Origin: a virus
Reading direction: 5' to 3' (one strand)
IMG/VR virus record: IMGVR_UViG_3300019458_000017
Span: 1-40,326 of that record
Length of the DNA: 40,326 nt
Shown here one piece after another: positions 1-40,326 of this stretch (within the stretch, counting starts at the first letter, position 1; every line of letters starts with the position of its first letter). The notes under the pieces are model-generated. The model searched no databases and was not told the origin of the DNA. It saw only the letters and a program-made list of their open reading frames with translations. The translations under genes and the position numbers were made by a program.

Positions 1-123
1 CGAGCGGAATGGGCACCCGCTCCGGCTCGCCTCTCTCGGTTTCGGGACCGGCGGAACCCTGCACGTCGTCGTCACCGATGGGACGACGCAGACGCACGCG
101 GTCGCCATGCCGATGCGGGCGAC
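1..123. repeat. Terminal direct repeat, left copy (exact match to 40204..40326)
   Basis: Compared base by base; 123/123 identical to the last 123 nt of the window. The repeat lies inside a coding sequence. Confidence 0.95.
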
Positions 124-127
124 CTAG
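1..127 (+). CDS. 3' end of the sliding-clamp-like gene (continuation of 39650..40326 across the junction)
   Basis: The frame of 39650..40326 ends 2 nt into a codon (GCG AC). At the left end the same frame reads ...ATG CGG GCG ACC TAG with TAG at 125-127. The C-terminus is ...HAVAMPMRAT. Confidence 0.6.
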   Translation, partial: ERNGHPLRLASLGFGTGGTLHVVVTDGTTQTHAVAMPMRAT

Positions 128-148
128 GGCCCGATCCCCTTCTTGAGA

Positions 149-171
149 CCCCCGGGGGTTATCGGGGGTTT
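149..171 (+). terminator. Weak intrinsic-terminator-like hairpin after the clamp-like gene
   Basis: CCCCCG (149-154) pairs with CGGGGG (163-168) around an 8-nt loop, followed by TTT only. Confidence 0.3.
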
Positions 172-185
172 CCAACAACCACAGA

Positions 186-206
186 GCGCCCAAGGCGCGG
201 AAAGGA
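186..206 (+). promoter_or_regulatory. Conserved stem-loop + Shine-Dalgarno cassette, copy 1
   Basis: GCGCC-CAA-GGCGC directly followed by GGAAAGGA; ATG at 211. Confidence 0.7.
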
Positions 207-210
207 ACAC

Positions 211-441
211 ATGAAGACCGATCGAACAGTCACCCGTGATTTCCTGAACCGCCAGAATCTCCCGGTCGAGGATTCCCACCGATATGCCGTTTCGTGGCTG
301 TCGGCCGACCGACAGGCCGAGATGTGGATGGGGCTGGGCTCCACGACCGAGGAGGCTCTTGCCGATGCCATGCGAGAGGCAGTCCAGAGTGAGCTCGCCG
401 GGACCGAGTGTTATTTTGTCACGTGGAAAATCGTAGACTGA
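211..441 (+). CDS. Small early protein (76 aa), HicB/UPF0150-like GxGxTxEEA motif (tentative)
   Basis: ATG lies 4 nt after GGAAAGGA. WMGLGSTTEEALADAMRE and the C-terminal TWKIVD are paralogous to WIGYGDSEEEAIQDARRW and VWQIVD in the 2045..2644 product. Confidence 0.7.
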   Translation: MKTDRTVTRDFLNRQNLPVEDSHRYAVSWLSADRQAEMWMGLGSTTEEALADAMREAVQSELAGTECYFVTWKIVD

Positions 442-449
442 CCCACTGG

Positions 450-470
450 GCGCCCAAGGCGCGGAAAGGA
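450..470 (+). promoter_or_regulatory. Conserved stem-loop + Shine-Dalgarno cassette, copy 2
   Basis: GCGCC-CAA-GGCGC-GGAAAGGA; ATG at 478. Preceded by GACTGACCCACT (436-447), which is shared with copy 4. Confidence 0.7.
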
Positions 471-477
471 AGGAATA

Positions 478-765
478 ATGAAACCCAGTGAAGCTCTTCT
501 GATCGGAGCGGCTATGAGGCCGCAGTGTCGTGGAGAGTATTTCAAGGAAGAGAACGGCGTCCTTTGCTCCTGCGCGATCGGGGCGATGGCGGAGGGAGCC
601 GGGCTGACTCCGCCTATTCGAGGGCATGGCGAAATCTCCGACTTTTTTGACGCCACATGGCCCGAGATAAGTGACGGCCTCTGGAAAGAGATCGTCGAGC
701 TCAATGACAATGACAAGATGTCGCGCGAAGATATCGCGCATCATCTGGCCGCGAAGGGCCTGTAG
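478..765 (+). CDS. Small early protein (95 aa), unknown function
   Basis: ORF track entry with the cassette and SD upstream. The ...CSCAIGAMAEGAG...ELNDNDKMSREDIAHHL pattern resembles small phage proteins of unknown function. Confidence 0.75.
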   Translation: MKPSEALLIGAAMRPQCRGEYFKEENGVLCSCAIGAMAEGAGLTPPIRGHGEISDFFDATWPEISDGLWKEIVELNDNDKMSREDIAHHLAAKGL

Positions 766-766
766 A

Positions 767-788
767 GCGCCCTCGGGCGCGGAAAGGA
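767..788 (+). promoter_or_regulatory. Conserved stem-loop + Shine-Dalgarno cassette, copy 3
   Basis: GCGCC-CTCG-GGCGC-GGAAAGGA (loop one nt longer, palindrome preserved); ATG at 795. Confidence 0.7.
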
Positions 789-794
789 TCGACA

Positions 795-1259
795 ATGGGA
801 ACAGACATCGACATCGCCGGACTCGTACGAGACGGAATCCTCGACCTCGCTGAGGTCTTCTGCCCGGACGACTGGGGCAGGGACGCAGACGCCATCGCGT
901 CATACGCCGACCGGTGTGGGGGGCCGGATGGCATCTCCCCCGTACAGGTCAAGGTATTCCTTGAGGTCGCAACCGCATACGGGATCACGGCCTACCGCTA
1001 CTGCGCGACCGACGATGACTGGGCCGCCTCCTGGTGCGGCCCGGCCATGCTCGATAGCGGCGCGGCCATAGCGGCCGGAGAGGAGTATGCCAGCGAGCAC
1101 GATGACCCGGAGACCGAGGAGGAGACGATGGCCCGAGAGGCAGCAGCCGAAGAGGAGGAGGAGGAAGAGCGGCGGCGGGACGACGAATACCGCGACCGCC
1201 AGGCCGCAGACGAGGCCAGGCAGCTGGATTCTTCGGACCACGAGAAAGGATCGACCTGA
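795..1259 (+). CDS. Acidic early protein (154 aa)
   Basis: ORF track entry. The C-terminal third is dominated by Glu/Asp (...AAEEEEEEERRRDDEYRD...). Its stop overlaps the next start (TGATG at 1257-1261). Confidence 0.75.
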   Translation: MGTDIDIAGLVRDGILDLAEVFCPDDWGRDADAIASYADRCGGPDGISPVQVKVFLEVATAYGITAYRYCATDDDWAASWCGPAMLDSGAAIAAGEEYASEHDDPETEEETMAREAAAEEEEEEERRRDDEYRDRQAADEARQLDSSDHEKGST

Positions 1260-1579
1260 TGGACGCTTATCTTTTCAAGACAGACCTTTATTGCGCAAAC
1301 TGCGGCGAGATGCTCCGGAGGGATATCACGGCGCTCGGAGGGGCACCGCCGGAGCCGGCGGATGAGTCCACCTACGGCTCCGACGTTTACCCCAAGGGAC
1401 CGCGCGCGAATGGCTGGGGGGTAGCCCATTGTCCGCAGCATTGTCACATGTGCGGGATCTTTCTACAAAATCCCATCACAGACGAGGGACGCGAGTACGT
1501 CCGCCAATGCGTCGAAAATGTGTGGGACTATTCACGCGAAATCGTGGAGACGTGGATCGCGTTCTATCGCATTGACTGA
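1259..1579 (+). CDS. Cys-rich zinc-ribbon-like small protein (106 aa), paralog of 39154..39381
   Basis: Contains CANCG ... HCPQHCHMCG. Shares the N-terminus MDAY(L/V)FK..LYCA and a 26-nt identical initiation block with 39139-39164. Confidence 0.8.
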   Translation: MDAYLFKTDLYCANCGEMLRRDITALGGAPPEPADESTYGSDVYPKGPRANGWGVAHCPQHCHMCGIFLQNPITDEGREYVRQCVENVWDYSREIVETWIAFYRID

Positions 1580-1588
1580 CCCACTAGT

Positions 1589-1609
1589 GCGCCCACGGCG
1601 CGGAAAGGA
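1589..1609 (+). promoter_or_regulatory. Conserved stem-loop + Shine-Dalgarno cassette, copy 4
   Basis: GCGCC-CAC-GGCGC-GGAAAGGA; ATG at 1615. Preceded by GACTGACCCACT (1574-1585). Confidence 0.7.
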
Positions 1610-1614
1610 AAATC

Positions 1615-1929
1615 ATGGCGAATGAAATTTGGCTCCGCCCGTCGACAGACCATTCGATCCTGTCTCCTAGCGGTCGCGTCTCGAAGCGCGCCAGAGATGC
1701 GGCTCTCACGCGGGAGGTCGCGCGGCTATTCCCGCCCGGATACTGGGACGAGCCTGAGCCGACGGCGGACGAGGCCCGTAAAGCGCGGATCATCACTCTG
1801 CGCCGATCCGCTTCGGGCCTGCGCGCTCTCGCGGCGCATGGGATGTCACGGCGCAAGTTTTCTCTGGCGGCTGATGCTTTGGAGGCCGAAGCGATCGCGT
1901 GCGCGATTGAGCGGAAAGGAACCGAATGA
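1615..1929 (+). CDS. Small early protein (104 aa), unknown function
   Basis: ORF track entry with the cassette upstream. An alternative frame (1622..1936) is Arg/Ser-rich and looks spurious. Confidence 0.7.
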   Translation: MANEIWLRPSTDHSILSPSGRVSKRARDAALTREVARLFPPGYWDEPEPTADEARKARIITLRRSASGLRALAAHGMSRRKFSLAADALEAEAIACAIERKGTE

Positions 1930-2048
1930 ACCCTGAGGAAAAGCATCGTGCCGACTCGCTCCGTTCGCACGTCGAGTCCGGTCGCGAGTACTGGATCGGC
2001 TACGCCGATGCCGAGGCACGAATGGCTATCGATAAGGCCGCCAAATGA
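1926..2048 (+). CDS. Micro-ORF (40 aa: MNPEEKHRADSLRSHVESGREYWIGYADAEARMAIDKAAK)
   Basis: Hand-translated; below the ORF-track cutoff. Has ATGA overlaps with both neighbours (1926-1929 and 2045-2048). Confidence 0.45.
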   Translation: MNPEEKHRADSLRSHVESGREYWIGYADAEARMAIDKAAK

Positions 2049-2644
2049 TCTGCGGCACGATGACACGCGCGCAGGCGGATAAAAAGGGCATGCGCCCAGG
2101 GCGCTATGAATTCGCTGTTTTTCGCGCCAGAGACTACAGAGATTCTGTTCCGGGCGACTGGACCTTTCCGTGCGGCTGGATCGGCTATGGAGACAGCGAA
2201 GAGGAGGCCATACAAGATGCGCGCCGCTGGTGCGCGGAGCATGGGGTGGATTTCACCCTACAGTGGGCTCGGGTCTGGCAGATCGTGGACGAGGAGCCGA
2301 AGGTGGCTGTCCAGATACCATCCAGCGAAGAGCAGAAGGGCCAACTCGCGGCGGCGCTTCTGGCCGCCGGAGAGAAGTTGTTCGGCGCCATCGAAGAAAT
2401 CGACCACGTGCGCAGGGCCATCATCGCCGGCGCCGAAAAAGGCAATTCGAGCGATCGCGTCAGATACGCTGCCGCGAATCTCGCCCGCGGGCTAGCGGGC
2501 GGACTCGGAGAGGGAGCCGCTAGAATTCGACAGGCAACCTACAGCCTCACCGACCTGGGTCGCATCCTGCTCGCATTGGAAAAGACACAGTCCGAAGCCT
2601 TGCTTGGCCGCATGCTGGCTGAACCGGAGGCTGATGCGCCATGA
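2045..2644 (+). CDS. Early protein (199 aa); N-terminal domain paralogous to the 211..441 product
   Basis: ORF track entry with an ATGA overlap upstream. An alternative start is ATG 2090 (MRPGRYEF...). A GCGCCC-A-GGGCGC palindrome sits at 2092-2104. Confidence 0.75.
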   Translation: MICGTMTRAQADKKGMRPGRYEFAVFRARDYRDSVPGDWTFPCGWIGYGDSEEEAIQDARRWCAEHGVDFTLQWARVWQIVDEEPKVAVQIPSSEEQKGQLAAALLAAGEKLFGAIEEIDHVRRAIIAGAEKGNSSDRVRYAAANLARGLAGGLGEGAARIRQATYSLTDLGRILLALEKTQSEALLGRMLAEPEADAP

Positions 2645-2826
2645 AACGAAAGAAGAGTCCGCCGCCATCAACGCGCCTGGCCGAAGATGCCAAGCGGGAG
2701 GAGGAGATCCGAAAATACCGCTACATCAAAACCCTCGTCGATCTGTGGAGCACAACGAGCCTCCAGTCGGCGCCGGCGATGATGACCATCCGATCGATCA
2801 TCTACGACGTCCAGGTGAAGAATTGA
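2641..2826 (+). CDS. Small basic protein (61 aa)
   Basis: ATGA overlap with the upstream stop, GGAGG upstream, and last gene before a strong terminator. Confidence 0.6.
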   Translation: MKRKKSPPPSTRLAEDAKREEEIRKYRYIKTLVDLWSTTSLQSAPAMMTIRSIIYDVQVKN

Positions 2827-2853
2827 ACGATTCTTTCTTTCCACTTTTCTCTA

Positions 2854-2885
2854 GGCCGGGGGATTCCTCCCCCCGGCCTTTTTTT
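2854..2885 (+). terminator. Rho-independent terminator
   Basis: GGCCGGGGG (2854-2862) pairs with CCCCCGGCC (2870-2878) around a 7-nt loop, then T7 (2879-2885). Confidence 0.8.
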
Positions 2886-2900
2886 GCCCAAGGAGTACCT

Positions 2901-3062
2901 ATGAGCACCCTGGCATTCCTTCTTGTTGTCATGGCGTTCTTCTCCGGTATAGCCTTCGGTCGGATCTCCGGCCGTGGCGAGAAGAAGGCCCGCATCATGC
3001 GCCATCTCCGCGAAGAGCTGGACGACGGCGAGGGCTACGGCCGGGGGAGGGACGACGCATGA
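2901..3062 (+). CDS. Small membrane protein (53 aa)
   Basis: AAGGAG lies 5 nt upstream of the ATG. Has an N-terminal hydrophobic helix (LAFLLVVMAFFSGIAF) and a charged tail. It is the 3' part of track ORF 2604..3062. Confidence 0.6.
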   Translation: MSTLAFLLVVMAFFSGIAFGRISGRGEKKARIMRHLREELDDGEGYGRGRDDA

Positions 3063-3364
3063 GCGATCCAGCGAATCTGCCGCCGGACCTGCCGGAAGAT
3101 CCCCCAAACGGACGCCTTCTCCGCGCATTGCAATCCGCCCATGATCTCTACGAGCTAGGATGGAAGGCGAATGCGATGCGGATCCGGATCCAGGATGCCT
3201 GCTACAGTGACGACTCGTATGATCCCAGCAACACACCGTGGTCTCGACATCTGACCGCCGTGTTCTGCCGCGAAGTTATTGATGGCATAGCAAAGATCAA
3301 GCATGGGGCCAAGGGCTTGATATCGTTGGCGGGCATCGTCGGAGGGAGGATGATTTCATCGTGA
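3059..3364 (+). CDS. Hypothetical protein (101 aa)
   Basis: ORF track entry with an ATGA overlap to the upstream stop and GGGAGGG upstream. Confidence 0.7.
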   Translation: MSDPANLPPDLPEDPPNGRLLRALQSAHDLYELGWKANAMRIRIQDACYSDDSYDPSNTPWSRHLTAVFCREVIDGIAKIKHGAKGLISLAGIVGGRMISS

Positions 3365-3494
3365 GGCTCTTCGGGGCTCGTCCGGCGACGAGCCTATGAG
3401 GAGAGAAATGAGGAGATGAAGAAAAGCAGCCGCCGGGTCGCCTCGCGCGTGCATCCTGACCTCGCCGGCCGGCGGCGCTTTAGGAGAATCTGAG

Positions 3495-3779
3495 ATGGCA
3501 ACCGATCTAATACTCGCGCTCGACGCCTCGGAGGCGCTCGAGTTCCTCGCCGATGAGGCTAAGCGCATCCGGCGAGCCGTCGAGGACGCGGCCACCGGAT
3601 CATCGTTCGCTGCTGATTCCGCGTGGATCCGTTGCGATGCTTGGGTGGCGGCGCAAGGGCTTAGGGAGGCGGAAGAAATCATTGACTTTGCCTGCCGGCG
3701 ATTCAGGGCGATAAGGAAAAAAATCGGGACAGAGAAGGTGGTGCATGATGGACTCGGAACACGAGAGGGCCCGGCATGA
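3495..3779 (+). CDS. Hypothetical protein (94 aa)
   Basis: ORF track entry with AGGAGA 7 nt upstream. Confidence 0.65.
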   Translation: MATDLILALDASEALEFLADEAKRIRRAVEDAATGSSFAADSAWIRCDAWVAAQGLREAEEIIDFACRRFRAIRKKIGTEKVVHDGLGTREGPA

Positions 3780-3909
3780 AGGGCTTCAGGGTGGACAGGG
3801 GCGCACCGCGGAAGATGTCTGGCGCGATGGCTGGATCGGGTGCGCGATTCTCTTGGGATTCATAGGGGGGGTCTTTGTCGGCGCGACTCTCTTCTTCGCG
3901 ACGCAGTAA
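3745..3909 (+). CDS. Small membrane protein (54 aa: MMDSEHERARHEGLQGGQGRTAEDVWRDGWIGCAILLGFIGGVFVGATLFFATQ)
   Basis: Hand-translated; below the ORF-track cutoff. Has a clear C-terminal transmembrane helix and overlaps the upstream ORF by 35 nt. Confidence 0.45.
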   Translation: MMDSEHERARHEGLQGGQGRTAEDVWRDGWIGCAILLGFIGGVFVGATLFFATQ

Positions 3910-3930
3910 CGTTGCCCATTTTTCTACCCA

Positions 3931-3990
3931 GGGCTCGGGATGGGAGAAGATCGGCCGCTTGTGCGGTCGCATCGTCCCGAGCCCGCTTTT
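3931..3990 (+). terminator. Long imperfect hairpin + short T tract (probable terminator)
   Basis: GGGCTCGGGA (3931-3940) pairs with TCCCGAGCCC (3975-3984), followed by GCTTTT. Confidence 0.5.
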
Positions 3991-3993
3991 AAG

Positions 3994-4022
3994 TTGAAAC
4001 CCATCGCCAAAACCGATAGGAT
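3994..4022 (+). promoter_or_regulatory. Sigma70-like promoter candidate
   Basis: TTGAAA (3994-3999), 17-nt spacer, TAGGAT (4017-4022). It lies between two terminator-like hairpins. Confidence 0.4.
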
Positions 4023-4068
4023 TTGGATTGTGTGAGGTCCAAAGCGAATATGAACACATCGAACACGG

Positions 4069-4126
4069 CCCCCGGGCGTCCCGCCCCATCCAAACGCTGC
4101 GGAATCACACCGCCCGGGGGTTTTTT
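4069..4126 (+). terminator. Terminator/attenuator hairpin in front of the replication block
   Basis: CCCCCGGGCG (4069-4078) pairs perfectly with CGCCCGGGGG (4111-4120) around a 32-nt loop, then T6 (4121-4126). Confidence 0.55.
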
Positions 4127-4151
4127 CTTGCCCAAGGGAGGAGAGTGGCTG

Positions 4152-5123
4152 GTGGCCAAGAAGATCTTGAACGGACCAGAGAGCGCATCGAGGCCCTGGA
4201 TGCCGTTCTACGCGGCAAAATGGATCTCCGATCCGGGCGTCAGAGCGATGACCCTCTCCGCCCAAGGGATCTACATCAACATGATCGCGGCCTGCTGGAT
4301 TCACCGAGAAATCCCGGGCGACCCTAGGTTGAGCAACCCCTCAGCAACCCTCGAGCAGTACCTCAGCAACACCTTCGCAGTGCAGCCGCAACACCTTCGC
4401 AACGCATGGGCAACCCTTCGGCAACACTTCCGCAGCACATCTCCGGGTTTCATGGTAAACACCTTAGTTGATAAGATCTTACAAGAGTTTGACGACCCTA
4501 ACTTTTCGACAGAGAAGAGAAGAGAAGATGAGAGAAGAGAAGATGATGATGATGCTCCGAGCGATGCGAAGATCGCTTCGGAGCCGATCCCTCCGGAGCC
4601 TCCGGTTTCTGTTCCAGAGGAACTTAAAAACCTTTCGCTTTACGCCGCCGATCCGAAACTCTGCCGCAGATTTCCCGATCTGCTGCCATCCTGGCGAACC
4701 GCGTTTCCCGGAATCGTTCTCCTCGACGAGATCGCCAAGGCGCACGCCTGGGAAGTCGCGAATCCGAGCCGGCGAAAGCGTGATCGAGCGCGATTCCTAA
4801 ACACTTGGCTCAACAAAGCTCAGGACGCGCCCCGGATCGGATCAGCGACCCCTTCAATCAACCTCGAAGCCGAGCAACGCCGAAAGGCCGAAATCGCTCG
4901 AAAACGAAAAGAGAACGAACCTAGGCCGATTTCAGAGTTAGCTTGGCATGACGGAATCAAAGGCCTTAAAAACTCGCTCCGCGGGGCCGCCACGCCTATT
5001 TCGGCCCCCGGATCGACTCCAGGGACCTTAAACCGGTCCGCGGGGCATGGCGAGGCAGACAGCGGCCTTCCCAGCCGTGTGTCAAAATCGCAACAAAATC
5101 AACTTGGCCCGGAAAAAGTGTGA
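4152..5123 (+). CDS. DUF1376 (YdaU-like) domain protein, putative replication initiation/primosome-associated
   Basis: The N-terminus ...RPWMPFYAAKWISDPGVRAMTLSAQGIYINMIAACW matches the DUF1376 pattern. The start is proposed at in-frame GTG 4152, 8 nt after GGAGGAG. The track ORF starts at TTG 4023 and ATG 4050 is also possible. Confidence 0.65.
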   Translation: MAKKILNGPESASRPWMPFYAAKWISDPGVRAMTLSAQGIYINMIAACWIHREIPGDPRLSNPSATLEQYLSNTFAVQPQHLRNAWATLRQHFRSTSPGFMVNTLVDKILQEFDDPNFSTEKRREDERREDDDDAPSDAKIASEPIPPEPPVSVPEELKNLSLYAADPKLCRRFPDLLPSWRTAFPGIVLLDEIAKAHAWEVANPSRRKRDRARFLNTWLNKAQDAPRIGSATPSINLEAEQRRKAEIARKRKENEPRPISELAWHDGIKGLKNSLRGAATPISAPGSTPGTLNRSAGHGEADSGLPSRVSKSQQNQLGPEKV

Positions 5124-5959
5124 CCAAAATGCCACAACCAAACTACAGACCTCAACTTCCAGGCGTCTTCAGAATCACCCACTCAGACCTGGAGACCTAC
5201 CTCGAATGTGGGCTTCGCTGGCTCCTCAAAAAAGAGCTGAAGCACCGCCGATCCACCGTGGCGCAGATGATCGGCACCGGAATCGCCGGCGCGCAAAAGG
5301 CCGACCTTCAAGTTAAGCACGACACCGGAATCGGCCTGCGCCTCGGCCAAATCGTGGATGCGGGCGTAGCGGCCTATGAAGCCGAGCGATCTGAATGCGA
5401 GGTGGAGGCGCCGAAGATCCAGATCGCGAACGGAAAGGATGAAACAGCGGCCGCGGCAAGCTGCTACGGAACCGAAGTCTCACCACTCTACGACAAGATC
5501 AATGCCGTGGAGAAACAGATTGTAGGCCTTTTTACTATGGACCTCAGCCCCTCGGAAACGACTACGTTTGAGGTGGCAGGCACGCCCGATGTGATGACGC
5601 CGAACGGCATCGGAGACACCAAGACCGGGCAACCGTGGACGCAAGAGAGGGCCGATCGAACGCGGCAACTGACGATGTATGGATGGCTCTTCCGTGTCGC
5701 CGAGGAGAAATGGCCGGCCGAGTTGTGGATTGATTCACTGTCGCGGACAAAGGCCGGATGGCGTCACGAGCGACTCTATACCACCCGCGAAATAGAGGAT
5801 TATGTGGCCGCCGGCAAGGCGATTGCGGCGGCCAAAAAAGGAATTGAAGCCGAAGTCTATTTGCCGGCGCCGAGCAGTTCGTGGCGATGCTCGGCCAAAT
5901 GGTGTGAGTTCTACGGAAAGGGTTGCCCGGCGGTGTCCGGGCGGGAAAGGAAATTATGA
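5120..5959 (+). CDS. Cas4/RecB-like PD-(D/E)xK exonuclease with Cys cluster
   Basis: Motifs are GTPDV, IGDTKTG and QLTMYGW. An N-terminal Cys (YLECGLRW) plus the C-terminal CSAKWCEFYGKGC is typical of four-Cys Cas4/AddB-type nucleases. ATGA overlap upstream. Confidence 0.65.
   Translation: MTKMPQPNYRPQLPGVFRITHSDLETYLECGLRWLLKKELKHRRSTVAQMIGTGIAGAQKADLQVKHDTGIGLRLGQIVDAGVAAYEAERSECEVEAPKIQIANGKDETAAAASCYGTEVSPLYDKINAVEKQIVGLFTMDLSPSETTTFEVAGTPDVMTPNGIGDTKTGQPWTQERADRTRQLTMYGWLFRVAEEKWPAELWIDSLSRTKAGWRHERLYTTREIEDYVAAGKAIAAAKKGIEAEVYLPAPSSSWRCSAKWCEFYGKGCPAVSGRERKL
5925..5951 (+). promoter_or_regulatory. Stem-loop + SD of the same architecture, different stem sequence
   Basis: GCCCGG (5925-5930) pairs with CCGGGC (5937-5942), followed by GGGAAAGGA; ATG at 5956. 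It lies inside the 3' end of the nuclease gene. Confidence 0.5.
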
Positions 5960-7080
5960 GCGACGCATTCGAAGAAGAAGGAACGCAAGAGGTGTTCGTT
6001 ACCACCACGGCCCTGGAGGCCGTCACGCGGGCCGAAGTGGACATCCAGATATCGACGGCCCAGCGGTTTCCGCGAGACCTCGCGAGGGCCATTAAGGGCG
6101 TCACCGCCATGGTGACGAGCACGAAGGACATCGCGGCAGCTTGTCACTACTGCGTGCCGCGCGCAGGAAAGAAAATCACAGGGGCAACCATCCGGTTCGC
6201 CGAAATCCTCGTGAGCCAGTGGAGAAATTTCCGAGTGGCAGCGCGGATCACAGATATCGGTGAAGCGTACGTGACCGCCGAGGCGGTGTTTCTCGACTTA
6301 GAGGCGAACGGATCGACGCTGGGCGAGTCGAAGCGACGAATCACGAATCAGTCCGGCGAACGCTACAACGACGACATGATCGGTGTGACCTGTAACGCCG
6401 CGTGCGCGATTGCGCGGAGAAACGCCATCTTAGCCGGCATCCCGAGGCCGCTCTGGGAGCCGGCCTATCTGGCCGCGCTGGATGTCCTCGCCGGCAAGCC
6501 GACCGAGCTGCAGGCCGACTACAGAAAGGCCGTTGGCTTTTTCGCGAAGAAAGGCATCCCGGAATCGAAGATCCTGGCGACGCTAGGACTCAAGGCCGCC
6601 ACCGAGATCGATGGCGATTCCATCGTGACTCTGCGCGGGATCGCGACGGCGATAAAAGAAGGCACCGTCACCGCCGAGGCGGCATTCTCAGAGCCGATCC
6701 AGGACGAGGTGATGGCCAATGGGACGCCGGAGGCGATCAAGATCCCGATTGCCGCGGAGGCTCCGCAGCGGGTGGGCGGACATCGGGACGATCATCGGCT
6801 CGATCCCGCCCCGGCTGAGAAGCCGGGCGAGCTGCAGCTTGAAACTCCTGCCGTGGAGGCTCCGGCGCCGGCTCAGGCAGATGACCGCGCGCAACGATCG
6901 AAGCTCTGGGGCAAGTGGCTCATGCTTGAGGCGCATCTCACCGATGGGCAGAGGGCGGAGGTCGTCAAGTTCGCCGGCGTCAAGAAGCCGTCGGCGCAGA
7001 TGGACCTCCAGAAGATCTCCACGCTTTGCTTCGAGGCTGAAAACGCGCTTCGTCTCGCCGAGAAAGGAGGCGCGGCATGA
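5956..7080 (+). CDS. Hypothetical protein (374 aa), possible single-strand annealing/recombination protein
   Basis: Start at ATG 5956 (ATGA overlap). Sits between the exonuclease and the SMC-like ATPase. The functional guess is from context only. Confidence 0.35.
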   Translation: MSDAFEEEGTQEVFVTTTALEAVTRAEVDIQISTAQRFPRDLARAIKGVTAMVTSTKDIAAACHYCVPRAGKKITGATIRFAEILVSQWRNFRVAARITDIGEAYVTAEAVFLDLEANGSTLGESKRRITNQSGERYNDDMIGVTCNAACAIARRNAILAGIPRPLWEPAYLAALDVLAGKPTELQADYRKAVGFFAKKGIPESKILATLGLKAATEIDGDSIVTLRGIATAIKEGTVTAEAAFSEPIQDEVMANGTPEAIKIPIAAEAPQRVGGHRDDHRLDPAPAEKPGELQLETPAVEAPAPAQADDRAQRSKLWGKWLMLEAHLTDGQRAEVVKFAGVKKPSAQMDLQKISTLCFEAENALRLAEKGGAA

Positions 7081-9236
7081 ATCCGATTCGCATTGTCAGC
7101 CTCCTCGGCTTCAAAGGCCTCGACCGCCAGTACTCGATAGAGGGCCCCACCCTCCTCCGCGGCCCCAACGGCGCCGGCAAGTCGGCATGTCTAGAGGGCA
7201 TCGTCTATGCGCTCTCGGGCAGAGTGCCGAGCGGCAAGAAGCTCGAAGTGGTCGCCGGCTATCTGCCAGTCCTCAACGGCGGCCTGGCCGGGGTCGAACT
7301 GAGCGATTCCGCCGGCGCGAAGATCTTTCGCGGCATCACTCAAGACCGAAAGGGCAAGCTGTCCGAGACGATCGACTGCTCGGACCTCTCTGCATGGGAA
7401 TCGTCCGAGGTTGTCCTCGACGTGCGGGAGTTTCTTTCTCGTTCTCCCGAGAAGCGGCGCGAGTTTGTTCTAGCCCTGGTTGGCGGCGGCGAGGCTGGGC
7501 CGAACCTCATCGCCACGATAGAGGCGCATTACGCCAAGGAGATCGCCGGCCAGGCGGCCACCGCGGCATCGCTGCGTCAGCCCCAGGACCTCGGAGACGC
7601 CGGCGTTCTCGCGGCTGCGTGGACGGCGCCCCGGGGCCTCCGCGAGGTCATCGAAGCCACCTTGGCCGGTGCCCGCGGGAAGAGCCTCTCGGAAGCCTGC
7701 TCCGCGCTCATGGAGGCGGCGAAGCAAGGCAAGCTGATCGCGCGTAAACGCGCTCAGGATGCCGAGGCCGCAGCCGATGAGGCCGCAACGAAGATACGCG
7801 GCAAAGATGGCGCCGGCGTAGAGGCCGAGAATGTGAAGCTCGGCATCGAGTCCGTCGAGGAGCTTCTGGCCGATGCGAGGCTAGTCATTGCGCTCCATCA
7901 GGAGCGCCGAGCGGCGCTTCAGGCCGCGATCGATCGCCTCGATTCCGCTACTCGTGCCCGGGAGGAGGCGAAGCAGGACCTCGCGCAAATCCGACAGCCG
8001 GGATACAAGCCGATGGAGCCCGAGCGGCCGGACCCCAAAGAGCACGAAAAGAAGATCAAGGAATTGGATGTCGAATATCGGAGGATCCAGAAGCTGGAGG
8101 AGGAAGCGGCGAATCTGGTTTCCGACAGGGACAATGCCGCGAAAGGATTCGCTCGAAGCCGCGCGAGCTTAGAAGAGCACTCGAAGGTCCCGATCTCCAT
8201 CCTGGTCAAGGAGATGGCGCTCGTCCCGGATCACGCACATTCCAATGTCCCGGCCCTGCGGGCCGCCGTGGCCGAGGTGTCTGCCGGCTGGAAGATGGGG
8301 CTTGAAGCCAGAGAGGGGGTTTTTCTGAAGTACGAGAGGGATTGCGCGGATGCGGAAGCCCTCTACAGTGACTTTTGCGATGAGAATGGCTCGCTCGAGC
8401 AGATCAAGGGGCTCAAGGAGAAGATCTCCGAAAATGCCAAGAAGGCCGGGGACGAACATCGCGCTGTGGAGGATGCCTACATGGCCGAGTTCAAGGCGTA
8501 CCAGGAGACGCGCAATAAATGGGAGAAGCAAGAGGACGCGCATGCGAAAGCGGCCATGCGGCACATCTCCGCTGACGCGGCGGTTGGCGAGGCGAAAAGG
8601 GGCTGCGAAGAAGCTAAGAAGGCGGTCGATGAGACGCCGGCTCCTGACTACGACATCGCCACGCTGGAGGCCAGGGCCGCGAGCTTGAGGGGCGAATATG
8701 AGACGCTGCATGCGGCCGCGCAGGCGGTAGCACGCCATGCCGAGCTGGAGTCTCAAGCCGAGAATCTGCGGGATGTCGAGGAGGCGTGGAAAGCGGCCGA
8801 GAAAGCCATCGCCGCTGTACGAGAGACGCAGATCGGCTCATCCACGGAAGGATTGCTGGTCGACCTCGCGGACATCCTGAAGCGTGCCGGCCGCGAGGAG
8901 AGTCCGTATCTGACGCTCGAGAACGCCCGCGGCGTGCCCATCTTTGAGATGGGCTGGGTCGCGGAAAACAAGAAGGTGCCGCTCGGCAGCCTTTCGAGCG
9001 GAGAGGCGGTCTTGTTCGCGGCGGCGTTGTCCGTCGCCATCACGCGCAGGAGCCAGGGCCGAAAAGTCCTGCTTGTCGAGGCCGACCCGCTCGATACGAC
9101 CAACATCGAGGCGCTGCTCGGCGCTCTTCTGCGGGTCGGCGGCGAGCTGGATGCGCTGCTGGTCGCGACCGCTTCGGAGGGGTTTGTTGTCCCAGCCGGC
9201 TGGCATCAGATCAAGCTGCCGGAGGTGTTTGCCTAA
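7077..9236 (+). CDS. SMC/Rad50/RecN-like ABC ATPase (719 aa)
   Basis: Has an N-terminal Walker A (GPNGAGKS), a long coiled-coil middle, and a C-terminal LSSGE signature with VLLVEAD. No CxxC zinc hook seen. Confidence 0.7.
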   Translation: MNPIRIVSLLGFKGLDRQYSIEGPTLLRGPNGAGKSACLEGIVYALSGRVPSGKKLEVVAGYLPVLNGGLAGVELSDSAGAKIFRGITQDRKGKLSETIDCSDLSAWESSEVVLDVREFLSRSPEKRREFVLALVGGGEAGPNLIATIEAHYAKEIAGQAATAASLRQPQDLGDAGVLAAAWTAPRGLREVIEATLAGARGKSLSEACSALMEAAKQGKLIARKRAQDAEAAADEAATKIRGKDGAGVEAENVKLGIESVEELLADARLVIALHQERRAALQAAIDRLDSATRAREEAKQDLAQIRQPGYKPMEPERPDPKEHEKKIKELDVEYRRIQKLEEEAANLVSDRDNAAKGFARSRASLEEHSKVPISILVKEMALVPDHAHSNVPALRAAVAEVSAGWKMGLEAREGVFLKYERDCADAEALYSDFCDENGSLEQIKGLKEKISENAKKAGDEHRAVEDAYMAEFKAYQETRNKWEKQEDAHAKAAMRHISADAAVGEAKRGCEEAKKAVDETPAPDYDIATLEARAASLRGEYETLHAAAQAVARHAELESQAENLRDVEEAWKAAEKAIAAVRETQIGSSTEGLLVDLADILKRAGREESPYLTLENARGVPIFEMGWVAENKKVPLGSLSSGEAVLFAAALSVAITRRSQGRKVLLVEADPLDTTNIEALLGALLRVGGELDALLVATASEGFVVPAGWHQIKLPEVFA

Positions 9237-9691
9237 TGTATCTGCATCAACCAGGAGTTTTCGCTCTGGTCAGAGATGGCCAGGAGCACGCGCCCGGAGC
9301 GGCCACGATAGAGAAGTGGCTCGTGAAGGATCCGCATTCCGTCGCGCGCCTTCTGTCGTTCATGCTGGAGGACTTCAAGGAACTTGAGAAGCTGGTCGGT
9401 TCTTGCATGGAGCGGCTCCAGGCCGTGGCTCCATTGGACATCGGTCGCCACAACAGGACCAGGATCGCCGAGACAGAGGCGATCGAGGCGCTCAATAATG
9501 GCATCGAGGAGCTTCGGGACGGAAAGGGCATCCCATGGGAAGAGGCCAAGGCGGCCTTGAACTCCGAGCCAGCCCCCGCGGATCCGCCGCCATCCGAGCC
9601 GATCAAGATAGAGCCCATCTCCACGCAAGATCCGATCGCTCAGACGGAGGCTAAGCCAGGGCCGACACAACAGGAAGGCGGTGCGCAATGA
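9236..9691 (+). CDS. Hypothetical protein (151 aa)
   Basis: ORF track entry with a TAATG overlap to the upstream stop. Confidence 0.7.
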   Translation: MYLHQPGVFALVRDGQEHAPGAATIEKWLVKDPHSVARLLSFMLEDFKELEKLVGSCMERLQAVAPLDIGRHNRTRIAETEAIEALNNGIEELRDGKGIPWEEAKAALNSEPAPADPPPSEPIKIEPISTQDPIAQTEAKPGPTQQEGGAQ

Positions 9692-10323
9692 AACAGTCCG
9701 ATTGGGACAGGAGCGAGACAACTATCATCCGCCGGCGATTCGGATCGGACTTTCCGGCCGTGACCTCTTCCACGTCCAAGCTGCGCGGAAAAGCCTGCGC
9801 GGTTTGCGCGCGCGATGTCAGCGTGCCCGATCCGAATCGAGCCTCTTTCCGGGACGGCAAGCCCTATCCATGGGCCTTGCTCGACCGAGGCGGGCTCATG
9901 TTTTGCTCCATCAGGTGCTGGAGGGGCCATCCGAAGGATCCGGCGAAAAGCCCGCTCAAGAAACTGATCGACAAGCGTAAGACCGAGGCGCAGATCCAGG
10001 AGGAATGCTGCACCGTCCTGGACACGTCTCCCTGCGCCCTCGTCTACTCCATCACCGACGCCAGCCGGTCATTCGGCAAGGACGGCAAGCCGCGGAAGTC
10101 GAAGGTGCGGAAGGACTGGCCGGATATCACGATGTTAATGGGCTGGCCCTGCCCAGGCATTTCACCCGGGAGGTTCGTGGGCATCGAGGTCAAGCGGCCC
10201 GGTGAGAAGCAGACCGAGGGCCAGAGGAAGATCCAGCTCGAAATCGAGTCCTGTCACGGCATCTACTGGCTGGTCCATTCCGCCGAGGAACTGAAGGAAA
10301 AACTAGAGAGGGGTGTTCTGTGA
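9688..10323 (+). CDS. FCS/TRASH-like zinc finger fused to a VRR-NUC nuclease domain
   Basis: The N-terminal half has CAVC ... MFCSIRC. The C-terminal half has EAQIQEECCTVL ... WPDI ... GIEVKRPGEKQTEGQRKIQ ... WLVHSAEEL, matching the VRR-NUC D...ExK...Q pattern. Confidence 0.6.
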   Translation: MKQSDWDRSETTIIRRRFGSDFPAVTSSTSKLRGKACAVCARDVSVPDPNRASFRDGKPYPWALLDRGGLMFCSIRCWRGHPKDPAKSPLKKLIDKRKTEAQIQEECCTVLDTSPCALVYSITDASRSFGKDGKPRKSKVRKDWPDITMLMGWPCPGISPGRFVGIEVKRPGEKQTEGQRKIQLEIESCHGIYWLVHSAEELKEKLERGVL

Positions 10324-10817
10324 GGCACCTCGAGCGGACGCAGAGGAGGCTTCTCTTTTGGCTCGCAGATAATCCCAAAACCGTCTGGGATCTCTGTGAG
10401 GAGCTGATGGGGAAACCAAGTGCCACCGAGGGAGACCGGAGCATCATGCGCGCGAGGCTGCGGAGGCTACAGACGCGCGGACTGGTCTCTTTCACCTTTG
10501 TTGACGATAAATTCCGGAAGTCCAAGTCGTGGAGCATAACTGAATCCGGGAAGGCGGAACTGTTCGCATGTTCGAGGAAGTACGAGAAAATGCTGACCCA
10601 ATCGCAACTCCTCCGCTCACTGCTCACACCCTCAGACGTCCAAGATCTGCTCGAGCGACACGGGATTTCTCCGCGGCTTGCACGGGAAGCTCTCATGAAA
10701 CTGGAACGTCGTGGATTGGTGGAAGCAAAGCCCGTGAACAATTCAATGACTTGGCTTTTGACAGACAAGGGCCGAGCGAAATTGATTGCTGAATTCGCTC
10801 GGAATGCGGCGATATGA
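10320..10817 (+). CDS. Winged-helix (MarR-like) DNA-binding protein, two wHTH-like halves (tentative)
   Basis: GTG start with a GTGA overlap. The pattern ...RLRRLQTRGLV.. / ..LMKLERRGLVEAK.. recurs in the two halves. Confidence 0.45.
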   Translation: MRHLERTQRRLLFWLADNPKTVWDLCEELMGKPSATEGDRSIMRARLRRLQTRGLVSFTFVDDKFRKSKSWSITESGKAELFACSRKYEKMLTQSQLLRSLLTPSDVQDLLERHGISPRLAREALMKLERRGLVEAKPVNNSMTWLLTDKGRAKLIAEFARNAAI

Positions 10818-11023
10818 AACGCTGGGTTTTCGAGGAGGTTGATTTCCGGGAAGTACTCCACGGGGAATGGTTCGTGCATACTGATCGTGATCCACAGATA
10901 CCGATTCTGTGGCGGTCCCTGGAACCGTCGAAACGTCCGGTGCGAATTCTGTCCATGCGCGTTGAGGATTCCGCCGATCCGGCGTCCGATGTTGTCGTAG
11001 GGAATGGAGAGGCGGCGAGATGA
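10814..11023 (+). CDS. Small protein (69 aa), tandem paralog 1
   Basis: ATGA overlap. The C-terminus DSADPASDVVVGNG resembles DADDPSSDTVVSGN of the next ORF. Confidence 0.6.
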   Translation: MKRWVFEEVDFREVLHGEWFVHTDRDPQIPILWRSLEPSKRPVRILSMRVEDSADPASDVVVGNGEAAR

Positions 11024-11229
11024 GAGGAACCGTTCGGAGCGAAAGATGTTTATGGCTGCTGGCGCGGAAGACCCAGCGGCGCCGGATGTACATATCCACG
11101 GTTCGTCTCTGGGTGGAGGCTATTCGCGGTTACTGGCATTGGACCGCGCCTCTGACCGTGTGCGAAGAGATGAAAAGTTGGGTCGATGCCGACGATCCGT
11201 CGTCCGATACCGTCGTGAGTGGAAATTAG
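11020..11229 (+). CDS. Small protein (69 aa), tandem paralog 2
   Basis: ATGA overlap and similar C-terminal peptide and DNA (GATCCG.CGTCCGAT..). Confidence 0.55.
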   Translation: MRGTVRSERCLWLLARKTQRRRMYISTVRLWVEAIRGYWHWTAPLTVCEEMKSWVDADDPSSDTVVSGN

Positions 11230-11240
11230 GAGGCGTCACG

Positions 11241-11507
11241 ATGAATCAAGCCGAGATCCGCGAGCTGGGAAAATGCGTGTGGTGCAAAACGGAACTCTGC
11301 AAGGGCGATTATCCGACATTCTACATGATCGAATTTAACAGGTACGCTCGGCATTCTCCCCGATTGCTCGCATCGCCGGAGCAAGATATCACAGGGATCC
11401 TGGGCGATGCGTTGAGGCTGGGCCTGTGCGACGATTGCGGCGAGAAAATCAGACCCTTGATAGTTAGCTTCTTTGCCAGAAAACCAGAGCCGAAGGAGGG
11501 TGCATGA
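11241..11507 (+). CDS. Zinc-ribbon-like small protein (88 aa)
   Basis: GGAGG lies 7 nt upstream. Contains CVWC ... CDDC. It is the 3' part of track ORF 11004..11507. Confidence 0.65.
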   Translation: MNQAEIRELGKCVWCKTELCKGDYPTFYMIEFNRYARHSPRLLASPEQDITGILGDALRLGLCDDCGEKIRPLIVSFFARKPEPKEGA

Positions 11508-11674
11508 ATACCAGGAGGCGCCACGGGCGCAGGATTATCAGCGATGTCTGCCACTGCTACGACTGCGGGTTCCCATGTTGGAAGCCGGAATGGGTGATGG
11601 AAGTGCCCCTCTGCGTCGAGTGCGCCGACAAGAGGATGGCGAAGAGGCGACAACGGGCCGGGAGGCAAGCATGA
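11504..11674 (+). CDS. Cys-rich micro-protein (56 aa: MNTRRRHGRRIISDVCHCYDCGFPCWKPEWVMEVPLCVECADKRMAKRRQRAGRQA)
   Basis: Hand-translated; below the track cutoff. ATGA overlaps at both ends (11504-11507, 11671-11674) with AAGGAGG upstream. Confidence 0.55.
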   Translation: MNTRRRHGRRIISDVCHCYDCGFPCWKPEWVMEVPLCVECADKRMAKRRQRAGRQA

Positions 11675-11922
11675 GTGAGAACCGGGACAAGCTGATGGCC
11701 GCGCTCGAACTGCAACAGCGGTTCGATCGGCTGATCATCGATTTCGCGAGGATTACCGTGCCGTCTTTCGCGTTGTCGAAAAAGGTACGGATTCCCCCCG
11801 TGAGCTTCATTTGGGGGAAAACCCTGGCCCAGTGCACTCGGGACATCCAGGCACAAATCCTCGAGCTGAAGAGAGCCGTCTTTGACGAGCAGAACCCCAT
11901 GATAAAGAGGCCGTCGCCGTGA
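11671..11922 (+). CDS. Hypothetical protein (83 aa)
   Basis: ATG 11671 in an ATGA overlap. It is the 3' part of track ORF 11473..11922. Confidence 0.6.
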   Translation: MSENRDKLMAALELQQRFDRLIIDFARITVPSFALSKKVRIPPVSFIWGKTLAQCTRDIQAQILELKRAVFDEQNPMIKRPSP

Positions 11923-12035
11923 GTGCTGAGGTCGAGATCGTGTCGGCCATGGAGGCGGCGCAGAGGTTCATCGACGCCTGCCAGGTTGGCCATACTTCAG
12001 GAAAACCAGTGGGCGAAAGCCCAGAAAGGAAATGA
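11919..12035 (+). CDS. Possible micro-ORF (38 aa, GTG start)
   Basis: GTGA overlap at 11919-11922, but it contains the 12010-12030 hairpin-SD element. Weak support. Confidence 0.25.
   Translation: MSAEVEIVSAMEAAQRFIDACQVGHTSGKPVGESPERK
12010..12030 (+). promoter_or_regulatory. Stem-loop (GAAA tetraloop) + SD of the same architecture
   Basis: TGGGC-GAAA-GCCCA followed by GAAAGGA; ATG at 12039. Confidence 0.5.
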
Positions 12036-12038
12036 CCC

Positions 12039-12485
12039 ATGAAGTTTCCCATCGTCGTCCTGTCGTGTTTGTTCCTTGGTGCCGGGGCTCCGTTTGTGCC
12101 CGGGACGGCGGAGCTAGTCTGGGATCCGGTCATCACCGACACCACGGGCGCCGCCGCGGTGGCATCGCAGTACGAGGTCGCGGTATCGCTCCGCACGGCC
12201 GATGTCACGACCGGAGGCGCGGCGCTGAAGTCGATCAAGGTGACTGCGCCGAAGGTGGATCGGACTCTCGCCGTCGCCCTCTTCAACGGGCTGGCCGTCG
12301 GCGAGTATCGCGTCTGGATTCGCGGCATTCACGCGAGCGGAATCAATGGGCTCTGGAGCGATCCTCTACTCGTCGAGCTGCGCCCGCTGACCACGGCCGT
12401 TGTCCTTGCGAAGCCGATCAACCTGCGCGTCATCGAGGTCCCGCTAGGGACGGGCGTTCTCATCGTGATCCCGCCCCAGCCATGA
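12039..12485 (+). CDS. Secreted fibronectin-type-III-like protein (148 aa)
   Basis: Has an N-terminal signal-peptide-like segment (MKFPIVVLSCLFLGAGA) followed by LVWDP...YEV...GEYRVWIRGIHASGINGLWSDP, which is typical of FN3. Confidence 0.5.
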   Translation: MKFPIVVLSCLFLGAGAPFVPGTAELVWDPVITDTTGAAAVASQYEVAVSLRTADVTTGGAALKSIKVTAPKVDRTLAVALFNGLAVGEYRVWIRGIHASGINGLWSDPLLVELRPLTTAVVLAKPINLRVIEVPLGTGVLIVIPPQP

Positions 12486-12742
12486 GTGACAACGAGCAGA
12501 TAAAAAAGTTTTGCGCCACCTTCGGCTCCGCACTCGCTGAGCATCTCATCGCGCAGGAGATAGGCATCCAACAATGGTCCACCATCAGCGCCACCTTCTT
12601 GGCGATGCGGGCTTCGCAGAAGGTCGAGTTCCTGCGCTTTGAACTTGCCGATGATAAAACGTACGGCGCCTATGAGGCCCTCGATGTTGCTGCCCTTGCC
12701 ATGATGATCTGGATCGGCATCGCGAGTAAAAAGCATGAATGA
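12482..12742 (+). CDS. Small helical protein with hydrophobic C-terminal segment (86 aa), tandem paralog A
   Basis: ATGA overlap. MSDNEQIKKFCATFGSALAEHLIAQEIG... is closely similar to the next ORF. Confidence 0.7.
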   Translation: MSDNEQIKKFCATFGSALAEHLIAQEIGIQQWSTISATFLAMRASQKVEFLRFELADDKTYGAYEALDVAALAMMIWIGIASKKHE

Positions 12743-12995
12743 CAACGAGCAGATAAAAAAGGCTTGCGCGGACTTCGGGGCTGCCCTCGCTGAGCATCTC
12801 ATCGCGCAGGAGATAGGCGCCAAATGGCCCACCATCAGTGCTACCTTATTGGCGATGCGGGCTTCGCATATGCTCGATGAACTGCGTTTTGCGGTTTCTC
12901 TCGATAATAATCGGGGCAGTAGCCACTACGCACTCGCCATGGGGGCCTTTGCCATGATGATCTGGGACAACCTCGCGAGACAAAAGAATGAGTGA
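12735..12995 (+). CDS. Small helical protein (86 aa), tandem paralog B
   Basis: Begins MNDNEQIKKACADFGAALAEHLIAQEIG.... Has an 8-nt start/stop overlap (ATGAATGA). Confidence 0.7.
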   Translation: MNDNEQIKKACADFGAALAEHLIAQEIGAKWPTISATLLAMRASHMLDELRFAVSLDNNRGSSHYALAMGAFAMMIWDNLARQKNE

Positions 12996-13407
12996 GCCGC
13001 CGGATGACCTCTCACCGCGCCAGAAGCGCGCGAAGCTGTTTCGACTGGCTTACGGGATGCCGCTGTGGCAATGGCATTTCAAAGAATCCAAAAGGCACTT
13101 CAGGCGGATCCTGGAAATCTGGGCTCAGAACAATCGGGAATTCGACGACTCCTGGCAATCGACCTGCCTCTGGATCATCTTCGTTCTGACGCTGTTTGTG
13201 GACTTCGATGGATGTTCCGCTCCTCGCCTGTGGCGCCACTTTCTAAATACGAGCGAACCCCCTCAATCTGAATCAAATTCGATAGAACTCGGCGAGCGTC
13301 CTCGGTTTTTCCCGCCTGAAGCAACGAAGTTACCGGCGCGAGGATCTGCCGCACACGTGGAGGGGCGCGGTTATAGACCAGCATCCACTTCGGCGGATTC
13401 TCGATGA
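12988..13407 (+). CDS. Possible membrane protein (139 aa), doubtful 3' extent
   Basis: Coupled start (ATGAGTGA) and a hydrophobic segment (CLWIIFVLTLFVDF). The last ~230 nt overlap the better-looking convergent ORF 13175..15415, and that tail is not protein-like. Confidence 0.3.
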   Translation: MSEPPDDLSPRQKRAKLFRLAYGMPLWQWHFKESKRHFRRILEIWAQNNREFDDSWQSTCLWIIFVLTLFVDFDGCSAPRLWRHFLNTSEPPQSESNSIELGERPRFFPPEATKLPARGSAAHVEGRGYRPASTSADSR

Positions 13408-15415
13408 GATCGCTGGCAATAGCCATGCCCCGCGTCAACGCCCCGCCGCTCACCCGCCACGCGATTCCTGGCGCGATGTCGATGAAGGTCCGCAGAGATG
13501 CCTTCTGCGCCTTCTCTCCGGCGCTCTTGACCGCACGTTCGATCACCTCCTCGACGGGCTCCTCCGGCTTGACCTTCATGGCTTCTTGAATCGCGTTCGG
13601 AATCTCGATCGGAGTCGTGCCGAATTCGCGGCGCACCTCCTGCAAGCGTGCGAGCTCGGTCTTACGGATGGCGCTCTGCACCGACTGTTCGAGCGATTCT
13701 CCGGCTTCGCGGCCAAGTTGGACGGCGCGTTCGAAGTAGTCGGCCCAAGCCTGCGAAGCGGCGCCGTGACGTTTGCCCCAGATGTTCTGGACGATTTCGT
13801 CAGACTCGCGCCATGTGATAACTTTTTTTGCGGCGAGTTGGCGTGCCCTCGAAGCCTGCTGCGCGGCCTCCTGGCTGATCTCGTGCACCCGCTTCGCCGC
13901 CGATGCGCCGAGTTCTCCCTGTTCCTTGAAGATGTCGCCCGTGCCGCGAAACGCCTTGCCAAGAAGGCCCGGTTCCGCGACGCCCTCGGCGGCCCTTTCG
14001 GCCGTCTTTGCGGCCATTGGGATCGCCCTTGAGACGAATGGGGCGGCCGGCGATGGCTCCGGCGTTGGCGCCTTTCCAGCCGGGACTCCGGTCTCAGCCT
14101 CTTTGGCTGCTCTCTGCTTCTGAGAGAGGCGGTAGAGCCCGGCGCGAGATCGCGTCTCTAGGCCCTTCTCGCTCATGGCATCCGCCTCGCGGGCGAGCTG
14201 ATCGATGGTTCGTTGGCGATTCACGATCTGATCTCTGATGGCAGCCTTGGCAGCATCGTCCTCTGTTTCGGCCGCCTGGCGCCTCAATTCACGGATGGCG
14301 CGTCCGTGCTCCTTGATATCTGCGCGGATCCTGGATGCTTCCTTCCCGAACTCGGCGGCTTGTACGGTCTGTCCCTGCAAGGTCGCCGCCTCTTCGGTGG
14401 ACCGCATTTTTCCGGCCGCCCTGGCGGCCTCCCTGGCGGCGCGCTCGGCGGCATCCTCTTCGAAGAGTTTCTTGATAAGCTGCTCGCGCTCGGTTTGCTT
14501 CGCCGCTCTGGCCGCTTGAACCTCGGCTTCCTGGGCCGCCTCCTGGGCCGCTCGTCCGCTGATGCGCTCCAGCCTCGATTTCGTCCCGCGCCGTATCTGC
14601 TCCTCGACCAGATACGGCCACTTAAGCGGATTCGGCTCGGCTGCCCGCCCGGCCGTTCTGCCAAGAGCCTCCGAGGCCCCGCGATAAGCCTTCCCGAGAA
14701 GTCCGAACGCACCGCCAACGACAGCGCCCGTCGCGCCACGCGCTCCGACAGCCCCCACGTCCCGGCCGATCGTGGGCCCTCCGCCCTCCTGGATGATGCC
14801 GCCGGAGCCCATCGTCCGTTGGGCGAGGCGCGGAAGCGCGGCATCGAAGGCCGACATCCCGGCGCCCTGAGCCGCATAGCCTTGTGGGCTTGTCGGCACC
14901 TTACGCGTCAGCATGGCGCTCAGAATTTCCGGGGTGATATCAGTGACATCTCGCCAGAACTCCGCGCCAAATGGATTCAGCCTGCCCAGACTCGGCGCCG
15001 GATCGATAACGCGCCATGGCTCGCCGGACCCCTTCGGGCGCACGGCGAATTCTCCGCGTGAGTTTATCTCGGCATCGTATTGCCTGGTCTTCTGAAACGG
15101 GACCGGGCCGATGATGCCCGTCACTTTCTCAAACGGCGTCTTGGAGCCGGCCGGCAGCGACATTCCAGGCGGAGCCCGGAGCCATGCAAGGCGTTCCTCT
15201 GGGGTGGCTTGCTCGTAGAATTTGAAGAGGCCCCGCTCGTTGGCCGTGAGTCCGCTTTCCTGTAGGGGATTTTCCGGAGACGACCCTGGCTTGCCGGGCA
15301 GAACCGTCGGGGATCCGACCGCAGGAGCGCGATCGCTGGGAATCGTCTTTTTCTCCGGGATGAACTGAATCCCGGCGGCCCGAGGCTTCTTCTCTGGGAT
15401 GAATTCAATCGGCAT
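13175..15415 (-). CDS. Large coiled-coil/Ala-Glu-Arg-rich virion protein (746 aa), internal/ejection-protein-like
   Basis: Last gene of the leftward arm, with long helical low-complexity stretches. The N-terminus has a short duplication (EFIPEKK / QFIPEKK). Confidence 0.6.
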   Translation of the reverse strand: MPIEFIPEKKPRAAGIQFIPEKKTIPSDRAPAVGSPTVLPGKPGSSPENPLQESGLTANERGLFKFYEQATPEERLAWLRAPPGMSLPAGSKTPFEKVTGIIGPVPFQKTRQYDAEINSRGEFAVRPKGSGEPWRVIDPAPSLGRLNPFGAEFWRDVTDITPEILSAMLTRKVPTSPQGYAAQGAGMSAFDAALPRLAQRTMGSGGIIQEGGGPTIGRDVGAVGARGATGAVVGGAFGLLGKAYRGASEALGRTAGRAAEPNPLKWPYLVEEQIRRGTKSRLERISGRAAQEAAQEAEVQAARAAKQTEREQLIKKLFEEDAAERAAREAARAAGKMRSTEEAATLQGQTVQAAEFGKEASRIRADIKEHGRAIRELRRQAAETEDDAAKAAIRDQIVNRQRTIDQLAREADAMSEKGLETRSRAGLYRLSQKQRAAKEAETGVPAGKAPTPEPSPAAPFVSRAIPMAAKTAERAAEGVAEPGLLGKAFRGTGDIFKEQGELGASAAKRVHEISQEAAQQASRARQLAAKKVITWRESDEIVQNIWGKRHGAASQAWADYFERAVQLGREAGESLEQSVQSAIRKTELARLQEVRREFGTTPIEIPNAIQEAMKVKPEEPVEEVIERAVKSAGEKAQKASLRTFIDIAPGIAWRVSGGALTRGMAIASDLIENPPKWMLVYNRAPPRVRQILAPVTSLLQAGKTEDARRVLSNLIQIEGVRSYLESGATGEERNIHRSPQTASERR

Positions 15416-17043
15416 CAGTCTCTCCTGTAGCCGTCCCTCTCGGCCTCAGGTCCCCAGTCGGTTTCTCTGATCTTCCCCCACTCCCCATCTTTGTTGCGTA
15501 CCCAAATCCAGCCCGGGGGCGGAGCATAGTCGGGCCTGCCTGAAGCGGCAGACTCGGATGGCCCAGCCCCGGCGGCCGGCTGCGCGGCTTGGATGCCGAG
15601 GACCTTCGACATGATCTCATCTTCAGTGAGTCCGAATCGCCCGGCATGGCGAGTGGCCACCCTCTGGCCGGCCAGTCGAATGGCCTCCTCGGCCGAGTCG
15701 ATGTAGCTTTGCATGAGGTCTTGAATCTGCTTCTTCAGTTCCGGCGTTTGCTCGCCATGCACCCAACGTTGATAGAAGTCGGCGATGCGGTCGACGAGCG
15801 CCTGCCGGTGTTCGAATGGCGCCTTGTCGGCGTCGTTGAGTGCGCCGACCTCTCCGGACGCTCTGGCGGCCTTGATGCTGGCGGCAAACTGGCCCATCGC
15901 GTTGATGTTGGACGCGTTCACGGCCGCGCGAGCCGCGTTGATCATCTCCCGGTCCTTCTTGACCAGTCGATCGAAGTCATCGCCTATCTTCGCCCTGGCG
16001 GCGCCAACTAGGCGTTCTTCGCGTCCCTCCCGGCCCTCGAGGCCCTGCTCGGCGAGGTCGACTTCTCGTTCTCGCAGCGCGAGATTTCGCTCGGCTATTC
16101 CGGATCGAAGAGCGAAGTTCCTGTCTTCGGCTCCGGATCGCAGCATCGGCATCATCTGCTGCAGTTGCGTGAAGGTCACGTCGTCCGGCAATTCGTAGCC
16201 TTTCGCGCGTATGGCCTTCACGAATGTTTTAGGCACACGATCTCTCTCGAGCTTGATGTCCTCTTCCAACTGAGAGACACGCGGGCGAAGCGGGGGAGCC
16301 GCGCCGGCACGCATCCAGGCCGCGTTGACGATCCCGCTGCCAACGTCTTCGCCTGCTTGAGCCAGAGCACGGAAGCCTTCCAGCTTTCGTATGCGATCGC
16401 GCCGTCTCTGATCTTCGTTAGAGGCTTCATCAACATCGAGGTCCCGTTGCTCTGGCGAGTCCGGGATTGCGGATAGTGGGGCCGGGATCCCGGATTCCGG
16501 GCTCCACGGCATGGGCGGCATATTTGGAGCCAGCTCGGCGCGTGCCGCCGTCACCTCTGCGGATGGCGTGGATCCTCCGTATCCGACATCCTGCCGGGCC
16601 TGTATGGTCTCTGGCGATGGGCCGGATGGAAACCTTGGGCCCGCTGCCGGGGGCATCGGCGGCGGCACGTCCCGAAACGGCATCGGGAGGATGCTTGGCC
16701 TCGGCCGCGATGGAATTATGCCTGGAAATGGCGGCAATGGCGGCCGCTCGCCCGGGACGCCTGGCGGCGGCGGCACGTCCCGAAACGGCATCGGCAAGAC
16801 TCTCGGCCGCGAATTCATGAGGTTCAAGAGCCGCTCCGGAGGTAGTGGCGTTTGCTCGCCCGGGACGCCTGGCGGCGGCGGCACGTCCCGAAACGGCATC
16901 GGCAAGACTCTCGGCCGCGATGGAATTATGCCTGGAAATGGCGGCAATGGCGGCCGCTCGCCGGGTATTCCGGGCGCCGGCGGGCCAACGCGGAGGAGCT
17001 CCTTCAGCCGTTCGATCTCTTCGGGGTCAATTACATCTGGCAT
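15415..17043 (-). CDS. Proline-rich-repeat virion protein (542 aa from ATG 17043)
   Basis: GGAGG lies 5 nt upstream of ATG 17043, which is 1 nt after the upstream stop. The track ORF extends to 17130. Its stop overlaps the next ATG. Confidence 0.65.
   Translation of the reverse strand: MPDVIDPEEIERLKELLRVGPPAPGIPGERPPLPPFPGIIPSRPRVLPMPFRDVPPPPGVPGEQTPLPPERLLNLMNSRPRVLPMPFRDVPPPPGVPGERPPLPPFPGIIPSRPRPSILPMPFRDVPPPMPPAAGPRFPSGPSPETIQARQDVGYGGSTPSAEVTAARAELAPNMPPMPWSPESGIPAPLSAIPDSPEQRDLDVDEASNEDQRRRDRIRKLEGFRALAQAGEDVGSGIVNAAWMRAGAAPPLRPRVSQLEEDIKLERDRVPKTFVKAIRAKGYELPDDVTFTQLQQMMPMLRSGAEDRNFALRSGIAERNLALREREVDLAEQGLEGREGREERLVGAARAKIGDDFDRLVKKDREMINAARAAVNASNINAMGQFAASIKAARASGEVGALNDADKAPFEHRQALVDRIADFYQRWVHGEQTPELKKQIQDLMQSYIDSAEEAIRLAGQRVATRHAGRFGLTEDEIMSKVLGIQAAQPAAGAGPSESAASGRPDYAPPPGWIWVRNKDGEWGKIRETDWGPEAERDGYRRD
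16654..16971 (-). repeat. Three tandem in-frame repeats (102-108 nt; 34-36 aa, GVPGE(R/Q)xPLPP...SRPRVLPMPFRDVPPPP)
   Basis: Identical 53-nt blocks occur at 16700-16752 and 16910-16962. A second long identical block occurs at about 16747-16812 and 16855-16920. Confidence 0.9.
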
Positions 17044-17044
17044 G

Positions 17045-18016
17045 TCATCCTCCGAGTCCGAATCCGCCGAAACTTGACGCGGAGTCCCCGATTCCGCCGA
17101 TGCCTCGGCCAAGTGATGATGCGATGGCAATTTTCTCCGCGCGCTTTCTCTCTTCCAGGCCGGCCCGTTGGCTCAATGCGTCGGTTAGCCCGCGCGTCTT
17201 CGCGAGCCGCTGATTGAAGCCGGTGTTCAAGAGTTCGTTCTTCCGATTCAGATTCTCCAACGCGGTCTCGTACCGCGCGATCGCGTTGGCTTCTCCGACT
17301 CTCTGGCGGGTGCCGATGTTGTAGCCCTGAGCGCGCTCCCGGGCCCCCGCTCCATACTGCGCCGCGCCGGTCTTGAGTTGAGAGGCAAGCTCATTGAAGC
17401 GATTCATCGCGGCCGCATTTTTGGCCGCAACGTCTATGTCGGCTCCGCGGATTCTGCTGCCAAGCCCAGAGGCGGCCTCTGCTCCTGTGACGCGGTTTGC
17501 GATCCGCATGGCCGACGTGTCGCGCGCCATTCGCGCGGCCAAGTCCTGCGCGCCCTGATTGGCGCCCAGGCGAGCCGAGATCTCATCGCCGATGGACAAT
17601 CGGCCACGGGATGCCAGGTCTCTGAGAACGTCCTCCTGCGCGGAACGATACTCGCGGCCGAGCGCGCCTTGAACGTCTTCGGTAGCGAGCCGATCGGCGA
17701 GCGGGAGACCCTCTTCGGCGATTCGCTCGAAACGGGACAACCCGCGCAATTCCGCCTCGCGGCCACCCGGCGCGACCTGAAGCATCTCCGGCTGCCCAAC
17801 GATGACGGCCTGATATTGCTCCGGGAACGCCTGGGCTAAGATCTCTCTTTCCGGAGCCGAGAGCGCCGACATATCGAAGTTGGACTCTTCCAGCTTCCGC
17901 CAGATGTTGACTGCCTCGCGGAGGTACTTCGTGCCGCCTCCTCCGGCCATGAGCAGTCCTATTCCGGCTCCGATCCCGCCGCCTAGGTTTGCAAATCCGC
18001 CGCCTCCTTCTGCCAT
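17045..18016 (-). CDS. Virion protein with Gly-rich termini (323 aa)
   Basis: ORF track entry with the termini MAEGGGGFANLGGGIGAGIG... and ...SSFGGFGLGG. Lies within the run of large late proteins. Confidence 0.65.
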   Translation of the reverse strand: MAEGGGGFANLGGGIGAGIGLLMAGGGGTKYLREAVNIWRKLEESNFDMSALSAPEREILAQAFPEQYQAVIVGQPEMLQVAPGGREAELRGLSRFERIAEEGLPLADRLATEDVQGALGREYRSAQEDVLRDLASRGRLSIGDEISARLGANQGAQDLAARMARDTSAMRIANRVTGAEAASGLGSRIRGADIDVAAKNAAAMNRFNELASQLKTGAAQYGAGARERAQGYNIGTRQRVGEANAIARYETALENLNRKNELLNTGFNQRLAKTRGLTDALSQRAGLEERKRAEKIAIASSLGRGIGGIGDSASSFGGFGLGG

Positions 18017-18024
18017 GAATCACC

Positions 18025-19788
18025 TCAGAAAATGTCGGCCGCTATCCGTCCGGAAGTCCCCTCGGCCCTTGAACTCTGTTTGGGCGCCAGCTCGGGCAGT
18101 CCAAGCGTGAGCACATCGGCCGTGATCTGGGCCACCTTCTTCCAGTGCCCGGCCTTCTTGGCCTTCTCGAACTTCTTTCTAGCCTTCTTGATGCCCTGAA
18201 GATCCTCGTCCCTGGCGGTTCCCAGCGCCGCCGTGCGTTCCTGGATCTGCCGCTCGATCTCGGCCAGGTAGAGATCTATTTCGCCGACGATCTTCGGCCG
18301 CTCTCGCGGATCCGCTTCGGCGATCGTGTCGGCAAGACCAAGGATCTCCGATGCCCGGTTATAGGCCTGGCGCTGCTCCGGCGTGGCGACGGTCTCGCGC
18401 GAGATCCCTGTGCCCTCGCTGATCCCAACATAGGGCCGGAGGTCACCTGGCTCAAGTCGTCCTATGCCGCCTCCGTAGTAGAGGGGGTCGTAAACGGCAT
18501 GTTCCCCGAAGTCCTCTTTCAGGACGCCTTTACCTCCGATTCTAGCCCGGTTGACGCCAGGCGAGAAGCCGGCGGCCTCAAAGGCTGCGTTTCGTTCCAT
18601 CGCTCGTTTTCGAAGCAGGTCCATGTCGGCGGTGGTGTAGTTCCCCTTATTGGCGTCGAACCACTCCTTCGGAAAGCCGATTGCGGCCTTCCCGCGGCTC
18701 GTAACCTGTGGCTCTAGGAATGGGATCTCGGCTATATCGGCAAACTGGGCTTCGAGTTCCGCACGTTTGTCTCTGGCAGCCTTAATGCTCTGGATCCGTG
18801 GATCGGCGGCCACCGTCTCGCCCTCTTCGCCTGGCAACGCCACCAAGTCGGCCAGCTTGCCGGATGCCCGGAAGGTCTCCAGTAGGTTTCGAAGCGCGTC
18901 ATCGTACTCCTCTTCCTCGCTAAGGCGGCCCTGAATGCCAGTAAGCGCCTCTCTCTGCCTCGCCTCTGCGAACTGACGGGACTGCGCGGCTATGTCAGCC
19001 TCTTCGGCTTCGCGCGCGCTGGCAAGGCCGCCGGCGGCCTTCTCGGCGCCCACGATCTCGGCCTGGAGCCGGCCTATGTCCGCTTGGAATCCGGCGGCGG
19101 CTTGGCGATACAAAGGATCCTGGAGGATCTCCCGGGCCTCGGTACGGTACTCGCCCGGTGTCAATCCAGGCGATCTCGTGCGGAGGAGGTCTTCGGCTCC
19201 GGTCCCGGTCAGAAAAGACCTTCCGCGGACGCCGAGCTCCTCGGCTTCTCCGCGTGCTATCGCGAGGGCGCCTGGATCGAGCGCCCGCGGGCCCGAGTAC
19301 TGCGCGCGGATGAGGCTCTGCGCGTCTGAAACGTCCCTCGGAGCCGCTTCGCGGCTGAAGGCGCGCTCGAGAAGCCCTGTTCCGCCGATGCCCTCGAAGG
19401 ACCGCCTTTGGCCGGCGGCGGCACTGAAGCGTCCGGCCTCCTGGGCTATCCCGGAGAAGCCGCGCTGGAGGCCCTGAGAGACTGGCGCGAAGAGTCCGGA
19501 ATACGGCGTCTCTCTGGCGGCATAGCCGCGCAGCGAAAAGGCCGGAGATGGAGCCGCCGGGGCGGCTGTTTCCCTCTGGACCTGAGCCGGAGCCAGGCTC
19601 GGAGCCGGCGTGGTCGTCTGCGCGCTGGGCTGCTCGGTTGGCGCGGATGGCGCCGCTGCTTGCGGCTGAGCCGTGGCCGCCGGGGATGGCGAGGCAGAGA
19701 CGCCGTAGAACCGTTCGAGTCCAGGGCTTCCAACCGGCTGAGCCATCAGCTCCGCGAAGTCCCGTTCGGTCTGATATTCCTGTGCCAT
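18025..19788 (-). CDS. Large virion protein (587 aa), unknown function
   Basis: ORF track entry. It abuts the upstream stop (TGAATG) and has an Ala/Pro/Gln-rich N-terminus. Confidence 0.65.
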   Translation of the reverse strand: MAQEYQTERDFAELMAQPVGSPGLERFYGVSASPSPAATAQPQAAAPSAPTEQPSAQTTTPAPSLAPAQVQRETAAPAAPSPAFSLRGYAARETPYSGLFAPVSQGLQRGFSGIAQEAGRFSAAAGQRRSFEGIGGTGLLERAFSREAAPRDVSDAQSLIRAQYSGPRALDPGALAIARGEAEELGVRGRSFLTGTGAEDLLRTRSPGLTPGEYRTEAREILQDPLYRQAAAGFQADIGRLQAEIVGAEKAAGGLASAREAEEADIAAQSRQFAEARQREALTGIQGRLSEEEEYDDALRNLLETFRASGKLADLVALPGEEGETVAADPRIQSIKAARDKRAELEAQFADIAEIPFLEPQVTSRGKAAIGFPKEWFDANKGNYTTADMDLLRKRAMERNAAFEAAGFSPGVNRARIGGKGVLKEDFGEHAVYDPLYYGGGIGRLEPGDLRPYVGISEGTGISRETVATPEQRQAYNRASEILGLADTIAEADPRERPKIVGEIDLYLAEIERQIQERTAALGTARDEDLQGIKKARKKFEKAKKAGHWKKVAQITADVLTLGLPELAPKQSSRAEGTSGRIAADIF

Positions 19789-20169
19789 TCATCCCCCCCG
19801 GATCAGCATCCGGACGGTCACTTTTCCGGCCGGAGCCGAGTCAAAGAACAGCGCCATCTTAATCGACCTCTCATTCAAGACCTGCCATCGGCGGATTCGC
19901 GGCACCTCTCCGGCGCTCGAATAGTACGGGATGGCGCCGCGTGGGGGGCCCTTGAGCGTATTGAGGCCGATCGTGATGTCGGTGTCGTGCTGGCACTCGA
20001 ACTCACGGTCCTCGTCGTTGGAATTGACGCCGAGAACGAATCGATTCTGGAGCAGCTCGGTGATGTCCTTCAGTTGCTTTCCCTGGACGCGCATCGGGAC
20101 CTCCAGGGCCGGCGGGATGCCTGGAAATTGACTCCGCGTGGGGTGGACGTAGTTGCCTATGCGCTTCAT
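19789..20169 (-). CDS. Structural-module protein (126 aa)
   Basis: ORF track entry with an ATGA overlap to the upstream stop. Confidence 0.65.
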   Translation of the reverse strand: MKRIGNYVHPTRSQFPGIPPALEVPMRVQGKQLKDITELLQNRFVLGVNSNDEDREFECQHDTDITIGLNTLKGPPRGAIPYYSSAGEVPRIRRWQVLNERSIKMALFFDSAPAGKVTVRMLIRGG

Positions 20170-23100
20170 CGCTGCGCCCTGGTCGTCGCCGAGCTGATCG
20201 GGTTGTAGTCGATGGCCAACTGGAGGATGTTGACCGCCTCAAGCGCCCACTTGTGGCGGTACATCGGGCGAATGGTCTCACAACGCCGATGCGCCTTCGG
20301 CACGCCGGCCCGAACTGGAATCGAGTGGCTGGGCAGCGGATCTCCCCAAATGGCTCCCCAGTCCGAGCCCCACCCGCTTCCGCGCGGGTGATCGATTCTG
20401 GGCGACCACGCTTCGATGCCGATCGAGTTCGAGATCCAGCCGAGATAATGGTGCTTCGCCGACGTGTCCTCCATGTAGACCTGGGTTTGCGTGAACTCCT
20501 TCTTGATGCCGACGTTTCCGGCGGCTTCGTCAACCCACTCGATTCGCATCTCGATCGGAATCGACAGAAAGGCCGCGCCGGCGATGAGCGGGATCTCGCG
20601 ATCGAGTGTGACGGAATAGTTGCCGCCGCCGAGATTCGTGACGATCTGGGCCACGCCGCGATGCGGATCCTGGGTGAGGAGCCATCCCTCGGTGAGCGGC
20701 TCCGAATAGGAGTACGCCACGGTAACCTTGGAGTAGGTCTGTCCGGAGATGATCACCGTCGTCGGCGACGAAAGAGTTACCGCGATGTCTTCGTCAACCA
20801 GGTCGTTCGAGGAGAAGTCCTTTCGCTCCTTGAGCACGAAGGCATCCTTCGAGTGCCCGAGGTAGAGGCGATCGTCTTTTGGGTCCGGACCCTGGATGAT
20901 GATCCCGGTCGATACCGACTTCTCCCACGGACCAGACCACTCGTTCAGCCGCACGTCGTAAACCCATGCCAGCTCGGCATGCCCGCTGGTGGAGATGTCC
21001 GGGACGAAGAGGAGGTATTTGAGATCGCTCTCGTATGGCACGGAGAAGACGGATGCGCCGAAGTTCGAGAGTCGTCGCACGGCGTCAAGAAGGTCTCGGA
21101 TGTCCTGAGAGATGAGCGCGTAGCCGGCCGAGGACACGCGCGCGAGCCCCTGACGGAACCAGCCGATGGCCACGTTGTCGATGGAGAAGAATGTGTCTGG
21201 GTGAATCAAGATCAGGGTGGTGTCTACTTCGCGGACTACGAACGAGCGGCCGGACGCCTTGTCGGTCTCTCCGGAGACTTCGTACATCCCGGCCTTTGTG
21301 GCTATCAAGAGCGATTCTTTTGTTGCCACCATGCCGAGAATCTCGAATCCTGGCTTTCCGATGTCTAACTCGTTTAGCCTCGGCATTGATTCGTACTTCT
21401 GAAACTTAGATGGCGCGATCTTGTGCGATCCGGCGGAATTGCTTGAGATGATGGAGGTTCCCGAGGCCGGAATCACGGGCGAGAACTTCGGCCCGGCCGC
21501 CGCCGTGGCGTTCAAGTGGAATGCGTTGTCGATGAGGTCTCGGCGTTCGATGAGGATCTTGCCGGCCGGCTCGTCAACGGCGCTGACGTAGAAGGCGTTG
21601 ACCGGAGAGCCGGCGTCTCTGTTAATGATCTTCGTTAAGCTTTGCGCCGTCTTTCGCACCGCCACGGCGCTCGTGCCTTCAGCGGCCTTCGTGTGCCGGC
21701 GGAACTTCTTCAGCGCGACATCCTCGGCCGTCGAGAAGGTGTAGGTGCGAGATGCCGCACCTACGGAGATCGTGATCGAGTCCACATCGTCGGTAATGCC
21801 CTCTATGCTTGTAAGCCGGATCTCGCGTTGATGCTCGCGGTAGATCCAGCCGAGCCAGGCGTGTCCCTGCCACGGAACAACGAATCGAGCGAACGGCGGG
21901 CGATCGTTCTGCTGGAGTATTCCCTCGCCGGTCCCTTCGTTCGTGTAGAGATTGATCCCGCGGAAACTGTCGTCGTAAGTGTCCAGGAAGGTGACGAATC
22001 CGTTCGAGACATCGGTCGAGCCGATGTCGTTTCGGATGATCAGCTTGCCGTCGTCGAGCGGCACATCGGCCGCCTGCGCGCTTCGCGTGGTGCGATAAAC
22101 CTCGTACCACATTCCGGCCGTCACGTCGGCCGGTAGCGTTGCCGTCAGCGTGACATCGGAAGCCTTGCCGGCGAACGCCGTGGCCGTCGGATTCACCGGA
22201 GCGATGGAGATCGAGTAGGTGTAAGTGTTCGCATTCACCACGGTGATCGTGTGCGCGCCCTGGATATAGTCCGCCTGCGAAGGATTGATGATCTCGATGG
22301 TGTCTCCGGTGGAGAACCCGTGCGCGGCGTGGGTCACGGTAATGTCCGGGTAGGCCAGGAATGCCAGAGAGACCGATGCCGCCGTGTTGGTCACGGTGGC
22401 GAGAAAGCTCGGCGCGCCCGGAGGAAGCTCATCGCGGCCGAAGACGATTCGATAGCCGACCTGCCCATCGGGCTCGAACCAGGATCCGCCGGCGCCGGAG
22501 AGCGCCAGTTGCACATCGAGCCCCCTCGGAATCCCGGAACGCCTCGGCGTGTCCGTGGGGCTCGACTGGATCATCATCCCCATGTCGGTGAGAAAGTAGA
22601 ATTTCTCGTCTATCTCGGATCCCCTCATGCGGACGCCGGGCGGAGGCGAGTATGTGCCGGGCCAGGATGCCAGAGTGCCGAGTCCATCGGAATCGTATTT
22701 GAGCGTCGTTCCGTCGAGGACCACCAAACGGAAAAGATACTGAAAGAGCTGGCTCGGCGCCGCGGTGGCGAGTGCGGCGTTACGAGCCAGCCCGCGACGC
22801 GAAGAAATCACGTTGTCTCTGTCGATGACCGAGTTTCGCGCAAAGAGGAGAGACCCCTCGGGGGCCGTCAGGCGGTTCCGCCACGTCTGGAGGCCCCTCG
22901 CACGCCGAATGAGCGTCTGCTGGCCCGCCATGATGCCTATCCGCACCAACGCGGTAGTGACCTCGACTTCCGGGACGACGATCGGAACCGATTCATCGAC
23001 GAACCAAGATGCGCGGTCCTCTCGATGCCAGCCGCGCATCTTTCGCGTTGACGCGCTCGGAAACCACGTATCGGCTCCGGGCACGACCACCGGCGCCGGA

Positions 23101-23591
23101 ACCCGCGGATCGTGCGATTCCGTGCGGTTGCGCCAGGTCGGCTTTCGTTTCCACTCCCATTCAGGAATCCAGGCATCCAAGGCCGGAGCGTGTCGGCCCG
23201 GATCCCATGAACTCGGATCGGATCTGCGGGACCTACCATCCCGCATTCGCCGAAGCGGGGGCTCGCTGATGGTCCAGCCATCCAATGGCGGAGCCCCGGC
23301 GGCCGCGGGGGCAAATGGAAACCACGATTCGTTATCCGGTTGCCGTCCTCTCCGATCGCTTGTCCTTGGAGATGCCGGTCCGCCGGGCAGCCAGGAATCG
23401 AGAGCGGGAGCCGGAGCCGCGGCCGGCGCGAACGGATACCAGGATTCATTGTCCGGTTGTCTTTGGCGCCGCTCGCTAGTTCGTGCGAGCGGAGGCCCGC
23501 TCGGCAGCCACGAATCGAGGGCTGGCACCGGCGCGGCCGCCGGCGCGAAGACCTCCGAGACGGCCGGATAGAGCCTCCTACGGATCCGCAT
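20166..23591 (-). CDS. Large beta-rich tail protein (1141 aa), nozzle/tubular-B-like or spike (tentative)
   Basis: Longest ORF in the window. Has an N-terminal repeat array followed by about 950 aa of beta-rich sequence. The role is inferred from size and position only. Confidence 0.6.
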   Translation of the reverse strand: MRIRRRLYPAVSEVFAPAAAPVPALDSWLPSGPPLARTSERRQRQPDNESWYPFAPAAAPAPALDSWLPGGPASPRTSDRRGRQPDNESWFPFAPAAAGAPPLDGWTISEPPLRRMRDGRSRRSDPSSWDPGRHAPALDAWIPEWEWKRKPTWRNRTESHDPRVPAPVVVPGADTWFPSASTRKMRGWHREDRASWFVDESVPIVVPEVEVTTALVRIGIMAGQQTLIRRARGLQTWRNRLTAPEGSLLFARNSVIDRDNVISSRRGLARNAALATAAPSQLFQYLFRLVVLDGTTLKYDSDGLGTLASWPGTYSPPPGVRMRGSEIDEKFYFLTDMGMMIQSSPTDTPRRSGIPRGLDVQLALSGAGGSWFEPDGQVGYRIVFGRDELPPGAPSFLATVTNTAASVSLAFLAYPDITVTHAAHGFSTGDTIEIINPSQADYIQGAHTITVVNANTYTYSISIAPVNPTATAFAGKASDVTLTATLPADVTAGMWYEVYRTTRSAQAADVPLDDGKLIIRNDIGSTDVSNGFVTFLDTYDDSFRGINLYTNEGTGEGILQQNDRPPFARFVVPWQGHAWLGWIYREHQREIRLTSIEGITDDVDSITISVGAASRTYTFSTAEDVALKKFRRHTKAAEGTSAVAVRKTAQSLTKIINRDAGSPVNAFYVSAVDEPAGKILIERRDLIDNAFHLNATAAAGPKFSPVIPASGTSIISSNSAGSHKIAPSKFQKYESMPRLNELDIGKPGFEILGMVATKESLLIATKAGMYEVSGETDKASGRSFVVREVDTTLILIHPDTFFSIDNVAIGWFRQGLARVSSAGYALISQDIRDLLDAVRRLSNFGASVFSVPYESDLKYLLFVPDISTSGHAELAWVYDVRLNEWSGPWEKSVSTGIIIQGPDPKDDRLYLGHSKDAFVLKERKDFSSNDLVDEDIAVTLSSPTTVIISGQTYSKVTVAYSYSEPLTEGWLLTQDPHRGVAQIVTNLGGGNYSVTLDREIPLIAGAAFLSIPIEMRIEWVDEAAGNVGIKKEFTQTQVYMEDTSAKHHYLGWISNSIGIEAWSPRIDHPRGSGWGSDWGAIWGDPLPSHSIPVRAGVPKAHRRCETIRPMYRHKWALEAVNILQLAIDYNPISSATTRAQR
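23150..23549 (-). repeat. In-frame 117-nt (39-aa) tandem repeats carrying the PALD(S/G/A)W motif
   Basis: FAPAAAP(V/A)PALDSWLP..RTS.RR.RQPDNESW.P occurs twice, followed by a diverged third copy and a fourth (HAPALDAWIPE). Confidence 0.85.
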
Positions 23592-23592
23592 C

Positions 23593-23877
23593 TCACTTCA
23601 GATGTCCTATTTTCCCAGCCTCGTAGAGTTCCAATTTCCGCTCGAACGGCACGCAGAGATCGCATGCCGCGTCTCCACAATGGATGGCGTTACAGTTCAT
23701 GCACCAGCCGCGCCGGCGGCCGGACCCCTTCACGAAGATCCACTGGCGCCCACAGTGGCAGCACTGGACGGTATCGGCGACGGTGGCGCCGTCTACGAGG
23801 AGATGGCCGCGCGGCTTCGGCGCCGATTCTGCGCGGACGATGACCTCTTCGATGGAGAGCTTTGTCTCGTCCAGCAT
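23593..23877 (-). CDS. Cys-rich zinc-binding small protein (94 aa)
   Basis: Contains CCHCG ... CMNCNAIHCGDAACDLC. Embedded in the virion operon. Confidence 0.65.
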   Translation of the reverse strand: MLDETKLSIEEVIVRAESAPKPRGHLLVDGATVADTVQCCHCGRQWIFVKGSGRRRGWCMNCNAIHCGDAACDLCVPFERKLELYEAGKIGHLK

Positions 23878-23880
23878 CGC

Positions 23881-24339
23881 CTACTCATCGAAATGAACGC
23901 ACGCTTGTTCCGCGTATGCGGTTGATGGCGACACCGCGCGCACGCCGAGTCCGCTATCGTTGGTGGCCGGAGCCAAGAGCATCCCCTTTTGATCGGCGGC
24001 AACCCACTGGACGTTCTGCCGCATGTTCTTGGGGACGTGGAGAACGATGGCGTTTGCGGTATAGGTCGGCGCGCCGGTTGGTCCCGACACGGCGTTCGCC
24101 AGAGCGGCCGGGTCAGCCGGATCGAGCGCCTGGGGAGTCACCGCCGTTCCGCCCGGCGTGCCGTTCTCCGCGGTGAACCTTTGGATGTCGTAGCCGACCG
24201 CGTTATCGGCCGGGGCGGCGCGAGATCCGATGATGATGTGGTAGAACCCGAAACGGCGCGTCGTCGCACCCACCGCGAGGTAGATGAGAGTATTGCCGTT
24301 CGTGTTCGTGTCCGAGCCTGTGATCGAGTACCGAGCCAT
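23881..24339 (-). CDS. Beta-rich structural protein (152 aa)
   Basis: ORF track entry with AAGGAGG upstream. Confidence 0.65.
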   Translation of the reverse strand: MARYSITGSDTNTNGNTLIYLAVGATTRRFGFYHIIIGSRAAPADNAVGYDIQRFTAENGTPGGTAVTPQALDPADPAALANAVSGPTGAPTYTANAIVLHVPKNMRQNVQWVAADQKGMLLAPATNDSGLGVRAVSPSTAYAEQACVHFDE

Positions 24340-24348
24340 CTGGCCTCC

Positions 24349-24477
24349 TTACGTGTACGGGGTTGGTTCCGTTCTTTCCATTGGGGGAATGGTCCGCTCA
24401 GGGATCCACGAATCGAGCGCCGGGACCGAAGGCGCGCCGGTTGGCAGAAACTCGACGAAGTGCTGCGTGGAGATCAT
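24349..24477 (-). CDS. Micro-ORF (42 aa: MISTQHFVEFLPTGAPSVPALDSWIPERTIPPMERTEPTPYT) carrying one PALDSW module
   Basis: ATGA overlap with the upstream stop (24474-24477). It shares CCACGAATCGAG at the DNA level with the repeats at about 23510. Confidence 0.5.
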   Translation of the reverse strand: MISTQHFVEFLPTGAPSVPALDSWIPERTIPPMERTEPTPYT

Positions 24478-24803
24478 ATTCTTAGCACCGCCCAGGGAAA
24501 CGCGCGGCCAGTGCCATCGGTCTGCTCCAGCGTGATCGTGATCTCGATGTCGCTGGGGACCGGCACGGAGATCTTGAGGGGCTCCGTCTGAACATCGCGA
24601 AAGGTGGCCATGTAGGCCAGGAGGAGCGTGTCGCCGCTCCGGCACTTCGTCTTGATCCGCAGCTTCAAAACGTCTCCGTTGGCCATGTTCGCCGCGTCGA
24701 CTTTAAGGACGTAAGTGGCGTTCGTGGTCACCGCTGATATGAGGTTGTGCTCGGTGTCTATCGTCGCCGTCTGGCTTCCGGAGTTTTCGAGAGTCCAGGC
24801 CAT
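24474..24803 (-). CDS. Beta-rich structural protein (109 aa)
   Basis: ORF track entry, tightly spaced in the operon. Confidence 0.65.
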   Translation of the reverse strand: MAWTLENSGSQTATIDTEHNLISAVTTNATYVLKVDAANMANGDVLKLRIKTKCRSGDTLLLAYMATFRDVQTEPLKISVPVPSDIEITITLEQTDGTGRAFPWAVLRI

Positions 24804-24806
24804 GTT

Positions 24807-25646
24807 TCATCCAAAGCAGTGAATTGCCGCGTCAACCAGCCGCGCCGGGGATGCCGCTCCGCTACACTGAAGCCTGAGCGCGATCCGCGTCCCGGCTGGG
24901 ATATCGACCGGGAAGGGGCCGAACCAGATCTGCGTCAGCATGTCGGTCGATATTCCGGAGTTGAAAGGGATGTTCGAGATGGCCGCCACTTCAGAGCCGG
25001 AGCCTCCGATGCCGAGATCGAGCCTGAAATAGTAATTATTTCTGCTGGCGTTGGCCTGGTTGCCCAGGCTGATGATCACCATCTTGGTGTCGTCGGTGGT
25101 GCTCGATGTCATCTGCGTCCAGGCGCCTTCCGTGTTGGCGGTGACGCCCGGATCTATCGAGGTCCCGCCCGAATCGGACGTGTCGTCTCCGTAGGTGACG
25201 CATTTCGTGCACGTGTTGGATGGCTTCGTGTTCCCCTGGCGCTGGAGGACGATGCCCACCTTGATGGAATGGCTCGCCACGGAGCATCGGATCCGGGCCG
25301 CGACGCGTGTCCCGCCCGGGATCGGGATCGGGATGTAGACGAATCCCTGGATCGGCTTATTGTTCTGGTGATCGAAGAGGAGATGGCTCACAAGAACGAT
25401 TTCCGACGATGCCGCGCCGATGCCGATGTCGAGGATGATCTGAGAGATCGAGGAGGTGGCAGAAGTGCCGATGGCGGAGAGCCAGAATCCGTCGCAGTAC
25501 TCTACCGTAGCGGAGACGATCTCCGTCCAGCTCGCGGCCTCCGTGTTTGGCGTCGCGCTGGCCGCGACGTCAACCGGGGTCGTGCTGGAGGCGAGCCCGA
25601 TGGCCTCGTAGGTTCCTCCGCTATTTGGTCCCGGCCAATCGCCCAT
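24807..25646 (-). CDS. Two-domain (internally duplicated) beta-rich protein (279 aa), possible receptor-binding/fibre protein
   Basis: Start is at ATG 25646, overlapping the upstream TGA by 1 nt; the track ORF runs to 25823. Both halves share NTE.A.WT...LD(I/L)GIG..SE(I/V)...P.P(G/A)GTR(V/I)A.R(I/L).CS. Confidence 0.65.
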   Translation of the reverse strand: MGDWPGPNSGGTYEAIGLASSTTPVDVAASATPNTEAASWTEIVSATVEYCDGFWLSAIGTSATSSISQIILDIGIGAASSEIVLVSHLLFDHQNNKPIQGFVYIPIPIPGGTRVAARIRCSVASHSIKVGIVLQRQGNTKPSNTCTKCVTYGDDTSDSGGTSIDPGVTANTEGAWTQMTSSTTDDTKMVIISLGNQANASRNNYYFRLDLGIGGSGSEVAAISNIPFNSGISTDMLTQIWFGPFPVDIPAGTRIALRLQCSGAASPARLVDAAIHCFG

Positions 25647-25954
25647 CAGTTGAACCTGTATCCCCCGTAGTGGGTGTTGATGATGTCTCTCAAGTCGCGT
25701 TTCTGAAGCGTGGTCAAAAGGCCGAGCGTCAGATGCGCGTCCACGTCGGCCATCACAAGCGCGGTGATGTCCACCGGCGGTACGATTGTCATCGCCCGCC
25801 AATCCAGCTTGGATTCGTCCCACTCCTCGGTGTCGAGTGGCCGCGAAGAGAATGACTTCGCAGTCAGCCCGGCGGGGAGGCTCTCCGGCTCTCGGCTGTC
25901 GCCACGCGATCTCAGGCGGCCGGTGGCCGTCTCGTAGACAACCCAGTAAGCCAT
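25646..25954 (-). CDS. Small protein (102 aa), tail-fibre-assembly-like N-terminus (tentative)
   Basis: ORF track entry beginning MAYWVVYETATGRLRS.... TAATG overlap upstream. Confidence 0.6.
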   Translation of the reverse strand: MAYWVVYETATGRLRSRGDSREPESLPAGLTAKSFSSRPLDTEEWDESKLDWRAMTIVPPVDITALVMADVDAHLTLGLLTTLQKRDLRDIINTHYGGYRFN

Positions 25955-26466
25955 TACCGTTTCCTCATGGGAGCGCGACCGGTTCCTGAGTGTTCCTCAT
26001 GTGGATCCGGATCCTTTTTTTTTTGGAACTCTTCCTTCAGCGTGCGGATGTCGTCCCGAATGACCGCGACGGCCTCACGCCTCTGCTCTTGCGATTCTTC
26101 GCCGGTCCTCGCCAAGACATCCAGCGCGCTCTTGAATGTTGCCCGTTCGTTGGCGGATGCCTTCACCTCCTCCAGCAGCGCCCTCTGGGTCTTTTGCAGC
26201 GCGACCCAGACGGCGCCTATGGCGGCCAAGAGGCCGGCCACGATGACGCCGCCCGGCAAAAGGTCCTTCCAGCGGTCTCTCTCCAGGCGATCGATGGATG
26301 CGCGTATGTCTCGCAGATCGCCTTCGACATCGGCATAGGCCTTGATGGCTATGAAGACGCCCATGGCCATGCTGAAGAAGACCGTAGCCGCCAGGGCCCA
26401 CCGGGCCTTATTCATGTTCACTTCGGCCTGGCTCACGGAGACCACCCCTGGATCTGTCTGCGCCAT
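25954..26466 (-). CDS. Membrane protein with two hydrophobic helices and a coiled-coil tail (up to 170 aa)
   Basis: Hydrophobic segments are WALAATVFFSMAMGVFIAI and GGVIVAGLLAAIGAVWVAL. The start is uncertain: 26466 overlaps the upstream gene by 34 nt, and ATG 26415 is an alternative. Confidence 0.6.
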   Translation of the reverse strand: MAQTDPGVVSVSQAEVNMNKARWALAATVFFSMAMGVFIAIKAYADVEGDLRDIRASIDRLERDRWKDLLPGGVIVAGLLAAIGAVWVALQKTQRALLEEVKASANERATFKSALDVLARTGEESQEQRREAVAVIRDDIRTLKEEFQKKKDPDPHEEHSGTGRAPMRKR

Positions 26467-27365
26467 CCCTGGACTCTGCGCGGGCGGCCCTCGACGCGAT
26501 CGGAGAGGAGGACATCCGCGGCCTTCATCTGCTCGGTCAATAGCGGGCCCAGGATCTGCACCTTCGGATCTCCATCGGCTCCGATGCGAAAGAGCGCCAC
26601 GGATCCGATGAGGGTTGGAATCATGTCCTCCGGAATCTGCGGCAACGCCGATTCTCCGGCCAAGCAGGCGTAGTCTCCTACGGCCGGAGCCATGGTGCCG
26701 AATGAGCTGCCGTCAATGGTCTCCAAGAAGGTGATGACGCTGCCGGCCGGCGCGCCGACCTGGGTGAGATCCATGAGCTTTATTTCAGCCCCGGACTCAA
26801 AGGAGTGGATGTCTATTTTGGCTCCATCAACGAAGGTGGCCGGGGGGGTGGCCGAAAGGGTGACTTGCTTAGAAGAGAGCGCCAACGCGGAGATGGTCCT
26901 TGTCTCGGCGATCGGCACCATCAGGCTTGGACGCACCATGAACGCCATTTCGAGAAATCCAGTGTAAGATCCCTGGATCGGCACCAGCTGGACGTAGTTG
27001 CCTTCAAGGTACCATCCATCCGGCGTGCCGGACCCCGGATCGGTGTAGAGGTCTATGTCCTCTCGGACAATTCGTGGCAGATACGAGCGCGTAGAGCCGT
27101 CGGAATATATGAGGTCTCTCAACTTGTTTCCCATGGCGCGATGGGGGATGCGATAGCGTGAGACCGAGCCGAGCGCGACGCGCACGCTTCGAATGCCGTA
27201 TTCTTCTCTAGCCTGCATGAGTTTCGGCATCACCGTGTCCCGCATCCGCTCGTTCACAAGCTTCAAGAGGTCCTCGTCATCGTTCCCATCGGTCTGAACC
27301 GAGTTCAGGCCTGCGGCCTGCCGGATCGAGTCGAGGAGAGTCGCCGAGTCGTATCGCAGGGCCAT
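26433..27365 (-). CDS. Structural protein (310 aa), unknown role
   Basis: ORF track entry within the virion operon. Confidence 0.65.
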   Translation of the reverse strand: MALRYDSATLLDSIRQAAGLNSVQTDGNDDEDLLKLVNERMRDTVMPKLMQAREEYGIRSVRVALGSVSRYRIPHRAMGNKLRDLIYSDGSTRSYLPRIVREDIDLYTDPGSGTPDGWYLEGNYVQLVPIQGSYTGFLEMAFMVRPSLMVPIAETRTISALALSSKQVTLSATPPATFVDGAKIDIHSFESGAEIKLMDLTQVGAPAGSVITFLETIDGSSFGTMAPAVGDYACLAGESALPQIPEDMIPTLIGSVALFRIGADGDPKVQILGPLLTEQMKAADVLLSDRVEGRPRRVQGWRRQIQGWSP

Positions 27366-27367
27366 CG

Positions 27368-29203
27368 TCAGCTCGTGGGCGGAATGAACTGGATGTAATG
27401 GATCGTGATCTTGATGGCCCCGGCGGTCCAGGTTCCGCCGTTTGGCGTCAGGAGAACGTTTGTTGCAACCAAGACGAAGGCTGGAACCGGCATGGTTAGC
27501 ACGGCCGAATTCTGATCCGCCGGCGTCGCCGTTGTGCCGGCTGCGAGCGCCTTATTGTCGGCGAATCGCGGCGCGTCTCCGGTGATTCCGAGATCCCACG
27601 AGGTCAGAGTGCCCGTCATCGTCGTCGTCACCCGGGCAGACCAGCCGATCACCAGGGATCCGGCCGGTATCGCGGATGCGTAGGTCCTGGTCCCGCCCGA
27701 CAGCCCGGTGTCGTTTACCTCGAAGGATCCGAACTTCATTTCGGCCCCGTTAAGGGATGGAAAGTGAGAGACGCCGCCGTCCTGAAGCAATTCGAGCGCC
27801 TTGTAGACGGAATCTCCCTTGTTGACGTAGAAGCGAAGAGAGCCCTGAAGCGCGCTCGGATCCGCCTGGACAACGTTGGCGCGCACGTCGGCGATTCCGT
27901 TCGTGTCTCCGAAAAGACCGGATCCGGCTACGAAAGAGACGGCCGCGCGTTCTCCTGTGGCTTCTGCGCGACGAAGAAGCGCACGCGTCATCTGGGCCGT
28001 GTTCTCGATGTCAACTTCGTGGCTTGATCCTGCGCTCAGAACGGTCAGAGGAATTCCGGCCCCTACGGTTGACCGGGTGATTTTGACGACATCATTTGCC
28101 GTGGTGCCGATGAATTCAGCGGCAAGCCCGAGTCCATCTTTGGTTACCAGGAATCCCACTCCGGTTCCGTCGTCCTCGATGACGAGTGTATTGCCGGTGC
28201 CGGTCCCGGACTTGAAGAGCCGCATCAGATTGAAATTCCCCTGCTGCTCGATGAGTGCGGCGCGATTATTCGCGGCGGACGCAACGGTAAGGCTTATGCA
28301 GGGGGCGGATCCGTTCTGAGTGCCGGAGATGAAAGAGCCGGCGCCATCCTTTACGAAGCTGATGGTCGAGCCGGTTCCGTCGTCGTCGAAGTCGAGGCAG
28401 GACCCGGCTCCGGATGCGGTCTTCAAGATCCGCATCGCGTGCTGATTGGCCTGCTGAGTCAGGACGATTATCTGTGAGTTTTGAGCCAGGGGGCCGATGA
28501 CGCCGATAGATCCGCCGGCGCCGATGGTGATCTGGTCGCCGCCATCGTAAGAAGACTGCATCGATGATGATGATGATCCCCATGATAGATTGCCGCTTCC
28601 ATCGGTGGTGAGAAAGTTGCCGGCAGAGATGGTATTTGGAAGCGTAAAGGTCAAATCGGCCGCCAACGACGCCGGAGCCCTCAGCGTGATTTTGTTGGTG
28701 CCGTTTACCGCGGCTTCAAACAATTCGATGCCGCTCTGATTGAACGCAGCCACGCCGGGTCGCAATTCGACCCAGTCGCCGATGGCGGTGTCCCAGCGCA
28801 GTTCAAGCGTCTCGTACTGGCGAAGCGTGATGTCGCCCCGGAGTCGCACGTTGGCGTTGTTCTGGATGGTGACCGTGTTGGTGGCGTGATCGCCTTGGAG
28901 GATCAGCAGTTCGCCATCTACCGTGCCGTTGGCGATGGCCGTCGTGGCGTTTAATGTCACGGGCCCTCCGGATCCGGAGACCTTATGGACCGGATGCGTG
29001 CGGGTCAGAGTCGCCGACGCGGCCAGGGAGGTCGTCGTAGACGGGAGACGCGGGATGATGACCAATCCCGGCGTTCTGCCGAAACCGCCATCAGCCGCGT
29101 CCATGAGATCGTCCAAGATGGCCGTCGCAGCCGGCCCGACGTTGTTGTCGCCTGCCTCAGGCACGTCATAGTTTTGGCCGAAGAGGCCCTTCGAATAGGT
29201 CAT
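27368..29203 (-). CDS. Tail fibre/spike-like protein (611 aa)
   Basis: Thr/Ser/Gly/Asn-rich repetitive beta sequence. The C-terminal ~125 aa are paralogous to the 29539..30009 product. Confidence 0.6.
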   Translation of the reverse strand: MTYSKGLFGQNYDVPEAGDNNVGPAATAILDDLMDAADGGFGRTPGLVIIPRLPSTTTSLAASATLTRTHPVHKVSGSGGPVTLNATTAIANGTVDGELLILQGDHATNTVTIQNNANVRLRGDITLRQYETLELRWDTAIGDWVELRPGVAAFNQSGIELFEAAVNGTNKITLRAPASLAADLTFTLPNTISAGNFLTTDGSGNLSWGSSSSSMQSSYDGGDQITIGAGGSIGVIGPLAQNSQIIVLTQQANQHAMRILKTASGAGSCLDFDDDGTGSTISFVKDGAGSFISGTQNGSAPCISLTVASAANNRAALIEQQGNFNLMRLFKSGTGTGNTLVIEDDGTGVGFLVTKDGLGLAAEFIGTTANDVVKITRSTVGAGIPLTVLSAGSSHEVDIENTAQMTRALLRRAEATGERAAVSFVAGSGLFGDTNGIADVRANVVQADPSALQGSLRFYVNKGDSVYKALELLQDGGVSHFPSLNGAEMKFGSFEVNDTGLSGGTRTYASAIPAGSLVIGWSARVTTTMTGTLTSWDLGITGDAPRFADNKALAAGTTATPADQNSAVLTMPVPAFVLVATNVLLTPNGGTWTAGAIKITIHYIQFIPPTS

Positions 29204-29529
29204 GTGCTGTATCGTCTCCCGCGGGCGTGGATGTTCACGTTAGCGGCGGCCGAAAGCTGCGCGATGACCGTCGTTGCCGGCGAGAAGCGAATCGGACGCG
29301 ACAGCCTGAATGGAATGCACGTATTCGCGCCGATCCACTGCGCGAATTTGACGGTTCCTCCGGCTCCGTCCTTCAGCGTCAAGCGGGTGGCCGTGGCCGA
29401 TTCGTTGGAGGCGATCAGATCGTCGATATAGGTGACCTTCAGTTCATTTCCGGCCGCGGCCGCAACCAGCGTCACCTCGGCCGTGGTGGTGGCCGTTATG
29501 ATGGACTCAATCGGATAGGTCTCTAGCAT
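29200..29529 (-). CDS. Beta-rich structural protein (109 aa)
   Basis: ORF track entry. Its stop overlaps the next start (ATGA). Confidence 0.65.
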   Translation of the reverse strand: MLETYPIESIITATTTAEVTLVAAAAGNELKVTYIDDLIASNESATATRLTLKDGAGGTVKFAQWIGANTCIPFRLSRPIRFSPATTVIAQLSAAANVNIHARGRRYST

Positions 29530-29538
29530 GCAGCCCCC

Positions 29539-30009
29539 TTACTCGGTGATGTCGTACCAGATTTCGACTCGTACCTTTCCGGCGGTGATGTTTCCGCTGG
29601 TGCCTCCGGAGACCTGGATGACCAGATCCTGCGGGGCGTTGTACGGCACGGTGATCGCCGACGCGCCATCGGCGAAGGTCACCTTCGTTCCGGCTGCGAG
29701 CGCCTGAGTCGTCAACGCGCGCGTGCCGTACTGCGTGTTTCCGGCCGCATGTCCGATGTTGATGGTGGTCCTGTCTCCGCCGGTGGTGATGGTCTCCAGC
29801 ACGGTGAGGCCGTAACCGCGGACGATGGCGCCGTCCGGAATCATGGCGGTGATGGTGGAAGTCGTGCCGCCGGTCGACAGCGTGTGCTCGACCACCTTCG
29901 GCACGGCGGACCGGAAGGTTCGAAAGTTGCTGCCGACTCCGTTTTTCACTCGGAGCGAATCCTTCGACGCGGACGTAGAGAATTTTCCGTTGACGATTTC
30001 GATGCCCAT
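29539..30009 (-). CDS. Beta-rich structural protein (156 aa), possible capsid decoration or fibre-related
   Basis: GAAGGAG upstream. Paralogous to the C-terminus of the 611-aa protein (IP.G..V.G, ALAAGT, TAG..(K/R)(I/V).I.Y). Confidence 0.65.
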   Translation of the reverse strand: MGIEIVNGKFSTSASKDSLRVKNGVGSNFRTFRSAVPKVVEHTLSTGGTTSTITAMIPDGAIVRGYGLTVLETITTGGDRTTINIGHAAGNTQYGTRALTTQALAAGTKVTFADGASAITVPYNAPQDLVIQVSGGTSGNITAGKVRVEIWYDITE

Positions 30010-30080
30010 ATGAGTCTCCTTCTTCGGCTGCTATGGGCCTACGAGCCCAAGTGGCGGAACCCGCCGCGGCCGAGTTACTC

Positions 30081-30248
30081 CTACGAAAGAAGAGGCTTCA
30101 TGTAGTCTGGGAATTTGGACGCGGGAGGCGATGGCTTCTCTTCCTTCTTAACCGAGGGAGTTTTCGCCTTCGAATCAGCCCTTCTGAATATGCGGTGAAT
30201 CGTCTTCAACGCCTCGCCGATGATCTCGTCCTCTTCTTTCGACCTCAT
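30081..30248 (-). CDS. Small Lys/Glu-rich protein (55 aa from ATG 30248)
   Basis: GGAGG lies 5 nt upstream of ATG 30248. The track ORF extends to 30287. Confidence 0.45.
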   Translation of the reverse strand: MRSKEEDEIIGEALKTIHRIFRRADSKAKTPSVKKEEKPSPPASKFPDYMKPLLS

Positions 30249-30314
30249 GAAGCCTCCACGTAGAATCCCGCGGGCGCCCGCTCTCACACGAGCGCCGCGA
30301 GAAATCCGAATCGA

Positions 30315-31634
30315 TCAGTTGACCATGTTCTCGAACCTGACGGCGTGCGATGGAATCGTGTGGCAGTACGCGGAATCGTGCCACAGACGGAACTCGAACC
30401 CGGCGTTGTCCTTCAGTTCCGTCAGGATGTCTCCGCTGACCTTGATGGCCGATCTCGGGGTGAACTCTCCCGCGGTCGGCCGAGAGAAGTTGAGCTCAAA
30501 GGACCCTGGCCGGACGAGCTCATCCCAAGAGAAGAGATAGGAATAGCCGCGGCGAACGAGTGGATGCGCGAGAATCTCGATCTCGCCGAGCGCGCACTCG
30601 TAGATGATCTTTCGATTGCCGAGCTCTCCGACTCCCTTCTTGTACGATCCGTCGTAACGCCTGTCCGCGGCCAGGTCCTGATTGAGCGTGCTCCAGGTCT
30701 TCGGCGATACGAACTGAACGAGCATATCGGAGTCTGAACCCATGTCTTGGATGCGAGACGCGCCGTCCTGGACGATGTTGAAATCGAGCCGAGTCGCGCC
30801 AACGTCTACGACGTTTCCGGCGACCACCTCGTTCGTGGCGGCGTCGAGCGTGAAGTGGATTCCGGTGTTTCCGAACTGAAGATGGAGCCCCCTCATGGAG
30901 TTGTGGAGCGTGCCGGAAAGAACGTACTGGCCCAGGAAGAAGACCTTGTCCGTGGCCACGATGGAGTCCTGCGCCGTGTCGTCGCCGGTGATCGTGATGG
31001 TGCGATTGGTGACGTTGATGGCCGAGATGGTGAATGCGCCGGTGCCGAACGTGCTCGGGGGCGTCGAGGCCGTTCCGCGTTGGGCCGCCAAGCTTGTCGA
31101 GAAGACCTCCACCTTGGCATTCTTCATGCCCACCCAGGCCGCCGGCGCGTACTCGGCCTCGGTAAGGGTAAGCGTGTTCACTCCGGCCGTTCCGGGCGTA
31201 TTCGTCTGGACGATGCCGAGGCAATACTGGCCGTAAAGGGCATCCAGTTCGATTCTCCGGCGAGCGTTGTTTCGCGCGCTGAGGGCCGTGCGTCCGATGA
31301 TCGAATCCGAAGCGGCTTGCTTCTTCATCGACTGCGACGCGCCGGGGTAGGAGACGGAGGACCTGAAGCAGTGTTCGAAGCCTCGGACCTCCATTTGATC
31401 GATGCGGCCATCGACCGACGCAAAGAGCCCGAAGGCCCCGTTGTCGGCCCGCGAGTAGGTCGCGCCCTGCTCTTCGCTGGTCGTGATCGGGACGACGTAC
31501 CGTTCTCCGATCTTCTCGAAGTCCTCGATGTCCTTTTTGGCTTGGAGAACGGCGTTCGTGCCGAAACTGAGGATGATTTTCTCGGCGTAACGCCTTTTGA
31601 AAAGTCCGGGTGCAGTGAGTAATTCTGCGGCCAT
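30315..31634 (-). CDS. Major capsid protein candidate (439 aa)
   Basis: Follows the portal and scaffold-like genes, with GAAAGAGAGG upstream. Called from size and position only; no motif verified. Confidence 0.65.
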   Translation of the reverse strand: MAAELLTAPGLFKRRYAEKIILSFGTNAVLQAKKDIEDFEKIGERYVVPITTSEEQGATYSRADNGAFGLFASVDGRIDQMEVRGFEHCFRSSVSYPGASQSMKKQAASDSIIGRTALSARNNARRRIELDALYGQYCLGIVQTNTPGTAGVNTLTLTEAEYAPAAWVGMKNAKVEVFSTSLAAQRGTASTPPSTFGTGAFTISAINVTNRTITITGDDTAQDSIVATDKVFFLGQYVLSGTLHNSMRGLHLQFGNTGIHFTLDAATNEVVAGNVVDVGATRLDFNIVQDGASRIQDMGSDSDMLVQFVSPKTWSTLNQDLAADRRYDGSYKKGVGELGNRKIIYECALGEIEILAHPLVRRGYSYLFSWDELVRPGSFELNFSRPTAGEFTPRSAIKVSGDILTELKDNAGFEFRLWHDSAYCHTIPSHAVRFENMVN

Positions 31635-31702
31635 CTGGCGGCCTCTCTTTCGTGCATGCGGCAGGTGAGAGACTGCCTATGGCTTGTCTAGTTCGATGTT
31701 TA

Positions 31703-32779
31703 CTACGAAGCGGCGGTCTCCCTGAAGAAATCGGCGTTCCGGAGGATCTTCGAAGCCTTTTCCGGGCTCTTCGGAGCGGCCGTCTCGGCCTTCTTCTCCT
31801 CACGAGCCTGCTTGATGGCTTCGAGCTGCTTCTTGTTGATCGCGGCCGCCAGTTCTGGGCGTTTCTGGACCAGCGCGATGATCTTCTCATCGTCCAACTT
31901 GTCCAAAACTTCATCCGCGGCAAGCGGCGGCTTCACAATTCCGGGGAACCGAGATGCCACTATTTTTGCTGCGTCGGCAACGGTGGGGCTCTCTCCGAGC
32001 AGACGACGGGCCATCAGAAATTCGCTCATGATTGCCTTCACTTCGTCTGTATCCGGCAGCCCGGTTGCCGTCACCGCTTCCTTGAATTCCTTAAGAAGAC
32101 GCGCCTCCTCGGCGGCCTTTCTAATTTGGCGTTGAGCCGAGGAGTTCTCGTCTTCAAGTTTCTTTCTGCGCTCTCGCTCCTCTTCAAGGCGAGCCTGAGC
32201 CTCCCATGCCCTCTGAGCATCGGAAGACAGCTCCTCGAATCCCTTGTATTCTTCTACGGCCCCTTTGCAGAGGGCTATCAGCGCCTTGTAGGCGTCGATG
32301 CGGTTGCCCTTGTATTCTCCGTCCGTGAGAAGATCCAAGAGGGCATGAAGAGGTTTTTCGCTCAGCGCCTTGGCGCGTTTCTCGAACTCATCGCGGACCG
32401 AGAGCGCTTTCGAGATGCTTTCGTTGGCGAAGTCGAAGAAGTCGGCTTTGGTGGCGAAGTCCCGCATCTCGCCGTCAACTTTGAGCGAAATGAACGCATC
32501 GGCATCTTTCTTCCCGGACCCCTCCGCAGATACCGGCTCGGGCGAAGCCGTCTCCTTGCCGGCGACTTCCGCTTGAGATCCGTCGGCCTCAATAGCGGTC
32601 GCCCGAGTGGTTCCGGCATCCGGGGTGCTGGTGGTTCCCGATTTAGTCTCAATGGTTTTCGTTGGTTCAGTCGCCTTCTCCGGAGCCTCTAGGGCCGTTG
32701 CCTTGCTTTCGGCCGCCGGGGCCGCGGCAGCCGGATCGGACGCCGCGGCGGGCGTGTAGTTCGACCAAGTGTTCGCCAT
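31703..32779 (-). CDS. Scaffolding protein candidate (358 aa)
   Basis: Ala/Glu/Lys-rich helical sequence between the portal and capsid genes. Its ATG abuts the portal stop. Confidence 0.55.
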   Translation of the reverse strand: MANTWSNYTPAAASDPAAAAPAAESKATALEAPEKATEPTKTIETKSGTTSTPDAGTTRATAIEADGSQAEVAGKETASPEPVSAEGSGKKDADAFISLKVDGEMRDFATKADFFDFANESISKALSVRDEFEKRAKALSEKPLHALLDLLTDGEYKGNRIDAYKALIALCKGAVEEYKGFEELSSDAQRAWEAQARLEEERERRKKLEDENSSAQRQIRKAAEEARLLKEFKEAVTATGLPDTDEVKAIMSEFLMARRLLGESPTVADAAKIVASRFPGIVKPPLAADEVLDKLDDEKIIALVQKRPELAAAINKKQLEAIKQAREEKKAETAAPKSPEKASKILRNADFFRETAAS

Positions 32780-34894
32780 CTATGCCGCCTCCTGGGCGGT
32801 TTCTGATCTCAGATGCTCCCTCGCATCGCCGAGAATCTGCTTTGCGCCCGCAACCGGACGCGCTTGACCAGGAGGAGCGCGCGGCGGCTCTTCTGGATTT
32901 TCGCCCGGGCCCTCGATTTGACGTTGACCTCCCGGAGATCCCGAAGGCGCTCCTATCTGCAGCCCACCCATTGGCCCGGCCAGCATGGACAGGACCTGCA
33001 TCAATTCTGGAGGCGCCCACTTGAGCGCCACCATGAAGGCTTGCGCGACTCCATTCTGGCTTAGCATCGCCATGTGCTGAAGGACGTGCGGCATCACCCG
33101 CATAACGAGCGAATCGTCCATTCGCGCCTCGACTGATCCAACCAAATCGCTGACGTGAATCTTCATGTGGCTCAAGTGATCATCGGTGATGCTGACGACA
33201 ACCTGTCCGCCCTCCTTGATGGTCTCGTTCTCTTCGTGCGCCAGTTTGGTCTGGTTCTCGATGGGATCTAGGACTCTCTGAGCCGGCGAGCCGTTGAAGA
33301 CCGAGAGCAGTTCCTTTTCGTTGGTGATGAGTCCCAGCTCCGCCATCATCTTGGCCACCTGGAATCGACCGGACGGAGTGCGCAGCGCGGGATTGCCCGG
33401 CTTCACGATCACCCTGGAGACCTTCTTGAGGCCCGCTCGGCTCATCTTCGAGTAACGCACGATGTCTCCGGCTCCGACAATGGGCACCTCAAGACCCTCC
33501 TCGATCTTCTCCGAGAAGATGTCGAGCACGCTTTGCCCAACGCTCGACGCGGCGTCCAGCGCGGCCTGATCGAAGAGCCCGTTCGCCTGAACGGTCTTCA
33601 TGTCCAGAAGGGCCGCATGGACCCCGCTGGTCTCCTTGTCTTGGATGCCTCGTGAGACGGCGGAGATGTTCGAGACCGAGTCCATGCGGGCGAGGATGTT
33701 GTCTATCTGATGCTGGATTTCCGGAGACGACTTGAGAAAGTCGAGCACCTTCACTTCTTCGCCGAGGAGGATTCCCGCGCCCGGCTCGAGCGCCTTCCAG
33801 TTGGGAGCCGCCTTGCTCCAGAGCATCGTCTGACCGAACTTTCGCGCGTTCGTGAGCGCCGTAGAGATGAGGATATTGAGCGCCTCTTGCAGCGGCGCCA
33901 GGTCAACTGCGGGCGAGTGGCCGATGACCGATGTCCCGAGCATCTCGGAGTGAAAAAGCGTGTGAATCGGCAGGCTCTTGTAGAGAGGGGAGCCGCCGGG
34001 TCCGAGCGGAATGCCTCCATCCTTGAGCACGGTATCGCCCACGAAGCAGGTGAAGCGTCCGGCGGGCAACGCCGGCGTCGGGAGATGGACGAAATACCAC
34101 TTGTCCACCAGGTCGTCATCGTAGTCGCTCTGAACGAGCCCGCGTTCGATGCCGTGGAATCGATAGATCTCATCGCTGGATCGTCCGGCCGAGGCCAGGA
34201 TCTCATCGCGCTTGGAGAAATAAGTCTCGGCGACATCCCAGATGAGCCTTCGACTTCGCCAGAGCGCCCACTTTCGCTCTTCCGGCCTGGCGTGGGTGGG
34301 ATCGAATACGACATCGGCCAGGGTGGGATTCTCGATGCAAAGATCGCCCGAATGGTAGATGTCGAGAGTGTTTTCGTCTCCGCCGATCTCATCGCCTTTC
34401 GTCTCATCCCAGTAGGCCGCGACGTATCCGACTCGGTAGATGAGCGCGTGCTCCTTCTGTCTGCGCAACGCGCGCGCCATCGAATATTTCGGCTCGTCCA
34501 TGACCCAGTCGAGCAGCCCTGCGGCCCGTTTAGCCTCGTCCAGCGTGGCTTGGCTCGTGTCCGCGCCCTGAGGATCCCAGTCAATCTCCTTCTGGGTGTA
34601 GCTGAGTAGGATTTGCAGACGCGCGCGAAACTCGTTGACTCCGAGCTGCGAGATGTCGAGGTCCTCGCCGCCCATGACGATCTTTCCGCCCTCCCAGTCG
34701 TAGAAGAGCCCCTGATAGAACCGCCAGAGTTTGTAAACTCCGTCCACAATGGCCGACTCTTCCAAGAATCTCCAGAACTGCTCGCGCTTGTCTTCAAGGC
34801 TCTCGATGAGCACGTCCGGATCAGGTTCGGCGGCCCAGTACGTGTCGGCCGATCCGAGCCGCTTCGTGCGTCCTTCGCCTCCGTAGGATCTCAC
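32780..34894 (-). CDS. Portal protein candidate (704 aa)
   Basis: Large ORF just downstream of the terminase, with a GTG start in a GTGA overlap. Called from size and position only. Confidence 0.65.
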   Translation of the reverse strand: MRSYGGEGRTKRLGSADTYWAAEPDPDVLIESLEDKREQFWRFLEESAIVDGVYKLWRFYQGLFYDWEGGKIVMGGEDLDISQLGVNEFRARLQILLSYTQKEIDWDPQGADTSQATLDEAKRAAGLLDWVMDEPKYSMARALRRQKEHALIYRVGYVAAYWDETKGDEIGGDENTLDIYHSGDLCIENPTLADVVFDPTHARPEERKWALWRSRRLIWDVAETYFSKRDEILASAGRSSDEIYRFHGIERGLVQSDYDDDLVDKWYFVHLPTPALPAGRFTCFVGDTVLKDGGIPLGPGGSPLYKSLPIHTLFHSEMLGTSVIGHSPAVDLAPLQEALNILISTALTNARKFGQTMLWSKAAPNWKALEPGAGILLGEEVKVLDFLKSSPEIQHQIDNILARMDSVSNISAVSRGIQDKETSGVHAALLDMKTVQANGLFDQAALDAASSVGQSVLDIFSEKIEEGLEVPIVGAGDIVRYSKMSRAGLKKVSRVIVKPGNPALRTPSGRFQVAKMMAELGLITNEKELLSVFNGSPAQRVLDPIENQTKLAHEENETIKEGGQVVVSITDDHLSHMKIHVSDLVGSVEARMDDSLVMRVMPHVLQHMAMLSQNGVAQAFMVALKWAPPELMQVLSMLAGPMGGLQIGAPSGSPGGQRQIEGPGENPEEPPRAPPGQARPVAGAKQILGDAREHLRSETAQEAA

Positions 34895-35109
34895 GTGATC
34901 ACCGTCTTCGCCTGGACAACGAAGGTGCCTTCCTTTGTGTCCTTGATCTCTATCCCGGCGAGCAGGAGATCGCGTTCCATCTTGGCGCGCTTGTTCTTCA
35001 TGATCTCGTACTCGGCCTGAAGTGCGCGAAGCCTACGGACAATCTCGCCCATGCGGACTATTGCCGCGTTGCGGGCGTCGACGATCCGAGCAACCTCTTG
35101 AGGGTTCAT
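34891..35109 (-). CDS. Small coiled-coil protein (72 aa from ATG 35109)
   Basis: ATGA overlap with the terminase stop. Its own stop overlaps the portal GTG. Confidence 0.55.
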   Translation of the reverse strand: MNPQEVARIVDARNAAIVRMGEIVRRLRALQAEYEIMKNKRAKMERDLLLAGIEIKDTKEGTFVVQAKTVIT

Positions 35110-36617
35110 TTGAACCACGAATCCTTGGGCTTGATGTAGCCTTCGAGAATCTTGATCTCCGCCCCGTCTTCTACGATGAGTCTTGGCGCATCGCTAAGAA
35201 CTTCTTTTGGCTTCCAGTTCTGCCGCACGAAGACATCCGTCTCTTGAGGTCGAAACGCGGGCTCCGGGTTCTTCTCCCACGGCGCCATTCGCGCCATGTA
35301 GATCAGAGCCGCCGTGGCGTCCTGATGGCCCAAGGTGTCCGTGCGTTCGAGATCGCCGTGTTTGTCGAGCAGACCGGCGAGACACTGATAGCGGAGGACC
35401 TTCGCGCCGTCTAGGATGCGCAGTCTTCCCTCGTTCACGACAGTTCGAAGCCTTCTGAGCGCCTGGCGCTTATCGTACTTATCGACAGGAATCATGTGGA
35501 CGTGATGCTCTGAGCGAAAATCGTCCAGCTCCTTTTCGGTCGCGTCGGCGTAGAGCTTCACATCGTCTCGGCCGGGGAAGAGATCCTTTTTGAAGGATAG
35601 GATCTCCTCAACGAACCTCCTCGTGTTCGCACGCTTCAAGATGCGGGCCTTTTCAACGACCAAGATCCCCGGCCGCCAGTCGACGTACCCGCCCAGAACC
35701 GCCACGGGATCGGGATCGTAGCCGAGATCCGCGACGATGAGGGGCGTGAACCACCGCGGCCGCTCGTAACGCGGAATCTCGATGATGTCCTTCTGCTCCG
35801 AATACTCCGGGATCGTCGCGCGTTCGGTGTCCTGGATAAGCTGACACTCGGCCTCGCGAAGCCAGAAGGGGCTCTTGTCGTCTCCATCGCACGCCTTCAG
35901 AATCCGTTCGCGATCGATGGCGCTGAAATCCGGATTCTGGCTGGAGCGACACTCGAAGTACCGGCCATCTTCGATGGCGAGGGGAACGTAGCCACCATCG
36001 GCTCGCACGAGATCGTGATCCAGACTGGCCGGAGGAGTGGAGATCATGACGAGCAAGGGATCCGGCGTGCCCGTAAACGAGAAGACGAGCACGTTTTGAA
36101 CGAAGTCCTTGAGCGCCTTCACGTCCCGCGCTTCGTCTACGATGACGACATCCTGCCGCCCGCAACCACGGATGTGCGCGCCATCGGCATGATCGGTCCC
36201 AAGGTAGCGCAGGACCGATGGCGGAGATCCCCTCGGCCATGCGGGATTGCTAACGATGATCTGCCGGTCTGCCTTCGAGTGCTTGATCCGAAACCCACGC
36301 GGCGCCCTCGGCAAGATGAGGGACAAGGGCTGCTCCATGTTTCTCTCGGTCTGGTTCGCCAGGGGACTCAGAAAGAGCACGTGCGTGCCCGGCTGCATCA
36401 GGCACCGCTCGATTCCGTAGATGACCGTGATCGTTGTCTTCCCAAGGTGACGATGGCAGAGCGAAGCCACGGGCCCGAGATCGTTCGGCCGGTCCCGCTT
36501 GAAGTCGTGGACGAAATCGTAGAACCTCCTCTGCCCGTGCCGGCGCAGAAGGTAGGAGAGGCATCCGGCCCGCCAGGAGTCCTCGACCGTGATAGTCCTC
36601 TCCAGCGTGACGCTCAC
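35106..36617 (-). CDS. terL: Terminase large subunit
   Basis: Walker A-like HRHLGKTT and Walker B DVVIVDEA in the N-terminal half, with a nuclease-sized C-terminal half. GTG start in a GTGA overlap. Confidence 0.8.
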   Translation of the reverse strand: MSVTLERTITVEDSWRAGCLSYLLRRHGQRRFYDFVHDFKRDRPNDLGPVASLCHRHLGKTTITVIYGIERCLMQPGTHVLFLSPLANQTERNMEQPLSLILPRAPRGFRIKHSKADRQIIVSNPAWPRGSPPSVLRYLGTDHADGAHIRGCGRQDVVIVDEARDVKALKDFVQNVLVFSFTGTPDPLLVMISTPPASLDHDLVRADGGYVPLAIEDGRYFECRSSQNPDFSAIDRERILKACDGDDKSPFWLREAECQLIQDTERATIPEYSEQKDIIEIPRYERPRWFTPLIVADLGYDPDPVAVLGGYVDWRPGILVVEKARILKRANTRRFVEEILSFKKDLFPGRDDVKLYADATEKELDDFRSEHHVHMIPVDKYDKRQALRRLRTVVNEGRLRILDGAKVLRYQCLAGLLDKHGDLERTDTLGHQDATAALIYMARMAPWEKNPEPAFRPQETDVFVRQNWKPKEVLSDAPRLIVEDGAEIKILEGYIKPKDSWFK

Positions 36618-36871
36618 ACGGCACCTATCCGGGGCTGCACGGTGCGGATCCTCGTAGTCACCTCGATGGCCCCGATCCTGCGGTCGAGCCCATCTAGCTT
36701 CTCCGAGATGCCCTGAAGCTCAGCCATGGCGGGCTTCTCATCGTGCGCCTTCAACTGGTCGAGGAGCGACGTCAGCGCCACGAGTAGATGCGCCTCAGGA
36801 TGGCGTGCCGCCTGAACCTTCCCGCGCAGATCCGCGATGGACTCAAGCAGAACCGCCCGATAGTCATCCAC
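36614..36871 (-). CDS. Small helical protein (85 aa), possible small terminase or partner
   Basis: Lies immediately upstream of terL and is translationally coupled to it. GTG start. Confidence 0.45.
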   Translation of the reverse strand: MDDYRAVLLESIADLRGKVQAARHPEAHLLVALTSLLDQLKAHDEKPAMAELQGISEKLDGLDRRIGAIEVTTRIRTVQPRIGAV

Positions 36872-37004
36872 GGGCGACCTTAGCCACGCCGGCCGCGATG
36901 GCCCCGAAGAGCCCCCGCTGCTTCCGGGTCAGCTTGTGCCCCCGCACGGAGCCATGCCGGAGCATCTCCTTCGCCTTGTCCTTCGTGATCTTTCGACCCT
37001 TCAT
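36864..37004 (-). CDS. Micro-ORF (46 aa: MKGRKITKDKAKEMLRHGSVRGHKLTRKQRGLFGAIAAGVAKVARG)
   Basis: Hand-translated codon by codon; below the track cutoff. ATGA overlap with the upstream stop (37001-37004). Confidence 0.45.
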   Translation of the reverse strand: MKGRKITKDKAKEMLRHGSVRGHKLTRKQRGLFGAIAAGVAKVARG

Positions 37005-37198
37005 GAAACCCCCTTCGGCCGCGTGGCCGCGTGATAGCCCTTCTTCCGCCGCTTCCTCCGGTAGGTCACGGGCTCACAGGGCCAAGGGCCCATGGCCATC
37101 TCTAGGTCGCCCCGCTCCCACGGCATGGCGGGCACTGTCACCGAGGCGCCGAAGCGGATGAGCCGCCTCTCTACCGTGAGCTTATCACGCCTAGGCAT
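37001..37198 (-). CDS. Small basic protein (65 aa)
   Basis: ORF track entry with GAGGAGGAG immediately upstream of the ATG. Confidence 0.45.
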   Translation of the reverse strand: MPRRDKLTVERRLIRFGASVTVPAMPWERGDLEMAMGPWPCEPVTYRRKRRKKGYHAATRPKGVS

Positions 37199-37614
37199 CG
37201 CTCCTCCTCGATCCCGCGAATCCCACCGGCCTGCAGGATCTTCTTCTCGGCGGCTCGGATCTGCTCGGCGGTGATGATGGGCCGCTGATCTTCTACGCCG
37301 GCGAGGTCCTGCGCCTCAGCCGCGGCGTGAGCCTCGTCGCGAACCGAGACGTACGCGTGGACGAACTCGTGGACGACAAACGCCGTGGTCCTGGCGCGCT
37401 TGTAGTCGATCTTGGCCCGGCGAAGGCTCCGCAGGGCGCCCATGAGCGTGGCCATCACCTCCCGGATGGGCGCCGGCCACCACGCGACGTCGTCGAGCGG
37501 AGCGGCGGCAAACTCCTTCGGCCTCATCTGCCGGGGCATCTTCGGCGGCGGCAGGTTGGGGTAGACCTTAGCCCGCCACTCAAGGAAGTCCTTGGTGTCC
37601 TTTCGCATCATCAT
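37171..37614 (-). CDS. Hypothetical protein (147 aa from ATG 37614)
   Basis: ATGA overlap with the stop of 37611..38291. The track ORF extends to 37668. Confidence 0.6.
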   Translation of the reverse strand: MMMRKDTKDFLEWRAKVYPNLPPPKMPRQMRPKEFAAAPLDDVAWWPAPIREVMATLMGALRSLRRAKIDYKRARTTAFVVHEFVHAYVSVRDEAHAAAEAQDLAGVEDQRPIITAEQIRAAEKKILQAGGIRGIEEERCLGVISSR

Positions 37615-38291
37615 GGCTCTGCGCTCTCCTTCGCGTTCACTGGCGCGCGGCATCTCGACGGCCGACAAGCGCCGTCGGGTCCGTCCGCGCCGTCGAAGTC
37701 ATCGTCAGTCGGCATCTCCGATGGGCAGTCCGATGGGCCGGAAACTTCCTTCCGGAAACTTTTTTCCGAGGGGGGTCCATTTTGGGGGTCGGCCGAAAAG
37801 CGCGGGCCTAGCACGATGTCGGGATCCAGATGCGGGGGCAGCCTACCCTCCGCTCGGGCGCGGTCGACCTTCTCCCGGAGGAACTCGGTCAGGGACGCCA
37901 TCCGGGCCCGGAGGTGGTCCACGAAACGGTCCTCTGTATCGGCCGGCTCCTGGACCGCAGCCGCCGGGTCCGACACGCGCTTCGGGTCCTCCGGGTTCAC
38001 TTTTTGCGGCAAAGATGGCGCCTCGAATCGCTCGGCGAGACCAGCCAGAGGGTCCGATAAAATTCCGGCCGCTCGATCCCCAGGCGCCTGCTGGCGAACC
38101 CCCACCTGTACCACCCCCCGCTCCAGGTCCAGGATGGTCAGAGTCGCCTCTCCGAGCCGCTCGATCGGCACCCCACAACGCCGAAAAATCGCCCGCACCA
38201 CCCCGTCCCGACTCGCCTCAGCCGCCCGAATCTCGCGCATAACTGCTTTCAGGCCTTCACGTTGCGCGTCGTCCAGAACGACAAAATTCAT
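37611..38291 (-). CDS. First gene of the leftward arm (226 aa), unknown function
   Basis: ORF track entry with GAGGAA 4 nt upstream of the ATG. Acidic, Pro-rich C-terminal half. Confidence 0.6.
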   Translation of the reverse strand: MNFVVLDDAQREGLKAVMREIRAAEASRDGVVRAIFRRCGVPIERLGEATLTILDLERGVVQVGVRQQAPGDRAAGILSDPLAGLAERFEAPSLPQKVNPEDPKRVSDPAAAVQEPADTEDRFVDHLRARMASLTEFLREKVDRARAEGRLPPHLDPDIVLGPRFSADPQNGPPSEKSFRKEVSGPSDCPSEMPTDDDFDGADGPDGACRPSRCRAPVNAKESAEP

Positions 38292-38377
38292 CGATTCCTC
38301 AGCCTTTCTGGCCGTTTGAGCGGCCTAGCAAAGCGTTCCATTTTCGGAACACACTTGAATCAGATTTCGAATTTCCG

Positions 38378-38496
38378 TGCTTCATTTTGAAGCATCCCGA
38401 GTCGTAAATTTTACGAGTGCGTTGATTCCATTGAGTTTACGTCATCGATTCGTTCCGCCGGCGAGCCTGAATAAGCGGCGAATCGTGCAAATTGCA
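38378..38496. promoter_or_regulatory. AT-rich island with three short palindromes (candidate operators, promoter region or origin)
   Basis: The palindromes are TGCTTCA-TTT-TGAAGCA (38378-38394), CGTAAA-T-TTTACG (38403-38415) and TGCAA-A-TTGCA (38486-38496). This is the most AT-rich stretch noticed in the window. Confidence 0.4.
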
Positions 38497-38544
38497 AGGT
38501 TTCTTTGAAATCATTGAAGTTACGACTTTGTGGCACGCGTTTTT

Positions 38545-38570
38545 GGGGGGAGACAGGGGGGGTGGGGGGG
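38545..38570 (+). other. G-tract cluster 1 (G6-AGACA-G7-T-G7), G-quadruplex-capable
   Basis: Read directly: GGGGGGAGACAGGGGGGGTGGGGGGG. Confidence 0.6.
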
Positions 38571-38600
38571 CTAGGCTCGGCGCCCTCAGTCCGAAACCCC

Positions 38601-38623
38601 TGGACAGCCTGGACAGGGTGGAC
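38601..38623 (+). repeat. 9-bp-phased iterons TGGACAG-CC-TGGACAG-GG-TGGAC
   Basis: Read directly. Lies between the two G-tract clusters. Confidence 0.6.
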
Positions 38624-38650
38624 CTCACGGCGCGGGTACTTTTCGACAGC

Positions 38651-38669
38651 GGGGGGTGGGGGTGGTGGG
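38651..38669 (+). other. G-tract cluster 2 (canonical G4 motif GGGGGGTGGGGGTGGTGGG)
   Basis: Read directly; contains four or more G-runs separated by single T residues. Confidence 0.6.
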
Positions 38670-38757
38670 TGCCCGGCGCATTTTGCCGCATCCTCCGGGC
38701 AAGCTCTTTGCCGCATAAAGTTCGGTATTTGTTCGGGTGGTTCCTCCGGCCGTGTCT

Positions 38758-39090
38758 CTACCGCCGGCGGCGCGACTTTGCAAGCTCTCGGGGCAAAAAT
38801 CTTTTGCGATTTCCCGGATTTCTCTTGCGCTTCTCGCGTTTCTCGCTATACTTCACGGCATGGATGGGACGTGTGCCGTGATTCTTCCCCCCCCCTCTCC
38901 GCTCTCGGATGTCGAGTCGGACGCCGGCGAGTCGGCCGGCGTCGAAGAGCTCGAGAAGCCTCAAGAGCGCAAGGTCGAGCACCTTGGTCTTGGGCAAATC
39001 CAAGGCGAGCGACAGTCGGTTCTGCGCGGCGAGGGCTTCGGCGGAGAGCCAGTAGCTACGGGGGCCCGGGCGGAGATGTGTGCGGTTCAT
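38758..39090 (-). CDS. Ribbon-helix-helix-like candidate regulator (110 aa), uncertain
   Basis: The internal ATG 39090 of track ORF 38758..39312 gives MNRTHLRPGPRSYWLSAEALAAQNRLSLALDLPKTKVLDLALLRLLELFD.., a strand-helix-turn-helix pattern, followed by a basic tail. It is fully antisense to the + frame 38860..39153, and composition does not decide between the two. Confidence 0.3.
   Translation of the reverse strand: MNRTHLRPGPRSYWLSAEALAAQNRLSLALDLPKTKVLDLALLRLLELFDAGRLAGVRLDIRERRGGGKNHGTRPIHAVKYSEKREKRKRNPGNRKRFLPRELAKSRRRR
38825..38852 (+). promoter_or_regulatory. Rightward sigma70-like promoter candidate (early arm)
   Basis: TTGCGC (38825-38830), 16-nt spacer, TATACT (38847-38852). An ATG lies 7 nt downstream (38860). 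Confidence 0.45.
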
Positions 39091-39097
39091 GGCGCCC

Positions 39098-39125
39098 ACC
39101 ATAGCGAGAAAAGTCACGAATGCCA
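39098..39125 (-). promoter_or_regulatory. Leftward promoter candidate, inverted relative of 38825..38852
   Basis: The minus strand reads TGGCAT, 16-nt spacer, TATGGT, 7 nt, ATG (39090). It shares the 11-nt TTTCTCGCTAT with the rightward promoter (38839-38849 versus the complement of 39101-39111). Confidence 0.4.
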
Positions 39126-39145
39126 GCATGGGCTGGTGGAAAGGA
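39123..39145 (+). promoter_or_regulatory. Stem-loop + SD of the same architecture, different stem sequence
   Basis: CCAGC-ATGG-GCTGG, then T, then GGAAAGGA; ATG at 39154. Confidence 0.5.
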
Positions 39146-39153
39146 TCGACCTG

Positions 39154-39381
39154 ATGGACGCTTACGTTTTTAAAGGGAATCTCTACTGCGCGCACCACGC
39201 CGGCATCATCCGTGATGACATCGAGAGGCGGGGAGGTGCCCCCGACTGCCCAGAAGATTTGTCCGATTTCGACGCGGACGAGTACCCGCTGCCCGCGGTT
39301 TCGCGTGCTCACGATAATCGGCCACGATTTTGCGTTGCGTGCGGGACCTTTATCGGCTTCCTCGGCATGGTGCGGACATGA
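39154..39381 (+). CDS. Small protein (75 aa), diverged paralog of 1259..1579
   Basis: The sequence MDAYVFKGNLYCAHH...FCVACG and the 26 nt spanning SD and start are identical to 1244-1269. It is the 3' part of track ORF 38737..39381. Confidence 0.7.
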   Translation: MDAYVFKGNLYCAHHAGIIRDDIERRGGAPDCPEDLSDFDADEYPLPAVSRAHDNRPRFCVACGTFIGFLGMVRT

Positions 39382-39632
39382 GGCGTAGTGGCATGCAGTC
39401 CACCTTTTTCATCCGTGTGCCGGCCGGGCAGTACGAGTTCCAGCAAACCGAGCGGACCGGACCGGGATGGGAAGCGCCGCGTATCGTCACTCAGATCCGC
39501 CATCCCGAGTACGCCCCACGCTGGCGGATCGTCTATCGCACCAGCACCGATCGCGGGTGGTATCTCCGGGATCCCCAGTCCGGGCGGCTCGGCACTACCC
39601 AGTCGGCCACTTGTGTCGTTTTTGAAGACTGA
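39378..39632 (+). CDS. Small protein (84 aa)
   Basis: ATG 39378 in an ATGA overlap. ATG 39393 is an alternative start. Confidence 0.6.
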   Translation: MRRSGMQSTFFIRVPAGQYEFQQTERTGPGWEAPRIVTQIRHPEYAPRWRIVYRTSTDRGWYLRDPQSGRLGTTQSATCVVFED

Positions 39633-39649
39633 ACTGAAAGGAACCCAAC

Positions 39650-40326
39650 ATGCTGATCCCCAAAAATCTCCTCAATGTCGCCCGCATCGCCGATGACGAT
39701 TTCGGGACGCGGAAAAAGCTTGGTGGCGTGCACCTGAAGACCATCGATGGCGCGCCCGCTATGCGGGCCAGGATCGAAGCCACCGATGGCAAGATCCTGA
39801 TCCGCTCTGAGTTCTCGCCGTGGTCAGAGTCGGAGTTCCCCGTGCCGCCCGGAGAAACGCCGGCTCCGGCCGATGCGCCGGAAGCCCCCATCGATGTCAT
39901 CATCCCCGCCGAAGCGGCCGTGATCGCCCAGGGGCTCCCCCCGAAAGCGACAAAGCACGGGAAGGAAATCCTGCAAGAGGTGCGCGTGCGAGCGAACGGT
40001 GAGGGCACCGTGCATTTCATGGCCACCGATCTCGGCGGATTCCGCTCTCATAGCGAGCGGGCGATCGATGGCACCTTCGTCAAGATGGATGCCGCACTGG
40101 ACTACACCGGCAAAACGGATCCGATTGCGTTCAATCTCGTGCGATTGAAGGAGCTCATCGATGCGCTCCTGAAGGTCCATCCGCCGGGGACTGATAAGGG
40201 AAACGAGCGGAATGGGCACCCGCTCCGGCTCGCCTCTCTCGGTTTCGGGACCGGCGGAACCCTGCACGTCGTCGTCACCGATGGGACGACGCAGACGCAC
40301 GCGGTCGCCATGCCGATGCGGGCGAC
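39650..40326 (+). CDS. Short DnaN (beta sliding clamp)-like protein; 226 aa when joined across the junction to base 127
   Basis: Hand-translated; it runs off the window end, so it is absent from the ORF track. GAAAGGA lies 7 nt upstream. The motifs ATDGKILIR, ERAIDGTFVKMDAAL (compare clamp IDGxFPDY) and the C-terminal ...VAMPMR are typical of beta clamps. Confidence 0.6.
   Translation, partial: MLIPKNLLNVARIADDDFGTRKKLGGVHLKTIDGAPAMRARIEATDGKILIRSEFSPWSESEFPVPPGETPAPADAPEAPIDVIIPAEAAVIAQGLPPKATKHGKEILQEVRVRANGEGTVHFMATDLGGFRSHSERAIDGTFVKMDAALDYTGKTDPIAFNLVRLKELIDALLKVHPPGTDKGNERNGHPLRLASLGFGTGGTLHVVVTDGTTQTHAVAMPMRA
40204..40326. repeat. Terminal direct repeat, right copy (exact match to 1..123)
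   Basis: Compared base by base. Confidence 0.95.

Follow-up and report, generated by a model that had tools for sequence, protein, structure and literature searches.

Start-associated repeats fused to ribosome-binding sites (RBS) are already known from phages, and among the described systems the SAS/ESAS elements of Cluster K mycobacteriophages and promoter-less PeSLs are conceptually closest to the element reported here. The SAS is a conserved asymmetric repeat with an SD core that lies directly before some start codons; SAS and ESAS are confined to the non-structural arm, all run along the direction of transcription, and in some cases a stop codon falls inside the repeat (PMC3203893; PMC12699233). 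Ahead of about half of the SAS copies stands an inverted repeat whose spacer varies; in the ESAS this is a pair of imperfect 17-bp repeats 4–13 bp apart. The elements number 11–19 copies, and the ESAS are conserved across relatives (PMC3203893; PMC12699233). A role in translation has been suspected, and after more than 10 years their function was still unexplained in 2025 (PMC3203893; PMC12699233). The PeSLs of T4-type phages combine a strong sigma-70-like promoter, equipped with an AT-rich UP region, with a stem-loop that serves as a terminator or attenuator (PMC2839356; PMC4122927).

We analyzed a stretch of 40,326 nucleotides (hereafter the window), which represents the complete genome, about 40.2 kb in size and of 61% GC, of an uncultured podovirus-like phage. 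Its first early operon, whose transcription unit is closed by a canonical intrinsic terminator at 2853–2886 on the plus strand (a 10-bp stem with 9 GC pairs followed by a run of seven T), is home to all four copies of a 21-base plus-strand cassette, GCGCC-N3/4-GGCGC-GGAAAGGA, situated before the ATGs of g211, g478, g795 and g1615. Copy 1 (186–206; 36.9 bits in the covariance model described below; dG -7.1 kcal/mol) comprises the hairpin GCGCC-CAA-GGCGC (186–198) and the SD GGAAAGGA (199–206), ahead of the ATG at 211 of g211 (76 aa). Copy 2 (436–470) is extended on its 5' side by GACTGACCCACT (436–447), which contains the TGA stop of g211 (439–441), and continues with the hairpin at 450–462 (loop CAA), the SD at 463–470 and the ATG at 478 of g478 (95 aa). 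The hairpin of copy 3 (767–788; 30.5 bits; dG -10.0 kcal/mol), GCGCC-CTCG-GGCGC (767–780), has a 4-nt loop, begins 1 nt past the TAG stop of g478 (763–765) and is followed by the SD (781–788) and the ATG at 795 of g795 (154 aa). Copy 4 (1574–1609) again carries GACTGACCCACT (1574–1585), which here contains the TGA stop of g1259 (1577–1579), then the hairpin GCGCC-CAC-GGCGC (1589–1601), whose stem extends to 1588–1602 through a U.G pair, the SD (1602–1609) and the ATG at 1615 of the Arg-rich g1615 (18 R+K in 104 aa). The distances from SD to ATG in copies 1–4 are 4, 7, 6 and 5 nt, and the RNA loops are CAA, CAA, CUCG and CAC. The coordinates and sequences, the longer loop of copy 3 and the sharing of GACTGACCCACT by copies 2 and 4 across stop codons are exactly as the original prediction had them. 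Copies 2 and 4 match over 37 nt, and similarity among the copies ends sharply after 22–37 nt. Variation among the four is confined to the loop, including the change from 3 to 4 nt that preserves the palindrome (P~3e-3 to 4e-4).

When the 21-mer was searched with up to 3 mismatches, the window yielded 5 matches against 0.27 expected, a number reached in 0 of 100 shuffles. A covariance model built from the four copies (one of all seven hairpin-SD instances was unusable, MAFFT being unable to register the unrelated stems) scored them at 30–37 bits and everything else at 14.6 bits or less. The SD GGAAAGGA occurs 8 times, always on the sense (plus) strand of the early arm and 4–8 nt before an ATG. 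The genome contains just 3 instances of the octamer GACTGA[AC]C, each at an early stop-SD junction, and 2 of the 3 carry an inserted hairpin. The bare palindrome GCGCC-N3-GGCGC is found 5 times in the genome against 0.4 expected; the two extra occurrences, both on the plus strand and in the 5' parts of early-arm genes, are GCGCC-CAG-GGCGC at 2092–2104 in g2045, which has no SD, and GCGCC-ACG-GGCGC at 11518–11530, 18 nt downstream of the GTG start codon at 11500 and lacking the GAAAGGA SD. These counts bear on the notion that the cassettes have no function and are palindromes placed by chance beside a common SD, or else neutral leftovers of duplication. Hundreds of unrelated genomes do contain the exact 21-mer once, and the regional folding energies are ordinary; however, the excess of matches within one genome, their clustering in one operon, the restriction of variation to the loop, and the ~100% identity of cassettes in a genome where g39154 and g1259, which are true paralogs, have diverged to 42% make this notion highly improbable.

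Like the SAS/ESAS, the cassette is an RBS repeat of one orientation, restricted to the early arm and placed 4–7 nt before ATGs, within the 3–8 nt expected of this class. Unlike the ESAS, its inverted repeat spans 5 bp with a 3–4 nt spacer instead of 17 imperfect bp with a 4–13 bp spacer; it is present in 4 rather than 11–19 copies and belongs to an unrelated podovirus-like phage with no relatives that carry it. The 13-bp SAS consensus GGGATAGGAGCCC, allowing up to 2 mismatches, has a single match in the window (2 mismatches; minus strand, 17965; not at a start) against 1.46 expected. The cassette is a real but modest variation on the start-associated repeats known from other phages, and constitutes an independent, much smaller example in an unrelated lineage, with a 5-bp stem, a 3–4 nt loop and an 8-nt SD. 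Like the PeSLs it is a short intergenic repeat that contains a GC-rich stem-loop and finishes with the SD and start codon of a small early ORFan, and its copies could likewise mediate modular shuffling by recombination. Unlike them, it has neither promoter-like sequence nor U-tract: no sigma-70-like promoter was found in 1–2600 and 38200–40326, no -10-like hexamer occurs in the GC-rich conserved block, and a terminator scan found none at the cassettes, whose stems are followed by GGAAAGGA in place of a U-tract. Given that the phage uses a canonical U-tract terminator elsewhere, the U-less cassette hairpins are probably not terminators, and with no sigma-70-like promoter and no sign of a terminator function the cassette is probably not a PeSL, contrary to the analogy that had been offered.

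The same layout recurs on the plus strand with unrelated stems at the three further places where it had been predicted (5925, 12010 and 39123). At 5923–5951, within the 3' end of the nuclease gene g5120, (UU)GCCCGG-CGGUGU-CCGGGC(GG) abuts GGAAAGGA before the ATG at 5956 of g5956 (dG -12.7 kcal/mol; pair probability 0.83); at 12010–12030, UGGGC-GAAA-GCCCA is followed by GAAAGGA and the ATG at 12039 of g12039 (pair probability 0.96); and at 39120–39145, (U)GCCAGC-AUGG-GCUGG(UG) with GGAAAGGA precedes the first early gene, g39154 (ATG 39154). At this last site, part of the SD and spacer is paralogous to the start region of g1259. Across the hairpin-SD sites the inverted repeats measure 5 bp, or as much as 8 bp if G.U pairs are counted, and have spacers of 3–6 nt. 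Other starts possess the SD without a hairpin. One is that of g1259, which lies between g795 and g1615, so that the four cassette genes are not strictly consecutive as first described; here GAGAAAGGATCGACCTG (1243–1258, plus strand) precedes the ATG at 1259, with the same SD and spacer as copy 3 and the 39138 site. Another is the canonical stop-SD junction GACTGAAC-TGAAAGGAACCCAAC (39627–39649, plus strand; also given as GACTGAAC-TGAAAGGAA) before g39650, which has the appearance of copies 2 and 4 minus a hairpin insert of ~20 nt. A GC hairpin ends 0–2 nt 5' of 7 of the 11 early GAAAGGA ribosome sites against ~0.5 expected (4 of 8 with the four-copy family collapsed, p~3e-4), and of neither of the two GAAAGGA sites that are not RBS. 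A less post-hoc comparison gave a moderate signal, with hairpins at 9/26 early and 3/26 late starts (Fisher p=0.049; 6/23 early with the family collapsed, p=0.04).

The gap from stem to SD is constant at 0–2 nt, whereas the distance from stop codon to stem ranges from -35 to +60 nt, and at 39120 no cistron precedes the hairpin; it is the SD that fixes the position of the hairpin, rather than the preceding stop codon. This bears on the proposal that the hairpins are RNase III or RNase E type processing sites at which the early polycistron would be divided into monocistronic mRNAs. In T7 the early RNase III sites are long irregular duplexes of ~20 bp or more, an RNase III substrate requires roughly two helical turns, and a hairpin remaining at the new 5' or 3' end would stabilize the mRNA product. 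The cassettes resemble the T7 sites in being intercistronic stem-loops of an early polycistron immediately before ribosome-binding sites; however, their stems of 5–8 bp are far too short for the analogy that had been drawn with RNase III sites, no AU-rich single-stranded RNase E motifs are adjacent, the cassettes being flanked by GC- or purine-rich sequence, and at 39120 there is no upstream cistron to separate, all of which renders processing very improbable.

The enrichment of GC hairpins with unrelated stems argues for selection on structure beside the SD, and in this respect the original prediction of an RNA hairpin under selection holds. Its dismissal of a sequence-specific binder does not, since the identical stems of the four copies and the two bare palindromes keep such a binder a live rival. 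Folding energies of the whole region are unexceptional (z +0.75 to -1.6), and thermodynamic z-scores are in any case uninformative at 61% GC. The stems, of 5–8 bp, have dG values of -7 to -13 kcal/mol, and their predicted pairing in context is low for copies 1 and 3 (0.06 and 0.18) and high for the other five sites (0.83–0.97). Given these ordinary energies and the low pairing of copies 1 and 3, the evidence is positional and comparative rather than thermodynamic. No Rfam family reached its gathering score anywhere in the window, and positions 1–2200 gave one chance-level match (E=0.76). In silico, opening of the SD-AUG region was easier with the stem intact at 5 of the 7 sites (mean 4.0 vs 5.0 kcal/mol), a small effect that ran in the opposite direction at the other 2.

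G.U pairs, which only the sense RNA can form, lengthen the stems at 1588, 5923 and 39120, and RNA rather than DNA is probably the active form. A DNA operator of the stoperator kind would instead have the 13-bp palindrome bound by the tandem winged-helix (wHTH) regulator g10320, or by the possibly RHH-like product of ORF 39090–38803, and so modulate early transcription. The palindrome is perfect and over-represented, such a wHTH regulator is indeed encoded, and repressor-bound intergenic repeats are known in Cluster A mycobacteriophages (mentioned in PMC3203893). However, the Cluster A stoperators are asymmetric 13-bp repressor sites of a temperate phage, whereas the cassette palindrome is symmetric and its half-sites are 3 bp apart, or 4 bp in copy 3; neither an integrase nor a CI-like repressor was found in the window; the sites are remote from any promoter, 13–25 nt ahead of start codons; and the sense-strand-only SD fusion and G.U extensions go unexplained. 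The 63-bp divergent control region ahead of g39154 contains no related palindromes, and its repeats differ from the cassette. A DNA operator is therefore very unlikely for the cassettes, though at 39120, which lies inside this control region, such a role is also possible.

Transcriptional signals of several kinds can be set beside the cassette, namely antitermination hairpins of the boxB/nut type, hairpin promoters of the N4 type, or promoters from which a phage RNA polymerase would make near-leaderless mRNAs. Near-identical copies are typical of phage RNA polymerase promoters, and nut sites, which comprise a boxA and a pentaloop and are served by an N protein, occur once per operon. The 5-bp GC stem matches that of boxB, and with a 3-nt loop also the geometry of N4 early promoter hairpins. 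However, searches of the window with Pfam, PHROGs and PDB sequences detected no RNA polymerase, the early ORFs are all too small for one of the T7 type, and a start ~11 nt past the loop center is predicted to land inside the SD. Neither CGCTCTT[AT] nor GCTCTTTA occurs anywhere in the window, TGCTCTT being present on the late arm only; the loops are of 3–4 nt and not GNRA-like pentaloops, no N homolog was found among the candidate early proteins, and antitermination needs no four copies per operon. Such loops, the lack of a boxA and the presence of four copies in a single operon mean that the cassette is not a nut site, contrary to the boxB analogy that had been offered, and transcriptional signals as a whole are hardly credible.

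The cassette most likely tunes translation or mRNA survival. The reading that we favor, with a probability of roughly 0.45, is that the four copies are a sense-strand RNA start module of hairpin and SD, an RBS insulator or decay barrier that spread by recombination. The module would consist of 21–37 nt inside the polycistronic mRNA of the first early operon, with an all-GC 5-bp hairpin, a 3–4 nt loop, a 1-nt gap, the extended SD GGAAAGGA and an AUG 4–7 nt further on. The SD would recruit the 30S subunit, probably by pairing over 7–8 nt with a 16S tail of the CCUCCUUUCU-3' type, while the hairpin would act in cis by bracketing the SD, insulating it against the upstream cistron, and would also form a local barrier to mRNA decay. 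The result would be a strong, context-independent start for each small ORFan. In a library study, pre-SD stem-loops with a 10–12-nt stem, a 4-nt loop and an SD of ~8 nt maximized transcript abundance (PMC12743556), and the cassette geometry fits this synthetic 5'UTR optimum. As a short stable hairpin directly before an extended SD, it also resembles the 5' hairpin and strong-SD stabilizers (ompA/papA, STAB-SD, polypurine; references in PMC3997798), and by this analogy higher transcript abundance and robust initiation would be expected. Unlike stabilizers of the ompA/papA type, which are located at transcript 5' ends, the cassettes are internal to a polycistron, and a stabilizing role would therefore need upstream cleavage, or would consist in blocking 3'-5' decay of the upstream cistron. 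If the hairpin boosts or gates initiation, it would give operon designers working with high-GC hosts a small natural part and help gene callers to place small-ORFan starts. One and the same SD is found behind the family hairpin, behind unrelated hairpins and on its own, and these natural internal controls mean that the question of structure versus sequence is easily posed experimentally.

Two further observations concern the palindrome itself and tell against the start module: identical stems in four copies are unneeded for a purely structural role, and the two bare palindromes without an SD hint at sequence-specific recognition. Hairpins at RBS that are recognized by phage proteins include the T4 gene 43 operator, which adjoins the SD, the T4 RegA targets and the Mu Com-mom hairpin, with RegA holding several early mRNAs under one regulator. 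It is possible, though doubtful, that hairpin and SD here form a translational operator modeled on those of RegA or gp43, Mu Com or the RNA-phage coat proteins, by which a phage or host RNA-binding regulator would switch a small early regulon. The stem sequence, identical in the four copies where the other hairpin-SD stems are unrelated, and the excess of bare palindromes, with the extras in 5' parts of early-arm genes, are consistent with this. As candidates we considered the Arg-rich g1615, whose own start is preceded by copy 4, and the paralogs g1259 and g39154 (42% identity), which have CxxC motifs and a faint zinc-ribbon signal; however, none of the candidate early proteins matches an RNA-binding family, and unlike in the T4 and Mu cases no homologous regulator was detected, the operators there also differing in sequence and size. 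Moreover, recent copying could explain the identity of the copies equally well, the only part that varies is the loop, on which recognition by hairpin-binding proteins usually depends heavily, and the three sites with unrelated stems are left unexplained. Comparably doubtful is a pair of related proposals, in which a small phage protein such as g1615 or a zinc-ribbon paralog would time the early ORFans through the GCGCC stem, as a minimal operator, or the stem would stack coaxially on the 8-bp SD:anti-SD helix, at whose end lies the 16S 3' terminus, and so serve as an initiation enhancer in cis of a kind not previously described. Our literature search turned up no paper that combines all the elements of such a stacking of hairpin and SD helix. 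If either the operator or the coaxial-stacking reading is true, the cassette would be a tractable model for the SAS/ESAS class.

Under the start-module reading, the near-identity of the copies would be due to recombinational copying of the unit between unrelated genes and its insertion into the canonical stop-SD junction of the lineage, not to gene duplication. The four genes downstream, g211, g478, g795 and g1615, are unrelated ORFans and not paralogs, and the types of SD/spacer and hairpin form a mosaic, copy 3 joining the GCGCC stem to the TCGAC spacer of g1259 and g39154. If the hairpin has no measurable effect, the cassette would show how short RBS units spread by recombination in phage early regions. 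An unlikely rival reading treats the copies as recombination junctions akin to promoter-less PeSLs, DNA homology patches for the shuffling of ORFans with any effect on expression being secondary. The sharply bounded repeats that flank unrelated early-arm ORFans, the mosaicism and the phage-encoded PD-(D/E)XK exonuclease, phrog_3657 protein and SbcC-like ATPase are all compatible with this, and recombination at PeSLs is documented (PMC2839356). However, 21 nt is a very short homology, no unit of cassette plus ORFan was present in 243 motif-bearing loci or in relatives, and this reading does not account for hairpins with unrelated stems being tied to the SD.

The only other contig available is 100% identical to the window. 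At the DNA level the window resembles no cultured phage, TerL identity is ~50% to the nearest relative and 24% to the sole cultured one, and relatives of g5956 are less than 47% identical. The cassette family is absent from the TerL-anchored relatives (L005, L007–L010, L251–L255), whose early arms are unrelated and contain no early-gene homologs, and hairpin adjacency in them is weak (~4/27). The search of relatives with the four-copy covariance model gave nothing credible, the top match, in L254, falling inside a CDS; no conservation or covariation is demonstrable for the cassette family because the databases contain no close relatives. Scans for the exact motif in IMG/VR, metagenomes and GTDB gave scattered single matches in unrelated taxa at about the level of chance, with no multi-copy contig among the matches listed. 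Of these exact matches 52% precede an ORF start, against 14% of random positions, a difference that might stem from the SD half alone, the comparison having no non-palindromic control. A set of 58 nuclease junctions from IMG/VR was set aside as belonging to another phage group, with a different stem-loop that does not abut the SD, and a covariation test on the nuclease junctions of L010 and L254 was likewise rejected, the nuclease of the window not being homologous to theirs. These two relatives share a junction of the form stop-TAG-A-(6-bp hairpin)-N-SD, in which the stems differ by one compensatory pair.

All four copies of the cassette were recovered exactly where they had originally been predicted: GCGCC-CAA-GGCGC at 186-206 (ATG at 211) and at 450-470 (ATG at 478), GCGCC-CTCG-GGCGC at 767-788 (ATG at 795) and GCGCC-CAC-GGCGC at 1589-1609 (ATG at 1615), with respective SD-to-ATG gaps of 4, 7, 6 and 5 nt and with GGAAAGGA directly 3' of the hairpin in each. 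The 21-mer, allowing up to 3 mismatches, has 5 matches in the window against 0.27 expected, GGAAAGGA occurs 8 times against 1.9 expected (on the plus strand in every case), and a covariance model (CM) of the four copies gives them 30–37 bits and everything else 14.6 bits or less. Copies 2 and 4 have 37 nt in common, including GACTGACCCACT, which spans the preceding stop codon, bearing out the claim that conservation crosses gene ends. The four genes were also thought to be strictly consecutive, which they are not: g1259 sits between g795 and g1615 and has an SD without a hairpin.

Of 13 GAAAGGA sites on the plus strand, 11 are ribosome-binding sites (RBSs), with a start codon 4–8 nt downstream. 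A hairpin of 5 bp or more, with 4 or more G-C pairs, a loop of 3–7 nt and its end 0–2 nt upstream of GAAAGGA, abuts the SD in 7 of these 11, where about 0.5 would be expected from the 1.6% of genome positions at which such hairpins have their 3' ends, and in neither of the two non-RBS sites. Collapsing the four homologous copies to one event leaves 4/8 (p about 3e-4), and the predicted excess over background thus stands. When we applied a less post-hoc criterion, a hairpin end 11–17 nt before any start codon, the early arm gave 9/26 and the late arm 3/26 (Fisher p=0.049), or 6/23 in the early arm with the family collapsed (p=0.04). Both tests show that the enrichment is real, yet strong only when tied to the GAAAGGA type of SD; we give little credence to the view that the hairpins have no function. 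The gap between hairpin and SD is fixed at 0–2 nt, whereas relative to the upstream stop codon the hairpin lies anywhere between -35 and +60 nt, and at the 39120 site there is no upstream cistron at all. This arrangement argues that the hairpin is functionally part of the downstream start, and not the end of the upstream gene.

Differences between the four copies are confined to the loop, and include a change in its length from 3 to 4 nt across which the palindrome is kept; that 3–4 changes should all fall within 3/21 positions by chance has a probability of about 3e-3 to 4e-4. An RNA loop tolerates a change in spacing, which a dimeric DNA-binding protein would accommodate poorly; a DNA operator is a very unlikely reading. 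G.U pairs, possible only in sense-strand RNA, lengthen three stems, and the repeats of the divergent control region are unrelated to the cassette. Taken with the loop-only changes, these features favour a hairpin formed in the sense-strand RNA. Some results temper this reading: folding energies of the regions are unexceptional (z +0.75 to -1.6), the predicted in-context pairing is 0.83–0.97 at five sites but only 0.06 at copy 1 and 0.18 at copy 3, and stem disruption in silico changes SD accessibility only slightly, the SD opening more easily with the stem intact (mean 4.0 vs 5.0 kcal/mol when disrupted) in 5/7 sites.

The original prediction that selection acts on structure rather than on sequence was supported by the loop-only variation and the preserved palindrome, but not by the stems, which are identical across the four copies, nor by the bare palindrome GCGCC-N3-GGCGC, which occurs 5 times genome-wide against 0.4 expected. 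The two extra copies (2092-2104 and 11518-11530), like an N4 version at 7904-7917, are not followed by a GAAAGGA SD and lie inside early-arm coding regions near their 5' ends. The identical stems and the over-represented palindrome would be compatible with a sequence-specific reader of the hairpin, and a translational operator for a phage protein is an unlikely reading that nevertheless deserves attention.

We propose, with a probability of roughly 45%, that the cassette works in cis, as an RNA module for translation start. Its extended SD, GGAAAGGA, would recruit the 30S subunit by pairing with 7-8 nt of a presumed host 16S tail of the CCUCCUUUCU-3' type, as the dominance of GGAAAGGA in this lineage suggests, and the adjoining hairpin would shield the SD against the sequence and traffic upstream of it, besides forming a local barrier to decay. 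Such a module agrees with the action of 5' hairpins and strong SDs as stabilisers (references listed in PMC3997798). It also agrees with the optimum of a library study, in which transcript abundance was highest with a 10–12-nt stem, a 4-nt loop and an 8-nt SD (PMC12743556).

The first early transcription unit holds all four copies and the 39120 site, and is closed by an intrinsic terminator at 2853-2886 (AGGCCGGGGG-ATTCCTC-CCCCCGGCCT and a run of seven T; 10-bp stem with 9 G-C pairs), which sits after g2641 and directly before the AAGGAG and ATG of g2901. Canonical terminators are thus in use in this phage, and the cassette hairpins, which have no U-tract, are of another kind. No sigma-70-like promoter was found with the cassettes, and it is highly improbable that they are transcriptional signals. 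A GC hairpin (CCCGG...) at 151-167, followed by UUU, lies 20 nt ahead of copy 1 and just past the stop of g39650; it could be a weak attenuator between the first three genes and the cassette-bearing ones. Long G-rich tracts (38545-38575, GGGGGGAGACAGGGGGGGTGGGGGGG; 38643-38670, GGGGGGTGGGGGTGGTGGG) and two direct repeats of TTTGCCGCAT (38682 and 38707), possibly regulatory or G-quadruplex-prone sequences, lie in the divergent control region that separates the late arm from the early one. Divergent from the early operon is a 96-aa ORF (39090-38803, minus strand) whose N-terminus looks ribbon-helix-helix-like by eye (RSYWLSAEALAAQNRLSLALDLPKTKVLDLALLRLLE), with no support from Pfam, PHROG or PDB; opposite it, on the plus strand, is an overlapping ORF which some gene callers run on into g39154.

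A search of Rfam found no family for the cassette. Among known elements it comes closest to the SAS/ESAS repeats of Cluster K mycobacteriophages. These repeats contain an SD and stand shortly ahead of start codons in the non-structural arm; roughly half have an inverted repeat of variable spacer upstream, and their function is still unknown (PMC3203893, PMC12699233). The cassette is like these in concept, in miniature, but its sequence and dimensions rule out membership. Like the promoter-early stem-loops (PeSLs) with which it had been compared, it combines stem-loop, SD and start flanking early ORFans; however, it lacks the promoter that defines PeSLs and, with no U-tract after its stems, probably their terminator activity too. 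Membership among the suggested RNase III sites and boxB/nut, or among N4 promoters, fails in each case on at least one defining feature or is unconfirmed, and we see a very slight chance that the cassettes are processing sites. The cassette is a genuine lineage-private variant within a known class, the start-associated repeats, and the system offers clean internal controls.

The four copies stand before genes whose proteins are not paralogs, and the loci cease to resemble one another after 22–37 nt. By contrast, g39154 (39154-39381, 75 aa) and g1259 (1259-1579, 106 aa), both with CxxC zinc-ribbon-like motifs, are paralogs (42% identity, E 1e-13) that share an identical 26-nt SD-spacer-start block, GAAAGGATCGACCTGATGGACGCTTA, and have otherwise diverged; the SD and spacer of this block, GGAAAGGATCGAC, recur in copy 3. 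The genome has just three instances of GACTGA[AC]C, each at an early stop-SD junction: one without a hairpin, as GACTGAAC-TGAAAGGAACCC before g39650, and two, in copies 2 and 4, with a hairpin segment of roughly 20 nt inserted. Stop-SD junctions are built alike in relatives, each of which reuses a house RBS cassette of its own before several unrelated early genes: CTAACC-GAAAGGAA-CCC-ATG in loci L007 and L010, in the form CTAACCGAAAGGAACCC(A)ATG on the minus strand of L010 (3980-3997, 4865-4882, 7571-7588) and L007 (~7490), and GAGGAGGTGCGGTCATGAC on the minus strand of L005 (368-386, 832-850, 2498-2516). Repetition of initiation cassettes appears to be habitual in this phage group. On the most economical account, recombination would copy such cassettes from one early gene to another, unrelated one, and this phage would have gained a version with a hairpin; that the role of the cassettes is itself mainly recombinational is rather improbable. 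At its edge (17-376), L005 also has at least 16 tandem 15-nt repeats in a pentapeptide-repeat protein gene. Within the window, the C-terminal half of g211 (211-441) resembles residues 45-82 of g2045 (2045-2644; 37% over 38 aa, E 8e-5), a small domain common to early ORFans.

The last 123 nt of the window (40204-40326) repeat its first 123 nt exactly, and it is therefore a complete genome, circular or terminally redundant, of 40,203 unique bp (~61% GC), with g39650 (226 aa) spanning the junction. The plus-strand arm runs from ~39.15 kb through the junction to ~13.0 kb, small ORFans first and recombination and replication genes after, and carries a PD-(D/E)XK nuclease, a phrog_3657 protein, an SbcC-like ATPase and an endonuclease. 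Its sole recognisable transcription regulator is g10320 (10320-10817), a tandem winged-helix (MarR/PadR/GntR-like) DNA-binding protein. On the minus strand, 13.2-38.3 kb holds the genes for packaging and structure, among them the large terminase and portal; the virion is probably podovirus-like, since relatives carry weak SU10-adaptor and P22-portal signals. No tRNA, RNA polymerase or integrase was detected in the window. There is no DNA-level relative among 50,697 phage records, databases contain only eight relatives of the terminase (40-50% identity), the sole cultured relative being 24% identical, and a second contig (L004), 100% identical to the window, adds nothing.

As close relatives are lacking, comparative tests mostly failed. 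Among the matches listed, the exact motif occurs elsewhere as scattered single copies in unrelated genomes, 52% of them preceding an ORF start vs 14% of random positions, an excess that may stem from the SD half alone. The four-copy CM found no credible cassette in relatives, its best match (in L254) lying within a coding region; neither the relatives nor the motif-bearing loci have homologs of the early genes, and g478 is an ORFan. The sole positive comparative sign is a hint from two loci with nucleases 60% identical to each other, L010 and L254: both have stop-TAG-A-(6-bp GC hairpin)-N-SD after the nuclease gene, with the two junction stems one compensatory pair apart. A wider sample of this nuclease family comes from another phage group (~52% GC, DUF2800-type nuclease) with a different, non-abutting stem-loop. 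In L263, L264, L266, L267, L269 and ~30 further IMG/VR loci, a conserved stem-loop of ~12 bp lies ~25-65 nt past the nuclease stop codon (for example GACCTGACAGCG-CGTTAA-CACTGCCAGGTC); its arms differ between loci in an apparently compensatory manner and no U-tract or abutting SD follows; this may be a structured RNA that lacks annotation, or else a terminator of atypical form. Between two early genes of L254 (~3340-3790, minus strand), ~450 nt of non-coding sequence crowded with the iteron-like repeats GTCGAGTC, GTCGCGTC and GGGTCG form a candidate replication origin.

Follow-up and report, generated by a model that had tools for sequence, protein, structure and literature searches.

Predicted Convergent Promoters Enclosing a Small Ribbon-Helix-Helix-like Gene at the Control Point of a Novel Tailed Phage

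RESULTS

Setting of the Locus

The window, i.e. the whole stretch of DNA analyzed, comprises 40,326 nucleotides (IMG/VR virus record IMGVR_UViG_3300019458_000017). The phage, a novel tailed one, has a circular assembly of ~40.2 kb, and the locus described here is its control point. Two gene arms diverge at this site: the early arm runs on the plus strand from 39154 and the packaging/virion arm on the minus strand from 38291. The mapped arms thus bear out the position between early and virion genes that an initial annotation had assigned to the locus. No similar DNA was found among GenBank phages, and IMG/VR scans with the minus-strand ORF, the neighboring 225-aa protein, the large terminase, and the family alignment returned 0 relatives. 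The single other copy of the phage (Logan SRR7811943) is identical across the region and hence carries no substitution information. Rfam gave nothing over 38200-39400 besides one sub-threshold match at 39216-39242 (18.6 bits versus a gathering value of 37.8, E = 0.18). Neither the tRNA nor its junction with the promoter had a pattern match in genome_contigs. An integrase was not detectable in the window phage, nor was an integrase remnant in 38292-38757; a role in lysis-lysogeny is therefore not established here.

The Minus-strand ORF

The minus-strand ORF at 38758-39090 (110 aa) is absent from the source annotation. Its product will be called RHH-like (ribbon-helix-helix), as discussed below. 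A word-indexed protein search with this ORF found nothing, and the family surfaced only by exhaustive HMMER. Four homologues of 66-83 aa (E = 1.4e-11 to 7.6e-4) aligned with query residues 2-67, starting at their own N-termini. Two further homologues came from a profile search, giving a total of six (loci L004-L009), and the family profile search reached E-values of 1e-21 to 1e-32. Besides one pair at 91%, protein identity across the six loci is 32-52%. The metagenome scan yielded a single, spurious locus, L010, located among response-regulator genes. In L007 and L009, 226-aa genes close to the regulator were considered as homologues of window 37611-38291 but proved not to be homologous.

The conserved core of the RHH-like protein spans residues 9-62 (38905-39066). 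The C-terminal tail, approximately residues 82-110 (38761-38847), is read-through and is missing from the prophage-type relatives (66-75 aa). The RHH gene of the five shorter relatives ends with a stop codon that sits within the -10 box of the antisense promoter described below; the equivalent stop of the window is out of frame. Substitutions at codon positions 1, 2, and 3 of the minus frame amounted to 0.44, 0.36, and 0.61, respectively, and for the closest family pair the divergence was 0.30 at position 3 and 0.06 and 0.05 at positions 1 and 2. With six homologues and substitutions concentrated at third codon positions, the view that this ORF encodes a protein, put forward in the initial annotation, gained firm ground, and the ORF is a real gene overlooked by the source gene caller. 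Neither protein-collection search returned the window product; only the six relatives were present. The gene caller had taken the shadow ORF on the opposite strand and missed the regulator, which is why the regulator product is absent from the protein collection.

The Plus Strand Opposite the RHH-like Gene

The shadow ORF at 38860-39153 on the plus strand lies antisense to the RHH-like gene in the same codon phase and runs in frame into the first early-arm gene (39138-39381). The latter consists of a ribosome-binding site, GGAAAGGA, at 39138-39145 and a coding sequence at 39154-39381 for a Cys/His-rich protein of 75 aa. Genes of this phage usually have GAAAGGA as their Shine-Dalgarno sequence, and the GAAAGGATCGACCTGATGGAC string at the 39154 gene is identical to the string at the start of gene 1259. 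The protein encoded at 1259-1579 is a paralogue of the 39154 product and is 42% identical to it from Met1 (E = 9e-15). These comparisons indicate that the real plus-strand gene begins at 39154. For the plus-strand ORF of the initial annotation, the same-phase antisense overlap and the in-frame connection to the 39154 gene therefore stood, but its start did not, the canonical ribosome-binding site and the Met of the paralogue both pointing to 39154.

The initial annotation had proposed that both strands code, with a leaderless 173-aa protein starting at ATG 38860, and the source gene caller had annotated this protein. The ATG lies 7 nt past a good -10 box, and its frame is open and continues into the 39154 gene. 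An ATG is also present 8 nt past the antisense -10 box in four relatives, and the antisense frame is open in L004, L006, and L007. Codon statistics do not separate the two frames; codon-usage/GC3 scores of in-phase antisense frames differ by 0.02-0.03 nats per codon. The relatives, however, argue against coding on both strands. Their amino acid identity is 45% in the minus frame versus 25% in the antisense frame, the first codon position is the most variable one in the antisense frame, and stops interrupt this frame in L005 and in the P0007 gene of L008, both of which also lack the ATG. The substitution pattern thus favors the minus frame, and the coding antisense pair was not sustained. Moreover, the 1259 paralogue has the same ribosome-binding site and starts at the Met that corresponds to 39154, and the 173-aa ORF has no homologue other than its identical own copy, its N-terminal 98 aa being covered by none. 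Searches of Pfam, PHROGs, and PDB sequences with both ORFs gave nothing. The ATG at 38860 has no Shine-Dalgarno sequence; it lies opposite the His77 codon of the RHH-like gene and is accounted for by this sense-strand codon and by CAT, a common sequence at transcription starts. Coding on both strands is consequently given the smallest chance of all readings considered here. Most likely, plus-strand positions 38860-39153 form an untranslated 294-nt leader of the early transcript. The predicted fold of this leader RNA is unremarkable (z-score -0.96), and a terminator-like site was not found on the plus strand between 38860 and 39154.

Predicted Fold of the Minus-strand Product

The AlphaFold2 model, based on a 7-sequence alignment, had a core pLDDT of 82-96. 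An extended, confident segment (residues 11-16) precedes two helices (residues 17-30 and 34-50). No strand was called, as expected because a monomer was modeled. The model resembles the RHH superfamily (CopG/Arc/MetJ) in its size and in the succession of an extended N-terminal segment, helix A, a short turn, and helix B. RHH proteins are characterized by a core of ~45 residues (strand, helix, helix) and bind as dimers, the two N-terminal strands pairing and entering the major groove at repeated operators. The usual RHH inter-helix turn is G-x-S/T/N; the window protein has DLPK instead. The best Foldseek matches in the PDB were the N-terminal domain of MazE6, the DNA-binding domain of PutA, CopG (target-length TM-score of 0.72-0.78 with a root mean square deviation of 1.1-2.7 Å), CdbA, and ORF56, with E-values of at least 1.2. 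For the best RHH matches overall the TM-score on target length was 0.62-0.78, yet E was above 0.6. The best viral matches (BFVD) were proteins named "Arc-like," "Repressor," and "CopG," with E-values of at least 0.65.

Sequence searches gave less. Two of the seven family members matched Pfam RHH_1 weakly and below threshold (E = 0.071), the window protein itself had no Pfam match even at E ≤ 10, and a PDB sequence/profile search returned only weak matches to unrelated proteins (E = 0.5-1.1). Structure prediction was thus in line with the RHH-like N terminus suggested initially, as the best structural neighbors are RHH proteins. The predicted fold is closest to this class, the assignment not being statistically secure. 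If they are RHH proteins, the family members would constitute a new sequence family.

Two Candidate Promoters Facing Each Other

P(+), the candidate early-arm promoter, occupies 38825-38852 on the plus strand and consists of a -35 box TTGCGC (38825-38830), a 16-nt spacer, and a -10 box TATACT (38847-38852), from which 7 nt separate the ATG at 38860-38862. It is placed within the 3' part of the RHH ORF and is directed back across that gene. P(-), the candidate promoter of the RHH gene, occupies 39098-39125 on the minus strand, with a -35 box TGGCAT (39125-39120), a 16-nt spacer, and a -10 box TATGGT (39103-39098). The 7 nt GGGCGCC lead from it to the RHH ATG at 39090 (complement of 39088-39090). 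Reading of the sequence confirmed the coordinates given for both elements in the initial annotation. All predicted elements are contained within 320 bp. P(+) matches the consensus at 8/12 positions and ranked 9th by weight matrix among 80,354 positions on both strands; P(-) matches at 6/12 positions (-35 box, 2/6) and ranked 72nd. A strict consensus scan (≥9/12 matches) detected neither. All promoters are predicted from matches to the sigma-70 consensus.

Both sites recur at the same places in the six relatives. At the 3' end of the RHH gene, an antisense promoter of the form TTGAnn, 16-18-nt spacer, TAnnnT is present in 6/6 loci, ranks 1, 1, 1, 1, 2, and 3 in its locus, and is usually stronger than the promoter of the RHH gene. 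At the site homologous to P(-), the -35 box is TTGnnn in 5/6 loci (a weak TGGAAA in L005), the spacer is 16-18 nt, and the -10 box is TAnnnT (CACAAT in L008). Sense and antisense sites each rank 1st-3rd in their own locus, where 2,154-20,266 positions were ranked. The antisense -10 box ends at a distance of 213-224 nt from the first ATG in the relatives and of 238 nt in the window, and the predicted start-to-start distance is 207-218 bp and ~231 bp, respectively. The reverse promoter is directed into the early arm in the window and in the closest relative, L005, where it faces co-oriented genes including that of a PDDEXK nuclease 41% identical to window 5129-5953.

This comparative recurrence in six loci is the decisive support for the predicted promoter pair, which the initial annotation had described as face-to-face; because the six relatives are homologous, their agreement represents conservation and not six independent observations. 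It also bears on the reading that the promoter matches are incidental, that the locus holds a small gene only, and that the real promoters lie elsewhere, e.g. in the AT-rich stretch 38340-38540. The window matches are indeed only 8/12 and 6/12 and fail the strict scan, and other sites in the gap score similarly (38381-38410 (+), 10.6; 38435-38408 (-), 7.7). Against this, near-consensus elements such as TTGACA/18/TATTCT and TTGAAA/17/TATCGT recur at both positions in the six loci and are the best-scoring ones there. We regard incidental matches as highly improbable.

The 5' End of the RHH-like Message

Proximity of the -10 box to the ATG, noted initially for both elements, is conserved on the minus (RHH) side: the first in-frame ATG follows the -10 box by 6 nt in L004 and L006-L009, by 8 nt in L005, and by 7 nt in the window. 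A geometry suited to a leaderless message (-10 box 6-8 nt 5' of the start codon) is thus found in the window and all six relatives, and leaderless translation of the RHH mRNA is plausible but unproven. In five relatives, the stretch from the -10 box to the first ATG contains GGAGG (GGAGG or a close variant in 6/6), a second in-frame ATG follows 6-9 nt beyond the first in the relatives with GGAGG, and the window has GGTGGG 4 nt ahead of the RHH ATG. Initiation at a Shine-Dalgarno sequence on a longer transcript must therefore be taken seriously as an alternative.

According to this alternative, the RHH mRNA would not be leaderless; GGTGGG, and GGAGG in the relatives, would serve transcripts from further upstream, and the -10-like hexamer would be a minor promoter or none. 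The second in-frame ATG of the relatives stands at canonical Shine-Dalgarno spacing, and the majority of the genes in this phage use a strong Shine-Dalgarno sequence. In L004 and L009, the end of a tRNA gene lies directly upstream, and tRNA read-through could provide the leader. On the other hand, a TTGnnn -35 box accompanies the hexamer at a distance of 16-18 nt in 5/6 relatives (TGGAAA in L005), the sites rank 1st-3rd per locus, GAGG is just 1 nt from the first ATG in L004, and upstream the window holds only the diverging 39154 gene. A G-rich stretch just past a -10 box can be a promoter element itself (discriminator contact of sigma region 1.2). We consider a led message a serious but rather unlikely alternative.

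The Shared 11-mer and Candidate Operators

The 11-mer TTTCTCGCTAT is present exactly twice in the window, at 38839-38849 on the plus strand and at 39101-39111 on the minus strand, and the match extends into inverted arms of 24 nt with 75% complementarity. The genome has 13 inverted pairs of 11-mers spaced no more than 400 nt apart, compared with a mean of 6.6 in simulated first-order Markov genomes. The shared 11-mer is within chance. In addition, the two promoters differ in spacing in the relatives, and the proposed origin of the pair by inverted duplication of one promoter was accordingly abandoned.

The spacer of P(+) contains two direct copies of TTCTCGC (38831-38837 and 38840-38846). The second TTTCTCGCTAT copy, which covers part of the P(-) spacer and the start of its -10 box, contains another (39104-39110, minus strand). 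These repeats are candidate operators for the RHH-like protein. TTCTCGC occurs 15 times in the window, 3 copies lying within 280 nt here, and this clustering is marginally significant by our own estimate. In relatives, spacer motifs are likewise common to both promoters within a locus, e.g. GTAGCG in L004, L007, and L009 (permutation p = 0.05). The evidence for operators, drawn from such repeats, is marginal.

DISCUSSION

A Possible Two-state Switch

The promoter layout is kept in six distant relatives and for this reason probably constitutes a genetic switch. We favor, with some reserve, a switch in which convergent promoters enclose the regulator gene. P(+) would be the early promoter, and each early transcript would open with the 294-nt leader, fully antisense to the RHH mRNA. 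P(-) would be the weaker promoter and would give an RHH mRNA with little or no leader. The two could antagonize each other by collision of polymerases across ~230 bp of convergent transcription and, in a second way, by pairing of the two RNAs. The RHH-like protein would be a repressor that binds the spacer repeats (TTCTCGC here), shuts off P(+), and also regulates its own promoter. Mutual antagonism together with repression by the RHH-like protein would result in a two-state switch.

In temperate relatives, the module lies between a tRNA attachment site and a convergent integrase gene. The RHH-like protein might mainly be a factor of the integration module, regulating the integrase or the direction of recombination, and not a repressor of the early promoter. 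In this vein, the RHH gene is immediately convergent with a tyrosine-recombinase gene in L005, L007, L008, and L009 and adjoins tRNA-Leu, the likely attachment site, in L004 and L009. However, the window phage retains the gene and both promoters without a detectable integrase, L008 has a separate excisionase-like HTH_17 gene, and the conserved antisense promoter of the window and L005 is directed into the early arm. An integration factor in place of an early repressor appears improbable to us.

An extension of the switch model concerns its possible rewiring by integration. In the prophage relatives L004 and L009, the -35 box of the regulator promoter starts at the first base past the 3' end of tRNA-Leu, and this side of the regulator promoter is where the early arm lies in both phage-form loci, the window and L005. 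If the phage attachment site lies just upstream of the regulator promoter, the strong antisense promoter would reach the early genes only from a genome that is circular, excised, or newly infecting. In the integrated state, the early arm would be cut off from P(+), and what remained would be an antisense RNA covering the regulator in full. With an ATG conserved at each predicted start, ribosomes might be loaded onto the 5' ends of both transcripts, and those on the antisense transcript could shield the long leader from premature termination. We offer this extension as a speculation with a modest chance of being correct.

Comparison with Known Systems

The initial annotation had cited P2/186-type phages as precedent. 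The logic holds in so far as these phages share convergent promoters for opposed developmental transcripts, with a regulator at or between them (here predicted), and transcriptional interference as the expected coupling. Promoter spacing, gene order, and repressor family differ. The promoters of P2-like phages are 40-60 bp apart (PMC7498355), whereas the starts predicted here are ~207-231 bp apart with a whole regulator gene between them. The window RHH-like protein is not a homologue of P2 C or 186 CI. A Cox- or Apl-like protein was not found, the first early gene encoding the 75-aa Cys/His protein, which matches no helix-turn-helix family. Phage 186 carries its repressor gene on the far side of the lytic promoter and transcribes it together with the integrase gene, whereas in the relatives studied here the integrase gene is convergent with the regulator gene. 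Membership in the P2/186 switch family is not supported.

In phage lambda, PR and PRE converge around cro, and cI is transcribed from PRM as a leaderless mRNA. The window shares with PR/PRE-cro a small regulator gene bracketed by convergent promoters a few hundred bp apart, one transcript being antisense, and the cI mRNA starting at its AUG resembles the geometry predicted here. Unlike cro, which is co-directional with the lytic operon, the nested gene is directed away from the early arm. PRE needs CII; the antisense promoter described here is near consensus and thus probably constitutive. The folds differ, and there is no sequence homology to the window protein.

The immI region of P22 comprises Pant, the RHH gene arc, and the convergent Psar, whose sar RNA (~69 nt) is terminated and targets the ant ribosome-binding site. 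An RHH protein represses its own promoter in this phage. Common to P22 immI and the present locus, as predicted, are an RHH repressor gene with an upstream promoter and a convergent antisense promoter just downstream. The sar RNA is short and terminated; here a terminator is not predicted, and the antisense transcript seemingly is the early-arm mRNA. Arc and Mnt have no detectable sequence similarity to the window protein.

Implications

The locus also illustrates an annotation trap of GC-rich genomes, the shadow ORF having been called as one gene with the true 75-aa coding sequence and the regulator overlooked. The layout is kept across a previously unrecognized family of small, putatively DNA-binding proteins in uncultivated phages and in prophages beside tRNA genes. 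If the switch model is true, a distinct layout would be added to phage decision circuits: convergent transcription would span the entire regulator gene, and each early transcript would double as a complete antisense RNA to the regulator mRNA.

Coding Strand in the Divergent Gap

The window corresponds to ENA contig ERZ27251176 k141_894913, with an identical copy in Logan SRR7811943. Its ends are identical over 123 nt (bases 1-123 and 40204-40326), so the assembly is circular, the genome being circular or terminally redundant with a unique length of ~40.2 kb (about 40,203 bp). Searches of GenBank phages and IMG/VR revealed no resemblance of the genome to anything in either. Minus-strand genes (the virion arm) run from 38291 downward through the large terminase (35106-36617, minus) and the portal protein (32780-34894, minus), and plus-strand genes (the early arm) run from 39154 onward across the window junction to a PDDEXK nuclease and an SMC-like ATPase. 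The promoter pair and the gene for a ribbon-helix-helix (RHH)-like protein (39090 to 38758, minus strand, 110 aa) therefore lie inside the sole divergent gap of the genome, 38292-39153.

ORFs 38737-39381 (plus) and 38758-39312 (minus) overlap and share their codon phase. Codon statistics could not separate two frames that are antisense to each other in phase. A word-indexed protein search with the minus ORF gave no match. HMMER, run exhaustively against 1.84 billion representative proteins, returned four homologues of 66-83 aa, 47-55% identical to residues 2-67 (E-values 1.4e-11 to 7.6e-4), and a profile search added two more. The homologue alignments begin at their N-termini and finish near their stop codons. 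When the seven genes were aligned by codon, positions 1, 2, and 3 of the minus frame showed 0.44, 0.36, and 0.61 differences per site (0.06, 0.05, and 0.30 for the closest pair); the third position was thus the most variable, a pattern across relatives that favors the minus frame. Amino acid identity was 45% in the minus frame versus 25% in the antisense frame, and the latter is interrupted by stops in L005 and in P0007, the homologue gene of L008 (L004-L009 denote the six related loci). An antisense pair of coding ORFs, as initially proposed, was consequently rejected.

Nearly all genes of this phage carry a GAAAGGA-type Shine-Dalgarno sequence 6-8 nt upstream of the ATG. None precedes ATG 38860. 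The sequence upstream of ATG 39154 is GGAAAGGATCGACCTG, which from GAAAGGA on equals that preceding gene 1259, and, from Met1 onward, the products of 39154-39381 (75 aa) and 1259-1579 share 42% identity. The two are paralogous small Cys/His-rich proteins (MDAY.FK..LYCA...C..CG), neither with a Pfam match, and their genes have the ribosome-binding site and first codons in common (GAAAGGATCGACCTGATGGAC). From the homologues, the substitution pattern, the ribosome-binding sites, and the paralogue, we conclude that the minus ORF that begins at 39090 is genuine, that the true plus gene starts at 39154, and that codons 38860-39153 of the plus strand make up a shadow ORF. In the source annotations, this shadow had been fused to the real plus gene, with a product of 173 aa in ENA and 167 aa in Logan. 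Because of that choice, neither the word-indexed nor the profile search returned the window's own minus-strand product, which appears to be absent from the protein collection.

The Predicted RHH Protein

AlphaFold2, run with the 7-sequence alignment, produced a confident core (pLDDT 82-96 over residues 11-50) consisting of an extended N-terminal segment and helices 17-30 and 34-50. The top PDB neighbors found by Foldseek were nearly all RHH proteins (MazE6 N-terminal domain, PutA DNA-binding domain, CopG, CdbA, ORF56, and TacA), with TM-scores on target length up to 0.78, rmsd of 1.1-2.7 Å, and E-values about 1. The top viral structural neighbors, also with E-values about 1, were annotated as Arc-like, repressor, or CopG. 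Pfam gave RHH_1 for two members only, below threshold (E = 0.071). The initial RHH assignment is thereby upheld as the best available reading of the predicted fold, short of proof given these E-values and the sub-threshold Pfam hit. By sequence, the protein would represent a new family. A C9 run lies inside the gene (38887-38895), where a one-base length change would yield a truncated protein.

Predicted Convergent Promoters in the Window and Its Relatives

On both strands, the sequence agrees with the promoter elements, spacers, and ATG positions first reported. P(+), the candidate early-arm promoter, consists of TTGCGC (38825-38830), 16 nt, and TATACT (38847-38852), followed after 7 nt by ATG 38860. 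P(-), the candidate promoter of the RHH gene, consists of TGGCAT (reverse complement of 39120-39125), 16 nt, and TATGGT (reverse complement of 39098-39103), followed after 7 nt by ATG 39090. The 11-mer TTTCTCGCTAT occurs in the window only at 38839-38849 (plus) and 39101-39111 (minus), and the pair extends to 24-nt inverted arms of 75% complementarity. Genome-wide, 13 inverted 11-mer pairs within 400 nt were counted versus 6.6 expected, and the proposal that one promoter arose from the other by inverted duplication was abandoned. A strict consensus scan of 36500-40326 reported no promoter, and in a weight-matrix scan of about 80,400 positions P(+) ranked 9th and P(-) 72nd. On their own, the window's promoter signals are modest.

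The same sigma-70 weight matrix was applied to every position of L004-L009, both strands counted. In all six loci, a sense site upstream of the RHH gene and an antisense site at its 3' end were both among the three best of the whole locus. The sense and antisense sites were TTGATT/17/TACTTT and TTGACT/16/TACCGT in L004, TGGAAA/17/TAAGCT and TTGAAA/17/TATCGT in L005, TTGCTT/18/TACAAT and TTGACA/18/TATTCT in L006, TTGTTT/17/TACACT and TTGACG/16/TACCCT in L007, TTGACC/16/CACAAT and TTGACA/18/TATTCT in L008, and TTGCTC/17/TACCAT and TTGACT/16/TACCTT in L009. In five loci, an in-frame ATG follows the end of the sense -10 box after 6 nt, and in L005 after 8 nt. The antisense site overlaps the final codons of the gene and is directed back through it, the first ATG lying 213-224 nt from the end of its -10 box (238 nt in the window). 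One close pair aside, pairwise identity among the proteins is just 32-52%, and ~0.6 of third-codon-position sites differ; that both hexamer pairs are retained despite this divergence indicates selection. As judged from these comparisons, the face-to-face promoter pair noted initially is a conserved feature of the RHH gene family, and this is our main result.

In the five relatives with shorter products (66-75 aa), the reading frame ends at a TAA or TAG within the antisense -10 box. The spacing from -10 box to CAT codon is 1 nt shorter in the window, so its TAG is out of frame and the ORF continues for ~29 very basic codons; similar read-through gives the 83-aa product of L005. ATG 38860 is complementary to the codon for His77. 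In four relatives too, 8 nt separate the antisense -10 box from a CATG, which falls within an otherwise variable C-terminal tail; this points to constraint at the DNA level. CAT is a classical transcription-start context. Such a constraint needs no antisense protein, which the substitution data speak against.

The geometry of P(-) fits a leaderless RHH mRNA. A conserved GGAGG with a second ATG 6-9 nt downstream could instead allow a Shine-Dalgarno-led route. Of the 15 TTCTCGC copies in the window, 3 fall here within 280 nt, two in the spacer of P(+) and one in that of P(-), and these repeats are candidate operators for the RHH protein. GTAGCG just after the -35 box is common to both promoters in L004, L007, and L009. 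Within-locus versus cross-locus spacer similarity (permutation test, p = 0.05) is only suggestive as operator evidence. A direct repeat with a 27-nt spacing (ACTACAGGTATT and ACTACAGGGATT) at L005 2263-2301, which extends from just upstream of the sense promoter into it, is a possible operator pair.

The Early Arm and the Temperate Context

By gene content, the nearest relative is L005, whose PDDEXK nuclease shares 41% identity with that of window 5129-5953. The antisense promoter of L005, the top site of the locus, leads across the RHH gene and then a 229-nt spacer to early genes in the same orientation, and the layout in the window is the same. From plus-strand 38860 to 39154 no terminator-like site was found, and the leader had no unusual RNA fold. 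From these features we read P(+) as the probable early promoter, whose transcript would begin with a leader of 294 nt, antisense to the RHH gene.

Several early genes are preceded by the Shine-Dalgarno sequence GGAAAGGA, to which a short GC hairpin (GCGCCC-n3-GGCGCG) is directly joined (plus strand, about 185-206, 450-470, 767-788, and 1588-1609). The combination looks like a repeated intergenic element, perhaps a signal for termination or for RNA processing or stability. Toward the end of the early arm, 10320-10817 (plus) encodes a second candidate regulator, a protein of 165 aa that matches winged helices of MarR/PadR/GntR type twice (E = 3e-7).

A tyrosine-recombinase gene stands tail-to-tail with the RHH gene in L005, L007, L008, and L009. 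In L004 (50-135) and L009 (514-599), a tRNA-Leu(CAA) gene ends at the base immediately before the -35 box of the RHH gene promoter, so a prophage attachment site likely adjoins this promoter. The start of L006 resembles the 3' end of a tRNA, and L008 1798-1861 contains two partial copies of the anticodon-arm sequence. With the tRNA gene on one side and the recombinase on the other, the module in prophages sits between attachment site and integrase gene. In the window, a 466-nt gap 3' of the RHH gene (38292-38757), without convincing coding potential, takes the place of the relatives' convergent integrase gene; no integrase was detectable in the phage, and no remnant in this gap. Its AT-rich part (38340-38540) contains further promoter-like sites at 38381-38410 (plus) and 38435-38408 (minus). 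The gap also has long G runs, GGGGGGAGACAGGGGGGGTGGGGGGG and GGGGGGTGGGGGTGGTGGG, at 38545-38570 and 38651-38669 (plus), which would be C-rich on minus-strand RNA and could be loading sites for Rho; the first of them is where the Logan assembly breaks.

Relation to Known Switches

The module belongs to none of the arrangements that it resembles, namely the PR/PRE pair around cro in lambda, Pant-arc-Psar in P22, and the P2/186 face-to-face switch. The last had been cited as a precedent, and its logic of convergent promoters is indeed similar, but gene order and repressor family differ, and its promoters are 40-60 bp apart (PMC7498355) versus a convergent zone of ~230 bp in the window.

Here, a small real gene for a DNA-binding-type protein is bracketed by two conserved convergent promoter-like sites, and the early arm lies downstream of one of them. 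Convergent transcription over ~230 bp and full RNA complementarity would make the promoters mutually antagonistic, and the RHH protein would repress P(+) and regulate its own promoter.
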